From the NCBI RefSeq assembly GCF_000446015.1, contig NC_022093.1:1650001-1682000 (forward strand): DNA of 32,000 nucleotides. The letters are read 5' to 3'. The stretch is from Thermofilum adornatum. GTDB lineage: Archaea; Thermoproteota; Thermoprotei; Thermofilales; Thermofilaceae. A program made the translations under genes and the position numbers. Below are positions 1 through 32,000 of this stretch, one piece after another. Numbering within the stretch: the first letter of the stretch is position 1; each line of letters starts with the position of its first letter. The notes under the pieces are model-generated. The model saw only the letters and a program-made list of their open reading frames with translations. It was not told where the DNA came from and made no database searches.

Positions 1-111
1 AATACGAGCTGCATTTTTGGTTCGCGAAGTTTATTGCTGCAACTGAGAGGGGCAGGCAGGCTCTCAATAGGCCTGCTAGGGCGTTTAGGGTTTTGTACGG
101 GCTTGATTAGT

Positions 112-3075
112 ATGGCTCTAAGCCTTGTCCACGACGTTTTGGATCTTTATTCCCGGTATAACCCGATTCTGTATCTTGGCCTTCAGAGGGCTAGGCCTCC
201 CGTTTATCCTTATCTGCATCAAGCCGAGTTCCTTGCACGTACAATGGTTAGGGTGCCGGTCCGCGTGTTTGTTGCGGACGAGATAGGTCTCGGCAAGACT
301 GTTACAGCTATTTCGACTGCTAAGAGGCTTTCCGATCTGGGCCTTGCCAAGAGGGTTCTCATATTGGTTCCCCGGATACTTGTGAGGCAGTGGCTCCTAG
401 AGCTTGAACGCTTCGGTATAAGGGCCACAAGGATCGAGAGAGCGAACTTCCAGAGTCTTTCTTCGAGCGGTTTTCCAGAGGGTTTCTATGTCGCGTCGAT
501 GGATCTAGTTAAAAGGGAGAGGTACATGGATAAGATTCTAGGTGTTTCCTGGGACTTGCTTATTGTGGATGAGGCTCACAGGGTAGGCAAGTCATCTGCC
601 AAAAAAGAGACCCAGAGGTACAGGTTTGTCTCTAGGATTGCGGTCGACAAGTCCAAGCATATCCTTTTGCTTTCTGCTACGCCCCACCGTGGAGACCCTA
701 AGGACTATCTTTCCAGGCTTATGCTTTTGGACCCCTCCTTAACGACAGATTTTCAGAGGCTTGACAATGTGTTATTTTATAGTGCTACACAGAATGTGCT
801 GGTCTTTAGAAGAACAAAGCTCGACGTGAACAATGTCTATGAAGGTGAGAAGGTCTTTCCAGGGTGTAGTGTTTCAGCGGTGATTGTCCCTGCTACCCGT
901 GACGAGAGCGAGTTCCATAGGAGGCTTATAAGCTTCCTCAGGACGAAGATCCTCGACTACCATAATGTGAGTGGAACAGAGCCTAGGGCTCTTGGTCTTC
1001 TCAATGCTTTGATCTTTAAGAGGGCTTCATCGAGCCCGGCCGCTGCTATTAACACTATGCAGGTTATCCTCGAGAAGCGAGCATACTGGCTCCAAAATAG
1101 GGTTATTGCCGAGAAAGATTTAAGGAAAAGGATTAATCTTGCCAAGGCTCTACTCGGCACTGGTTTTGAGGAATATGAGGAAGATGTGGATCCAGACAAG
1201 GTTGTTGAAGAGTTTGCAGAAAGGTGCTCTATCCTGTTTTCTGAAAATGATGTAAGAGAGCTTCAGCATCTTGTCCAGCTCGCCAAGGCTTCGATGACTA
1301 ATGATAGCAGGCTGAAGGGCGTTGTTAGCATTGTTGAGCAACATGTAAGCATGGGCGACAAGGTAATCTTGTTTACAGAGTTTAAGGATACAGCTCACTA
1401 CGTGTTCGATGCTCTGGTGAAGGTTCTCGGCAGAGAAAACGTGAGGTTGCTCACTAGTGACGAGGCGGCCAGGGAAGAAGAGCTGATGTCGATACGTTCG
1501 TGGCTCGAGGAAAACGGGAAGAGAGTTCTAGTTGCAACTGACGTGGCATCTGAGGGCCTTAACCTCCAGGTTGCCAATGTCCTGATAAATTATGAGCCTC
1601 CCTGGTCCCCCATAAAACTGGAGCAGAGGATTGGGAGGGTTTGGAGGCTGGGTCAAAAGAAGGATGTAAATGTTTATACTGTTTTCCTTGCTGTCGACAG
1701 CGACAAGGATGTTCTAGACGTGTTGTACAAGAAGCTCGTTGCTATGGGGAGGGCTCTCGGGAAGCTCGAGAAGCCTCCAGTCGGAGAAGAGGCATACGTT
1801 ATCGACTTCGAGGAAAGGAGAGAGCCGCAACCTGTTACACTGTCTATTAAGAGTGGATCAAGGCTCAAAAAGGTAAGCGAGTACACACTTAGAAGGCAGT
1901 ACATCGAAAAGGGCAGAGAGGGCTTCGAGAGGCTCGTAGACTCTATTGCAAGAACTATACAGCAGCTCCAGAAGGATCTTGAAAAGGTTAGCGGTAGTAA
2001 GAGGCTTACACGTGAACAAATAATGCAGTTTATGGAGAAGACGACGGGATTCACTTCTTCTAAGGAGGCCTTGAGCTATGTGGCCAGACTCGTTGAAGCT
2101 ATTGGTAAAAGGTACCCGGACTTGGTGCAAAATAAGGATGGGAAAATCTATGTAAAGGCACCTGGAGGGGCCCTTGTTCCCCTTGACAAGGCACAGGAAG
2201 CTATTATCACCTTGTTGTCGAACATTGCTTCGCGCGAATCAAAGGCTAAAAGTGCTGTGCCAATAATAGTGTCGACGGGCGAGAGAGACCAGGAAGTAAG
2301 AATATATGTGGTAGGAATATCTTTTCGCGGCGGGCCCACTCTTTATAGGGAGCCTGTCGCCATTTCTGATGATGGAAGAATCTTTAGGGGCAAAGAGCTC
2401 TTAGAGATCCTGGCAAGGGCTATCGAAAACAAGTACTTTGATACAGTAGATACAGATGTCGAGAACCAGGTACCAGCAACAGACAAGCACATGTTGACAC
2501 TTCACATTCAGGGGCTCGCTAGAGATCTGGCAAATGACTATGAACGGTACAGGAGCCAAGTTGCCCAACAAAACCTGCTAAGGGAAAAGTCTCCTCAGAG
2601 ACTCATTGAAAGTCTAAGCATAGAGGAGCCAAGACTCATAGGAAAAATATTCTTCACCTCGAGAGCTTCACGTCTGTCAGAAGAGTCTCTAAGCCTGGAG
2701 GAGAAAGCCGAGATAGAAGCTGAAGCTATGCGTATCGCAATGGAACATGAGCGCCAGCAGGGCCGTGAACCCCTTGATGTACACGAAAGAGAGCACTACG
2801 ACATTTTGAGCCAAGACCCTGTGAGCGGCGAGGTGAGATACATAGAGGTAAAGGGGCACGCTGGACCCTCGCTGATGATCGAGCTTACTGAGGACGAGTA
2901 CCGTTTCGCCTCCCAGAACAGGGACAGGTATTGGATATACATTGTCAGGAATATTAAGCTTGGAAGACCCGAGCTGATACCTATAAGGGATCCTATTTCA
3001 AAGATAGATTTCCGGCCTGTTGGAGCCCTTAAGTTCGTTGGTGTTCCTAGGGGCGACTTGTATGGTACAAGTTGA
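112..3075 (+). CDS. SNF2/Rad54-family helicase with C-terminal DUF3883-like (PD-(D/E)xK fold) domain
   Basis: The ORF is open over 34..3075, with TTG at 34 and the first ATG at 112, so the start is uncertain. Motif I DEIGLGKT (GLGKT at 286-300), motif II DEAH (568-579), motif III LLLSATP and motif VI QRIGRVWRLGQ are present. The C-terminal ~100 aa read HYDILS...RYIEVKGH...LTEDEY...RYWIYIV (EVK at 2845-2853), which is typical of DUF3883. Confidence 0.85.
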   Translation: MALSLVHDVLDLYSRYNPILYLGLQRARPPVYPYLHQAEFLARTMVRVPVRVFVADEIGLGKTVTAISTAKRLSDLGLAKRVLILVPRILVRQWLLELERFGIRATRIERANFQSLSSSGFPEGFYVASMDLVKRERYMDKILGVSWDLLIVDEAHRVGKSSAKKETQRYRFVSRIAVDKSKHILLLSATPHRGDPKDYLSRLMLLDPSLTTDFQRLDNVLFYSATQNVLVFRRTKLDVNNVYEGEKVFPGCSVSAVIVPATRDESEFHRRLISFLRTKILDYHNVSGTEPRALGLLNALIFKRASSSPAAAINTMQVILEKRAYWLQNRVIAEKDLRKRINLAKALLGTGFEEYEEDVDPDKVVEEFAERCSILFSENDVRELQHLVQLAKASMTNDSRLKGVVSIVEQHVSMGDKVILFTEFKDTAHYVFDALVKVLGRENVRLLTSDEAAREEELMSIRSWLEENGKRVLVATDVASEGLNLQVANVLINYEPPWSPIKLEQRIGRVWRLGQKKDVNVYTVFLAVDSDKDVLDVLYKKLVAMGRALGKLEKPPVGEEAYVIDFEERREPQPVTLSIKSGSRLKKVSEYTLRRQYIEKGREGFERLVDSIARTIQQLQKDLEKVSGSKRLTREQIMQFMEKTTGFTSSKEALSYVARLVEAIGKRYPDLVQNKDGKIYVKAPGGALVPLDKAQEAIITLLSNIASRESKAKSAVPIIVSTGERDQEVRIYVVGISFRGGPTLYREPVAISDDGRIFRGKELLEILARAIENKYFDTVDTDVENQVPATDKHMLTLHIQGLARDLANDYERYRSQVAQQNLLREKSPQRLIESLSIEEPRLIGKIFFTSRASRLSEESLSLEEKAEIEAEAMRIAMEHERQQGREPLDVHEREHYDILSQDPVSGEVRYIEVKGHAGPSLMIELTEDEYRFASQNRDRYWIYIVRNIKLGRPELIPIRDPISKIDFRPVGALKFVGVPRGDLYGTS

Positions 3076-4312
3076 GGTCTTACAGGGCGACTCGGAGATT
3101 GGGGGCAACTGTATAAGGATACGGGACCGAGACAGGGTTCTCGTATTTGATCAAGGGCTAAGGTTTAAATGGCTAAAAAAGCTCTATGGCTATAGGCTTA
3201 GGCCCGCGGGGCCAGACGAGCTTAGAGAAGTTGGAGTTCTGCCGAGCAGGGACGAGCTAGCGGAGGCCGAGGCGCTCTACATAACCCACTTCCATTTTGA
3301 CCACTTGGGGCTTCTTGGCGATCTTCCGGACGAACTAGTCATAAAGGTGCCGTCTGTAGAGGCCTTAATGCTTATCAGTGAATGGTACGAAAATTCTCCC
3401 GACTGGACTGCATATGTTCCTCCGAGATACGCGGCGAAGATAGAAGAGTCGGAGCATAGAGTCGTAGATAAACGTGGTGTTATGGCTCTGCGTGTGCCTC
3501 ACAGCTCCTACCCCTCGGTTGCTTACCTCTATTTTGGGAGCGACGAGAACATACTTTATACTGGGGACTTCCGATTCGATAAACTCCAGGGAACCGCTCA
3601 GCTCTATCCACACACTCTTTTTGACTACTTTGAGGAGAACCCTGATATAAGGATTGACAAACTCATAGTTGAGGGTACAAACTTTGGCAGGCCAGTGTGG
3701 CCCCTATCCTGGGAAGACTCTCTACCATTGCTAAAGAAGATACTGTCTTCAAGGGTTCCACTATTTATAGCCCTCCACAGGCTCGAGTTCGACCTGTTTA
3801 TGGCCCTATATGCACTGCTTCGTGAGACAGGTCGAAGGGGTATTATCGCCTCGAAAAAACTCCTAGACGTTGTCGAGCTGTGGACTTCGCATCTCAACCT
3901 GGAGACGGAGGGAATATTCCGTGCGCCCACACTTGCCGAGAAGCCGTCCCTAGTCGAGCTTGCCGGCTACGATGATCTACGGAACCCCAGCGCATATACG
4001 GTAATCGCAGACCTCTTCGAGGTGGTAGACTTTGCTAGGGGGGCTGCAAGGGAGATAGAGCTCCAAGGGGGAATAGCCATCCTTATGATCTCCGAGCACG
4101 AGGCGGAAGAGGGGGTGGAAGAGGCCGTTGCGCTCGGCTGGCTCCGCCGCCTGGGGCTTCAGTCGTATAGGCTGAGGGTTTCTGGGCACTATTATCCCCA
4201 CGAGTTCGCTAGGCTTGTTGGGCTCGTCAAGCCGAGGGAGATAGTGCCGGTCCACACGGAGGAGCCGGAACTCATGCTTAGGGTTTTTGGAAAGGTTTCT
4301 CAAAGGGAGTAA
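3062..4312 (+). CDS. Metallo-beta-lactamase fold nuclease, beta-CASP/RNase J-like
   Basis: ATG at 3062 overlaps the helicase stop (3073-3075) by 14 nt. N-terminal GDSEIGGNCIRI, HxHxDH motif HFHFDH (3287-3304), LYTGDFRFD and C-terminal PVHTEEPE match the RNase J/CPSF-type MBL motif order. Confidence 0.7.
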   Translation: MVQVEVLQGDSEIGGNCIRIRDRDRVLVFDQGLRFKWLKKLYGYRLRPAGPDELREVGVLPSRDELAEAEALYITHFHFDHLGLLGDLPDELVIKVPSVEALMLISEWYENSPDWTAYVPPRYAAKIEESEHRVVDKRGVMALRVPHSSYPSVAYLYFGSDENILYTGDFRFDKLQGTAQLYPHTLFDYFEENPDIRIDKLIVEGTNFGRPVWPLSWEDSLPLLKKILSSRVPLFIALHRLEFDLFMALYALLRETGRRGIIASKKLLDVVELWTSHLNLETEGIFRAPTLAEKPSLVELAGYDDLRNPSAYTVIADLFEVVDFARGAAREIELQGGIAILMISEHEAEEGVEEAVALGWLRRLGLQSYRLRVSGHYYPHEFARLVGLVKPREIVPVHTEEPELMLRVFGKVSQRE

Positions 4313-4474
4313 GGAAAATGAGAGAACTTTTTCTCTTATCCTCTGTAAGTCTTCACTTTGTCATTTAATAGCGAGGTACGTAGCTATACTAGCAATATAT
4401 CAAAATAACTTTCAGTGTTATTTTAGAAAATTATCTTTACAATAATTACCTTGAGTAATTATGGTGGCAAAGTA

Positions 4475-5233
4475 ATGATAAAGGACAAATGTTACATCTA
4501 TGGATCTATACATATCTTGTTACCTCATCTTGAAAATGCATTGGACAAGGTGGATGTCGTTTTGCTTGAGGGTTTTTTAATACGGGAATGGGAGAAATTG
4601 GTGAGGAAAGATCCTGTGACAATAGTGTCTATTTTAGGCGTGCTTTTTTCGTTATTAGTTGAGAAGATAGCTTTTGGAATAGCAAGATGGTACTATAAGG
4701 TATTCCGTGGTATAGAGTTCAAGGGGGATATGTTCTCCGTGGCGACGCTGGCAAAGGAAAGAGGAAAAATAATTGAAAGAACAGATTCTGACTTTCATGA
4801 AGTATATGCTTTGAAAAAGAGTGTCTACGTGGAAGTTTTCACTGTTTTTATTTTATTTTTAGTGGGGATTCCATTGCTTGTATTGATCTTATTGACGCTA
4901 TTCATTGAAATTATAATCACAGCTAATGGTATTTTTTATTGGGAATATTTTATTCAAATTTTCCAAGTGGGGATCCAGTCTGGAATTTTAGTGATGATGC
5001 AACCGGAGCAAGCTTTCAAACTTGCTACTTTACTAGTTACAGGTGGCTTGCTTCTCAGCGGGCCGATTTTTGCCTACAGAACAATTGACATCCGTGATTC
5101 CAAGGTGGTGGAAAGAGCAACTGAATTGGTCAATTCTGGTAAAACTGTTCTAATAGTGAGAGGAAAGATGCATGTAAATGGCATAGTTAGGGAATTAGAA
5201 AAGAGGGGCATTTATTGCAAAGAGATTAACTAG
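4475..5233 (+). CDS. TraB/GumN-like membrane protein (tentative)
   Basis: AT-rich ORF, with ATG at 4475 and an in-frame TTG at 4451. N-terminal YIYGSIHIL...VDVVLLEG and C-terminal LIVRGKMHVNGIVRELEKRGIY resemble the TraB/GumN GTxH...GAGHLxG...G signature. There are several central TM helices. Confidence 0.45.
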   Translation: MIKDKCYIYGSIHILLPHLENALDKVDVVLLEGFLIREWEKLVRKDPVTIVSILGVLFSLLVEKIAFGIARWYYKVFRGIEFKGDMFSVATLAKERGKIIERTDSDFHEVYALKKSVYVEVFTVFILFLVGIPLLVLILLTLFIEIIITANGIFYWEYFIQIFQVGIQSGILVMMQPEQAFKLATLLVTGGLLLSGPIFAYRTIDIRDSKVVERATELVNSGKTVLIVRGKMHVNGIVRELEKRGIYCKEIN

Positions 5234-5329
5234 TTGTTGATGATTAGAGTCTTCTGCGCTAATAGCCTCGGACTGCCCTCCTAGTCCCCCGTAGGCAAAA
5301 ATCCTAAAAGATGCATACCGCCTGAAAAT

Positions 5330-5623
5330 TCAGAGATTATGCTTTTTGTATATTATTGCGAATCCTTTGACTCCTTGGAAGGAGGTTCCGAGTAAGAGGC
5401 TTGCCTTTGTGAGGCCTATGTTTGGGATGACTGCTGTGGCTTCGCCGTGGTTTTGCTGTATGTGGTCGAGGGCTTTTCCGAGCTCTGGTAGTTCTTGCTC
5501 GAAGTCGTCTATTGGGAGGTAGAAGATGCCCCACTGGTCGCCGTCGTAGACGTGCTTCATGTATGGAGGGTCTTTTCCCGTTTTGTCTGGGTCGCGGTTT
5601 TCGCTCGTTTTTTCCTTACTCAT
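5330..5623 (-). CDS. hypothetical protein
   Basis: 97-aa ATG-initiated ORF with a TATA-like box 20-35 nt upstream. I recognised no motif. Confidence 0.5.
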   Translation of the reverse strand: MSKEKTSENRDPDKTGKDPPYMKHVYDGDQWGIFYLPIDDFEQELPELGKALDHIQQNHGEATAVIPNIGLTKASLLLGTSFQGVKGFAIIYKKHNL

Positions 5624-5641
5624 ATGTTTCTATCTTTATCT

Positions 5642-5659
5642 CTTTATTTAAGTTTATAC
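5642..5659 (-). promoter_or_regulatory. TATA-like box for the 5330..5623 gene
   Basis: The minus-strand reading is gtataaacttaaataaag, centred about 24-32 nt upstream of the ATG at 5623. This is leaderless-type geometry. Confidence 0.4.
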
Positions 5660-5807
5660 GATTAATTGTTTGGCATGGTGATTTATCGAGGATCCGAGGT
5701 ATAGTTGCGACTTAGCTCGAGTTCTATTTTTTCATTTTCTGCGAGCTCATATTGCAGTATGGCTCCGCTTCTGCTAAAGTATCGCTTTACGTTAAGGTAG
5801 GTACATC

Positions 5808-5823
5808 TGCTTAGCGCGCGAAG
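5808..5823. repeat. GC-palindrome motif copy (ctgcTTAGCGCGCGaag)
   Basis: Direct reading. It lies in intergenic DNA upstream of vapBC-1. Confidence 0.6.
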
Positions 5824-6022
5824 AGTGGGGCGAGGCGTTCAACGTTCTTGACAGCAGGGTGGGCGAAAAGATACTCGGTCTTCTGGGGCTCAGTGTCTAG
5901 AGAGGACAAAGATACCAGTCTTTTGGGTACTGTGGTCTTTTTGAATAAGGGGGTCTGGTGTAAAAGTGGCTGTTTTGTGGCAAAAAGGCTTTTATGTCTT
6001 ATGGCATTATGTAATCAGTACC

Positions 6023-6298
6023 ATGATAAGGGCTAATATAAGTAAGGATCTTGAGAGAAGGTTTAGGGAACTTGCGATGAGGAGGTTTGGATACGGAAAG
6101 GGCTCTCTGCAAAAAGCAGTCGAGGAAGCTATTGCGCGGTGGGTTTCATGGGTGGAGGAAGAGAGCTTAAAGTTTGAAGGGGACCCCGTGGAGGCTATTG
6201 ACGGGATCCTTGCGGACCTTGATGTTGATTCGGTGGAGCTTCAGCATAGGCTTAAGGAGTTCTGGGCCTCAAAGGTGCTCAAGGATGTACCTGGTTGA
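6023..6298 (+). CDS. vapB: Ribbon-helix-helix (CopG/VapB-type) antitoxin
   Basis: The start MIRANISKDLERRFRELAMRRFGYGKGSLQKAVEEAIARWV fits an RHH pattern. It overlaps the downstream PIN gene by 14 nt. A TATA-like cttttatgtc lies at 5989-5998. Confidence 0.7.
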   Translation: MIRANISKDLERRFRELAMRRFGYGKGSLQKAVEEAIARWVSWVEEESLKFEGDPVEAIDGILADLDVDSVELQHRLKEFWASKVLKDVPG

Positions 6299-6707
6299 TA
6301 CGAACATCTTTCTCGAGGTCATGCTTTCCCGTAGGAGGAAGGACGAGTGCAAACTCTTTTTGAAGATGCTGAGGGACGGCGAAATATTGGGAACCGTGAC
6401 CGATTTCTCGGTTCACTCAATAATGGTGCTCTTGGACAGACTTAACAGGCCCGAGAAGCTGAAGACTTTTCTCCTGAGCTTGACCGGGTACAGGGGTCTA
6501 GCTGTGCACTATACGTCTATTGCGGAGGAGGTTAGAGCGGTGGAATTGGCGCGGGAGAAGAAACTGGACATAGATGATGCACTGCAGTACGCTGTTGCTC
6601 TCTCTATTGGTGCAGATGCCATAGTTTCATTCGACGAGGACTTCAGTAACTTGGAGATACCGAGGCTGGAGCCGGTCGAAATCATTGATAAAAGGAAGAG
6701 CCATTAG
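6285..6707 (+). CDS. vapC: PIN-domain toxin VapC
   Basis: MYLVDTNIFLEV..., DIDDALQY and SFDEDF supply the acidic PIN residues in the expected order. The ORF-track N-terminal extension (6174-6284) overlaps the antitoxin and shows no homology. Confidence 0.85.
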   Translation: MYLVDTNIFLEVMLSRRRKDECKLFLKMLRDGEILGTVTDFSVHSIMVLLDRLNRPEKLKTFLLSLTGYRGLAVHYTSIAEEVRAVELAREKKLDIDDALQYAVALSIGADAIVSFDEDFSNLEIPRLEPVEIIDKRKSH

Positions 6708-6876
6708 TGAATTGAAAGTACCTTTTCTTAGCAAGCTTGGGTACTCCTAGACCTGCAACATAAAATTTGTGGAAATATGGACATGCATCAAACGATTTGG
6801 AGAAAGTGACGGGCCTTTCCTCAAAGGCTTTTTGTTAAGGGCTGTCCATGCTGTCTTCTGCTGAATATTTGGGAGG

Positions 6877-6890
6877 CTTTGCACGCGCTT
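6877..6890. repeat. Degenerate GC-palindrome motif copy (ctttgcacGCGCTt)
   Basis: It shares the ctttgcac left flank with the copy at 8688-8710, but the core is shortened. Confidence 0.4.
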
Positions 6891-6954
6891 GTTGATGTTT
6901 CTCCTTGAAGATTTTACATAAAATATATTTGATTGGTTTTCAATTTTTATTGTT

Positions 6955-7725
6955 GTGGAGGAGGACGACGACTTTTGGGTGTCCTCCATAGAGTTGTATC
7001 CGAGGGCTTCACGTAGACGTAGAGTTGTAAAGGCTATAGTTGTTCTCCTCGTTATGGGTTTTCTGGTTTACCTCGGGCTTCTTTATTATTCTATGACGAA
7101 TGTTGAGGTGAGTGTTGATAGGGTTGGGTTCTCTAGTCCGGACCAGTTGCTGAACATTGTTGCTAGTCGCCGTCTCAGTATAGATGTTTATCTTAACGTG
7201 AAGGGTAGAGGTGTTTTGCCTGTAGATGTGAAGAGTTTTTCTTCGGATATTTATCTCGAGGGGCAATATGTTGGCTTCGTGAAGAGTTCCCAGCCGTTCA
7301 CTATCGAGCCGGGGGAGTCCCGTCCTGTGCACTTGGTTTTGACTCTAGATGCTTCCTCTATATCGGCCGAAAGCCTGGCAAGCGTGTTGCAGTCGGTTAT
7401 TGACCACAACGGCGAGGTCATGGTTGCGCTTGATGGTAAGGTTGAGGTTTCGGCTTTGTTTTTCTCTCTAGACGTTCCAGTGAGACGTGAGACATATGTC
7501 TTGATTGCTCCTCCTTCTCCTAGGGTCGAACAAGCAGTTTGGAGTAAAACTTCGTGTAAAGCTGGGGAAAGTGTCGATTTTCAGGTGGTGGTGAGCAATG
7601 TTTACAGATCCCAGCGCCTTACTGGAACCTTAGAGGTTGCTGTACGGGAGGACGTTGCGCTTAGCCAAGACAGGGATGCCTCTGTATACACCTATCAACT
7701 TGATCTCGCTCCCGGAGAAAATTAG
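6955..7725 (+). CDS. Membrane-anchored LEA_2/LEA14-like beta-sandwich protein, 5' part of a gene interrupted by an in-frame TAG
   Basis: GTG start at 6955, followed by a basic stretch RRRR and a TM helix. The pattern VEVSVDRVGF...IDVYLNVKGRGVLPVDVKSFSSDIYLEGQYVG resembles LEA14. The ORF ends at TAG 7723-7725 in the middle of a repeat module. Confidence 0.6.
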   Translation: MEEDDDFWVSSIELYPRASRRRRVVKAIVVLLVMGFLVYLGLLYYSMTNVEVSVDRVGFSSPDQLLNIVASRRLSIDVYLNVKGRGVLPVDVKSFSSDIYLEGQYVGFVKSSQPFTIEPGESRPVHLVLTLDASSISAESLASVLQSVIDHNGEVMVALDGKVEVSALFFSLDVPVRRETYVLIAPPSPRVEQAVWSKTSCKAGESVDFQVVVSNVYRSQRLTGTLEVAVREDVALSQDRDASVYTYQLDLAPGEN

Positions 7726-7851
7726 ACGCTTAAAGGCACGTTTAAGACTTATGCAGGAATAGGTACGAGGGGATTCTTTCTGAAGGTTTTCTGGGACGGT
7801 AGAGTTATTAGCGAGCAGCCTCCCTTATATCCTCCTAGGCTACAGGTCATT

Positions 7852-8589
7852 GTGCCAAGGGCAGTGGTTAGGGTTATTGACGCATACTGGACAGTGGGTG
7901 GTCAGAGGGTTTCTAGCTGTAAAGTAGGAGACGTAGTAACAGCTCATATAATTTTGCATGCTGAAGGTAGTTCTGTTGAGGGGCCGTTGACTATTAGAGT
8001 TCGGAAAGACCTTGCATTTATGCCTGACAAGGATCTGCAGGTAGAAAACCAGTATATTTCAATTGGCGAGGGCCAAAATAGGGAGATAACAGTGACTTTT
8101 CGACCGGACGAGCCAAGCAGTAGCTCTTTGCGGGGATACTTCGTCGAATTGGAGGGTATAGTTTCGTGGACTATGCCCGAGAACTATCCGCCCAGGCTCC
8201 AGGTTTATGCAGCATCTCCGGTTCAGGGAACTTTGGTAGTGGAGTCCGCCTGGTGGACGGTTAACGGGAGGGTTGTAACAAGCGCCATTGTTGGGCAGGT
8301 TGTTACGGCTCATGTTCGGGTGAAAGCTGTTGGAGGCAACGTTCAGGAGGTTGTGCAGGTGAGGGTCCGCAGGGACCTGGCTTTACAGCCGGACACTGAT
8401 CTAGTAGCGAATAGCTTCAATGTGAAGCTTGAGAATGGCCAGTCGATGGAGCTCACGGTCACGTTTACGGCCTCCGAAAAGTCTGGCTTGAGTTTTAGGG
8501 GATACTTCCTTGAGGTAGATTTCCTGAACTCTCAGCGTACCTGGACTATGGAGAATTCCTACCCGCCAAGGCTGAAGGTTGAAGGCTAG
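7852..8589 (+). CDS. Tandem beta-sandwich repeat protein, 3' part of the same interrupted gene
   Basis: It lies in the same frame as 6955..7725. It contains two ~120-aa repeats, each ending RGYF(V/L)E...YPPRL(Q/K)V. The in-frame codons 7726-7851 encode the end of a third repeat (RGFFLKVFW...YPPRLQV). Confidence 0.6.
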   Translation: MPRAVVRVIDAYWTVGGQRVSSCKVGDVVTAHIILHAEGSSVEGPLTIRVRKDLAFMPDKDLQVENQYISIGEGQNREITVTFRPDEPSSSSLRGYFVELEGIVSWTMPENYPPRLQVYAASPVQGTLVVESAWWTVNGRVVTSAIVGQVVTAHVRVKAVGGNVQEVVQVRVRRDLALQPDTDLVANSFNVKLENGQSMELTVTFTASEKSGLSFRGYFLEVDFLNSQRTWTMENSYPPRLKVEG

Positions 8590-8687
8590 TTAAGTTAAAG
8601 AATCTTGGGGACGTGCCTAAGAGGGATTACAAACAATGAAAATTTTCTTTGCCTTTTTAACCATGTTCTGTTATGCTCTTCTTCAAG

Positions 8688-8710
8688 CCTTTGCACTTAG
8701 CGCGCGCTAG
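8688..8710. repeat. GC-palindrome motif copy (cctttgcacTTAGCGCGCGCTAg)
   Basis: It contains the perfect 12-bp palindrome TAGCGCGCGCTA at 8698-8709. Confidence 0.65.
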
Positions 8711-8953
8711 GGAGAGGCGTAGAAAAAAATTATTTAAAGATTTTCGTACATTGGTTTTTGGTTTTTCATTTTACTGTGAAAAGCTTTATAAATCTTTAGT
8801 TTCAGTATGTTTTTAGTGCGTAGGAATTAGCGTAACTATTACTGAAGAACAGTTGAAATTAGTACTAGATAAGCTGGACCTAATAAGGATTGAACTTTTT
8901 AAACTCAGAGCTATGCTTCTGCTCAAGGAAGAGTTAAGTGAAAAGATATGAGA

Positions 8954-8971
8954 AGCGCGCGAAGCGCTTAG
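8954..8971. repeat. GC-palindrome motif variant (AGCGCGCGAAGCGCTTAG)
   Basis: Direct reading, intergenic. Confidence 0.5.
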
Positions 8972-8995
8972 TGGTGGAGGTTCCTAACCGGGCGG

Positions 8996-9178
8996 ATGGG
9001 GATGAGGGACGTTGTTGAGAGGTATGTAGAGCTGAGGTTATCAAGCGGTGTTTCTAGGGAAGAGTATATCCGCTATATGAATATCAATGTGGACGAAATC
9101 GTAGAATACGATATCGACAGGGAGGCTGAGGCCCTATGGGGAAACAGGAGAAAGGCTCGTGAAAGACGCCAGTTCTAG
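8996..9178 (+). CDS. hypothetical small protein
   Basis: 60-aa ATG ORF in a decayed intergenic region with no recognisable motif. Confidence 0.25.
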   Translation: MGMRDVVERYVELRLSSGVSREEYIRYMNINVDEIVEYDIDREAEALWGNRRKARERRQF

Positions 9179-9336
9179 ACTAGCGTGCTTTTACAGAGAA
9201 CTTACATACAGCTAGATACTCCTAGACATTAGCATGGGATGGTCAGACGAGGATCTTTAAGGTTGGAGTTTTGCCTCTGCACGGTGACTACTTAGAGATG
9301 ATTTGGGAAAGCCGCAGACCATTTCATCTTGTTTTT

Positions 9337-9345
9337 TGCGCGCTA
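9337..9345. repeat. GC-palindrome motif half-copy (tGCGCGCTA)
   Basis: Direct reading. It lies in intergenic DNA upstream of vapBC-2. Confidence 0.45.
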
Positions 9346-9462
9346 CTGCCTAAAGGTTAAATGCTACCCAACAGGAACAAAAATTCGTTGTTATGATTAG
9401 GATAGACCTTTTATAGTTGGTATAAATAGGTAAACCTTATATCTAACTACATTTAAGTCTAC

Positions 9463-9699
9463 ATGAGTTTCATGAGCTATGTGACTGTATCTGCGAAAAT
9501 TCCCAGGCGCCTGAAGGAGATGCTAGAGCGGTATGGTATCAAGCCGGGACCCGTGATCAGGAAGGCTCTTGAGGAGGAGGTTAGGAAGCGTGTATTGGAG
9601 GAACTCGAGGAGAAGGCTAAGGAGCTAAGCGCCAGGCTAAGTCACATAAGTGACGAGGAGGTAGCATCTCTTATTCGTGAAGATAGGGAGGGGAGGTAA
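9463..9699 (+). CDS. vapB: VapB-type antitoxin
   Basis: VTVSAKIPRRLKEMLERYGI...VIRKALEEEVRKR is a typical archaeal VapB N-terminus. The PIN gene starts 3 nt after its stop. An alternative ATG lies at 9472. Confidence 0.75.
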   Translation: MSFMSYVTVSAKIPRRLKEMLERYGIKPGPVIRKALEEEVRKRVLEELEEKAKELSARLSHISDEEVASLIREDREGR

Positions 9700-9701
9700 A
9701 G

Positions 9702-10103
9702 ATGTACCTGTTTGATGCCAGTGCTATAGTCAACTTAGCTAAGCGGGGCTTACTCAAGCCGCTAGGAGAGGGTTTAAGCCTTGACCTTGCAGTGTACGAG
9801 GCGCTTAACGCGGTGTGGAAGGAGCATGTGTTGCAGAAAAGGATAGATGCAGATACTGCTAGAGGCCTCGTAGAAATCTTGATGGGTGCGTTAAACGTGG
9901 TTCCCTTAGAGAGTATTAAAGGAGTTGAGATGGAGGTGTATGAGTTGGCATCGAGGGAGAGGCTAACAGTGTATGATGCCTCTTATCTATACATTGCGCG
10001 CAGAGATAAGTTAACTTTAGTATCCGATGATGATAAGCTTCTTTCGAAGGCTTCACGCTACGTGGGAACAGCTAGAACAATGAATATTTTGAAGCGGTTC
10101 TAA
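9702..10103 (+). CDS. vapC: PIN-domain toxin VapC
   Basis: MYLFDASAIVNL..., LTVYDASYLYIA and LVSDDDKL fit the PIN pattern. It is a paralog of 13520..13933. Confidence 0.85.
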   Translation: MYLFDASAIVNLAKRGLLKPLGEGLSLDLAVYEALNAVWKEHVLQKRIDADTARGLVEILMGALNVVPLESIKGVEMEVYELASRERLTVYDASYLYIARRDKLTLVSDDDKLLSKASRYVGTARTMNILKRF

Positions 10104-10206
10104 TGTGTTTTTGCCAATCTTCAATGTGTTGAAGGTATCTAGCTTGGTCTAAAGGGGTTTAATTATAGGGGACTATTTGTTAGAAAAAAGGTTTGGTTTG
10201 GGTTTA

Positions 10207-10536
10207 TTAGAGTATAAGCATTAGGATGGGTAGTCCTAGGGCTAGGTAGGCGATGAAGTATATGATTCCGAATATTAGTCCTAGCTTCCAGTAGTCGGAG
10301 CCCTTGATGTATCCGCTTCCGTAGTAGACTGGGGCTGGTCCCGTCGCGTATGGGGATATTATGCCCGTTAGTCTAAGCGTGTATGCGAGGCTGTATGCTG
10401 CAAGCGCGGGGGGTATGCCGTGCTGGATTAGTGTCTTTAGGAATATTGGGTAGAGTGCTGTAGTGTGTGTGGTCAGGCTCGCGAAGAGATAGTGTAGCCA
10501 GTAGAAGTTCCCGAGACATTGTAGGGAGTGAAACAT
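10207..10536 (-). pseudogene. C-terminal remnant of a DASS/anion-permease family transporter
   Basis: HYLFASLTTHTTALYPIFL...ISPYATGPAPVYYGSGYIKGSDYWKLG matches only the last ~110 aa of ~450-aa anion permeases. An in-frame stop sits immediately upstream of the Met codon. Confidence 0.55.
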
Positions 10537-10645
10537 CTAAGCAAAGAGAAATACACATAACGAGCTAACACTAAAAGCTTTATGATAGCCTCCTCGCTTT
10601 TAGGTCGTGCTCTCGTTTATTGGCATTTCTTGTCTACATGAGATT

Positions 10646-10657
10646 CTGCGCGCGCTG
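10646..10657. repeat. GC-palindrome motif core (ctGCGCGCGCtg)
   Basis: Direct reading, between the permease remnant and the end of the secreted-protein gene. Confidence 0.45.
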
Positions 10658-10694
10658 TGAAAGAATGAATACTTTGCAAAAACTATATTTTAAC

Positions 10695-12050
10695 TTAGCC
10701 TCTACAGGCGACACATGAACCATTATCTTGGCGAGTGTGAAGTGTAGATGTGAGGCTCAAGGAGCTTGCTGGGGCACTCCCTGCAACGTCTAGGGATGGA
10801 TCCTGGCTTGCAGAAACACAGTCAAAGTACGCGACCACGTATACTTCGTCTATGTATAGCCAGCTCCTGTAATATTGGTCGCTATACGTGTGCAGTAAGA
10901 AACTGAGAGTTATCGTGGAGCCTGCAACCCCACTGAAAAACGTGCTATTCCTCTGCCAGCCAGTGTCCCTGAATGGGCCATAATTGTTTCCCGAGTTGGG
11001 GTTGTATCCGTTCTTCCAGTAGAAGGTTGTTGTGCCCTTGCTAAGAGAAAGAGTAATATAGTCGTAGTTTGCAGAGTCCCACGTCAAGAAGCGCCACCAG
11101 AAAGTCGCATTTACATATTTCACTTCGACGCCGTCAATGCTCGACGGCACACTAATGGAACGCCTGAGATAATCGTCCCTCGCTGGAACTGGTTCACAGG
11201 TCACCTGGTTCCCGAAGCCTATCCATGCCAGCCATGACCCCGCCACGGGTCTAGTTGTATCTGTAATCGTTCGGGGAGTTGGTGTTCTTGTGTAGCATGT
11301 CTCAGTGACTGTTACATCATAGTTTTTCTGTTCTACATATGCATAGGTTGTACTTGTCCAGCCCGCCAATGTTCCACTTTCGAACCCGTCGTAGAAGAGG
11401 ACTACTCTGGGCGGAGTGGGGAGGGTCTTGACTATCCATACTATTTTTTGGCGTGCCTTTGCCGTGGAGTAGTTGAAGTATAGCCACGTATATATACGGG
11501 CCACCTCGACGCCTAGCGGTGCTCCAGAGCCGACAGCCACCTGTAGGCTTAGGCTTGTTTGTCCGCTTATGGTGACGGGTGTCCCTGTCTGCTGGGTTAT
11601 TGTGCCCCTGGACACTACTACCTGTAGGTTGGCTCCGAGGGTTATAGAGGCATTTAGCTGGCCAGCATAGCTACCGGAAACACTCTCAGCGAAAAGCTTA
11701 GCAGAAACACCAGAACCACTAACGTTAAGCACAGGGCTAAAAGTTGCCCTGTGACACCTTGGAACTGACACCTCAACGTATGTAACATTTAAGCCGTCCT
11801 CGATACTCGAATATACTCTACCAGACTTAACGCCGTAGGCTGGGTTCCCAAGGTCCCTACCGGCAATTTTCTTTACGGGCGGCTGGGTCGCCTGGACGTG
11901 CCACTCATTTACATTCGTTATAGTGATTGCCGCTAAAGCGCCTACACATAAAAGCACAGCAAGCAGGAGCGCCTCAATCCTCCTCACGCCTAGCCACCCG
12001 GGAAGCTTGAAAAGCTCGCGGCCATGCTCCTTATCTCTGCCAGCGGGCAC
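10695..12050 (-). CDS. hypothetical secreted/cell-surface protein
   Basis: GTG start with an N-terminal hydrophobic anchor (RRIEALLLAVLLCVGALAAITI). The rest is Ser/Thr/Val-rich beta-type sequence containing an FYDGFESGTLAGW module. It overlaps the upstream protease gene by 20 nt. Confidence 0.6.
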   Translation of the reverse strand: MPAGRDKEHGRELFKLPGWLGVRRIEALLLAVLLCVGALAAITITNVNEWHVQATQPPVKKIAGRDLGNPAYGVKSGRVYSSIEDGLNVTYVEVSVPRCHRATFSPVLNVSGSGVSAKLFAESVSGSYAGQLNASITLGANLQVVVSRGTITQQTGTPVTISGQTSLSLQVAVGSGAPLGVEVARIYTWLYFNYSTAKARQKIVWIVKTLPTPPRVVLFYDGFESGTLAGWTSTTYAYVEQKNYDVTVTETCYTRTPTPRTITDTTRPVAGSWLAWIGFGNQVTCEPVPARDDYLRRSISVPSSIDGVEVKYVNATFWWRFLTWDSANYDYITLSLSKGTTTFYWKNGYNPNSGNNYGPFRDTGWQRNSTFFSGVAGSTITLSFLLHTYSDQYYRSWLYIDEVYVVAYFDCVSASQDPSLDVAGSAPASSLSLTSTLHTRQDNGSCVACRG

Positions 12051-12906
12051 GCGCTGGTTCTTGTCTTGTGGGGTAGAATGGGACTGGTGGTCGTGGGAGG
12101 TACTCTATTCCTGGTCTTTGCTGTATGGCTTGTGGGTATAGTTGCATGAGTGTATAGATTTCTGGCGGGATGTTTGTGTTTATGTTTAGTCCTAGCTGTT
12201 TTGCCTGGTCGGCTGTTATTGGGTAGTCGTGGGTGTATCTGCCTTCTGTGAGGGTTCTGGCTATTTCTCTTGCTTTTTCTTGGGGCATCTTGTCAGCGAG
12301 TAGGGAGACTATGAAGTCTTGTATCTCGTTTATTGCTTTTTCGGCTACGTCTGCTAGGATTAGGAATTCTTCTTTTGCCTGTTCGCCTTTGAGCTTTGCG
12401 ACTTTTACTAGGCTTGGTGCCGGGTAAGCGGTGTTGCCCACGGGTATCTGTGGGTCTAGGGGTCCCAGGACAGCGTTGGGGTCCATGATTATCTCGTCTG
12501 CCGCTAGGGCTATCAGGGTTCCCCCGCTCATAGCATAGTGTGGAATTATGACTATCTTCTTGGCTGGGTGCCGTTTGAGCGCCATTGCTATCTGTGACGC
12601 TGCTAGGACTAGTCCGCCCGGCGTGTGTAGTATGAGTGCTATCGGCTGGTTGGGCGGGGTTGTCCTGATAGCCCTTATGACTGCCTCTGAGTCTTCTATG
12701 TCTATGTATCTGTAGAGCGGGAAGCCTAGGAAGCCTATTTTTTCTTGTCTATGTATGAGAGTGATGACTCTCCAGCCGTACTTCTTCTCTATTGCCTGTA
12801 TAAGCTTCAGCCTTGCCCTGGTCAAAGCGTTCATCTGTAGCTGTGGATGGAAGACAATGTAAAGGAGGAGGATATAGAACAAAAGGCTCATTATATCTAT
12901 ATCCAT
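12031..12906 (-). CDS. SDH-family (ClpP-class) membrane serine protease
   Basis: N-terminal TM helix, followed by LILHTPGGLVLAASQIA...IIPHYAMSGGTLIALAADEIIMDPNAVLGPLDPQ. This is characteristic of the serine dehydrogenase proteinase/ClpP-fold family. Confidence 0.8.
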   Translation of the reverse strand: MDIDIMSLLFYILLLYIVFHPQLQMNALTRARLKLIQAIEKKYGWRVITLIHRQEKIGFLGFPLYRYIDIEDSEAVIRAIRTTPPNQPIALILHTPGGLVLAASQIAMALKRHPAKKIVIIPHYAMSGGTLIALAADEIIMDPNAVLGPLDPQIPVGNTAYPAPSLVKVAKLKGEQAKEEFLILADVAEKAINEIQDFIVSLLADKMPQEKAREIARTLTEGRYTHDYPITADQAKQLGLNINTNIPPEIYTLMQLYPQAIQQRPGIEYLPRPPVPFYPTRQEPARARWQR

Positions 12907-13262
12907 TTAACCACCTTACAACAGGAATAATCTACGCGTAAAGCTTTAAGCTTATTGGTTCAAGCACAACAGTGACTATAGGAGGCGCCACAATCTATAA
13001 TCCTTGAAAGGAAAACAAGCACAATTGTTCCACTTGCGAGTAGAATGAGTTCTAGGCGCGTTCTGAGAAAACTTTTCATTTTAGTCGTGGTACGTAAGCG
13101 CTAAATCCGCTTCCTCTGCTAGTTTTTTGGCATTCTCTCTTTGTCATTTTTTACCATGTTTCGCTGGGGCGAGCTAACGTAAAATTAAGTTGATAGACAT
13201 ATATGTTGACGAATGACGGGCAACAATGCTTCTCAAAGTAATACGCATTCCAGTAGACGGAA

Positions 13263-13272
13263 TTTTTATATA
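13263..13272 (+). promoter_or_regulatory. TATA box for vapB at 13296
   Basis: tttttatata is centred about 28 nt upstream of the GTG start at 13296. Confidence 0.45.
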
Positions 13273-13295
13273 CCCAATTCTTTGTATACATATTT

Positions 13296-13520
13296 GTGTC
13301 TACTGAAGTGCTATCTGTTAGGGTCAGGAGAGAGCTTAAGGAGGAAGCTTTGAGGCTGGGAATCGATGTTAGGAGTGTTATTGAGAGGGCTCTCGAGGAG
13401 GAGGTAAGAAAGGCGAAGAAGGAGAAGTTCAGGGAGTTGCTCGAGGAAGCCCTAAAGGGTTGCGACATAACGGTTGAAGAATGGGTTAGGGCAGTAAAGG
13501 AAACTAGGAGGGAACATTAA
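13296..13520 (+). CDS. vapB: VapB-type antitoxin
   Basis: LSVRVRRELKEEALRLGIDVRSVIERALEEEVRK is a paralog of 9463..9699. Its stop overlaps the PIN start (TAATG). Confidence 0.75.
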   Translation: MSTEVLSVRVRRELKEEALRLGIDVRSVIERALEEEVRKAKKEKFRELLEEALKGCDITVEEWVRAVKETRREH

Positions 13521-13933
13521 TGGTTGAGTACCTGCTTGACGCCTCTGCACTTTATCCACTCATGTTGAAGATGAAGGATAAGCTTTTCGACTACTTAAAT
13601 CTCTTTGTAGTGCTGGATCTGACAGTATATGAGATTGGCAACGTGATTTGGAAGGAGAGTCGGGTAGGCAGGGTTAGGGCTCCTAAGGCTTTAGCGATAG
13701 CATTCGCAGAGGTATTTAGGGAAGTTAAGGTTGTCAGATTGAGGGACGAGGAAACAGCGGACGTCTTAGAGCTGGCTTTGGCGGAGGAAATAACCTTCTA
13801 TGATGCGGCTTACCTGTACGCAGCTAGAAAGCTCCGCTTAAGGCTTGTGACCGAGGACTCGGATTTGAAAAAGTACCCAGAATCTGTAGGCTTAGAAGAG
13901 CTCGTTGCAGGGCTAGAGCGTTCGAGGCGTTAG
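13520..13933 (+). CDS. vapC: PIN-domain toxin VapC
   Basis: MVEYLLDASALYPL, ITFYDAAYLYAA and LVTEDSDL fit the PIN pattern. Confidence 0.85.
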   Translation: MVEYLLDASALYPLMLKMKDKLFDYLNLFVVLDLTVYEIGNVIWKESRVGRVRAPKALAIAFAEVFREVKVVRLRDEETADVLELALAEEITFYDAAYLYAARKLRLRLVTEDSDLKKYPESVGLEELVAGLERSRR

Positions 13934-14009
13934 TGGCTAAGGCGATTTAAAGGTGCGTGCCTGAGTATTGCGCCCCAGAAAAGCTATAAAAAGTTCACCT
14001 GGAATTGGT

Positions 14010-14092
14010 GTTAACGAAGGCTTTCTAAAAGAGGCCGGGTCAACTGTAATAATTAGAATGTGGGTGCTCCACCTAGTCGAAGGCTTTTTAGG
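14010..14092 (+). pseudogene. 3'-terminal remnant of a second CARF-wHTH gene
   Basis: The translation GFLKEAGSTVIIRMWVLHLVEGF aligns with the C-terminus GLVERSGTTVRIRKWVLHLVRGF* of 14929..15741. By-eye nucleotide identity is about two thirds. Nothing homologous lies upstream of it. Confidence 0.5.
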
Positions 14093-14166
14093 AACACATT
14101 CTGTATTGCATGTGCAACTCCTCGTCGCGATAGTTATAGCAGTGTTGTTTAGGTGCCACTTTTGGA

Positions 14167-14176
14167 TTAGCGCGAG
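14167..14176. repeat. Degenerate GC-palindrome motif copy (TTAGCGCGAG)
   Basis: It lies immediately 3' of the MNT pseudogene, in the same orientation as the copy at 14581. Confidence 0.4.
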
Positions 14177-14177
14177 A

Positions 14178-14544
14178 CTACAGGACCCTAACCAGCTTTG
14201 CTCCTTCCAGGAGTGAGAGCTCCTCCTTTGTAAGCAGGTGTATCTCGAAGGGGTACCACCATGGCTCGCCCTTCTCCTCCATCAATCTCCATAGCCTGCT
14301 CAGTAGCCTGGATTTTCTCCCGCGATGTTCTAGGAGGCTCTTCTAGGACTATTGCGATGTCCACATCGCTGTCAACCGTGAGCTTGCCCTCTACCGCCGA
14401 GCCGAATACGTAGACCTCTGCACCCTTCCCAAAGACGGTTTTAACAGCTTCTACGAGTATTTCCAGGTAGTCCCTCCACTTTAAGAGCTCGCGGAGCTTC
14501 CACGTCTGTATCTCGATGGCTAGATCCTCCCTAGGAAAAGACAT
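14178..14544 (-). pseudogene. Minimal nucleotidyltransferase (MNT, pol-beta superfamily), frameshifted
   Basis: It carries the GS...DxD motif YVFGSAVEGKLTVDSDVDIAIV. After about codon 75 the canonical C-terminus SRLLSRLWRLMEEKGEPWWYPFEIHLLTKEELSLLEGAKLVRVL* continues in the +1 frame and stops at 14178-14180. The switch maps to a T4 run at 14313-14316. Confidence 0.7.
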
Positions 14545-14580
14545 TGTCCTCAATCGCCTCTAATATCTTAAAAAGATTTT

Positions 14581-14596
14581 CTACTTAGCGCGCGCT
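14581..14596. repeat. GC-palindrome motif copy (CTACTTAGCGCGCGCT)
   Basis: Direct reading, just upstream of the MNT TATA box. Confidence 0.65.
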
Positions 14597-14690
14597 CCGG
14601 CTATGTTTCGTGGATTATCCTCTTGACAAGGCTTGACGAGGTTATTAAAAGCAGTGAATAGAAAACACAGTGAGTTGACAGTTTAAAATG

Positions 14691-14726
14691 TTCCAAAACT
14701 ATAACACTTGTGTGATTGTTTTGGAA
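14691..14726. promoter_or_regulatory. Imperfect 18-bp-arm palindrome in the MNT/CARF divergent intergenic region
   Basis: ttccaaaactataacact|tgtgtgattgttttggaa. The outer 9 bp are perfect (TTCCAAAAC/GTTTTGGAA) and 15 of 18 arm positions pair. Confidence 0.4.
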
Positions 14727-14830
14727 TAGTTTTTATGATGGAAAGCTTGCTTCCTCCAAGTAGCGATGAAAGAGGATGGATATTGTGGGAACATTTACAA
14801 CGCCTTGTACTTTATGTTATGGCATGCAGT

Positions 14831-14839
14831 GCGCGCTAA
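14831..14839. repeat. GC-palindrome motif half-copy, inverted (GCGCGCTAA)
   Basis: It forms an inverted pair with the copy at 14581-14596, about 240 bp away. Confidence 0.55.
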
Positions 14840-14892
14840 CCCCAAGGGTTAAAATAATCGCTATCATTTAAGAAATTTTTCTTACAGAAAAC

Positions 14893-14900
14893 AAAATAAA
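14893..14900 (+). promoter_or_regulatory. TATA-like box for the CARF gene
   Basis: aaaataaa is centred about 32 nt upstream of ATG 14929. Confidence 0.35.
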
Positions 14901-14928
14901 TCTCCTCTCCGTAGCTTTTTTGGCACTT

Positions 14929-15741
14929 ATGAGTCAAGAAAAAGTCGTTCACATTGTTACCGTGGGGACGAGCATTGTTAGGAATATAGCGCAAAATGTT
15001 TCTGGACAAAGCGTCTCTAGCGAGGTTTTAGAGAAATTCAAGAGGTGGGCTCAGGCTTCTCCCAGGAGCAGAGAGGACGCTGAAGCTGGTGAGAGGGCTT
15101 GTAGCGGCTGCGAGGAGTTCGAGGCTGGGCTGAGGATTCTTGCCAGCAAGCCGTATGAGGTGAGCGCTGAGCTTAACGCTATGAGGTCTTACCTGGAGGA
15201 GGGAATGGTCGACGCCGTTGTGCTTCTTTCGTCTGATACTGGTGTGTCTGAGTTCTCTGCGAAGATTCTTGAGGCTTATCTCTCCTCGGAGGGGAAACTT
15301 GTAGAAACAATTAGGGTGCCGGGCCTCGGCCTGGACTTTCAGGAGGGTCTGATTAACCTGGTGGACACAGTTGCAAGCGTTGTGGCAAGGTATAGAGGTC
15401 TGGGTTATAGGGCATGGATAAACCTTACGGGGGGCTTCAAGCTGGAGGCGGCTGTCCTGTATCTCGTCTCCTGTCTGTCTAGGCTGGGCGTCGAGAAGGC
15501 CTACTATATACATGAGGCCATGAGGAGCACTGTGGAGGTCCCAGCTATACCTGTAAAGCTTGAGGACTCCCTGCTGAGAACTGTCGAGCGGCTAGGCGAT
15601 CAAGAGGTCGAACTAGAGGAGGCACGTAAAAGGATAGGCGAAGAGATGCTAGATGTCCTCCTTAGGAGTGGGCTTGTCGAAAGGAGTGGCACAACTGTGA
15701 GGATAAGGAAGTGGGTATTGCACTTGGTGAGAGGCTTCTAG
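14929..15741 (+). CDS. CARF-domain protein (Cas_APE2256-like) with C-terminal winged-helix domain
   Basis: N-terminal HIVTVGTSIVRN, SAELN and NLTGGFK (15421-15441) are CARF/APE2256-family hallmarks. The C-terminal ~60 aa (MLDVLLRSGLVERSGTTVRIRKW) look like a wHTH. An in-frame TTG lies at 14920. Confidence 0.75.
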   Translation: MSQEKVVHIVTVGTSIVRNIAQNVSGQSVSSEVLEKFKRWAQASPRSREDAEAGERACSGCEEFEAGLRILASKPYEVSAELNAMRSYLEEGMVDAVVLLSSDTGVSEFSAKILEAYLSSEGKLVETIRVPGLGLDFQEGLINLVDTVASVVARYRGLGYRAWINLTGGFKLEAAVLYLVSCLSRLGVEKAYYIHEAMRSTVEVPAIPVKLEDSLLRTVERLGDQEVELEEARKRIGEEMLDVLLRSGLVERSGTTVRIRKWVLHLVRGF

Positions 15742-15756
15742 CAGAGAAATGTGGAT

Positions 15757-15769
15757 CACAGCGCGCGCT
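15757..15769. repeat. GC-palindrome motif copy (cacAGCGCGCGCT)
   Basis: It lies 16 nt after the CARF stop codon and directly upstream of the DUF167 TATA box. Confidence 0.6.
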
Positions 15770-15770
15770 C

Positions 15771-15781
15771 AAAATTTATTT
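15771..15781 (+). promoter_or_regulatory. TATA box for the DUF167 gene
   Basis: aaaatttattt is centred about 30 nt upstream of ATG 15806 and lies immediately downstream of the GC palindrome at 15757-15769. Confidence 0.4.
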
Positions 15782-15805
15782 CCAAAAGTTATTATCCATA
15801 TTGTG

Positions 15806-16039
15806 ATGATTTTGAGGTATCAAGTAGAGGTCGAGTTTCACAAGGATTATGTCAGGGTGGAGGGCGACAAGATATTTGTAGGTCTCAAGTCGAGGCCGGA
15901 GAGGGGAGAGGCAAACATGGAGCTTATTAAGAAGCTTGCAAAGTACTTTGGGGTTTCATCTTCTCAGGTAAAAATTGTTTCTGGCTGGAAGTCTAGGACA
16001 AAAATAGTAGAGATCGGGAGTGAAGAAGAAAAGGTTTAG
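15806..16039 (+). CDS. DUF167/YggU-family protein
   Basis: GLKSRPERGEANMELIKKLAKYFGVSSSQVKIVSGWKSRTKIVEI matches the DUF167 signature (ErGkAN...v.IvsG..sr.K). Confidence 0.75.
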   Translation: MILRYQVEVEFHKDYVRVEGDKIFVGLKSRPERGEANMELIKKLAKYFGVSSSQVKIVSGWKSRTKIVEIGSEEEKV

Positions 16040-16381
16040 GAGAGAGTATACAAGCCTAGAGTTGCGTCGTGTCTGTCTCTTTTAGCTTTTTATTGACTAT
16101 GTTCTTCAATATTGCCATGCTTGTCGGATTTGAAGATTAACGTTGTGGAGATAAAAAATCACAAGCATGATACTTTAGAGTATAATAACTTGGAGTATGT
16201 TATTCGTTGAGAGAGAAGGATTAGGAGTACTACATTAAGCCTTGAGAAACAACAAGCTGGAACTAGTTCTTGCACGCTAGCATGGCGGCTTTACATTTCA
16301 GCCAGAAGAAAACATCGTACTCTATTGTTTAACAGAGATTGAGGAAGACTTTGAGAAAATAAAGCCTAGAATAGAAGAGTT

Positions 16382-17353
16382 TTAGGCTTTTTCATGTAGC
16401 CAGCATGCGACATAGTGGCCGGGCTCAACTTCTATTAGTGGCGGCTCGGCTGTCCTGCATTTTTCTGTGGCGAATGGGCACCTGGGGTGGAACCTGCATC
16501 CCTTCGGTATGTCTATTGGCGATGGGGGCTCGCCCTGGATTGCTAGTCTCTGCCTGGTTCTCGCATATTTGGGGTCGGGTATAGGTATTGAGCTTAGTAG
16601 GAACTTTGTGTATGGGTGCAGGGGGTTCTCGAATATTCTATCCGATGGCCCTAGCTCGACGATTTTTCCTAGATACATTACTCCTATCCTGTGGCTCATG
16701 TATTTGACTACTCCTATGTCGTGGGATATGAAGAGGTAGGATATCTTCCTTTCTCTCTGTATGTCTTTAAGCATGTTTAGTATAGATGCCTGCACAGAGA
16801 CATCTAGGGAAGATGTTGGCTCGTCTAGGACTATGAAGCTTGGGTTCAGGGTGAGCGCCCTGAGGATAGCTATTCTCTGTTTTTGTCCACCGCTGAGCTC
16901 GTGGGGGTATCTGTATAGGTGCTCCCTTCCCAGGCCAACGCTTTCTAGTTGCTTTACAATGTATTCTTCGGGGTCTCCGACCGGGATATTGTGCTCGAAG
17001 AGTGGCTCAGAGAGTATCTCGAAAATGGTCATCCTGGGGTTTAGAGATGTGTTTGGGTCTTGGAAGACTATCTGGGCATTTCTCCTGAACTGTTTTAACT
17101 CTTCACCCCTAAGGGACATGACGTCTTTTCCATTGAAGAATATTTTTCCAGACGTTGGCTCTAGGAGGCGTATAACGGTTCTGCCTAGTGTCGACTTTCC
17201 GCACCCACTTTCACCCACGAGTCCAAGGGTTTCGCCCTGGCTTATAGTGAAGTCGACGCCGTCGACGGCTTTGACAGTCTTAAATAGGGAGCCTCTTACC
17301 TTGAAGTATTTCTTCAGGTTTTCAACCCGTATAAGTTCCGCCATTTTTCTCAC
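16382..17353 (-). CDS. Opp/Dpp-type ABC transporter ATP-binding protein (F-type)
   Basis: Walker A GESGCGKS, signature LSGGQKQR and Walker B FIVLDEPTS are present, plus a C-terminal Cys-rich Opp/Dpp extension (CRFHPRCPFATEKC...CW). Confidence 0.9.
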   Translation of the reverse strand: MRKMAELIRVENLKKYFKVRGSLFKTVKAVDGVDFTISQGETLGLVGESGCGKSTLGRTVIRLLEPTSGKIFFNGKDVMSLRGEELKQFRRNAQIVFQDPNTSLNPRMTIFEILSEPLFEHNIPVGDPEEYIVKQLESVGLGREHLYRYPHELSGGQKQRIAILRALTLNPSFIVLDEPTSSLDVSVQASILNMLKDIQRERKISYLFISHDIGVVKYMSHRIGVMYLGKIVELGPSDRIFENPLHPYTKFLLSSIPIPDPKYARTRQRLAIQGEPPSPIDIPKGCRFHPRCPFATEKCRTAEPPLIEVEPGHYVACWLHEKA

Positions 17354-18351
17354 CTCTTTGCATGTAGCCAGCAGTGAACAACGTGACCGTTACCTAGATC
17401 TATTCTGGGAGGGTCTTCCTTTCTGCAGATCTCCATAGCGAATGGGCATCGGGGGGCGAAGGGGCAACCAGGCTTCATGTCTATCAAGTTGGGAACGGTG
17501 CCCGGTATTGATTCTAGCCGCTCGATTCGTTTCAATGGGTTTGGGACGGCCCTTAATAGGAGTTGGGTGTAGGGGTGCATTGGTGCCTCGAATATAGTGT
17601 TTACGTCTGCTGTTTCGGCTATTCTGCCTCCATACATGACATAAACCCTGTCAGCTGTCTCTGCTACTACTCCTAGATTGTGTGTGATTAAGAGGAGGCT
17701 CATCTTGTATTTTTCTTTCAGCCCCCTCAACAGGTCTAGGATCTGTGCCTGGACTGTTACGTCTAGGTTGGTTGTCGGCTCGTCTGCAATTAGGAGCCTC
17801 GGCTTGTTTGCTATAGCTGTGGCAATCACAACTCTCTGCCTCATCCCCCCGCTAAGCTCATGTGGGTAGTTCTTGACCCTGACCTCGGGGTTCGGAATCA
17901 ATACGTCTCGGAGCAGTTGGACAGCCTCTTGATAAGCCTCGTCCTTAGTTATTGGTCTATGCTCAAGAATGGTTTCAGCTATGTGGTCTCCTGCAGTGTA
18001 TAGTGGGTCTAGTGAGCTTGAGGGGTCCTGGAATATGTAGGCAATCTCGTTTCCCCTTATTTCCCTGATCTCTTCTGGCGACAGCTTTAGCAGGTCAACA
18101 ATTGTCCCGTCTCTCTTCCTGAACAATGCTTGTCCAGTCTCAATGCGCCCAGGCGGATCTATCAAGCCTGTAATCGCCTTTGTGAAAACAGACTTCCCAC
18201 AGCCCGTCTCTCCAACCAGGGCGACTGTTTCCCTTTCGAACACGTCTAGGTAGGCCTGCGAGACAGCGTGTACAACGCCGGCATACGTGTAGAACCTCAC
18301 CGAGAGGTCTCTTACCGCTAATACCTGGTTTTCGGGCAAAGTGCTACTCAT
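17350..18351 (-). CDS. Opp/Dpp-type ABC transporter ATP-binding protein (D-type)
   Basis: GETGCGKS, LSGGMRQR and LLIADEPTT are present, plus the C-terminal CPFAPRCPFAMEIC...CW. Start and stop overlap the neighbouring genes by 4 nt. Confidence 0.9.
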   Translation of the reverse strand: MSSTLPENQVLAVRDLSVRFYTYAGVVHAVSQAYLDVFERETVALVGETGCGKSVFTKAITGLIDPPGRIETGQALFRKRDGTIVDLLKLSPEEIREIRGNEIAYIFQDPSSSLDPLYTAGDHIAETILEHRPITKDEAYQEAVQLLRDVLIPNPEVRVKNYPHELSGGMRQRVVIATAIANKPRLLIADEPTTNLDVTVQAQILDLLRGLKEKYKMSLLLITHNLGVVAETADRVYVMYGGRIAETADVNTIFEAPMHPYTQLLLRAVPNPLKRIERLESIPGTVPNLIDMKPGCPFAPRCPFAMEICRKEDPPRIDLGNGHVVHCWLHAKR

Positions 18352-19454
18352 TTTCTCACCTCTATCTTGGCTTTTAACTCTATTGAGCGCCTAGTCTTCG
18401 GGTCGAAGACGTCCCTCAGGGCGTCTCCCACTAGGTTCCATCCAAGAGATATTAGTAGCAATGCTGTCCCGGCCTCTATTACTATCCACCAGCTTTTCTC
18501 CGGGAAGTACTGCCCCGCCTGTGAAATAATGAGGCCCAGATCGGGGACAGGTGGCTGGGGGCCCAAACCCAGGAACGATAGGGCCGCAGAGCTAAGTGTC
18601 GCGGTCGCAAAATCGAATGTAACCATGACTAGGAGTGGAGACATGATGTTGGGGAAAATGTGCCTGGTAAGTATCTTCCACGTTGAAAGCCCCAGAGCCT
18701 TTGCGGCCTCTATGAAGCCCTGCTCCTTTACTGATAGGACGGAGCCTCTCACAACCCTTGCGTATGGGGGCCACCAAACGAGTATAAGTGCGAGGAAGAC
18801 AGAGAGCAGGTTTGCGAGGTTAGGAGCGTCCTTGGGGTTAAGGGCAAATAGGGAGGCAACTATGCTTGTTGCCGTTGGGTTTGCCATCAGGAAGTCTCTA
18901 AGAGAGAGCCGGAGCGTTAAGCTGAATGCTATAGCTAGGATTAGCCCTGGGAAAGCGAGCATCATGTCGGTAAACCTCATTAGGATTTCGTCTACTAGTC
19001 CTCCGAAATAGCCCGAGACTAGGCCTATCAGAATGCCTATAAGAGAGCTAGTTACAACAATTATTATGCTCATAACAAGGGCTATCCTGAAACCCCTTAC
19101 CACTAGGCTTAAAACGTCTCTTCCATACTGGTCTGTACCAAACATTGGCAGACCTTCACAGTTCCCAAAACACGGTGGATGAGGCAACTTTCCAGCTAGC
19201 TCGGGCTTGTTGAGTATCGGGTATACGTCGTACGGTTCCCATGCAATAAAGGGGCCAAATATCGCTAGAAAAAGTGTAATGACAACAAGGGCTAGACCGG
19301 TGAGCCCTATCCTGGAAGAAGTGAAGACATAGACGGAGAGCTTTGTCTCAACGAGTTTGGACCTGTTCTTTTCGAGCCATCCCGGGCTTATCTTTTCCCT
19401 TAGACCTGCATATTTGTCTATAAGCCAGCTTCCAAAACGGTAAACAGGGTTCAT
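18348..19454 (-). CDS. Opp/Dpp-type ABC transporter permease (C-type)
   Basis: Multi-TM protein with the EAA-type loop (IEAAKALGLSTWKILTRHIFPN). Confidence 0.9.
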   Translation of the reverse strand: MNPVYRFGSWLIDKYAGLREKISPGWLEKNRSKLVETKLSVYVFTSSRIGLTGLALVVITLFLAIFGPFIAWEPYDVYPILNKPELAGKLPHPPCFGNCEGLPMFGTDQYGRDVLSLVVRGFRIALVMSIIIVVTSSLIGILIGLVSGYFGGLVDEILMRFTDMMLAFPGLILAIAFSLTLRLSLRDFLMANPTATSIVASLFALNPKDAPNLANLLSVFLALILVWWPPYARVVRGSVLSVKEQGFIEAAKALGLSTWKILTRHIFPNIMSPLLVMVTFDFATATLSSAALSFLGLGPQPPVPDLGLIISQAGQYFPEKSWWIVIEAGTALLLISLGWNLVGDALRDVFDPKTRRSIELKAKIEVRK

Positions 19455-19466
19455 GCTTCTCGACCT

Positions 19467-20525
19467 CTAGTATCTCACCCGGGGATCAATCAAGGCGTAA
19501 ATGAGGTCTACTATGAGATTCATGACTATGTATATTATCGAGAACAGGAATGTTCCAGCAATGATTATAGGGAAGTTAAGCCTAGTTATCCCCTGATACA
19601 TGTAGAGCCCCATTCCAGGAATATTGAAGACAGTCTCAGCTATTATTGCCCCGGTAAGTAGCCCGGCAAAATCAAGTCCAAGAATGGTCACTATTGGTGC
19701 AAAGGCGTTCTTCAAAGCGTGGCGCCATATCCGCTGGTTTGTCAGCCCTCTAGCCTTTGCAAAAAGGATTGACTCTGATGTGAAGGCGTCGAGAAGACTG
19801 TTCCTCACTATTCTGGCAATGAATCCCCCTGATAGCAGGCCAAGAGCCAGTCCTGGAAGCCACATTCTTACCACCGTATCGGAAACAACACTAAATTCTC
19901 CACACATTGGGGCGCCAAAGATTGGGACTTGCCCAACTGCCCATACCAAGTAGCCCAGCACTGGCACAGCGTCCCTTATAGAGTCTAGGCGGGCGGCACA
20001 GGAAAGGGAATAGAACGGTACTCCAGCGAGCAAAGAGGCTCTGGCATATACGTAGAAGGCGAGTATCAAAAAGTAGTATAGCACGAAGGCTGGAATAGAG
20101 CTACCGAACAATGCAAATATCCTTACAAAAAAGTCGATGACACTGTCCTTCTTTGCGGCGGCAACTATGCCTAGAGGTATCCCTATAGCCACCGTAAACA
20201 GCATCCCAAAAATCGCCAGCTCGACTGTTATGGGGAATCTCTGTGCCACTTGCTGGACAACTGGGGTTCCACGCACCGGGTCAATAAGTGTACCGCTCAG
20301 CAACTTTTCAACCAGGAAGACGAATTGCTCGTACCAGGGCGCGTCGAACTTGTATTCCTTTTTTAGCTTGTCGAGGGTTGATGGATCCATGAGTTTCTCT
20401 CCTACCCATGCCCTGACGGGGTCAGTAGGTATAACGTATGCAATTAGGTAAGTTATCAGCAACGCCCCTATCACGCTGGGCAGAAAGGTCAGCAACCTCC
20501 TTAAAAGATAACTTCCAAGTCCCAT
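19467..20525 (-). CDS. Opp/Dpp-type ABC transporter permease (B-type)
   Basis: MGLGSYLLRRLLTFLPSV is a typical OppB/DppB N-terminus, and the EAA-like loop FAKARGLTNQRIWRHALKNAFAP is present. The ORF extends to an upstream TTG at 20540. Confidence 0.9.
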   Translation of the reverse strand: MGLGSYLLRRLLTFLPSVIGALLITYLIAYVIPTDPVRAWVGEKLMDPSTLDKLKKEYKFDAPWYEQFVFLVEKLLSGTLIDPVRGTPVVQQVAQRFPITVELAIFGMLFTVAIGIPLGIVAAAKKDSVIDFFVRIFALFGSSIPAFVLYYFLILAFYVYARASLLAGVPFYSLSCAARLDSIRDAVPVLGYLVWAVGQVPIFGAPMCGEFSVVSDTVVRMWLPGLALGLLSGGFIARIVRNSLLDAFTSESILFAKARGLTNQRIWRHALKNAFAPIVTILGLDFAGLLTGAIIAETVFNIPGMGLYMYQGITRLNFPIIIAGTFLFSIIYIVMNLIVDLIYALIDPRVRY

Positions 20526-20564
20526 TTTCCAACTCACCAAAAAAGAAAAAAAGGTTTTAAGTTT

Positions 20565-22712
20565 TTAGGGCTTGAATCCATATAGTTGTTGCCATAATGT
20601 CGCGTTCCAGTAGTATGGGTTGTATTTGAGCAGGATGTAGCTATCTTCCTTGTAGTCTGCAACATAGTATGGACCAGTTGATACAGGCTTTGTTGAAAGT
20701 AGCTTGAATGTCGGGTCATCTTCGCCTACACCCACATATTTAGCCCACGCCGCGGGGTTTCTACCATTGTTTGAGTCGGCTAGAGCCGCCTGGTAGTTAT
20801 TTCCAAGGGCGTACTGCATCGGTATAATTGAGCCGACGCCCGTGACGAATATCTGGAGTATTGGGACGTAGGGGAAGCGTAGCTTGAACTTTACTACGCC
20901 CGCTGTCGGCCCGCTGTACTTGAAGAAGCTTAGTAGCTCGTTTAGGCTGTGGACTTCTGCAGACTTGCCCATGTAGAATGTTACTAGCCCGTTTGTCTTT
21001 GCTAGGTTGTCTAGCTCGCTCTCTGTCATAACGCTTGAAGCGTTAACATCTATGTAGCTGTCGATCATCCATTGGGGCCCACCTGGTAGGTTTAGTCTAA
21101 CTGCGCGCCACACGCTGAAGAGCGCGTCTACAGCTGTAATGGGGTAGGTCTTGTTGTTCCACGGGTCGTATGCCTTGACGTTGCCCCTCATTACGAAGTA
21201 GAGCTCTGTCAGATCCTTGCTGAAGGCCCACGCGACAGAGAGCTCTGGGATAGGCTCGGTATCTTCTTTCCACATTGTGACTAGCTTTCCATAGGTTTGC
21301 CAGAATATTTCCCAGCCGAAGCTCTCGTAGGACTTTGCTGGGTCAAATGTGTCTGGCCAGCCGATGTCTCCTATAACCATTGTTTCTGGGCTGTTCTTGA
21401 CGCCCGCTACACCGGTGTCAGCGACTGGAGCGTTGGGATCCTCCCATACCAGGTCGTATCTAGCAAAGGTGGCAACGGGGTAGTACATGTCGTGTACCCA
21501 TGATCCGTAGTTTTCGCCCGTGATTTGTTGCCCTAAGATGAGTAACGTTGCCTGCTTATTGAAATAAATCGTTGCCGCCTGGAGCACTGCTTCCCTGATC
21601 GTTGGGTCTACTATTCTCTGGGCAGCCTTGCATAGGGCGCTTAGTGCAACATCTTTGAGTCCTCCTGTTCCAAGAGTGACCATGTTTACTGGGTTTGCCC
21701 AGTTGCTGTTTGTTGTGTCCCAGTCAACCACGTAGCCAATAGTGATTATCGGCTTGTTTGTCGGACCCGTATATTTCGCGCCGGTACCCTTCTCGCCGGC
21801 GACAACTATGAACTTCTCGGTCTCTACAGTCATGTTTACGTTTGCGAGATATTTTCCAACGTCTCCTGGAGCGACGTTGCTATTGATCTCTAGATTCTTG
21901 AACTCTGCGCCTCCCCAGACAAATGGCATCAAGTAGTCGTCTGGGTCGAAATAGTCGGGGATCCATCCTAGAAGCATGACTTGGAACTGGAAGTGGTCTG
22001 TCAAGTCAAGGTACTTTGGCCACGAGTAAGACTCTACTGTCACCTTGAATCCTAGCTGGCTCCATGACTGCTGGAGCAGTGTCGCTATTTGCTGGCGCGC
22101 AGTGTTGCCCTCGTTATAGATAATGGTTATAACGTACTTGCTTGGGTCGAAGCCTTTAGCCTTAAGCTGGGACATTATCTGTTGTGCCTTATTCATGTCG
22201 TACTCATACTTGTTTATGCCGAACTCTGTATAGCCAGGCATCCCCTTGGGTATTATAGTGTAGAGCCTCGTGTATAGGCCTCCAAACACCTGTTTCAGTA
22301 TGACGTCATAGGGCACAGCATATGCCAGTGCCTGTCTAACCTCCGGAATATTGAAGGGTTCCTTCATGGGGTTAAGTCCTACATACTGAATTGTAAGTTG
22401 TGGCTTGTCTGGTCTCCTCACCAGGTGGAGGGTAAAGTTACCTACCTTTGTATTGTTTACATCAGGCCATCTCGCCGGGGTTACAGCAGCTATATCGAAT
22501 ACCCCGGTTTTATACATGTTAATTCTTGTTCCCTCATCGTTGACAATTACGTAGAGTATTTGCTTGTGGAATGGTCTAGCCTGTGCAACTGGTCCCGTGG
22601 GTGTGGGACCCTTTGGAAGCAAAACTATTACCGCAACAATTAGAAGTATTACAGCAATAATTACGGCGTATAAGGTATTTTTATTTAAGCCTTTGGATTT
22701 TGTTGTTTGCAC
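20565..22712 (-). CDS. ABC transporter substrate-binding protein, family 5 (Opp/Dpp type), N-terminally anchored, motif order circularly permuted
   Basis: GTG start, TM anchor and PTPTGP linker. Family-5 motifs are present but in the order [YVGLNP..EVRQALAYAV][NKAQQIM][LLGWIPDYFDPDDY][canonical C-end] followed by [DTFDPAKSY][PELSVAWAFSKD..YFVMRGNVKAYD][STGPYYVADYKEDSYILLKYNPYYW]. Confidence 0.85.
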   Translation of the reverse strand: MQTTKSKGLNKNTLYAVIIAVILLIVAVIVLLPKGPTPTGPVAQARPFHKQILYVIVNDEGTRINMYKTGVFDIAAVTPARWPDVNNTKVGNFTLHLVRRPDKPQLTIQYVGLNPMKEPFNIPEVRQALAYAVPYDVILKQVFGGLYTRLYTIIPKGMPGYTEFGINKYEYDMNKAQQIMSQLKAKGFDPSKYVITIIYNEGNTARQQIATLLQQSWSQLGFKVTVESYSWPKYLDLTDHFQFQVMLLGWIPDYFDPDDYLMPFVWGGAEFKNLEINSNVAPGDVGKYLANVNMTVETEKFIVVAGEKGTGAKYTGPTNKPIITIGYVVDWDTTNSNWANPVNMVTLGTGGLKDVALSALCKAAQRIVDPTIREAVLQAATIYFNKQATLLILGQQITGENYGSWVHDMYYPVATFARYDLVWEDPNAPVADTGVAGVKNSPETMVIGDIGWPDTFDPAKSYESFGWEIFWQTYGKLVTMWKEDTEPIPELSVAWAFSKDLTELYFVMRGNVKAYDPWNNKTYPITAVDALFSVWRAVRLNLPGGPQWMIDSYIDVNASSVMTESELDNLAKTNGLVTFYMGKSAEVHSLNELLSFFKYSGPTAGVVKFKLRFPYVPILQIFVTGVGSIIPMQYALGNNYQAALADSNNGRNPAAWAKYVGVGEDDPTFKLLSTKPVSTGPYYVADYKEDSYILLKYNPYYWNATLWQQLYGFKP

Positions 22713-22733
22713 ACATTAAAGGATAAGAATAAC

Positions 22734-22741
22734 TATTTAAA
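22734..22741 (-). promoter_or_regulatory. TATA box for the ABC operon
   Basis: The minus-strand tttaaata is centred about 25 nt upstream of the GTG at 22712. Confidence 0.4.
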
Positions 22742-22920
22742 GTATTATCATTGACAAACTACTAGCTATCTTTAAAGATTTTTTATTAAATAAAGAAGTC
22801 GTAAATAAATTCTTGAACAATTTCCTTAAGGAGAAGATGCATATATGTCAAATTCCTTGAAACAACCGTTTTAATTCCTTTGAGAAATTTTGCTATCCTT
22901 TATAAGTTTATTTCTTTACT

Positions 22921-22929
22921 TTTTTATTT
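22921..22929 (+). promoter_or_regulatory. TATA-like box for ORF 22951
   Basis: tttttattt is centred about 26 nt upstream of ATG 22951. Confidence 0.4.
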
Positions 22930-22950
22930 GGTTTTAAAGATAGAAATCAC

Positions 22951-24108
22951 ATGAATTATAAACGTTCAAAAGTTAGGGCAAGCCTAAAACAGCTAGTTGC
23001 AAGTACCTCGTTGCATTTTGAACCTTGCAGTTTAAAGGGGAAAATGCAAAAACCACGGGTAGCAGATGGTGAGTATGCTCAAATTTTTGTAAAGCAAGAT
23101 TATCATGTAGTATTTACTCATGACTGGTTCAATAGGTCGACAGGCAACTATGGATGCGCCTATCTTGTAAGATTCGAGGAGCCAAGAGAGGTTGAGGGTT
23201 CTTTCTGGGATTTTCTGCACAACCGGAGTTACAAGGCAAGAGTTTGGACGAGTAGCCTGCACGTATTTTACGACGCTAAAAAGGAGAGAATTGTCCTAGT
23301 GGATCCCATCGTTTCTGGTTCCCTAAAGAGTGAGGGACTAGCGGATCATGAGGGAGCTCCTATAGACCTATATGGGAAAGAGCATTTCCTTTTAGGTGAA
23401 TTCTGGCTTGCTGGACTTGGAGGGAAGCTAAAGATATATGAGACTTGGGAAGGAAACCAAGCCACAATTGTTGGCTATTTGGGTTCAAATGTTGAGCCAA
23501 GGTTCTCGGGAAAAGCCTTCACTGCCAGCGCTTTCAATCTCAGGTCTCTTTGGGCTGAGTACTATTTCTCGCGCCTAGTTCACCCTCTTAGTGGCCTAGC
23601 CGAAGTCTCCATAGATTCCTCGATAACCTACAATTACGACTTCCAGTCCGAATATGTCTCCGCGAGAAACATTGACTGGCCCGTGTCATTTATATTCAAG
23701 GGATTCCACATGGCAGGAGAAGTTAAAAGCTACTTTTTTGGCGAGACACCTTTCGGGAACGAGATGAAGATGCTTGTGAAGACAAGCGCTTCCTGGACGG
23801 GAGACAGGGGAACAAAGGGACTCATCTATCTCCCTCTGATTAATGGGTATCTCTACGGACATATGCGTCTCTATAGAATAGGCGAAGACCTTGTAGCAGG
23901 TACCTCTCATCTTGACCAATTTCCCGTAGAGTCTTGGAGCGGATACTCTATACTTGCGAGGAAAATTTTTGTAGAAATGGCCTCGATTCGAGGGTTAAAC
24001 GTAAAGGAAAGATTTTCCTATCTATATAACAGGGAGGGCCCAATATTTGAAGATAATCATCCAAGGTTGCATTCAGGCTATGTCAGCCTCATAAGAAAAC
24101 ACAGCTAG
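22951..24108 (+). CDS. hypothetical protein (ORFan, soluble)
   Basis: 385-aa ATG ORF with no TM segment, no signal peptide and no motif I recognise. Its composition is AT-rich. Confidence 0.6.
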   Translation: MNYKRSKVRASLKQLVASTSLHFEPCSLKGKMQKPRVADGEYAQIFVKQDYHVVFTHDWFNRSTGNYGCAYLVRFEEPREVEGSFWDFLHNRSYKARVWTSSLHVFYDAKKERIVLVDPIVSGSLKSEGLADHEGAPIDLYGKEHFLLGEFWLAGLGGKLKIYETWEGNQATIVGYLGSNVEPRFSGKAFTASAFNLRSLWAEYYFSRLVHPLSGLAEVSIDSSITYNYDFQSEYVSARNIDWPVSFIFKGFHMAGEVKSYFFGETPFGNEMKMLVKTSASWTGDRGTKGLIYLPLINGYLYGHMRLYRIGEDLVAGTSHLDQFPVESWSGYSILARKIFVEMASIRGLNVKERFSYLYNREGPIFEDNHPRLHSGYVSLIRKHS

Positions 24109-24136
24109 AAGATATGCAGTGAGATTTAACTAGCCG

Positions 24137-24754
24137 ATGCTTGGCTTTATCCATATGCTGTATATAAATGTCTCGGAGAGAGTGCTACAAAAGATTAGCA
24201 CGTGGAAGAAAGTCTGGCTCCCCTACGTCCTTTATACAAGCCTCCACAACCCAAAATATGTTTACCTCTTTGACTGCGTATTTTCAAGTAAACTAAGGAA
24301 CGACTCATTGAGCCTCTTATTGTCTAGACGGATCGAGAAAGAGTACCTGGCAAGCTCTGAAAATATTCCCTTTAAGTTTCCCCTCTACCCTGACAAGGAT
24401 TGCCAAAGAGATGTTCTAGAATATCTTACAAATATGTATAGAGAACAGTCGCTCCAAATGCATCAAAATGTTTCTTTTGAACAAACTGACTACTTGGCCG
24501 TAAGAATGCTAGGCGTACCTAGCGCTATGAGAAAATTAGAGGAGTATTTCAGGCAATTCTCAAAGAGAAGTCCTTTGCAAGGAATCTTGAACGATATCCA
24601 GAATATGGAGCTCGAGCATAAAGGAATCGCATACTCTTTGTTTGTTTTTGATGGAAAAATGACATATAATGTCATTGGTGAAAAATTGATACAGATGAAG
24701 ATTCTAGAAAAATATTTGACAGGGGGACAGGTTTTGGAGCAACTTTTCCCTTAA
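24137..24754 (+). CDS. hypothetical protein (ORFan)
   Basis: 205-aa ORF starting 28 nt after the previous gene on the same strand, with no recognisable motif. An alternative ATG lies at 24155. Confidence 0.5.
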   Translation: MLGFIHMLYINVSERVLQKISTWKKVWLPYVLYTSLHNPKYVYLFDCVFSSKLRNDSLSLLLSRRIEKEYLASSENIPFKFPLYPDKDCQRDVLEYLTNMYREQSLQMHQNVSFEQTDYLAVRMLGVPSAMRKLEEYFRQFSKRSPLQGILNDIQNMELEHKGIAYSLFVFDGKMTYNVIGEKLIQMKILEKYLTGGQVLEQLFP

Positions 24755-24793
24755 ACGGGAACGCTCAGTCAAGCGTCTAAATTGAACTAAAAA

Positions 24794-24801
24794 ATATAAA
24801 T
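24794..24801 (+). promoter_or_regulatory. TATA box for the ParA-like/GT2 gene pair
   Basis: atataaat is centred about 27 nt upstream of ATG 24825. Confidence 0.45.
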
Positions 24802-24824
24802 ACTTCCTTTTCGGAAATATAAAC

Positions 24825-26186
24825 ATGCGTAGATATGTTTTCCTAAAGGTTAAAGGTGGTGTTGGCGGCTCATCACTAGCACTCTCGCTTGGCAAGTTTC
24901 TAGCGCTAAGAGGTTCAAAAGTCTTAATTGTAGACGCGGATCCAGTAAGCACAATATCTGAGCTTGTTGGACACAAGGCTAAGGGCATTATCCAGGCTGT
25001 AAAAGAAAATCTTGACTATAGGACATCACTAAAAACAATTGAGACTGGAAAGGGGACTCTAACAGTTTTGAGGATATATAGTGAAAGGATTCCCCTAGAA
25101 GTAGAGAAGCGAGACTTATTGTCTTTTAAAGACAAGTTCTCTGAGACATATACGAGAGCGCTTAATAGCGAAAATGTTGACTATGTTATTGTTGACCATG
25201 AGGCGGCCCTGTCTTATGAAGATCCACTATTCTCTATTGAAAGAAAAAATTTCCACGAGACATACAAGGGGATCCAAGAAGGGATAATAATGGTTCTCGA
25301 GCCGACCCCAGTGTCTCTCAGCTCTACAAAGAGGTATATTGATGCACTACAGGCTAAAGAACAGCTACCGTTTTCGGCCATCATAGTTAACAAAGTTCCC
25401 ACAGACGAAGAAACTATGACAAGGGCTAGAGAGATACTGGAGGAAGCCATGGAATATAGTGGCGCCAAGGTTGGCGCGCTTATCCCTATTATTAATGACT
25501 ATGTTCTCTATAGACCCGGGGCTTTCACGCTTTACCCGATTCCCGTAGGCGTCATGGAAATAGCGCTAGCCTTAGAAAGAAACAAAAAGATAATGTATAC
25601 CCCTTCACATCTAGACGCCTTAAAGAAAGCAGTTTATATAAGGTCCACTATGCTTATTGAGACAGACTCTTCCAATATTCTCAAATGCATACAGGAGATA
25701 CTAGAGGTTCCAAAGAAAATATACTCTGAGGAATTCAAGGCCTTAATTTTCTCAACACAGAGATTCTCGACCCTAATAGCAGAATCAAGCTATGTTGACT
25801 ACTATGGAACAACATATTCCTATGAAGCAACCAAGCTAAAAACAGGGAGCGTAGAAGAAGTTATAAGACTAGCCAAAAAGCTGGCACAGGACTTCATTAG
25901 AGAGATTGAGGCAGACGATACAGAAAAAATTATAGTAATAGCAAGTACAAATGACCTCGAACCCATATACCCCTCACAAGAGGCGCCCCAGCTCTCTAGG
26001 GCATTTTGGAAGGAGTTCCTAGAAAGCCTTAAGCATGGAACAAAAAATGCTTCTATAATCCTCCTATGTGAGCCTATTGGAGCACAGTGCCAAGCATTGA
26101 GGGGACTGGTAGATATAGCTATACGTTCAGACTACAAAGAGGGGGTTCCAAAATGCACAGTTCTCCAATCAAAGATCCCTGGCTAG
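24825..26186 (+). CDS. ParA/MinD-superfamily protein with lysine-less P-loop (BcsQ-like) and ~220-aa C-terminal extension
   Basis: The N-terminus is VFLKVKGGVGGSSLALSLGKFLALRGSKVLIVDADP (KGGVGGSS at 24852-24875). A Walker B-like YVIVDHE and IIVNKV follow. The C-terminal half is unassigned. Confidence 0.7.
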   Translation: MRRYVFLKVKGGVGGSSLALSLGKFLALRGSKVLIVDADPVSTISELVGHKAKGIIQAVKENLDYRTSLKTIETGKGTLTVLRIYSERIPLEVEKRDLLSFKDKFSETYTRALNSENVDYVIVDHEAALSYEDPLFSIERKNFHETYKGIQEGIIMVLEPTPVSLSSTKRYIDALQAKEQLPFSAIIVNKVPTDEETMTRAREILEEAMEYSGAKVGALIPIINDYVLYRPGAFTLYPIPVGVMEIALALERNKKIMYTPSHLDALKKAVYIRSTMLIETDSSNILKCIQEILEVPKKIYSEEFKALIFSTQRFSTLIAESSYVDYYGTTYSYEATKLKTGSVEEVIRLAKKLAQDFIREIEADDTEKIIVIASTNDLEPIYPSQEAPQLSRAFWKEFLESLKHGTKNASIILLCEPIGAQCQALRGLVDIAIRSDYKEGVPKCTVLQSKIPG

Positions 26187-26190
26187 AAAC

Positions 26191-27696
26191 ATGAAGAGAA
26201 TAATAAATTACCTCGTCTTTTTTTCGCCTTTCCTCGCGGCACTAATTGCAACTTATCTTACCTTCAGCGACGTTTGGCTGGTGTGGCTTGCATATGGCGT
26301 TTGGCTAGCAATGTTTACGGGTTTCTTCGTATTTCTAAACTACACACTTGTGACACTTCGATACAGAAAGTATGATGCAAGGTACGTAGGGAAACCCCTA
26401 AACCTTAGGATTGCGGCCTTTGTCACGTCATTTAATGAGGATCCAGGTATTATTAAGGACACGCTTCTCTCAGTTAAGGCCGCACTTAAGGGTAGAGGCG
26501 ACGTGTATCTTTTGGACGACTCGACCAGGCCCGAGATAGTCAAAGAAATGGAGGAATTTTGTAAAGTTAATGGTATATATTATATCCATAGGACTGACCG
26601 CAGAGGCTTCAAGGCTGGAGCCATAAACAATGCCCTAAGGCTTGTTGGAGACAAGTATGACCTCATAGCTATATTCGACGCTGACCAGCGTCCAACCTCA
26701 GGCTTCTTTGATGCGGTAATTCCATTCTTTAGAGACGAGAATGTCGCATTTGTCCAGGTTCCTCAAAAATACACCGAGATAGACTCCTATGTCTCTCAGG
26801 GCGCAAAGTACCAACAGGAGCCCTTCCTAAGGATAATAATGCGTGGGAGAAGCGAGTCGTCGGCTTTTTCCCTGGGTTCTGGCACGGTTTTCCGGGCAAG
26901 CGTCCTTAAGGAAGTCGGGGGCATGGACGAGTCGAGCATAACTGAGGACGCGGCAACCTCTGTAAAGATTCACTCCATGAAATATCTCTCCCCCTACCTG
27001 GACGAGGAGCTTATCTGGTATGGAGAGCCGCCTCCAGACGCTTCTGCATATGTACAGCAGCAGAGCAGATGGTCTTTTGGCTATTTCCAGCTTACACCTA
27101 ATCTTTTAAAGATGAGCCTCGACATTCAGGTCTTCTTTGACTATGCTGCTGGCTTTTATTATTGGCTGAAAGAGGGTATCCTTACATTGTTCGAAATAAT
27201 TGCGCCAATAGTCTTCCTATTGTTAAGGAGACCCTACATCAAGCTTGACCCGTTCCTTTATGCCATTGTCTACTTTCCCTATTTGTTCTTCTCGACGGCC
27301 ATATTCACCTATAGCATACGGAGAAAAACCTATGGTCTTAGGGGCTTCCTTCTCCACCAGTTCGTAGAATACATAGCCTTCTTCGGGTTAACGGTCTCAT
27401 TTTTCTCCTGGCTTGCTAGGCGTAAACGTCCATTCAAGGTGACCCCGAAAGGCAGGGGGAGAAGAGCGTTCGGCGTTGTTGTACCCCACGTTTTCTTTGA
27501 CATTCTCTTGCTTTTATCAATATTTGCTGGTGTCGCGTGGTACCCATCTGCACCAATGATTCTGCAAGCCGCGATACTGGTAAACCTCTTCTGGGCTGTT
27601 TGGCACTACTTCTTCTTGACGGGCTCGATAATAGTTGCACTGTCGGTTCCAAGAGAAAGAGAAGAAGCAAGATACGTTGAGAAAATAAAGAAATAA
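26191..27696 (+). CDS. Processive family-2 glycosyltransferase, cellulose-synthase-like (BcsA/CesA type), no PilZ domain
   Basis: Two N-terminal TM helices, then LLDDS, FDADQ (DAD at 26677-26685), VQVPQKY, TED (26941-26949), QQQSRW (27055-27072) and the FxVTxK motif FKVTPK (27433-27450) within the C-terminal TM bundle. It starts 4 nt after the ParA-like stop. Confidence 0.85.
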   Translation: MKRIINYLVFFSPFLAALIATYLTFSDVWLVWLAYGVWLAMFTGFFVFLNYTLVTLRYRKYDARYVGKPLNLRIAAFVTSFNEDPGIIKDTLLSVKAALKGRGDVYLLDDSTRPEIVKEMEEFCKVNGIYYIHRTDRRGFKAGAINNALRLVGDKYDLIAIFDADQRPTSGFFDAVIPFFRDENVAFVQVPQKYTEIDSYVSQGAKYQQEPFLRIIMRGRSESSAFSLGSGTVFRASVLKEVGGMDESSITEDAATSVKIHSMKYLSPYLDEELIWYGEPPPDASAYVQQQSRWSFGYFQLTPNLLKMSLDIQVFFDYAAGFYYWLKEGILTLFEIIAPIVFLLLRRPYIKLDPFLYAIVYFPYLFFSTAIFTYSIRRKTYGLRGFLLHQFVEYIAFFGLTVSFFSWLARRKRPFKVTPKGRGRRAFGVVVPHVFFDILLLLSIFAGVAWYPSAPMILQAAILVNLFWAVWHYFFLTGSIIVALSVPREREEARYVEKIKK

Positions 27697-27722
27697 AAAG
27701 AAAACTCTTCCCGTTAAGCCGT

Positions 27723-28166
27723 TCAGGCTTGGTCAAGATTTTTGAGGTAGTCTATGTTTTCCCTCTCAGAGGGGTCGGGCTCTTTTACCGAGAACCATTC
27801 GTCGAGTATTTCTTTGGCTACCTCTTCTGAGAGCAACCTCGCGCTTAGCGCTAGAACGTTGGCATCGTTCCACAGCCTTGCGCCTCTTGCGTTCTTTGCA
27901 TCTGTGCATAGCGCTGCTCTTATTCCCTTTACCTTGTTAGCCGCTATGCTTACACCTGTCCCCGTATAGCACATAACTATGCCCGTATCCGCCTTGCCAG
28001 ATGCTACTAGCTGTGCAACTTCCTGCCCGACCTTTGGCCATGGATAAGGCTTGCCTGTCAGCGCCGAGCCGACCAGGATTACTTCGTGCCCCCTCTTTTT
28101 CAGCTCCTGGACAATGAAGGATACAATAGAGTAGTTGTCATCGGAGCCAAAAGCTACCCTCATCAC
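27723..28166 (-). CDS. rpiB: Ribose-5-phosphate isomerase B / RpiB-LacAB family sugar-phosphate isomerase
   Basis: MRVAFGSDD..., GIVMCYTGTGVSIAANKVKGIRAA and WNDANVLAL match the family. GTG at 28166 is followed directly by ATG at 28163. Confidence 0.85.
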   Translation of the reverse strand: MMRVAFGSDDNYSIVSFIVQELKKRGHEVILVGSALTGKPYPWPKVGQEVAQLVASGKADTGIVMCYTGTGVSIAANKVKGIRAALCTDAKNARGARLWNDANVLALSARLLSEEVAKEILDEWFSVKEPDPSERENIDYLKNLDQA

Positions 28167-28222
28167 TTAGACGTATAGTTTTCCCAATTTATAGCCTTTA
28201 CTCCGAAACTAATGACTAATTT

Positions 28223-29623
28223 TTAGCCGAGTGTTTTCTCTATTATTTTTCCTCCAAGCCTCTTCGCGAGCTCAAATATCTTTGCCTCCACACTTGAAAC
28301 TATTTCTCGCAGTCTCTCGTTGGTTTTAGCCTCCGAGTAGATCCTAAGCTTTGGCTCTGTACCGCTCTTCCTGACGAGCAACCAGGACCCGTCTGGATAC
28401 TCGTATCTAAATCCATCAATGTCGATGATTCTAGCCGGCTCGCCTAGGAGACCTTTAAGCTCTTCTACCAGCTCTTCATAAAGCCTGTCCCGTATCTCTT
28501 CGGGGTCAAGGATATAGCTTCTCCTGTCCCAGGGATAGTCTGGGATATTTTCTTCCTCTAGCAACTTTGAGAGAGGCTTCCCGGTTTCAACCATGTTCTT
28601 TAGTATTATTGCTACTTGTAGGATGCCGTCGACCCAGTGTCCCCAGGAGGGGAGGATAAGCTTCCAAGGCTCGCATGCCACAGCAACGTTGCCGGGCCCT
28701 AGCTGCTTTACACGTTCATGGGTCTTTCCTAGGGGGTACCTCTCTAGCCTTACGCCGTGCCTCTCTACGACCTCGTCTAGGGCCAATCCGGTATCAATGC
28801 TTGCTATAACATGGCCAGGCTTGTCCTCGAGTGCCAAGTTTGCATAGTATGCTAGTAGCCTGTCCAGCTTTATGTATCCACTCTGCGTGTCAAGAACTGC
28901 AAGCCTGTCCCCGTCCCCGTCGTGTGCCAGGATAATCGATGCATTTACAACGCTTGCAATCCCAGAGTACTGTTCTAGCACGTCCTTCCTGGGCTCAGGT
29001 AAACGTGCCGGGAAATGCCCGTCAGGGTTACAGTTCATGGTTATAGGCCTAGCCCCCATCATCCGAGCTATCCTAGGCGAGACGTCAAAAGTAGCGCCAT
29101 TTGCACAGTCGATAATTACTATGGGTCTCCAGGCAGTCCTCGACGGGGCAAATCTTTCTAAAAGCTCTGTAACATATTCCTCGACGACCAGGCTGTCGCG
29201 GGAAAACCCCCCAACTTCTTGCCAAGAAACGGGCCTGAAGCTTTTATCAAGTAAGAGCTCGATTTTCTCCTCGAGGTCCCGCGTAGACTCAAAGCCGTCA
29301 GGCGTGTATAACTTAAAGCCGTTATACTCGGGAGGATTATGGCTAGCAGTTACACTTATGCCGAGGCTTTTCCTCCTAGAAGCGGCGAAGCCAGCTATGG
29401 GTGTTGGGGCGAGCCCAACCTCATATACGTCTATCCCAGAGGATAACATCCCCAATGCTAATCCATACATTACAAGGTGGCTCGTGATCCTAGAATCATA
29501 CACGATATGACTCGTCCCCGAAAGGCCTAGATTCCCCAAGACAAGCCCCACGCGGTAAAGCAAGATCGGGTCTAGTTCATTGGGAAACCTTAGCCGGACA
29601 CCAGCTGTCCCAAATATCTTCAC
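28223..29623 (-). CDS. Phosphoglucomutase/phosphomannomutase (alpha-D-phosphohexomutase family)
   Basis: Active-site TASHNP (GISVTASHNPPEYNGFK), Mg-binding HDGDGDR and the phosphate-binding SGTEP loop are present. The start is GTG. Confidence 0.9.
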   Translation of the reverse strand: MKIFGTAGVRLRFPNELDPILLYRVGLVLGNLGLSGTSHIVYDSRITSHLVMYGLALGMLSSGIDVYEVGLAPTPIAGFAASRRKSLGISVTASHNPPEYNGFKLYTPDGFESTRDLEEKIELLLDKSFRPVSWQEVGGFSRDSLVVEEYVTELLERFAPSRTAWRPIVIIDCANGATFDVSPRIARMMGARPITMNCNPDGHFPARLPEPRKDVLEQYSGIASVVNASIILAHDGDGDRLAVLDTQSGYIKLDRLLAYYANLALEDKPGHVIASIDTGLALDEVVERHGVRLERYPLGKTHERVKQLGPGNVAVACEPWKLILPSWGHWVDGILQVAIILKNMVETGKPLSKLLEEENIPDYPWDRRSYILDPEEIRDRLYEELVEELKGLLGEPARIIDIDGFRYEYPDGSWLLVRKSGTEPKLRIYSEAKTNERLREIVSSVEAKIFELAKRLGGKIIEKTLG

Positions 29624-29703
29624 AAAACATGTATAACAGGTGCCTGATTTTTAGTCTTCCGGTCGAGCCGCCATGGACAACCAAAGCGGGTGCTCTATCA
29701 AAT

Positions 29704-29720
29704 CAGCGCGCTAAGTAGAG
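29704..29720. repeat. GC-palindrome motif copy, inverted (cAGCGCGCTAAGTAGag)
   Basis: It is the reverse complement of CTACTTAGCGCGCT, located between the phosphohexomutase and vapBC-4. Confidence 0.6.
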
Positions 29721-30013
29721 CGTGCAGTGAAGTTCTGTAGGTATGTTTGAATTGTACACGCTGTATCAAAACATTGTCCTAACATTTGCACGGATCAAGA
29801 GAGTAAAGATAACACTACCACCTGAAGAAAAGTCCAGATAATTTGGTTTCCTTATATAGGATAGTTGGAGACCCGTTTTACCTCCTATCGTGTGTATTAA
29901 TACTCATTATAAGTTTTTCACAGAGCTTTAAAGCAAAACTTCAGCTGGTAGTTATAGAAAACAAGTTACTGAAAAACCTTTTTATACTCTCTGGAGTAAT
30001 TAAGGTGAAGAGT

Positions 30014-30301
30014 ATGAGTGAGAAAGTGAAAACAAGCCTGTTTATAAATCGAGCTCTATGGGAGGAGTTTAAGCTCAAAGTAGGAAGCCGTGTTGGGCTG
30101 AGAGCTTTGAGCAGAGCTGTGGAAGAACTTCTAGAAGATGAGGTTGCCGAGTTAGTGGTAGCAGATGAGCTCTCAAAAATGGTAGAGACCTCATCACTCA
30201 TTGAAGTCAAGCCTGTAAAGCCCAAGGTTCCCACTGACGCCAGCAAGGCTATAAGGGAGCTGAGGGAGAGAGAAAATGAAAAACCCAATAGTGTACCTTG
30301 A
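30014..30301 (+). CDS. vapB: RHH-type antitoxin (VapB-like)
   Basis: MSEKVKTSLFINRALWEEFKLKV...LSRAVEELLEDEV fits an RHH pattern. It overlaps the downstream PIN gene by 26 nt. A TATA-like tttttatac lies at 29979-29987. The ORF-track N-terminal extension (29843-30013) is unsupported. Confidence 0.6.
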   Translation: MSEKVKTSLFINRALWEEFKLKVGSRVGLRALSRAVEELLEDEVAELVVADELSKMVETSSLIEVKPVKPKVPTDASKAIRELRERENEKPNSVP

Positions 30302-30731
30302 TTCCAGCACAATCGTTAAACGTTACGTAGAAGAAGCTGGTAGCGAGGTTGCCCGCGATGTATACAACTCAGCATTGGCTGGCAACCTAACTCTTTCGTT
30401 TTCAGCCTGGAATATTGGGGAGGTGCTGGGGGTTCTAGAGAGGTATCGAAGAAGAGCGTGGTTGGACGATGAAAGCTATGTAGCTGCAAGGATGATGTTT
30501 ATCGGAGAAACTATAAGATTGTTGAAGCTTGGAGCTTTGATCCTTGTGCCTATCCGAGTTAGACTGCTCGCAGAGGCTTGGAGGCTCCAAGAAAAATACC
30601 ACATTTACCAGGCTGATGCACTTCAAGTGGTTTCAGCCAAGTACGTAAAGGCGAACAAGATGTATACGGGGGACAGGAGTCTGCATAATGTAGCTCTTGC
30701 AGAAGGGCTTCAGAGTGTCATACTTAAGTGA
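30276..30731 (+). CDS. vapC: PIN-domain toxin VapC
   Basis: VYLDSSTIVKRYVEEAGSE, YHIYQADALQV and MYTGDRSL fit the PIN pattern. Confidence 0.8.
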   Translation: MKNPIVYLDSSTIVKRYVEEAGSEVARDVYNSALAGNLTLSFSAWNIGEVLGVLERYRRRAWLDDESYVAARMMFIGETIRLLKLGALILVPIRVRLLAEAWRLQEKYHIYQADALQVVSAKYVKANKMYTGDRSLHNVALAEGLQSVILK

Positions 30732-30865
30732 AAATGATGAATTCCCGGGCTTTACAAGTATTGAGAGGCCATTCCATGAGATATAAATTCATAAAGTAAG
30801 GTTTTTGAAAATTTAAAACAAAAATGGTTTAAAATAAAAATTTCCTTTTTACCTTCAAAAGCTTC

Positions 30866-31579
30866 TCAAAGGTTAGCAGGGGGAGGCGGTGGGGGAGGTG
30901 CAGTCGGAGCCGTCTTTCTCATCGGCAGGACCATGTTTGCTATGGCGAAGATAGCTAATACTAATCCTAGAACCAAAAATATTGGGTTCCCCGCCATTGA
31001 GAGGCCTGACGCTGTTGGAGGAGTATATTCATATCGCAATGTATTCGTATCGCTTATGAACTTGATGTTTTTTGCCTCTTTTGGCAGGTTAATAGTTGAT
31101 GTGATTATCATTCTAGTATCTGTTGTAACCGCCCCAGCATAAGTGAATACTAAGGTGTTACCCGTCTGGGCTGAAAGTGTTACCTTCTGCTTTTCACTTG
31201 CAATCTTCATTTCCCAGTAATCCTTCTTATATACTGCGGCGCCCTTTATAACGTACTTAGCAATGATCCTGTTGTTTGCCTCGTCGACCTGAATATTGAG
31301 ATTTGTTATCTCGACATCAGTTCTTTTTGATTTGAAGAGTCTAGTTAGCATGCTCAGCATTGGGTACTGTTGTTTAAAGCTGGCGAAGGCAGTTGCAGAC
31401 ATGCTTATAACTTCCTCAACGTATGCATCCCCATTTTCCGCAATATTGTAGGTAGCCTTGTCCTCAAGCTCTAAGACCGCTATTGGCTGAACCTGTGCCC
31501 ACGTGGTAAAGCCATCTAATAGGATTATCGCGAGGAGCATTAATATTAGAATAGACAAGTACCTTCTCATTTTTATCAC
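30866..31579 (-). CDS. hypothetical envelope protein with N-terminal signal/anchor, C-terminal TM helix and poly-proline tail
   Basis: N-terminal YLSILILMLLAIILL, C-terminal IFLVLGLVLAIFAIANMVL, then KTAPTAPPPPPPPANL. The GTG start overlaps the upstream stop (GTGA). Confidence 0.6.
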   Translation of the reverse strand: MIKMRRYLSILILMLLAIILLDGFTTWAQVQPIAVLELEDKATYNIAENGDAYVEEVISMSATAFASFKQQYPMLSMLTRLFKSKRTDVEITNLNIQVDEANNRIIAKYVIKGAAVYKKDYWEMKIASEKQKVTLSAQTGNTLVFTYAGAVTTDTRMIITSTINLPKEAKNIKFISDTNTLRYEYTPPTASGLSMAGNPIFLVLGLVLAIFAIANMVLPMRKTAPTAPPPPPPPANL

Positions 31580-32000
31580 CCCAGCCTAAACGTTTGAATG
31601 ATAGATTCACATGTATTTATCATGTTCTGGTCGAAGACTTGGTAAAATATGATAAAGCCGTAACCCTGATACTCGAAGTACCTTGCAACTATGATAAAGT
31701 TTTGACCACTGAAACTATACTGATATGCAACTGCGTCAGCCTGGACACCTGATACTGACACCTTTTGTTCCTTTAAGACTTTCAAGTCACCCTGCTGGCT
31801 CATAGCGTTCTCAAAATAACTTCTCAACTCCTGTCTTTTGACGCCTTGAACCCACAAGACAACGATCAGGGCTTGGTCTTGATAGACAAAGTCGACCTCG
31901 TATGATCCATGCTGGGAAACAGTCCAACTCTTCGGATATGACATGCTCCACCTTGGCGAGGGGTTTGTATATTGTAGAGACCCACCTGTGCTAGGCTGGC
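31576..32000 (-). CDS. hypothetical protein, 5' end possibly outside the window
   Basis: The frame stays open to the window edge, and a possible ATG lies at 31944. The YTNPS..WSMSYPKSWTV pattern loosely resembles PsbP/DUF1795-like domains. It is in an operon with 30866..31579. Confidence 0.5.
   Translation of the reverse strand, partial: QPSTGGSLQYTNPSPRWSMSYPKSWTVSQHGSYEVDFVYQDQALIVVLWVQGVKRQELRSYFENAMSQQGDLKVLKEQKVSVSGVQADAVAYQYSFSGQNFIIVARYFEYQGYGFIIFYQVFDQNMINTCESIIQTFRLG

Follow-up and report, generated by a model that had tools for sequence, protein, structure and literature searches.

The helicase and metallo-beta-lactamase (MBL) genes at the beginning of the stretch of Thermofilum adornatum DNA analysed here (32,000 nucleotides of contig NC_022093.1, hereafter the window) form the distal end of a five-gene antiviral operon of a known, restriction-modification-like kind, described as Hma or BREX-related (BR) type 1. 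In order, this operon encodes a DUF1156 N6-adenine methyltransferase, a DUF499 ORC/Cdc6-like AAA+ ATPase, a 140-aa protein, an SNF2 helicase-PD-(D/E)xK nuclease and an RNase J-like beta-CASP nuclease. Membership in the operon and a defence role are well supported. The sole part for which we found no published description appears to be the RNase J-like MBL partner. The overall best explanation, to which we give a probability of roughly 0.45, is an Hma-type archaeal defence operon with a beta-CASP RNase as a second effector.

Results

Operon layout

An earlier note on this DNA had described a coupled two-gene unit. Its coordinates (GLGKT at 286-300, DEAH at 568-579, EVK, HFHFDH, the MBL start codon and the 14-nt overlap) were all confirmed, and the overlap bears out the tight coupling of the two genes, but the unit proved to be the 3' end of a longer operon. 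A contig with 96.8% nucleotide identity to window positions 1-4245 (L009) carries the methyltransferase, ATPase, small protein, helicase and MBL genes in a row, and the same gene order is found in Stygiolobus azoricus, Ignisphaera aggregans and several metagenome-derived contigs. As the window is cut inside the operon, the helicase-MBL pair ends a unit and does not begin one; genes for the methyltransferase and the ATPase would lie upstream of position 1, outside the window, and we infer their presence from the near-identical contig. The upstream proteins matched the PADLOC profiles HmaB (3.9e-50) and HmaC (6.2e-48).

The tail of the small gene (SM2) is nevertheless within the window. The frame-3 translation (YELHFWFAKFIAATERGRQALNRPARAFRVLYGLD, followed by the stop) aligns with small-ORF C-termini in three homologous loci (L004, L007, L001), and the stop codon lies one base before the helicase ATG. 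Such a small ORF was found between the DUF499 ATPase and helicase genes in 39 of 47 loci; its family members are standalone proteins only, of 128-147 aa, with no match in Pfam. At the other end, a T-rich tract 16 nt past the MBL stop codon is a possible archaeal transcription stop, and would thus mark the likely 3' end of the operon. Downstream of the MBL gene, gene content varies between homologous loci.

Table 1. Features of the operon in the window (positions in the window).
Feature	Position	Strand	Basis
SM2, 3' end (last 35 codons at 3-107, TAG stop at 108-110)	3..110	+	Alignment with homologous small ORFs
Rest of SM2 gene	upstream of window		
HmaA-type helicase-nuclease, 987 aa	112..3075	+	Pfam, PADLOC, full-length homologues
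SNF2 ATPase core, ~residues 36-514	217..1653	+	Pfam; GLGKT, DEAH, motif VI QRIGRVWRLGQ
Middle region, ~residues 545-855	1744..2676	+	AlphaFold model, profile and fold searches
NOV_C/DUF3883 PD-(D/E)xK nuclease domain, residues 868-948	2713..2955	+	Pfam NOV_C
MBL/beta-CASP nuclease, RNase J-like, 416 aa	3062..4312	+	Pfam, NCBIfam, AlphaFold, Foldseek
T-rich tract TTTTTCTCTT, candidate transcription stop	4328..4337	+	Read from sequence

The helicase-nuclease

The helicase ORF opens with a TTG at 34, yet homologue alignments begin at the ATG at 112; the stop codon is the TGA at 3073-3075. Pfam placed SNF2-rel_dom at residues 53-221 (1.4e-16), Helicase_C at 408-514 (1.4e-19) and NOV_C/DUF3883 at the C-terminus (5e-20), and the Pfam E-values for both helicase and MBL are far beyond random expectation. 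In PADLOC the helicase matched HmaA (1.5e-63), DrmD (7e-68) and BrxHII (8.7e-56). Its full-length homologues (37-62% identity) all have this Pfam architecture, and G59-T63, D153/E154/H156 and Q505-Q515 of the SNF2 core are invariant in their alignment. The middle region had no match in Pfam, nor to the C-terminal nuclease profile in hhalign; its AlphaFold model (pLDDT 78) is mixed alpha/beta and gave only weak PD-(D/E)xK matches in Foldseek, not assignable to one particular domain. The corresponding region of BR helicases has been described as an inactive REase plus an alpha+beta domain (PMC12839542).

For the NOV_C nuclease, Foldseek returned Hjc resolvases (probability 0.97-0.99). Of the candidate catalytic residues, D897, E912 and K914 show a conservation of 90% or more among the homologues and E929 is invariant; the candidate motif E912-V-K914 is encoded at 2845-2853. 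In Halomonas HmaA, D1084/E1104/K1106/E1121 were mutated (PMC11232893), and E1104 and E1121 are 17 residues apart, as are E912 and E929. By motif and spacing rather than by direct alignment, D897/E912/K914/E929 would correspond to the Halomonas residues.

The MBL/beta-CASP protein

The MBL gene runs from the ATG at 3062 to the TAA at 4310-4312. The protein matched Pfam Lactamase_B (5.6e-08) and, below threshold, RMMBL (19.9 bits; cut-off 21.6); in its family, 15 of 36 members matched RMMBL and none of the 36 matched DRMBL. All catalytic motifs are intact, with HFHFDH at 3287-3304, and D30, H76xH78xD80H81, H147, D169, E204 (EGTN), H376 (SGH) and H398 are invariant across the 36 members; motif C is an invariant His. 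The AlphaFold model is of high confidence (pLDDT 94, pTM 0.93) and its best Foldseek matches are RNase J throughout (E 3e-21). Against PDB sequences, the MBL profile found 2az4 (2e-25) and archaeal RNase J (4e-20), whereas Artemis and Apollo matched its N-terminal MBL part only (E ~1e-6).

The protein shares with RNase J (bacterial J1/J2; Methanolobus psychrophilus mpy-RNase J, PDB 5ws2) its fold, with an MBL and a beta-CASP domain (TM 0.70-0.75), the complete set of metal-binding and beta-CASP motifs (HS.YP, motif 3; EGTN, A; SGH, B; P.HTE, C) and, with the archaeal enzymes, its size of ~416 aa without the bacterial C-terminal domain. It differs in that identity is just 16-22%, that it reaches 44.5 bits with the NCBIfam RNase J model, whose cut-off is 400, and that its gene is no housekeeping gene but is confined to a defence operon, in lineages (Thermoproteota) that are not known to have aRNase J. 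The MBL is outside the standard archaeal housekeeping beta-CASP groups, in which the earlier note could not place it either; the note's domain calls (a complete SNF2 core, a DUF3883 PD-(D/E)xK module, an RNase J-like beta-CASP protein) are correct.

Linkage and distribution

The beta-CASP protein belongs specifically to this operon. A helicase lies directly upstream of the MBL in 56 of 66 MBL-anchored metagenomic loci, a conserved linkage, and most of the other loci are truncated stubs or insertions; of the 25 MBL loci whose upstream sequence extends for 9 kb or more, 24 have methyltransferase, ATPase and helicase. The MBL gene keeps the same place and orientation, and in most loci it overlaps the helicase gene or lies immediately next to it (overlap of 14 nt in the window; 4-nt overlap to 10-nt gap in called genes elsewhere). 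The helicase distance matrix correlates with that of the MBL (r = 0.97, Mantel p = 0.001) just as closely as with that of the ATPase. The MBL co-diverges with helicase, ATPase and methyltransferase (r = 0.91-0.97); its co-divergence with the helicase could partly be simple co-inheritance. The nearest MBL outgroups (P0087, P0259) occur in other contexts with no helicase linkage. The core system can do without the MBL, since some operons (L005/L006, L090) lack it.

The operon is absent from closely related strains, so it is no core housekeeping locus; only a 3' MBL stub remains there, beside a different DNA methylase. MBLs labelled Korarchaeum, Bathyarchaeia, Methanomethylicaceae and Thermosphaera (labels of metagenome-assembled genomes) are 74-87% identical to one another. 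In one locus (L071) helicase and MBL are separated by an inserted pair of Piwi-domain (Argonaute-like) genes, and EVE, CARF and restriction genes adjoin the operon in others. These observations, together with the published anti-phage data on HmaA (PMC11232893), support a defence role, and the earlier note's guess of a defence module holds. A more distant MBL relative (L083) lies with a different methyltransferase-like gene. The toxin-antitoxin and CARF genes that the earlier note saw around the pair are present, but they form a loose neighbourhood interspersed with housekeeping genes.

Comparison with known systems

The helicase-nuclease operon has been described in the HEPN survey as an R-M-like operon (PMC3710099), and elsewhere as an archaeal COG1743->DUF499->SWI2/SNF2-nuclease operon (PMC7641849), as the Hma system with HmaA (PMC8565338), on which there is experimental work (PMC11232893), and as the Type-1 DUF499-centred BR system (PMC12839542). 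The earlier impression of a pairing with no described system therefore fails for the helicase-nuclease and appears to stand for its MBL partner: an MBL/beta-CASP nuclease is absent from the components and auxiliary nucleases given in the Hma and BR main texts and text-form supplements. With Hma the operon shares the SNF2 helicase with its C-terminal NOV_C PD-(D/E)xK nuclease and conserved candidate D/E/K/E residues, the co-directional DUF1156 and DUF499 genes, matches to all of the HmaA, HmaB and HmaC profiles, and a patchy, horizontally transferred distribution with other defence genes embedded. In contrast to Hma, the helicase has no counterpart of the ~100-aa N-terminal (Tudor) part, which leaves positions 1-103 of the HmaA profile unmatched, and is ~190 aa shorter than that profile overall; the DUF499 protein has no HEPN fusion, and two additional conserved genes flank the helicase, the 140-aa gene before and the beta-CASP gene after. 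Anti-phage activity is known only for one distant bacterial protein, Halomonas HmaA, which nicks DNA and acts against T4 (PMC11232893).

The SNF2 core also resembles DISARM DrmD and BREX type-3 BrxHII, but its NCBIfam DrmD score is 260 against a cut-off of 610, DrmD has no NOV_C (PMC11232893), and the partners are DUF1156 and DUF499 proteins rather than DrmA/DrmB/DrmC or PglZ/BrxC. In type VII CRISPR-Cas, an immune system found mostly in archaea, a beta-CASP RNase, Cas14, has likewise been recruited as effector (PMC12669027). Unlike Cas14, the MBL lacks a Cas10-like C-terminal domain and any cas5, cas7 or CRISPR context, and is recruited by an R-M-like rather than an RNA-guided system; Cas14 is not among its best structural or sequence matches.

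Discussion

The weak step in our proposal is RNA as the beta-CASP substrate, for which we see the odds as even. The protein is probably an RNA-directed nuclease effector, with DNA resection as the main rival. The RNase reading is favoured by closest structures that are RNase J only, by the His of motif C and RMMBL without DRMBL, and by DUF499 proteins that, throughout these operons, lack the N-terminal HEPN extension. As a rule, motif C of beta-CASP enzymes is His in those acting on RNA and Val in those acting on DNA. R-M-like systems are well known to come with attached RNases (PMC3710099, PMC12839542), and Cas14 shows a beta-CASP RNase used in defence (PMC12669027). On the other side, the MBL is coupled to a DNA motor, whereas the bacterial HEPN RNase sits with the ATPase instead. 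The same five-gene operon might instead be a nick-and-resect machine, in which the beta-CASP protein resects DNA 5'-3' from the 5'-phosphate ends of helicase nicks and turns them into lethal gaps, like SNM1A/Apollo-type exonucleases; we regard this as a tentative but real possibility. A nick made by a PD-(D/E)xK nuclease carries a 5'-phosphate, which RNase J-type exonucleases prefer as their starting end, so DNA resection fits equally well. The overlapping or abutting genes are in keeping with it, and in vitro the nuclease domain of HmaA, taken by itself, does no more than nick supercoiled DNA (PMC11232893), which would leave a task for a partner exonuclease. The sugar specificity of beta-CASP RNases is relaxed, and they can act on single-stranded DNA, which CPSF73 cuts (PMC7491329); a crystal structure of Thermus thermophilus RNase J contains bound 2'-O-methyl RNA (PMC4652760), a hint that 2'-OH contacts may not be essential for binding. 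Resection of DNA is countered by the MBL's close structural and sequence relatives, all RNases, by motif C and the family matches, and by an Artemis/Apollo match confined to the N-terminal part.

That the MBL is a self-sufficient defence or toxin gene hitch-hiking at the 3' end of an Hma operon, with no functional tie to the helicase, seems improbable to us. Hma operons often contain embedded unrelated defence genes (bioRxiv 10.1101/2024.01.29.577857), the Piwi-domain pair is an example here, some operons lack the MBL and the distant relative sits beside a different methyltransferase-like gene; yet the core family was almost never found away from the helicase, co-diverges with its operon partners, and keeps its position, orientation and stop/start overlap. 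We give hardly any credence to a housekeeping RNA-decay or DNA-repair module, that is, an archaeal RNase J or aCPSF2 orthologue with a helicase, as in aRNase J with ASH-Ski2. The fold is RNase J-like and RNase J enzymes are known to partner helicases (PMC7144898), but the operon is missing from closely related strains and patchy across phyla with high identity between distant lineages, the MBL is embedded with methyltransferase, ATPase and nuclease genes and scores far below the RNase J cut-off, and the helicase, which joins an SNF2 DNA translocase to a DNase fold, is no RNA helicase.

Under the Hma-type proposal with a beta-CASP RNase, the methyltransferase, judging by its family, would mark host DNA and the DUF499 ATPase would sense or scan for unmarked invader DNA, along which the SNF2 motor would translocate while the NOV_C nuclease nicks or cuts, an activity whose precedent is Halomonas HmaA only. 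Through the overlapping stop and start codons, the beta-CASP protein may be made in step with the helicase. It would be the second nuclease effector, a 5'-3' exo/endo-ribonuclease destroying the transcripts of the invader and perhaps also of the host. In this operon variant, found mainly in thermophilic archaea, it would do the job of the HEPN RNase that is fused to DUF499 in many bacterial versions, and of the beta-CASP RNase Cas14 in type VII CRISPR.

Operon structure and the helicase-nuclease

The earlier note had described the SNF2 helicase-nuclease and the beta-CASP protein (here MBL) as a two-gene unit. The window starts, however, inside a five-gene operon. Positions 3-107, read in frame 3, encode YELHFWFAKFIAATERGRQALNRPARAFRVLYGLD followed by a stop codon. 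The peptide forms the C-terminal end of a conserved ~140-aa protein, encoded in related loci just before the helicase, whose ATG here lies at 112. A metagenomic contig (L009, WYEB01000579.1) with 96.8% nucleotide identity to window positions 1-4245 carries, all in one direction, genes for a DUF1156-type methyltransferase, a DUF499-type ATPase, the 140-aa protein, the helicase and the MBL. The same gene order was found in Stygiolobus azoricus (L001), Ignisphaera aggregans DSM 17230 (L088), Thermofilum-like JGI contigs (L004, L007) and two further loci (L089, L091). The motifs of both window proteins lie exactly where the earlier note had placed them, and ATG 3062 is indeed 14 nt before the end of the helicase stop codon (3073-3075).

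Coordinates of features in the window and in homologous loci
Locus	Feature	Position	Strand	Remark
Window	~140-aa protein gene, 3' end	3-110		stop at 108-110
Window	Helicase-nuclease ORF	34-3075	+	ATG 112 = start supported by homologue alignment, 987 aa
Window	MBL gene	3062-4312	+	ATG 3062; 416 aa; Lactamase_B match (Pfam)
Window	PIN-domain (VapC-like) gene	5966-6707
Window	PIN-domain (VapC-like) gene	9702-10103
Window	Symporter-like ORF	10207-10536	-	109 aa
Window	PIN-domain (VapC-like) gene	13520-13933
Window	MNT-type nucleotidyltransferase	14188-14553	-
Window	Cas_APE2256/CARF-family protein	14920-15741
Window	Oligopeptide ABC transporter	16.4-22.7 kb
Window	PIN-domain (VapC-like) gene	30276-30731
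L009	DUF1156-type methyltransferase	408-3452
L009	DUF499-type ATPase	3412-6630
L009	~140-aa protein gene	6627-7049
L004	DUF499 C-terminus, separate ORF	6608-6958
L004	~140-aa protein gene	6960-7382
L001	~140-aa protein gene	8750-9187
L007	EVE-domain gene	1-226
L007	DUF499 C-terminus, separate ORF	6287-6655
L059	DUF499 C-terminus, separate ORF	2500-2886
L091	DUF499 gene	4177-7598		in two ORFs
L091	MBL gene	11067-12351		in two ORFs
L071	Inserted gene pair	4340-7845		483 aa and 682 aa
L076	TGT-like gene	4539-5537
L083	Possible operon with distant MBL relative	1929-9679
L088	EVE-domain gene	594-1046	-

In PADLOC, the upstream protein of L004 matched HmaB (3.9e-50), the upstream ATPase matched HmaC (6.2e-48; DUF499 was also found by Pfam in homologous loci) and the window helicase matched HmaA (1.5e-63), with a DrmD model scoring slightly better. 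Membership in DISARM as DrmD was rejected, as NF038317 gives 260 against a cut-off of 610 and the partners are DUF1156 and DUF499 proteins, not DrmA/DrmB (DUF1998). The window protein combines the Swi2/Snf2 helicase of Hma with its C-terminal PD-(D/E)xK (NOV_C/DUF3883) domain, for which nuclease activity is predicted. The DUF1156 N6-adenine methyltransferase (HmaB) and the DUF499 AAA+ ATPase (HmaC) are present by proxy, in L009 and related loci, their expected place being upstream of the window's own DNA.

Pfam assigns SNF2-rel_dom to helicase residues 53-221, Helicase_C to 408-514 and NOV_C/DUF3883 to 868-948 (5e-20). Among 24 homologues, D897, E912 and K914 are at least 90% conserved and E929 is invariant. 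D897, E912-V-K914 and E929 are candidate counterparts, paired by motif and spacing and not by direct alignment, of the NOV_C nickase residues D1084, E1104, K1106 and E1121 that Halomonas HmaA needs in protecting E. coli against T4 (PMC11232893). These residues, together with the published Hma/BREX-related descriptions, make the helicase-nuclease a known kind of protein. An N-terminal Tudor domain is part of the BREX-related (BR) architecture (PMC12839542); none was found here, where ~35 residues precede the SNF2 core and HmaA profile positions 1-103 are unmatched. The middle region, described in the literature as an inactive REase plus an alpha+beta domain (PMC12839542), showed no similarity to the C-terminal nuclease profile in hhalign. 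An AlphaFold model of residues 545-987 (pLDDT 78) gave weak Foldseek matches to Hjc/PD-(D/E)xK folds (E 0.06-0.3, probability up to 0.99), which could stem from either the middle or the C-terminal domain.

Systems of this kind were first noted as R-M-like (PMC3710099), their parts being a HEPN-DUF499 ATPase and a SNF2 helicase whose fusion partner, DUF3883, was called 'a novel REase domain'. An archaeal operon of COG1743, DUF499 and a SWI2/SNF2 helicase-nuclease, optionally followed by EVE, was later described (PMC7641849); the name Hma was given by PADLOC (PMC8565338), and a 2026 study renamed it the Type-1 BREX-related system (PMC12839542). The nucleases associated with it in these surveys are PD-(D/E)xK, HNH, HKD, TOPRIM/OLD, HEPN, PIN and Schlafen. 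The main texts and text supplements of the Hma/BR literature do not mention an MBL/beta-CASP protein, although the neighbourhood tables, covered in part, may already tabulate one. The helicase-nuclease and the operon are thus already known, whereas the variant seen here, which has its own dedicated RNase J-like nuclease and the 140-aa protein but neither Tudor nor HEPN parts, appears to be new.

In 39 of 47 loci, the gene for the ~140-aa protein separates the DUF499 gene from the helicase gene. The protein has no Pfam or PADLOC match and carries a C-terminal motif, (W/F)W...R.A.AF..L; in a profile search its relatives were exclusively standalone proteins of 128-147 aa, mostly from thermophilic archaea with a few bacterial MAGs. 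These standalone matches, obtained at limited search sensitivity, do not support the idea that it represents the N-terminal (Tudor) domain of bacterial HmaA in detached form. A second small ORF in L004, L007 and L059 was rejected as a separate family, as it is the split-off C-terminal ~110 aa of DUF499 (a split or frameshift). In L091, both the DUF499 and the MBL genes are broken in two, which suggests decay.

Linkage of the MBL gene to the operon

An MBL-anchored metagenome scan, using the family alignment as query, yielded 80 loci that were annotated locally with phmmer. The helicase gene is directly upstream on the same strand in 56 of the 66 MBL loci having at least 500 nt upstream, and methyltransferase, ATPase and helicase all occur in 24 of the 25 having at least 9 kb; exceptions to the adjacency are mostly truncated stubs, insertions and more distant relatives. 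Over 42 loci, the matrices of pairwise helicase and MBL distances are correlated (r = 0.97, Mantel p = 0.001), and the helicase co-diverges equally tightly with the ATPase (0.97) and the methyltransferase (0.95). The helicase-MBL pairing seen in the earlier note is therefore conserved. Seen from the helicase, five distinct loci have the MBL (L001, L004, L088, L089 and, frameshifted, L091) and two lack it, the near-identical pair L005/L006 and L090. Against 1.84 billion representative proteins, the MBL profile found a core of ~25 clusters at or above 320 bits. Scores below it fall to 248 bits and tail off broadly over a few hundred more distant relatives, and 312 proteins in total reach E <= 1e-30. 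Two outgroup relatives have other surroundings: P0259 lacks a neighbouring helicase, and P0087 is found in a Prim-Pol/HTH region that resembles a mobile element. Taken together, the adjacency counts, the co-divergence, the MBL-less loci and the outgroups in other contexts show that the MBL belongs to this Hma variant as its dedicated fifth gene, one that is frequent without being universal.

A more distant MBL relative (32% identity, 448 aa) was also seen in L083, preceded by genes for a methyltransferase-like protein of 935 aa, a protein of 931 aa without a Pfam match and one of 235 aa; the same type of nuclease may have been recruited here by another R-M-like operon.

Fold and family of the MBL protein

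The MBL has motifs 1-4 of the MBL fold, beta-CASP motifs A-C and the two-domain fold of RNase J enzymes. D30, H76xH78xD80H81, H147, D169, E204 (EGTN), H376 (SGH) and H398 are invariant in 36 family members. The 38 best PDB matches of its AlphaFold model (pLDDT 94, pTM 0.93) in Foldseek were RNase J enzymes or the uncharacterised EF2904 (2az4), which we group with RNase J by sequence and fold; E values reached 3e-21, TM-scores to archaeal mpy-RNase J were 0.70-0.75, and CPSF73 came next. The family profile ranked PDB sequences similarly, with 2az4 at 2e-25, archaeal RNase J at 4e-20, Artemis/Apollo at ~1e-6 and CPSF73 at ~1e-4. The RNase J-like motif order read in the earlier note thus held up, but we do not file the protein as RNase J proper, since TIGR00649 (NCBIfam) gives 44.5 bits against a curated cut-off of 400. 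The protein has no PADLOC match.

DNA-directed beta-CASP enzymes of the SNM1/Artemis/Apollo type carry a C-terminal DRMBL region and a motif C residue other than His. Here DRMBL was matched by 0 of 36 family members and motif C is an invariant His, and the Artemis/Apollo alignment is confined to residues 69-186 of the N-terminal MBL part; we therefore rejected this membership. RMMBL was matched by 15 of the 36 (E <= 0.01), the window protein itself scoring 19.9 bits against a cut-off of 21.6 (Pfam). A housekeeping aCPSF1 or aCPSF2 was rejected too: the 416 aa contain no KH match (Pfam), KH domains being the N-terminal mark of aCPSF1, and the gene is found only in the operon and is missing in closely related strains. 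CPSF-type PDB chains score ~1e-4 against 4e-20 for RNase J, and it is by distribution, not by sequence clustering, that the MBL is set apart from aCPSF2. The TIGR00649 score, the operon-bound gene and the strains without the operon likewise rule out a housekeeping aRNase J. Full-text searches linked beta-CASP proteins with defence in type VII CRISPR only, whose Cas14 is a beta-CASP protein fused to a Cas10-like C-terminal domain and encoded next to cas5 and cas7. The MBL, in contrast, ends right after motif C, there are no cas genes in the operon, and Cas14 is not among the top matches.

Mobility and defence context

The operon is no core housekeeping locus, an outcome that the earlier note had said would count against a defence role. 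Closely related strains lack it and retain a 100-150-codon 3' stub of the MBL gene; L076, L079, L002 and the L058 contig end share DNA with the window only from ~3992 (or ~3835) on. A contig scan with the single MBL protein found only two partial remnants, L002 and L003, strain variants with the 3' stub alone. Upstream of the stub, L076 and L079 encode a different N6/N4 DNA methylase, and the recurrent breakpoint inside the MBL gene points to a hotspot where modification or defence cassettes are swapped. The L076 locus, which replaces the Hma operon, also has a TGT (queuine tRNA-ribosyltransferase)-like gene a few kb away from the methylase; this gene may be related to 7-deazaguanine DNA modification. 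Going by MAG labels, MBL proteins of Korarchaeum, Bathyarchaeia, Methanomethylicaceae and Thermosphaera are 74-87% identical to one another, indicating recent cross-phylum transfer; the L042 locus, on a 295-kb contig, has a 140-aa protein labelled candidate division WOR-3 bacterium.

In L071, helicase and MBL of an otherwise normal operon are separated by an insertion coding for a 483-aa protein and a Piwi-domain (Argonaute-like) protein of 682 aa, which fits the published 'embedded' defence genes of Hma operons (bioRxiv 10.1101/2024.01.29.577857). Neighbours at other loci include EVE, Csx1/CARF, RE_AccI and Eco57I-type genes. An EVE-domain gene adjoins the methyltransferase gene in L088 and L007, in agreement with the published archaeal EVE association. 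As the earlier note had reported, the window contains toxin-antitoxin and CARF/MNT genes (four PIN, one MNT and one CARF); this is, however, a loose TA-rich region mixed with transporter and sugar-metabolism genes, and not a dense defence island. Housekeeping neighbours are the oligopeptide ABC transporter, an SDH-type protease, phosphoglucomutase, RpiB and a family-2 glycosyltransferase. A 109-aa ORF appears to be a gene fragment, matching only the last ~90 positions of a Na+/sulfate symporter family (PF00939, 3e-24).

Possible function of the MBL

From roles established for, or inferred from, their families, the methyltransferase would mark self DNA, the ORC/Cdc6-like DUF499 ATPase would sense or scan, and the SNF2 motor with its NOV_C nuclease would nick or cut unmarked DNA. 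Protection of the organism against viruses or plasmids is predicted by analogy, protection having been demonstrated solely for Halomonas HmaA against T4 (PMC11232893). The new step would be that the beta-CASP nuclease, co-expressed with the helicase, serves as an RNA-directed second effector of an Hma-type operon, and to this statement as a whole we give a probability of about 45%. It is favoured by homology, namely the RNase J fold, the motif C His and RMMBL rather than DRMBL, and a 5'-3' exo-/endoribonuclease activity may be predicted accordingly from sequence. HEPN is fused to DUF499 in more than half of bacterial Type-1 BR taxa (PMC12839542) and RNases are common on R-M-like systems; the DUF499 proteins of MBL-carrying operons have no N-terminal extension. 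Cas14 shows that immune use of a beta-CASP RNase is possible (PMC12669027).

The same homology speaks against a strong rival, in which the MBL would act on DNA by 5'-3' resection from helicase nicks. Context, in turn, favours this rival: the MBL gene is coupled to that of a DNA motor, RNase J-type exonucleases prefer to enter at a 5'-phosphate such as a nickase product carries, and the sugar specificity of beta-CASP enzymes is relaxed. We regard resection as a serious, if not the favoured, possibility. A bolder proposal, which we consider rather unlikely, adds the MBL and the 140-aa protein to the helicase-nuclease complex as obligate subunits, in a distinct thermophile Hma/BR subtype where a translocase-nickase would be physically coupled to a processive 5'-3' beta-CASP exonuclease; it also takes the MBL for a fourth, defence-dedicated archaeal beta-CASP lineage beside aCPSF1, aCPSF2 and aRNase J. 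Such a complex would destroy either DNA, by nicking and resection, or RNA, co-transcriptionally.

Conclusion

The locus now belongs to a known anti-phage family and is no longer an unknown system, and its beta-CASP/RNase J-like nuclease is a component absent from the nuclease lists of existing Hma/BREX-related surveys. Should the MBL prove a true subunit, it would, to judge from what we found, be the second beta-CASP recruited to prokaryotic immunity after Cas14, and crenarchaeal lineages would gain an RNase J-like enzyme with a non-housekeeping role. The operon offers a thermostable helicase/nickase/exonuclease set for biochemistry, and makes it possible to test concretely if R-M-like systems require an RNase arm.

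What the first reader, a model, noticed from the sequence alone, without database searches (positions are those of the whole stretch)
20565..22712. Family-5 (Opp/Dpp) substrate-binding protein with circularly permuted motif order
In canonical family-5 SBPs such as DppA, the motif order is: N-terminal xDPA; P.LA..W..s.Dg.tytF.LR.gvkfhD; GTGPY...nP.YW; i.f..i.d...r...l..G..D; Y.gfN....vRqAl..A; AK.LL; GW..dy.DP; and a C-terminal R..ly...q.il.e..p.i.l. In this protein the mature part, after the TM anchor and PTPTGP linker, begins with ILYVIVNDEGTRINMYKTGVFDIAAV. It continues through YVGLNP..EVRQALAYAV, NKAQQIM, LLGWIPDYFDPDDY and the canonical C-terminal block REAVLQAATIYFNKQATLLILGQ...YDLVW. A short linker follows at about aa 424-442 (nt ~21384-21446). 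Only then do the canonical N-terminal blocks appear: DTFDPAKSY, PELSVAWAFSKDLTELYFVMRGNVKAYD, ITAVDALFSVWR and STGPYYVADYKEDSYILLKYNPYYW, which lies near the C-terminus. The new N-terminus picks up exactly where the new C-terminus stops, which is the signature of a circular permutation (duplication followed by trimming) rather than domain shuffling. This would relocate the membrane tether to the middle of the canonical fold.
Basis: seen in the sequence. Interest (0 to 1): 0.65.

Follow-up and report, generated by a model that had tools for sequence, protein, structure and literature searches.

The report
Circularly permuted archaeal Opp/Dpp binding protein
The nutrient-capturing subunit of an archaeal ABC importer has the standard family-5 binding-protein fold, but its chain starts in the middle of that fold and the usual ends are joined; related archaea carry the same protein cut at several other places, which makes the family an unusually rich natural case of circular permutation.

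Summary
The observation and the interpretation both hold. ORF 20565-22712 (-) encodes a 715-aa protein with an N-terminal membrane anchor. It heads a complete OppB-OppC-OppD-OppF operon in a Thermofilaceae (Infirmifilum-like) archaeon.

In profile-profile alignment, residues 50-423 match E. coli DppA 240-533 and residues 442-704 match DppA 28-235. After rotating the sequence in silico, a single collinear alignment covers DppA 28-533 (E 1e-87). AlphaFold2 gives one compact body (pLDDT 93, pTM 0.87). Sequential Foldseek aligns only part of it to canonical family-5 binding proteins, and no PDB chain shares its topology.

It is not an assembly chimera. The identical protein occurs in three independent assemblies, and 137 species-level genomes encode relatives.

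The family is monophyletic against canonical proteins (100/100 NJ bootstrap). All members share the fused canonical C-to-N junction, yet their termini sit at four or more positions (forms A, B/B', C, D). Pairs 63-69% identical over the main block differ only by which segment sits at which end. Sister archaeal groups show further break points, and fused tandem binding-protein modules exist.

The open literature I could search reports natural permutation only for cluster B (T. pallidum MglB-2). Substrate and selective reason remain unknown.

The parts
20565..22712 (-). Complete CDS of the circularly permuted family-5 substrate-binding protein (715 aa plus stop).
   Evidence: ORF list. The identical 715-aa product is called in three NCBI assemblies. 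Pfam PF00496 scores 189.9 bits against a cutoff of 32.4.
22734..22741 (-). Candidate archaeal TATA-like box (TTTAAATA), about 25 nt upstream of the GTG start; this would imply a leaderless or near-leaderless transcript. Inferred only.
   Evidence: Read directly from the sequence. No functional test was done.
22617..22682 (-). N-terminal hydrophobic signal-anchor helix, aa 11-32.
   Evidence: Hydropathy scan places a TM segment at residue 11. AF2 models a helix at 11-31. The 22-residue h-region and the absence of a lipobox Cys are read from the sequence.
22578..22616 (-). Pro/Thr-rich flexible tether, aa 33-45 (PKGPTPTGPVAQA).
   Evidence: AF2 pLDDT is below 50 for residues 32-41. The length varies and the segment is Thr-rich in homologues.
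21444..22577 (-). Block 1, aa 46-423. It equals the canonical C-terminal 300 residues (DppA 236-533): the second half of domain I, domain III and the C-terminal strand/helix.
   Evidence: hhalign hit q50-423 = DppA 240-533 at E 3.9e-56; residue map.
21954..21956 (-). Asp253, aligned with DppA Asp436 (Asp408 in the mature protein), the residue that binds the peptide alpha-amino group in DppA. It is invariant in 66 family members.
   Evidence: Residue map and invariant-column list. The role of Asp408 in DppA is recalled from established knowledge, not tested here.
21681..21920 (-). Family-specific insertion of about 80 aa (aa 265-344) relative to DppA 447-454. The form B and B' break points lie within it.
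   Evidence: Gap map of the rotated hhalign alignment. Form B and B' termini are at q278/294 and HMM 297-354.
21390..21443 (-). Linker of 18 aa (aa 424-441, EDPNAPVADTGVAGVKNS) joining what are the C- and N-termini of canonical proteins.
   Evidence: It lies between the two hhalign blocks. AF2 models strands 431-435 and 438-441 with high confidence. It is conserved across forms A, B and D.
20601..21389 (-). Block 2, aa 442-704. It equals the canonical N-terminal 208 residues (DppA 28-235): the first strand of domain I, domain II, and the GTGPY...NPYYW segment.
   Evidence: hhalign hit q442-704 = DppA 28-235 at E 1.7e-31; residue map.
20568..20600 (-). C-terminal 11-residue tail (aa 705-715), a short helix after the NPYYW motif.
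   Evidence: AF2 helix 704-711. In forms B, C and D this tail runs directly into the segment that starts form A.
19467..20540 (-). OppB/DppB-type permease, 357 aa.
   Evidence: Pfam BPD_transp_1 at E 1e-36 plus BPD_transp_1_N.
18348..19454 (-). OppC/DppC-type permease, 368 aa.
   Evidence: Pfam BPD_transp_1 at E 1e-30 plus OppC_N.
17350..18351 (-). OppD-type ATPase, 333 aa.
   Evidence: Pfam ABC_tran plus oligo_HPY.
16382..17353 (-). OppF-type ATPase, 323 aa.
   Evidence: Pfam ABC_tran plus oligo_HPY.

Best explanation
The gene encodes the membrane-anchored substrate-binding subunit of an Opp/Dpp-type ABC importer of a Thermofilaceae archaeon.

Anatomy. The ~670-residue ectodomain has the three-domain family-5 (cluster C) fold, written in circularly permuted order. 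The chain runs: N-terminal signal-anchor helix and Pro/Thr tether; then the canonical C-terminal 300 residues (aa 46-423 = DppA 236-533); then an 18-residue hairpin linker closing the canonical C- and N-termini (aa 424-441); then the canonical N-terminal 208 residues (aa 442-704 = DppA 28-235).

Function (inferred). It most likely works as an ordinary Venus-flytrap receptor. It captures a ligand between the two lobes and delivers it to the OppBC permease powered by OppDF. The ligand is probably an oligopeptide, because the alpha-amino-binding Asp of DppA is invariant in the family. The permutation changes chain connectivity and the point where the membrane tether leaves the fold, not the fold itself.

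Origin (inferred). In-frame duplication or fusion of the binding module was followed by trimming. This happened more than once in this lineage. The family is monophyletic and shares one fused C-to-N junction, but its members have termini at four or more different positions.

Status of each step. The permuted order, its conservation, the operon and the predicted intact fold are shown. Function as a receptor, substrate class, origin by duplication and trimming, and any advantage of moving the tether are inferred.
For: Permutation:
- Two complementary profile hits before rotation versus one full-length collinear hit after rotation, with DppA 28-533 covered at E 9.8e-88.
- Cyclic order against DppA, and collinearity across the junction of tandem OppA-OppA.
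- Independent PDB phmmer and NCBIfam coordinates agree.

Fold:
- AF2 pLDDT 93.2 and pTM 0.87 for one body.
- Foldseek top hits are all family-5 SBPs, with only 355-395 aligned columns and TMt 0.40-0.53.
- The form B relative P0105 has a longer canonical-collinear block. As predicted from the maps, it gives 500-560 columns and TMt 0.55-0.69.

Real gene under selection:
- The identical protein is in 3 assemblies.
- 171 hits at 90% clustering include isolates with complete genomes, and 137 species genomes encode a relative.
- More than 60 columns are invariant across 66 sequences, including Asp253.
- The SBP-OppBCDF operon is conserved in the window and in Desulfurococcus.

Repeated permutation:
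- blastp block orders define forms A, B, C and D.
- The forms follow taxonomy in genomes.
- Family monophyly scores 100/100 while form A monophyly scores 0/100. The clade of form D plus A-type P0104/P0113/P0115 scores 100/100.
- P0116 (D) and P0104 (A) are 69% identical, with a 46-aa segment at opposite ends. P0077 (A) and P0105 (B) are 63%/51% identical with the blocks swapped.

Plausible intermediates:
- Fused tandem SBP_5 modules with short junctions exist, namely P0231 and P0140.
Against: - There is no experimental structure or binding data.
- I could not obtain model coordinates, so no permutation-aware superposition (CE-CP or TM-align -cp) was run. Adjacency of the termini is argued from sequence continuity in other forms, not measured.
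- The substrate is unknown. DppA Arg383 has no aligned counterpart, NCBIfam DppA/OppA equivalog cutoffs are missed by an order of magnitude, and neighbouring genes give no clue.
- The break points of the different forms fall in different lobes, so no single preferred tether site emerges. This argues against a simple adaptive 'tether relocation' story.
- The trees are NJ only, and deep branching, including which form is ancestral, is unresolved. Midpoint rooting suggested A; outgroup rooting puts B' basal.
- No tandem-duplicate intermediate was found inside this family itself.
Confidence: 0.9

Rival explanations
1. Assembly chimera or gene-calling artefact: two partial SBP genes were joined by misassembly.
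For: The window is metagenome-like sequence, and in one related MAG the neighbouring OppB gene is split into two ORFs (L087). Local errors therefore do occur in these assemblies.
Against: - The identical 715-aa protein sits with the same neighbours in three independent assemblies.
- The same order is seen at 43-98% identity in more than 90 clusters, including complete isolate genomes: Desulfurococcus amylolyticus 1.38 Mb, Pyrobaculum ferrireducens 2.47 Mb and Infirmifilum 1.88 Mb.
- 137 species genomes encode a relative.
Confidence: 0.01
2. Domain shuffling: the C-terminal part of one SBP paralogue fused to the N-terminal part of a different paralogue, giving a mosaic rather than a permutation of a single ancestor.
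For: The canonical proteins scoring highest for block 1 and for block 2 overlap little (1 of the top 12).
Against: - The blocks are exactly complementary on DppA (28-235 and 236-533), with no overlap or gap.
- Scores of the two blocks against 181 canonical proteins are correlated (Spearman 0.65, p 6e-23).
- The rotated alignment score (676) is about equal to the sum of the two separate scores (436 + 249).
- Relatives with other break points keep the A-form termini contiguous. This is expected for permutation of one module and not for a mosaic.
Confidence: 0.04
3. Spurious apparent permutation: the two alpha/beta lobes of binding proteins resemble each other, so alignments slip by one lobe.
For: SBP lobes are structurally similar (general knowledge).
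Against: - The matches are to lobe-specific signature motifs, at E 1e-31 to 1e-56.
- The alternative hhalign alignments have probabilities of 0.4% or less.
- Rotation yields one continuous alignment.
Confidence: 0.01
4. On why it exists, adaptive version: permutation was selected because it moves the membrane tether (or both N- and C-terminal anchors) to a position better suited to a cell with no periplasm. This was suggested for T. pallidum MglB-2.
For: - All forms are membrane-anchored: A and B by an N-terminal TM plus a Thr/Pro linker, C, D and some A by an additional C-terminal TM.
- Brautigam et al. raise the same idea for tethered cluster-B proteins (PMC4990184).
- The permuted order has been kept across a large, old clade.
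Against: - Break points lie in different lobes: DppA ~236 and ~281 in domain I, and ~367 and ~450 in domain III. The domain limits are recalled from DppA structures. There is therefore no common tether site.
- Many canonical archaeal SBP_5 proteins are also TM- or lipid-anchored.
Confidence: 0.3
5. On why it exists, neutral version: the fold tolerates new termini at many surface loops and its natural ends are adjacent. Occasional tandem duplication or fusion of SBP modules, followed by trimming, then fixes permutants by drift.
For: - There are many different break points: A, B, B', C and D in this family, and E, F, C-like and A-like in sister groups.
- Fused tandem modules exist.
- A singleton permutant, P0134, is 84-87% identical to canonical orthologues.
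- Engineered binding proteins tolerate permutation (titles and abstracts returned by the literature search).
Against: The canonical order is overwhelmingly dominant elsewhere: 113 of the 148 listed representatives start with the canonical N-terminal block. Something therefore makes this lineage special. The recurrent 'DP-x-A-P' linker motif is also unexplained.
Confidence: 0.5

Closest known systems
E. coli DppA / OppA and other cluster C (family 5, PF00496) substrate-binding proteins
   Same: - Same fold and signature motifs; full-length profile alignment after rotation (DppA 28-533, E 1e-87).
- Same operon partners: OppB/C-type permeases and OppD/F ATPases with the oligo_HPY domain.
- The Asp that binds the peptide amino group is conserved.
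   Different: - The chain starts at the equivalent of DppA 236 and ends at 235, and the canonical ends are joined by an 18-aa hairpin.
- It has an N-terminal TM anchor instead of a cleaved signal peptide.
- Four insertions total about 140 aa.
- It scores far below the NCBIfam DppA/OppA equivalog cutoffs.
Treponema pallidum Tp0684 (TpMglB-2), proposed 'cluster Bc / type Ic' circularly permuted glucose-binding protein (PMC4990184)
   Same: - A natural circular permutation of an ABC-transporter binding protein.
- The permutant is tethered to the membrane, encoded next to its transporter, and conserved in a clade.
- The authors also speculate on a link to tethering.
   Different: - It belongs to a different structural cluster (B, type I sugar binders) with no sequence relationship to this family.
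- The paper as I read it describes a single divergent topology, whereas this family shows four or more termini positions.
Archaeal Opp-class binding proteins of Sulfolobus and Aeropyrum pernix OppA (Elferink 2001; Balestrieri 2011, as summarised in PMC3387779)
   Same: Crenarchaeal family-5 proteins anchored to the membrane through hydrophobic segments and Ser/Thr-rich linkers.
   Different: They are described with an N-terminal signal peptide and a C-terminal TM anchor. Their segment order was not tested here, because the primary paper was not held. The Aeropyrum relative found here (P0105) is form B, with an N-terminal anchor and Thr-rich linker, so it is a different protein.
DNA methyltransferase classes (alpha, beta, gamma, zeta) as a family with several natural circular permutations
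   Same: One catalytic or binding fold exists in several cyclic orders, attributed to duplication and trimming. This is recalled from established literature and was not tested here.
   Different: It is an unrelated fold and function. In the present family the differently permuted members are still 63-69% identical over the main block.

Membership tests
Family-5 / cluster C substrate-binding proteins (Pfam PF00496 SBP_bac_5) | Significant match to the family profile above the curated threshold. | tested here: met
   189.9 bits against a cutoff of 32.4, E 9.4e-56.
Family-5 / cluster C substrate-binding proteins (Pfam PF00496 SBP_bac_5) | All segments of the three-domain fold are present (domain I, extra domain II, domain III). 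| tested here: met
   The rotated profile aligns to DppA 28-533 of 535. AF2 gives a single body with pTM 0.87. The top Foldseek hits are all family-5 SBPs.
Family-5 / cluster C substrate-binding proteins (Pfam PF00496 SBP_bac_5) | Canonical N-to-C order of the segments. | tested here: not met
   The unrotated profile gives two hits in swapped order, q50-423 = DppA 240-533 and q442-704 = DppA 28-235.
Family-5 / cluster C substrate-binding proteins (Pfam PF00496 SBP_bac_5) | Encoded with Opp/Dpp-type permeases and ATPases. | tested here: met
   Two BPD_transp_1 permeases (with BPD_transp_1_N and OppC_N) and two ABC_tran plus oligo_HPY ATPases lie directly downstream. The same operon is found in L088, L089 and L090.
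Family-5 / cluster C substrate-binding proteins (Pfam PF00496 SBP_bac_5) | Export signal or membrane or lipid anchor. | tested here: met
   Hydrophobic helix at aa 11-32 followed by a Pro/Thr linker. Cleavage versus anchoring was not tested.
Circular permutant (formal definition) | Two blocks in swapped order that together cover the parent once, with no loss or duplication. | tested here: met
   DppA 236-533 followed by DppA 28-235.
Circular permutant (formal definition) | Collinear with a tandem duplicate of the parent, or a single alignment after rotation. | tested here: met
   In OppA-OppA, HMM stretch 358-549 spans the junction. The rotated hhalign hit has E 9.8e-88.
Circular permutant (formal definition) | Same three-dimensional fold, shown by permutation-aware superposition. 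| not testable with these tools
Indirect support: aligned lengths for form A (355-395 columns) and form B (500-560 columns) scale with their collinear blocks.
DppA / OppA orthologue (peptide-binding equivalogs NF043070, NF011684) | Score above the NCBIfam equivalog cutoff. | tested here: not met
   94 bits against a cutoff of 1005 for DppA, and 41 against 947 for OppA.
DppA / OppA orthologue (peptide-binding equivalogs NF043070, NF011684) | Ligand-contact residues conserved (DppA Asp436 and Arg383, precursor numbering). | tested here: inconclusive
   Asp436 aligns with the invariant Asp253. Arg383 falls in an alignment gap.
TpMglB-2-like 'cluster Bc' permuted binding proteins | Cluster B (type I) sugar-binding fold homologous to MglB. 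| tested here: not met
   All sequence and structure matches are to cluster C family-5 proteins. The relation is one of analogy only.

The most novel reading that the evidence does not exclude
This archaeal clade of family-5 binding proteins is a hot spot of serial circular permutation. One ancestral fusion of the canonical ends was followed by repeated relocation of the chain termini. There are four or more positions within one monophyletic family, and further positions in sister archaeal groups. Members still 63-69% identical over the main block differ only in cyclic order, a singleton is 84-87% identical to canonical orthologues, and fused tandem modules survive as candidate intermediates.

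If this is real, it is possibly the most densely sampled natural system for watching permutation by duplication and trimming. It would also be a natural map of where the cluster C fold tolerates new termini and tether points.
Probability: 0.6. Interest if true: 0.8.

Novelty: new variant of a known kind. Interest (0 to 1): 0.68.

Why it matters
Binding proteins of ABC importers are textbook models for fold classification (clusters A-G), for protein-evolution studies and for biosensor engineering. In the open literature I could search, a natural circular permutation is reported only for cluster B (T. pallidum MglB-2).

This is a permuted cluster C family that is old, widespread in hyperthermophilic archaea and operon-linked. 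Its consequences are:

1. It adds a new topology class for cluster C, for which no PDB structure exists.
2. It explains why domain-order-sensitive annotation reports only partial matches for these proteins: the Pfam 'Middle' model hits in two stretches, and NCBIfam equivalog cutoffs are missed.
3. Through the several cyclic orders and the near-identical pairs, it offers a natural experiment on how permutations arise and on whether tether position matters for docking on the permease.
4. It shows nature-validated sites for new termini in thermostable scaffolds, which is useful for sensor design.

Tried and rejected
- **Foldseek against the PDB** is sequential, so it cannot show the permutation directly. 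I used it only for predicted partial coverage. Model coordinates are not exposed in the sandbox, so CE-CP and TM-align -cp were impossible.
- **The primary paper on A. pernix OppA** (Balestrieri 2011) was not held. Whether characterised archaeal OppA proteins are permuted stays untested.
- **Seven literature searches** (permutation combined with SBP, PBP, OppA or SBP_bac_5 terms, plus one on A. pernix OppA) found nothing on cluster C permutation. This covers open-access text only.
- **Neighbour genes** gave no substrate clue.
- **A strict regex for junction motifs** missed most sequences; a looser one worked only in part.
- **The midpoint-rooted NJ tree** suggested form A as ancestral. Outgroup rooting instead places B' basal. 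I therefore make no claim about which permuted form came first.
- **The near-identical pair P0134 (permuted) and P0269 (canonical)** was followed to DNA level in the hope of finding duplication scars. None are present. The permuted gene is a singleton in one MAG that has lost its downstream permease genes. I treat it as suggestive only.
- **The first NJ attempt** with Biopython's distance calculator timed out.
Full report
**1. What is there**

The region 20565-22712 holds one uninterrupted minus-strand ORF of 715 codons. It begins with a GTG start immediately after an in-frame TAA. About 25 nt upstream lies a TTTAAATA element, a plausible archaeal TATA box for a leaderless transcript; this is inference only.

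The product begins with a 22-residue hydrophobic helix (aa 11-32) and a Pro/Thr-rich stretch. Directly downstream on the same strand are two Opp/Dpp-type permeases (19467-20540 and 18348-19454) and two ATPases carrying the oligo_HPY C-terminal domain (17350-18351 and 16382-17353). The ORF is therefore the first gene of a complete SBP-OppB-OppC-OppD-OppF importer operon.

**2. Checking the observation**

- Pfam SBP_bac_5 matches at E 9.4e-56 but in two stretches. The N-terminal part of the protein (48-265) matches the rear part of the profile (147-361).
- Against solved DppA, the matches are q442-536 = DppA 28-124, q670-703 = DppA 201-234 and q101-262 = DppA 285-445.
- I fetched E. coli dppA and oppA and searched them, and their artificial tandem duplicates, with an HMM of the query's relatives. 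Along DppA the HMM coordinates run 458-554, 685-719, 97-284 and 373-428, which is a cyclic rotation. In OppA-OppA a single stretch (HMM 358-549) runs across the junction between the two copies.
- The decisive test was profile-profile alignment (hhalign) against a profile of 46 canonical sequences.
  - Unrotated, the family gives two hits: q50-423 = DppA 240-533 (E 3.9e-56, score 436) and q442-704 = DppA 28-235 (E 1.7e-31, score 249).
  - After cutting the alignment in the linker and swapping the halves, it gives one hit covering DppA 28-533, with 487 aligned columns, E 9.8e-88 and score 676.
- The residue map shows q704 = DppA 235 followed by q46 = DppA 236. The two blocks therefore tile the canonical protein exactly once.

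**3. Is the fold intact?**

AlphaFold2, using 66 family sequences, gives mean pLDDT 93.2 and pTM 0.87. Only the cytoplasmic tip and the tether fall below pLDDT 50.

Foldseek against the PDB returns only family-5 binding proteins (5f1q, 3m8u, 1dpp and others). It aligns just 355-395 columns, with TM-score 0.40-0.53 normalised to the target. That is what a sequential aligner should do with a permutant whose longest collinear block is DppA 236-533.

As a control with a predicted outcome, I modelled a relative in another cyclic order, form B (P0105), where DppA 28-448 is collinear (pLDDT 83.7, pTM 0.78). As expected, it aligned over 500-560 columns with TM 0.55-0.69.

No PDB chain aligns over the full length of either model, so the topology has no solved representative. 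A permutation-aware superposition could not be run, because model coordinates are not exposed.

**4. Not an artefact, and widely conserved**

- The identical protein, with the same neighbours, is found on contigs of three NCBI assemblies: GCA_038727395.1, GCA_038731815.1 and GCA_038734055.1.
- The homologue search found 171 clusters. These include complete genomes of Desulfurococcus amylolyticus, Pyrobaculum ferrireducens and an Infirmifilum species.
- A scan of one genome per GTDB species found relatives in 137 genomes. The closest is Infirmifilum sp. KC_020 at 84% identity, which places the window in the Thermofilaceae.
- More than 60 columns are invariant across 66 sequences.
- The operon is the same in Desulfurococcus.

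**5. More than one permutation**

Blastp block order and tblastn on genomes divide the family into four or more cyclic orders. All of them retain the fused canonical C-to-N junction.

| Form | Order (query numbering) | Seen in | Anchor |
|---|---|---|---|
| A (the query) | starts at q~45 | Thermofilaceae, Desulfurococcaceae, Pyrobaculum, a Bathyarchaeia MAG | N-terminal TM |
| B | [q294-712][q43-278] | Pyrodictiaceae, Acidilobaceae, Staphylothermus, Hyperthermus, Aeropyrum | N-terminal TM |
| C | [q190-710][q49-183] | MAGs labelled Asgard, Nitrososphaerota, Crenarchaeota | extra C-terminal TM |
| D | [q93-714][q48-91] | P0114, P0116 | extra C-terminal TM |

Among the 120 listed hits the counts are 93 A, 21 B, 4 C and 2 D.

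The exhaustive search of 1.84 billion representatives added a B' group (P0123-P0126). It also showed a sharp score gap between this family (at least 460 bits) and canonical proteins (at most 242 bits).

An outgroup-rooted NJ tree of rotated sequences gives the following bootstrap support out of 100:
- family: 100
- form C: 100
- form B without the long-branch Thermococcus sequence (P0082): 78
- form A as a clade: 0
- form D plus three A-type sequences (P0104, P0113, P0115): 100, with D itself not monophyletic

P0116 (D) and P0104 (A) are 69% identical over the main block. They are 76% identical over a 46-residue element that sits at the C-end in one and the N-end in the other. P0077 (A) and P0105 (B) are 63%/51% identical with the blocks swapped.

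The termini have therefore moved repeatedly. Which permuted form came first is unresolved, because midpoint and outgroup rooting disagree.

**6. Beyond the family**

- Of the 148 listed representatives, 113 start with the canonical N-terminal block; six of these carry two tandem modules.
- Ten proteins outside the family are permuted at yet other or similar points:
  - C-like: P0133, P0134, P0191.
  - 'E', just before the vRqAl.yA motif: P0139, P0182, P0185, P0195, P0233.
  - A-like: P0158.
  - 'F', within domain II: P0263.
- Some of these are supported by several members and contigs. P0133, a 'PGF-CTERM protein', has 7 members and P0158 has 10. Others are singletons at the 90% cluster level.
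- P0158 (A-like) and P0195 (E) are 73%/59% identical.
- P0134 is 84-87% identical to canonical Thermoplasmata orthologues and keeps their native TM helix. However, it is a singleton in one MAG whose locus has lost the downstream permease genes. I treat it as suggestive only.
- Proteins with two or more SBP_5 modules exist. In P0231 (1346 aa) and P0140 (4308 aa) the modules are fused through short junctions, which is the kind of intermediate the duplication-and-trimming model requires.
- The linkers of several permuted groups share a 'DP-x-A-P' motif that is absent from canonical termini. I cannot explain this.

**7. How it most likely works**

Shown: the permuted order, the intact predicted fold, the anchor, the operon and conservation.

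Inferred:
- The protein functions as a normal two-lobe receptor for the OppBCDF importer.
- The ligand is probably an oligopeptide. The Asp that binds the peptide amino group in DppA (Asp436 precursor, Asp408 mature; established knowledge) aligns with the invariant Asp253.
- This is weak evidence. Arg383 has no counterpart, the NCBIfam equivalog cutoffs are missed, and gene neighbours are uninformative.

The permutation moves the exit point of the tether. In form A it leaves from the loop after the NPYYW strand, equivalent to DppA 236. By my recollection of DppA domain limits this is still domain I.

Other forms place the termini at the equivalents of DppA ~281, ~367 and ~450. By those same recalled limits, these lie in both lobes. 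That argues against a single optimal tether site and favours a tolerant scaffold plus recurrent duplication and trimming. An adaptive role, as speculated for T. pallidum MglB-2, is not excluded.

**8. Comparison with what is known, and novelty**

The protein belongs to the family-5/cluster C superfamily by sequence, predicted fold and operon. It fails the family's canonical segment order.

The only natural permuted ABC binding protein I found in the searchable literature is TpMglB-2, a cluster B protein proposed as 'cluster Bc'. Searches combining permutation with OppA, oligopeptide-binding, periplasmic or solute-binding protein, or SBP_bac_5 found nothing for cluster C. The search covers open-access text only.

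I therefore rate this as a new variant of a known kind. The single permutation is solid (about 0.9). The broader reading, that this is a hot spot of serial permutation, is well supported by block orders and pair identities. It rests on NJ trees and partly on metagenomic singletons (about 0.6).

Noticed in passing
Related proteins P0082-P0126; loci L059, L062-L067, L069-L082: The same family exists in four or more cyclic orders (A, B/B', C, D) that follow taxonomy. Forms C, D and some A carry an extra C-terminal TM segment. A 46-aa element (FHKRVII..NEWATRK..TGTVDT.YVPAEN) sits at the N-end in P0104 and at the C-end in P0116, although the two are 69% identical.
   Followed up: yes
P0133, P0134, P0139, P0158, P0182, P0185, P0191, P0195, P0233, P0263 (representative search): Other archaeal SBP_5 groups outside the query's family are also circularly permuted, at further break points. 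One lies just before the vRqAl.yA motif, one inside domain II, and others are C-like or A-like. Some have PGF-CTERM tails.
   Followed up: partly
L083 8001-9749 (P0134), compared with L084 6998-8683 (P0269): A singleton permuted SBP in a Thermoplasmata MAG is 84-87% identical to canonical orthologues and keeps their TM helix. In its locus the cognate OppBCDF genes are replaced by a MatE gene. It could be a very recent permutation or a local rearrangement or assembly problem.
   Followed up: partly
Linker region: window 21390-21443, and the equivalent junctions in P0123, P0124, P0134, P0158, P0195: The junction joining the canonical C- and N-termini carries a similar K/E-DP-[NKSA]-A-[PT] motif in several permuted groups. 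The motif is absent from the termini of 76-113 canonical representatives. Whether this reflects shared ancestry, recombination or convergence is unexplained.
   Followed up: partly
P0231 (1346 aa), P0140 (4308 aa), P0143, P0145, P0163, P0175, P0245: Natural proteins carry two or more SBP_5 modules. In P0231 and P0140 the modules are fused head-to-tail through a short junction (…YFYHMWKEQ..IPP..NPQ.T…LDPH). These are candidate duplication intermediates for permutation.
   Followed up: partly
L087 12176-13473 (GCA_038727395.1), compared with window 19467-20540: In one MAG that carries the identical SBP, the OppB permease is called as two ORFs (161 + 236 aa). This is a frameshift or an assembly error. 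The gene is intact (357 aa) in the window and in two other assemblies.
   Followed up: no
window 22951-24108 (+) and 24137-24754 (+): Two ORFs (385 and 205 aa) divergent from the SBP gene have no Pfam match. They precede a ParA/ArsA-like ATPase (24825-26186) and a family-2 glycosyltransferase (26191-27696), and this arrangement is conserved in three assemblies.
   Followed up: no
window 34-3075 (+): A 1013-aa SNF2/DEAD-type helicase is fused to a NOV_C (NO VEIN C-terminal) domain, followed by a metallo-beta-lactamase/RMMBL protein (3020-4312). This may be a defence or repair module.
   Followed up: no
window 14920-15741 (+); 6174-6707 (+): A Cas_APE2256 (CARF-type) gene lies just beyond the transporter operon, and a PIN-domain gene is also present. 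Related assemblies show AbiEii, PIN and MazE genes nearby. I did not look for a CRISPR array.
   Followed up: no
P0075 (931 aa): A form-A family member carries an additional ~215-residue C-terminal domain of unknown nature after the NKYYWN motif.
   Followed up: no

Follow-up and report, generated by a model that had tools for sequence, protein, structure and literature searches.

Gene content of the locus

We analyzed a 32,000-nt stretch of DNA from Thermofilum adornatum, here called the window, in which four open reading frames follow one another on the plus strand at the positions originally predicted (Table 1). ORF1 and ORF2 precede the gene for a 453-aa ParA/MinD-like protein, here called the partner, and that for a 501-aa GT2, with 4 nt separating the partner's TAG stop codon (26184 to 26186) from the GT2's ATG at 26191. 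No BcsB, BcsC, or BcsZ gene is present nearby, in agreement with the original prediction.

Table 1. Features of the GT2 locus (positions in the window)
Feature	Position	Strand	Remarks
ORF1, 385 aa	22951..24108	+	Cytoplasmic, no signal peptide; outside conserved module
ORF2, 205 aa	24137..24754	+	Thermofilum only; outside conserved module
Putative TATA box of the two-gene operon, ATATAAATA	24794..24802	+	23-30 nt before ATG
Partner, 453 aa	24825..26186	+	
Partner N-terminal ParA/MinD/ArsA-like (SIMIBI) domain	24825..25499	+	aa 1-225; CbiA match
Partner Walker A, KGGVGGSS	24852..24875	+	Residues 10-17; without P-loop lysine
Partner C-terminal RecA/KaiC-like domain	25500..26186	+	aa 226-453; predicted fold
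Partner C-terminal Walker A			Lost; LIETDSSN in its place
Partner C-terminal conserved motif NDLEP		+	
Partner C-terminal conserved motif EFW	26004..26009	+	F394-W395
Partner C415	26067..26069	+	Conserved
Partner C422	26088..26090	+	Conserved
BcsA-like processive GT2 synthase/translocase, 501 aa	26191..27696	+	Without PilZ
GT2 GT-A motif DDS	26515..26523	+	D109-S111
GT2 GT-A motif DAD	26677..26685	+	D163-D165
GT2 GT-A motif TED	26941..26949	+	Residues 251-253
GT2 GT-A motif QQQSRW	27055..27072	+	Residues 289-294
GT2 gating loop FKVTPK	27433..27450	+	Residues 415-420
GT2 transmembrane (TM) layout			2 N-terminal TM helices, GT-A domain, more TM helices, gating loop, 2 C-terminal TM helices
Hairpin and T-run after GT2 stop codon	27713..27743	+	Consensus scan only

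The TATA-like sequence ATATAAAT predicted at 24794 to 24801 is present, and its counterpart TTTAAATA is kept in a 79%-identical relative (L002); nucleotide homology between L002 and the window begins at 24797, within the box. This element is probably the promoter of the partner-GT2 pair, and its distance from the ATG implies a leaderless or near-leaderless mRNA. Beyond the GT2, the hairpin with its T-run sits within the 3′ end of the convergent rpiB and is a possible operon end; such sites showed no enrichment over shuffled sequence in the consensus scan.

The whole four-gene block had been described as AT-rich. GC content is indeed low in ORF1 (0.445), ORF2 (0.388), and the partner gene (0.421), but the GT2 is ordinary (GC, 0.461; GC3, 0.52), compared with 0.465 for the window and 0.48 to 0.51 for the flanks. 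Since only three of the four genes are low in GC, acquisition as a unit is unsupported, and no other evidence for it was found. Another gene in the window (4451 to 5233) has a GC content of 0.37.

Conservation of the gene pair

At about 33 archaeal loci in at least four phyla, a homolog of the partner's C-terminal domain is encoded directly upstream of a GT2 of ∼500 aa, and the two frames overlap or lie within 10 nt of each other. The loci belong to Thermofilaceae, Sulfolobales (including S. acidocaldarius, L084), Desulfurococcales, Caldisphaera, Nitrososphaeria/Conexivisphaerales, Thermoplasmata, Aciduliprofundum, Archaeoglobales, Methanocellales, and Micrarchaeota. The C-terminal domain is the part of the partner that accompanies the GT2 across them. 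When neighbors within 6 kb were clustered for 32 loci, the partner and the GT2 were the only conserved families, and the pair recurs, in unrelated gene contexts, in Infirmifilum, a related genus, and throughout Thermoproteota. In another lineage, an in-frame deletion allele fuses the two genes, which confirms their adjacency there too. The partner is divergently oriented, on the strand opposite to the GT2, at 2 loci and was undetected at about 7 loci with short archaeal GT2s and sufficient upstream sequence. It is also missing from all six long GT2s carrying a fused C-terminal rubrerythrin-like domain, the pattern expected if the two were alternative cytoplasmic modules.

This synteny upholds the predicted functional link between the ParA-like gene and the GT2. 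Were the partner instead a chromosome- or cargo-positioning ParA lying beside the GT2 by chance, as its generic ParA/MinD family matches might suggest, the adjacency would be functionally meaningless. However, the arrangement persists in at least four phyla with overlapping or nearly overlapping frames amid otherwise unrelated neighbors, and the ParA part is not the domain that is kept with the GT2. Judged by gene order, chance adjacency is refuted, and we give it almost no weight.

The wider association proposed for ORF1 and ORF2 did not hold. ORF1 has no family or structure match, although its C-terminal ∼170 aa have 47 distant relatives, small secreted proteins of ∼215 aa with signal peptides that make up an unnamed family. 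Pfam, NCBIfam, PHROGs, PADLOC, and PDB gave no family for ORF2, and no relatives of it were found outside Thermofilum. The description of both as ORFans is therefore correct for ORF2 but not for ORF1. ORF1 was found only beside the Thermofilum GT2 and is split in L001, which keeps ORF2; L002 lacks ORF1 and retains a C-terminal remnant of ORF2.

These distributions bear on the original prediction that all four genes form one horizontally acquired exopolysaccharide synthesis and secretion system, in which ORF1 and ORF2 would supply the missing secretion or modification parts. The shared strand and short gaps, the GC content of three genes below that of the flanks, the retention of all four genes in a 97%-identical relative, and the otherwise secreted family of the ORF1 C-terminal domain are consistent with such a system. 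Yet no locus outside Thermofilum has ORF1 or ORF2 beside the GT2, the homology of L002 begins at the TATA box of the pair, a conserved putative promoter of its own, and the pair occurs elsewhere without a common neighborhood. In addition, searches gave no plasmid or phage matches, ORF1 and ORF2 both lack TM segments and signal peptides, and the composition of the GT2 is unremarkable. We consider the four-gene system improbable, as synteny largely refutes it. On the evidence of gene order, the functional unit is two genes, not four; ORF1 and ORF2 are local passengers outside the conserved module. The phosphohexomutase gene downstream, suggested as a source of precursors, is likewise not linked to the GT2 at other loci.

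The synthase and its partner

The identification of the GT2 as a BcsA-type processive synthase without PilZ is supported by profile matches, motif alignment, and invariant residues. Its best NCBIfam family is CelA (TIGR03030; E = 2.7e-47, aa 29 to 496), with much weaker matches to PgaC, NodC, and MdoH. Among solved sequences, all six matching at E < 1e-3 are BcsA (7lby, E = 6.4e-35 over aa 74 to 491), and the homology stops at residue ∼491 of 501. Each predicted motif aligns with its BcsA counterpart, and 17 archaeal homologs are invariant at D109/D110, D163xD165, T251-E-D253, Q290-Q-x-R293-W294, and F415-x-V-T-x-K420. A hydrophobic-segment scan placed six to seven helices around the gating loop, and a dN/dS of 0.09 against L002 indicates purifying selection. 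The score of 161 bits is well under the CelA equivalog cutoff of 699 bits, so the polymer could be another beta-glycan. No polysaccharide phenotype of the two-gene module is known from any archaeon in the literature searched.

It is conceivable that the GT2 secretes no polymer and instead, under regulation by the partner, uses GT21-, MdoH-, or Dol-P-type chemistry to glycosylate a lipid or to produce short oligosaccharides that are intracellular or membrane-associated. Weak matches to Pfam Glyco_transf_21 and NCBIfam MdoH, the score below the CelA cutoff, and the lack of reports of archaeal cellulose from this enzyme family in the literature searched would fit. Nevertheless, the MdoH matches span only the N-terminal ∼140 residues, and the full processive motif set, with QxxRW and FxVTxK in a TM bundle, can be aligned with BcsA as far as residue 491 and is invariant across the family. 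We rate this alternative as quite unlikely.

The partner has two domains. Its N-terminal half matches Pfam CbiA above the cutoff (E = 2.5e-11), its PDB relatives include Get3/ArsA and MinD, and it evolves under purifying selection (dN/dS, 0.13 against L002). The Walker A motif lacks the P-loop lysine, as predicted. The domain keeps the signature K10, together with S16, D37/D39, D124, and N189; K10, S16, D39, D124, and N189 are invariant despite the loss. Orthologs in Sulfolobales, Desulfurococcales, and Thermoplasmata retain KGGVGKST, which excludes the loss as a trait of the family; by this comparison, the ancestor had the lysine, and the Thermofilaceae/Nitrososphaeria clade lost it. The ParA/MinD-like half as a whole is optional across lineages: it is absent from partners in Thermoplasmata, Archaeoglobi, Methanocellales, Micrarchaeota, and many Nitrososphaeria and fully degenerate in three others (L008, L011, and L019).

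The C-terminal half had been said to match nothing. It has no Pfam match, but about 30 syntenic homologs exist, and the suspected degenerate RecA/KaiC-like fold is supported by an AlphaFold2 (AF2) model of the domain (pLDDT, 63; pTM, 0.68; full-length partner pLDDT, 49). The top Foldseek matches of this model in PDB are UvsX, FlaH/ArlH, KaiC, and RadA/Rad51, all of the RecA superfamily. Homologs in Thermoplasmata and elsewhere carry a Walker A motif, GxPGxGK(T), at the expected strand-helix junction; it has been lost in several other lineages as well as in T. adornatum. Because the models are only moderately confident, the assignment relies on the consistency of the fold search and the short Walker A match. 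This half is also under purifying selection (dN/dS, 0.21 against L002). The partner is a previously undescribed cytoplasmic protein, apparently built from two degenerate ATPase folds.

The partner had also been called BcsQ-like. As family membership, the label fails: the scores are 16.6 against a cutoff of 21.3 for Pfam CBP_BcsQ and 21.8 against 157.85 for TIGR03371, and the 60 solved relatives ranking highest with the domain profile do not include BcsQ. The missing P-loop lysine is indeed shared with BcsQ, position for position (PMC8892547), and this resemblance is a parallel loss. The partner could still act as a true BcsQ-type factor whose essential ParA half binds and slowly hydrolyzes ATP to deliver or position the synthase in the membrane, with the C-terminal domain a mere adaptor. 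The invariant pocket residues, the stronger constraint on the N-terminal domain than on the C-terminal half, and the Get3/ArsA membrane-protein targeting ATPases among its best solved relatives favor this; BcsQ itself functions despite lacking the lysine, cellulose secretion requires it, and it influences BcsA levels (PMC8892547). Against it, the ParA domain is absent or degenerate in many partners and therefore is not the universal essential activity. We regard such a role as possible but unlikely.

Proposed mechanism and relation to known systems

With a probability of roughly 0.6, we favor a synthase-dependent beta-glycan system in which the GT2 works with a dedicated cytoplasmic subunit that replaces PilZ/BcsQ-type control. 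Homology, motifs, synteny, purifying selection, and predicted fold support this reading directly, and we infer the physical contact, docking domain, nucleotide binding, and polymer identity that it invokes. The partner and GT2 genes would form an operon under their own TATA box. On the cytoplasmic face, the GT2 would build a chain, presumably a beta-glucan, from a nucleotide sugar (most likely UDP-glucose) and thread it through the enzyme's own transmembrane channel; BcsB and BcsC would not be needed because the archaeon has a single membrane. In BcsA, the gating loop is controlled by the fused PilZ domain and c-di-GMP. The archaeal synthase would instead rely on the subunit encoded 4 nt upstream on the same mRNA. 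The RecA/KaiC-like domain, its constant part, may dock to the synthase from the cytoplasmic side, preceded in Thermoproteota by the ParA/MinD-like domain, which, by analogy with BcsQ, probably still binds ATP and dimerizes while hydrolyzing little or none. With the KaiC-like P-loop gone and the ParA P-loop lysine lost, the T. adornatum subunit would serve mainly in allostery, assembly, or positioning and not as an energy source.

The GT2 resembles BcsA (Rhodobacter sphaeroides 4hg6/4p00; Escherichia coli 7lby and 9fmv) in its GT-A domain with D, DxD, TED, and QxxRW, in the FxVTxK gating loop, in the transmembrane channel region aligned over residues 74 to 491, and probably in coupling polymerization to translocation. 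Unlike BcsA, it has no C-terminal PilZ domain, hence no c-di-GMP switch; its N-terminal TM helices number only two, and bcsB, bcsC, and bcsZ genes are missing from its vicinity. The partner parallels BcsQ, the SIMIBI ATPase of E. coli-type Bcs systems that acts with BcsR, in being a protein of the ParA/MinD fold whose gene lies just before that of the synthase and in the replaced lysine (GVRGGVGTTT in BcsQ versus KVKGGVGGSS). BcsQ nevertheless forms ATP sandwich dimers and contacts BcsA on its cytoplasmic side (PMC8892547). In contrast, the partner keeps the signature lysine, which is Arg in BcsQ; its P-loop loss is derived within its family; it has no BcsR, BcsE, or PilZ to bind; and it is fused to a 228-aa RecA/KaiC-like domain absent from BcsQ.

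For that domain, ArlH (FlaH) of the archaellum motor (S. acidocaldarius, PDB 4yds) and KaiC-like regulators are the closest structural matches to the model. ArlH is likewise a single RecA/KaiC-type domain of about 200 to 230 aa and an accessory subunit of a membrane machine, not a stand-alone enzyme. However, there is no sequence-level family match, only the Walker A region aligns, and that motif is lost in the window protein and several lineages; the partner has its own conserved motifs (NDhxP, EFW, and CxxxxxxC) and would serve a glycan synthase where ArlH serves a type IV filament ATPase. The mixed-linkage glucan synthase BgsA (PMC5567048) and curdlan-type synthases are bacterial, have no ParA/KaiC-like partner, and are regulated by c-di-GMP via their own C-terminal region. 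By description, they share with the archaeal GT2 a cellulose-synthase-like core without a recognizable PilZ domain, with regulation moved to another module.

The BcsA-type synthase and its gene pair

The four plus-strand ORFs of the original prediction (ORF1, 385 aa; ORF2, 205 aa; a 453-aa protein, here called the partner; and the 501-aa glycosyltransferase GT2) were recovered where it had placed them, with every quoted motif on its codons. GT2 carries DDS at residues 109-111, DAD at 163-165, TED at 251-253, QQQSRW at 289-294, and FKVTPK at 415-420. Its top NCBIfam match is CelA, the UDP-forming cellulose synthase domain (E=2.7e-47; GT2 residues 29-496, covering positions 86-576 of a 714-position model), followed by the E. 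coli-type BcsA model, and scores are much weaker for PgaC (4e-8), NodC (0.03), and MdoH (N-terminal ~140 residues only). All six distinct sequences with solved structures that match GT2 at E<1e-3 are BcsA. In the alignment with BcsA, LLDDS pairs with ILDDG, FDADQRP with FDCDHVP, ITEDAATS with VTEDAHTS, QQQSRW with GQRIRW, and PFKVTPKG with KFNVTAKG. The UDP- and metal-binding residues D109/D110 and D163-A-D165 correspond to BcsA DDG and DCD, the T251-E-D253 (catalytic base) and Q290-Q-S-R293-W294 (acceptor binding) motifs to TED and QRIRW, and the gating loop F415-K-V-T-P-K420 to FNVTAK; the DDS/DAD, TED, QxxRW, and gating-loop residues are invariant among 17 aligned archaeal homologs.

The homology to BcsA extends across the membrane region to residue 491, and the hydropathy profile contains six to seven helices, two near the N-terminus and four to five toward the C-terminus around the gating loop; GT2 presumably has a transmembrane channel. 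Because the chain stops 10 residues past the last BcsA-aligned transmembrane helix, there is no PilZ domain, as had been predicted. The bit scores lie below the equivalog cutoffs (161.2 against 699.1 for TIGR03030 and 135.8 against 992 for PRK11498), the first of them by a wide margin, and we therefore class GT2, by its sequence, as a BcsA-type processive synthase at the superfamily level, without assigning it a polymer or calling it a cellulose synthase. Numerous homologs with 40 to 64% identity occur in Sulfolobales, Thermofilaceae (Infirmifilum), Fervidicoccus, Conexivisphaera/Nitrososphaeria, Thermoplasmata, and Archaeoglobus.

A word-indexed homolog search with the whole 453-aa partner yielded only two close relatives, and for this reason loci were collected by way of GT2 and their flanks were searched locally. 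In total, 80 genomic loci fetched by a GT2 profile and two complete genomes were analyzed as six-frame ORFs. A full-length partner is located directly 5′ of GT2 in L004 to L006, L009, L013, L017, L019, L084 (Sulfolobus acidocaldarius), and L085 (Infirmifilum uzonense), and in many further loci the protein directly upstream matches only the C-terminal half of the partner (residues ~226-453, the C-domain). A word-indexed search with the C-domain profile reached one Thermoplasmatota subgroup only; C-domain homologs were detected at E values of 1e-9 to 7e-4 in a first phmmer pass over a database of ~10,000 ORFs and of 1e-35 to 1e-57 upon iteration. The pairing of a C-domain homolog with GT2 was found in 32 loci besides Thermofilum, and probably in one further, divergent case (hhalign E=3e-4), spanning Thermoproteota, Thermoplasmatota, Archaeoglobi/Methanocellales, and one Micrarchaeota MAG. 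The two frames overlap or lie ≤~10 nt apart in most loci and are divergently oriented in two. In the window, 4 nt separate the TAG stop of the partner (26184-26186) from the ATG of GT2, and a putative TATA box, ATATAAAT, lies 23 nt upstream of the partner ATG.

When ORFs up to 6 kb from GT2 were grouped by single-linkage clustering across 32 loci, GT2 and the partner were the sole recurrent real families, the remaining clusters being shadow frames within the GT2 gene. Thus, no analogue of BcsB, BcsC, or BcsZ was found among the clustered neighbors, in agreement with the original prediction, and the phosphohexomutase, which had been proposed as a source of precursors, is not a conserved neighbor. 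Partner and GT2 are syntenic across archaea, whereas ORF1 and ORF2 were found adjoining GT2 only in Thermofilum among the loci compared, so the proposed gene set holds for its last two members and not for its first two. The real unit is two genes, which seem to have formed a module in archaea for a long time.

Two variants of these genes were also noted. GT2 is split into two ORFs beside an intact partner in a Sulfolobaceae genome (L013:9947-11509) and a Thermoplasmatales MAG (L051:5397-6909), through either a frameshift or a sequencing error. Proteins P0093 and P0089, from the same species as L005, were considered as a Rosetta-stone fusion and rejected: an in-frame deletion joins ParA-like partner residues 1-112 to GT2 from about residue 172, with loss of the first transmembrane helices as well as DDS and DAD. 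This allele adds evidence of adjacency only; a metagenomic population probably carries it as a dead variant, not as a functional fusion.

Features of the gene pair, of its surroundings in the window, and of the long archaeal synthases
Feature	Position	Strand	Accession or database name	Remark
SNF2-type helicase	34-3075			NOV_C domain
Low-GC gene	4451-5233			GC 0.37 (very low); weak TraB/PrgY/GumN match
PIN-domain (VapC-like) genes, n=4	6174-6707, 9702-10103, 13520-13933, 30276-30731
CRISPR-associated gene	14920-15741		Cas_APE2256	CARF-type; no CRISPR array noticed nearby
ORF1	22951-24108	+	AGT36204.1, 'hypothetical'	385 aa
ORF2	24137-24754	+		205 aa
TATA box	24794-24801
Partner	24825-26186	+	AGT36206.1, 'ArsA-related P-loop ATPase'	453 aa
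C415 and C422 of partner	26067-26069 and 26088-26090			C-x6-C pair
GT2	26191-27696	+	AGT36207.1 (N186_09355), T. adornatum 1910b, 'cellulose synthase catalytic subunit' (NCBI)	501 aa
Small ORF	29843-30301			upstream of the fourth PIN gene
BcsA-like GT2s of 650-700 aa	loci L028, L032, L039, L047, L049, L050; proteins P0086, P0091, P0096, P0112			rubrerythrin/ferritin-like tail; KaiC-like partner absent upstream

The two domains of the partner

Partner proteins occur in three architectures: a ParA-like domain plus the C-domain (415-483 aa), a ~100-aa helical N-terminus plus the C-domain (276-310 aa), and the C-domain alone (178-230 aa). Some JGI records name the 453-aa protein 'BcsQ', 'MinD-like', or 'CooC1'. 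Its N-terminal half matches PF01656 CbiA (ParA/MinD) at 44 bits, where 25.4 is required, and ArsA and AAA_31 are likewise matched above threshold; the solved relatives of this half, with the single sequence as with a 10-sequence profile, are Get3/ArsA, Soj, Mrp/NBP35, and MinD. The Walker A motif reads K10-GGVGGSS-17 and has no canonical GK[ST] P-loop lysine. Glycine (G15) replaces this lysine in the window, L001 (97% identical), L002 (~79% identical), L004 to L006, L085, and P0093, a state common to Thermofilum, Infirmifilum, a Thermoprotei MAG, and hot-spring Nitrososphaeria, whereas the lysine is kept in L009, L013, L017, and L084, and KGGVGKST or KGGIGKST is retained in Sulfolobaceae, S. 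acidocaldarius, a Desulfurococcales MAG, and a Thermoplasmata MAG. The motif is still more degenerate in Caldisphaera and two Nitrososphaeria loci. Because orthologs retain the canonical lysine, its loss in the window partner is a derived state. The signature K10, S16, D39, the Walker B D124, and N189, the base-binding Asn of the ParA-like half, are invariant in ten ParA-bearing partners, and the Walker A′ residues D37/D39 are conserved. Since the pocket residues apart from the lysine are invariant, the ParA-like half probably binds nucleotide and would hydrolyze it weakly or not at all.

The original prediction described the partner as BcsQ-like and attributed to BcsQ the same kind of Walker A deviation. 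This attribution was correct, as the BcsQ Walker A reads GVRGGVGTTT with Thr at the lysine position, and ATP-bound BcsQ sandwich dimers form despite the missing lysine, seated on BcsA (PMC8892547). As a statement of family membership, the description does not hold, because the partner scores below the cutoffs of the BcsQ models (16.6 against 21.3 for PF06564, over residues 7-67 only, and 21.8 against 157.85 for TIGR03371) and BcsQ was not found among the best 60 solved relatives of the N-terminal domain profile.

No Pfam family, PF06745 (KaiC-like ATPase) included, matches the window C-domain; other members of the family match only generic P-loop Pfam families around Walker A, and the family profile meets RecA, KaiC, and PilT at Walker A only. 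In a 26-sequence alignment, the window C-domain lacks this motif, the site reading LIE-TDSSN, whereas several homologs, from Thermoplasmata and L017, have G(L/S/P)PG(I/T/L)GK(T/L) at the same column. The same alignment contains a conserved hydrophobic strand (hhhh-x-x-ND) ending in ND(L/I)xP and a nearly invariant EFW, represented in the window by F394-W395. The AF2 model of the full-length partner is poor (pLDDT 49) because only three sequences covered the ParA half; that of the C-domain is moderate (pLDDT 63, pTM 0.68), with alternating strands and helices and a beta-hairpin at the end. Foldseek searches of the PDB with both models returned top hits exclusively from the RecA superfamily (phage UvsX, S. 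acidocaldarius FlaH/ArlH [4yds], KaiC, RadA/Rad51 paralogs, and EssC), with a probability of ~1.0, E values of 1e-4 to 1e-3, and TM-scores of 0.4 to 0.5. These matches of moderate-confidence models support the weak hint of a degenerate RecA/KaiC-like fold in the original prediction, and a RecA/KaiC-like origin of the C-domain is likely, if not proven.

Measured against the L002 ortholog (79% identical), GT2 has a dN/dS of 0.09, and the N- and C-terminal halves of the partner have values of 0.13 and 0.21, respectively. Both halves of the partner are under purifying selection, as expected of functional pseudo-ATPase-like domains and not of decaying genes, and the aligned motifs indicate that NTPase sites were eroded repeatedly while the protein stayed under selection. 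The C-x6-C pair C415/C422, a possible disulfide, metal, or redox site, occurs without exception in ParA-fused partners and also in the Thermoplasmata forms, but the Archaeoglobi forms lack it.

Genes flanking the pair

The pair had originally been grouped with ORF1 and ORF2 in an AT-rich island thought to have been acquired as a unit. Gene by gene, ORF1, ORF2, and the partner have GC and GC3 values below those of the flanks, as proposed, but GT2 is ordinary in both, and another gene in the window has a still lower GC. Nucleotide homology between L002 and the window resumes at 24797, within the TATA box, and continues through 27737; in L002, ORF1 is missing, ORF2 is detectable as a C-terminal remnant only, and an rpiB fragment has moved upstream. 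No plasmid or phage matches that would indicate a mobile element were found. Considering the break at the TATA box, the ordinary GC of GT2, and the lack of mobile-element matches, acquisition as a four-gene unit is unsupported. ORF1 and ORF2 look like lineage-specific neighbors of the pair.

The rpiB fragment of L002 (1575-1814) is a 240-bp 3′ piece corresponding to window 27732-27970, located upstream of the partner promoter and beside truncated ABC permease genes, and the contig (from a 79-89% identical relative) also stops where rpiB would start. The fragment may have arisen locally, by rearrangement or duplication, or may be an artefact of assembly. Scans for bacterial-type promoters and terminators gave no enrichment over shuffles, the models being bacterial and not relevant to an archaeon. 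Elsewhere in the window, the fourth PIN-domain gene overlaps the end of the small ORF upstream, which looks like its antitoxin.

Neither ORF1 nor ORF2 has a match in Pfam, NCBIfam, PHROGs, PADLOC, or PDB, and to that extent both are the ORFans they had been taken for, but an exhaustive HMMER pass found 47 distant relatives of ORF1. Nearly all of these are ~210-230 aa long with N-terminal signal peptides, align to ORF1 residues ~210-382, and share the motifs YNYDF, NVDWPV, DRGTK, HMRxY, and THYDxxPxESWSGY; Pfam has no family for them. No signal peptide or transmembrane segment was found in ORF1, which appears from these comparisons to be a cytoplasmic, N-terminally extended member of an otherwise signal-peptide-bearing family (~215 aa). 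The strong conservation of the His, Asp, Trp, and Tyr motifs suggests that the family is an enzyme or binding domain. ORF1 was called as two genes in L001. An internal repeat was considered for ORF1 and rejected, the halves having no mutual similarity.

Putative cytoplasmic modules of archaeal synthases

Among archaeal GT2s of 650 to 700 aa, the partner is nearby in 0/6, and in those tested the C-terminus is a rubrerythrin/ferritin-like domain (PF02915, with E values as low as 1e-5). A fused KaiC-like domain was also considered for these proteins and ruled out by the rubrerythrin-like nature of the tail. Partnerless synthases in all six cases, together with such a tail, form the pattern expected of alternative cytoplasmic modules on the same synthase core; the partner and the fused C-terminal domain are mutually exclusive. 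The tail looks like such a module and is perhaps iron- or redox-related, and one may speculate about redox or iron sensing from the invariant Cys pair of the partner and the paralogs fused to rubrerythrin.

The synthesis and export of archaeal matrix polysaccharides are, to our knowledge, largely unknown. GT2 itself is a synthase of a known kind, already annotated automatically as a cellulose synthase. The comparison adds that BcsA-type synthases of thermophilic and acidophilic archaea are without PilZ and have in its place either a rubrerythrin-like domain fused to the chain or a separate KaiC-like subunit, which may or may not include a ParA domain. In the full-text literature searched, neither the regulation of these GT2s nor the KaiC-like partner in any of its forms, ParA-bearing or not, was found described, nor were the domain plasticity and P-loop decay of the partner; prior mention in other papers or in arCOG annotations is possible. 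The module is not a paradigm shift but a clean lead: the pair is also present in the genetically tractable S. acidocaldarius (L084:6697-9503), a concrete and testable entry to archaeal exopolysaccharide biogenesis, and the partner offers a natural example of pseudo-ATPases retained as dedicated subunits of a membrane machine.

A mechanism can be proposed from the processive motif set, the BcsA homology that includes the channel region, the tight and widely conserved operonic coupling, and the selection on both partner domains, all of which were observed. GT2 would polymerize a UDP-sugar and pass the beta-glycan through the single archaeal membrane by the channel of the synthase itself. The KaiC-like domain would dock on the cytoplasmic face of the synthase and take the roles of the bacterial PilZ, BcsQ, BcsR, and BcsE in gating, stabilization, and assembly, and the ParA-like domain may contribute ATP-dependent dimerization or positioning in Thermoproteota. 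RecA/KaiC domains usually oligomerize, into rings. It is a long shot, but partner rings might gather synthase protomers into a multi-channel terminal complex whose cell location is set by the ParA-like domain, with gating that is independent of c-di-GMP and possibly redox sensing via the Cys pair. If true, pseudo-ATPases would here build an archaeal counterpart of cellulose terminal complexes, whether of the rosette or the linear type, and provide a case of c-di-GMP-independent gating of a BcsA-type synthase, possibly redox responsive through the invariant cysteines.

The rubrerythrin-like tail or the KaiC-like partner on the archaeal core may be compared with PilZ, the cytoplasmic module of the bacterial synthase. 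The partner also parallels the lysine-less bacterial BcsQ: it has, by its sequence, a SIMIBI fold, the P-loop lysine is absent at the same position, and its gene adjoins the synthase gene. Since orthologs with KGGVGKST exist, the BcsQ-like lysine loss does not reflect shared ancestry of the trait, and the likeness between the two proteins would be one of working mode.
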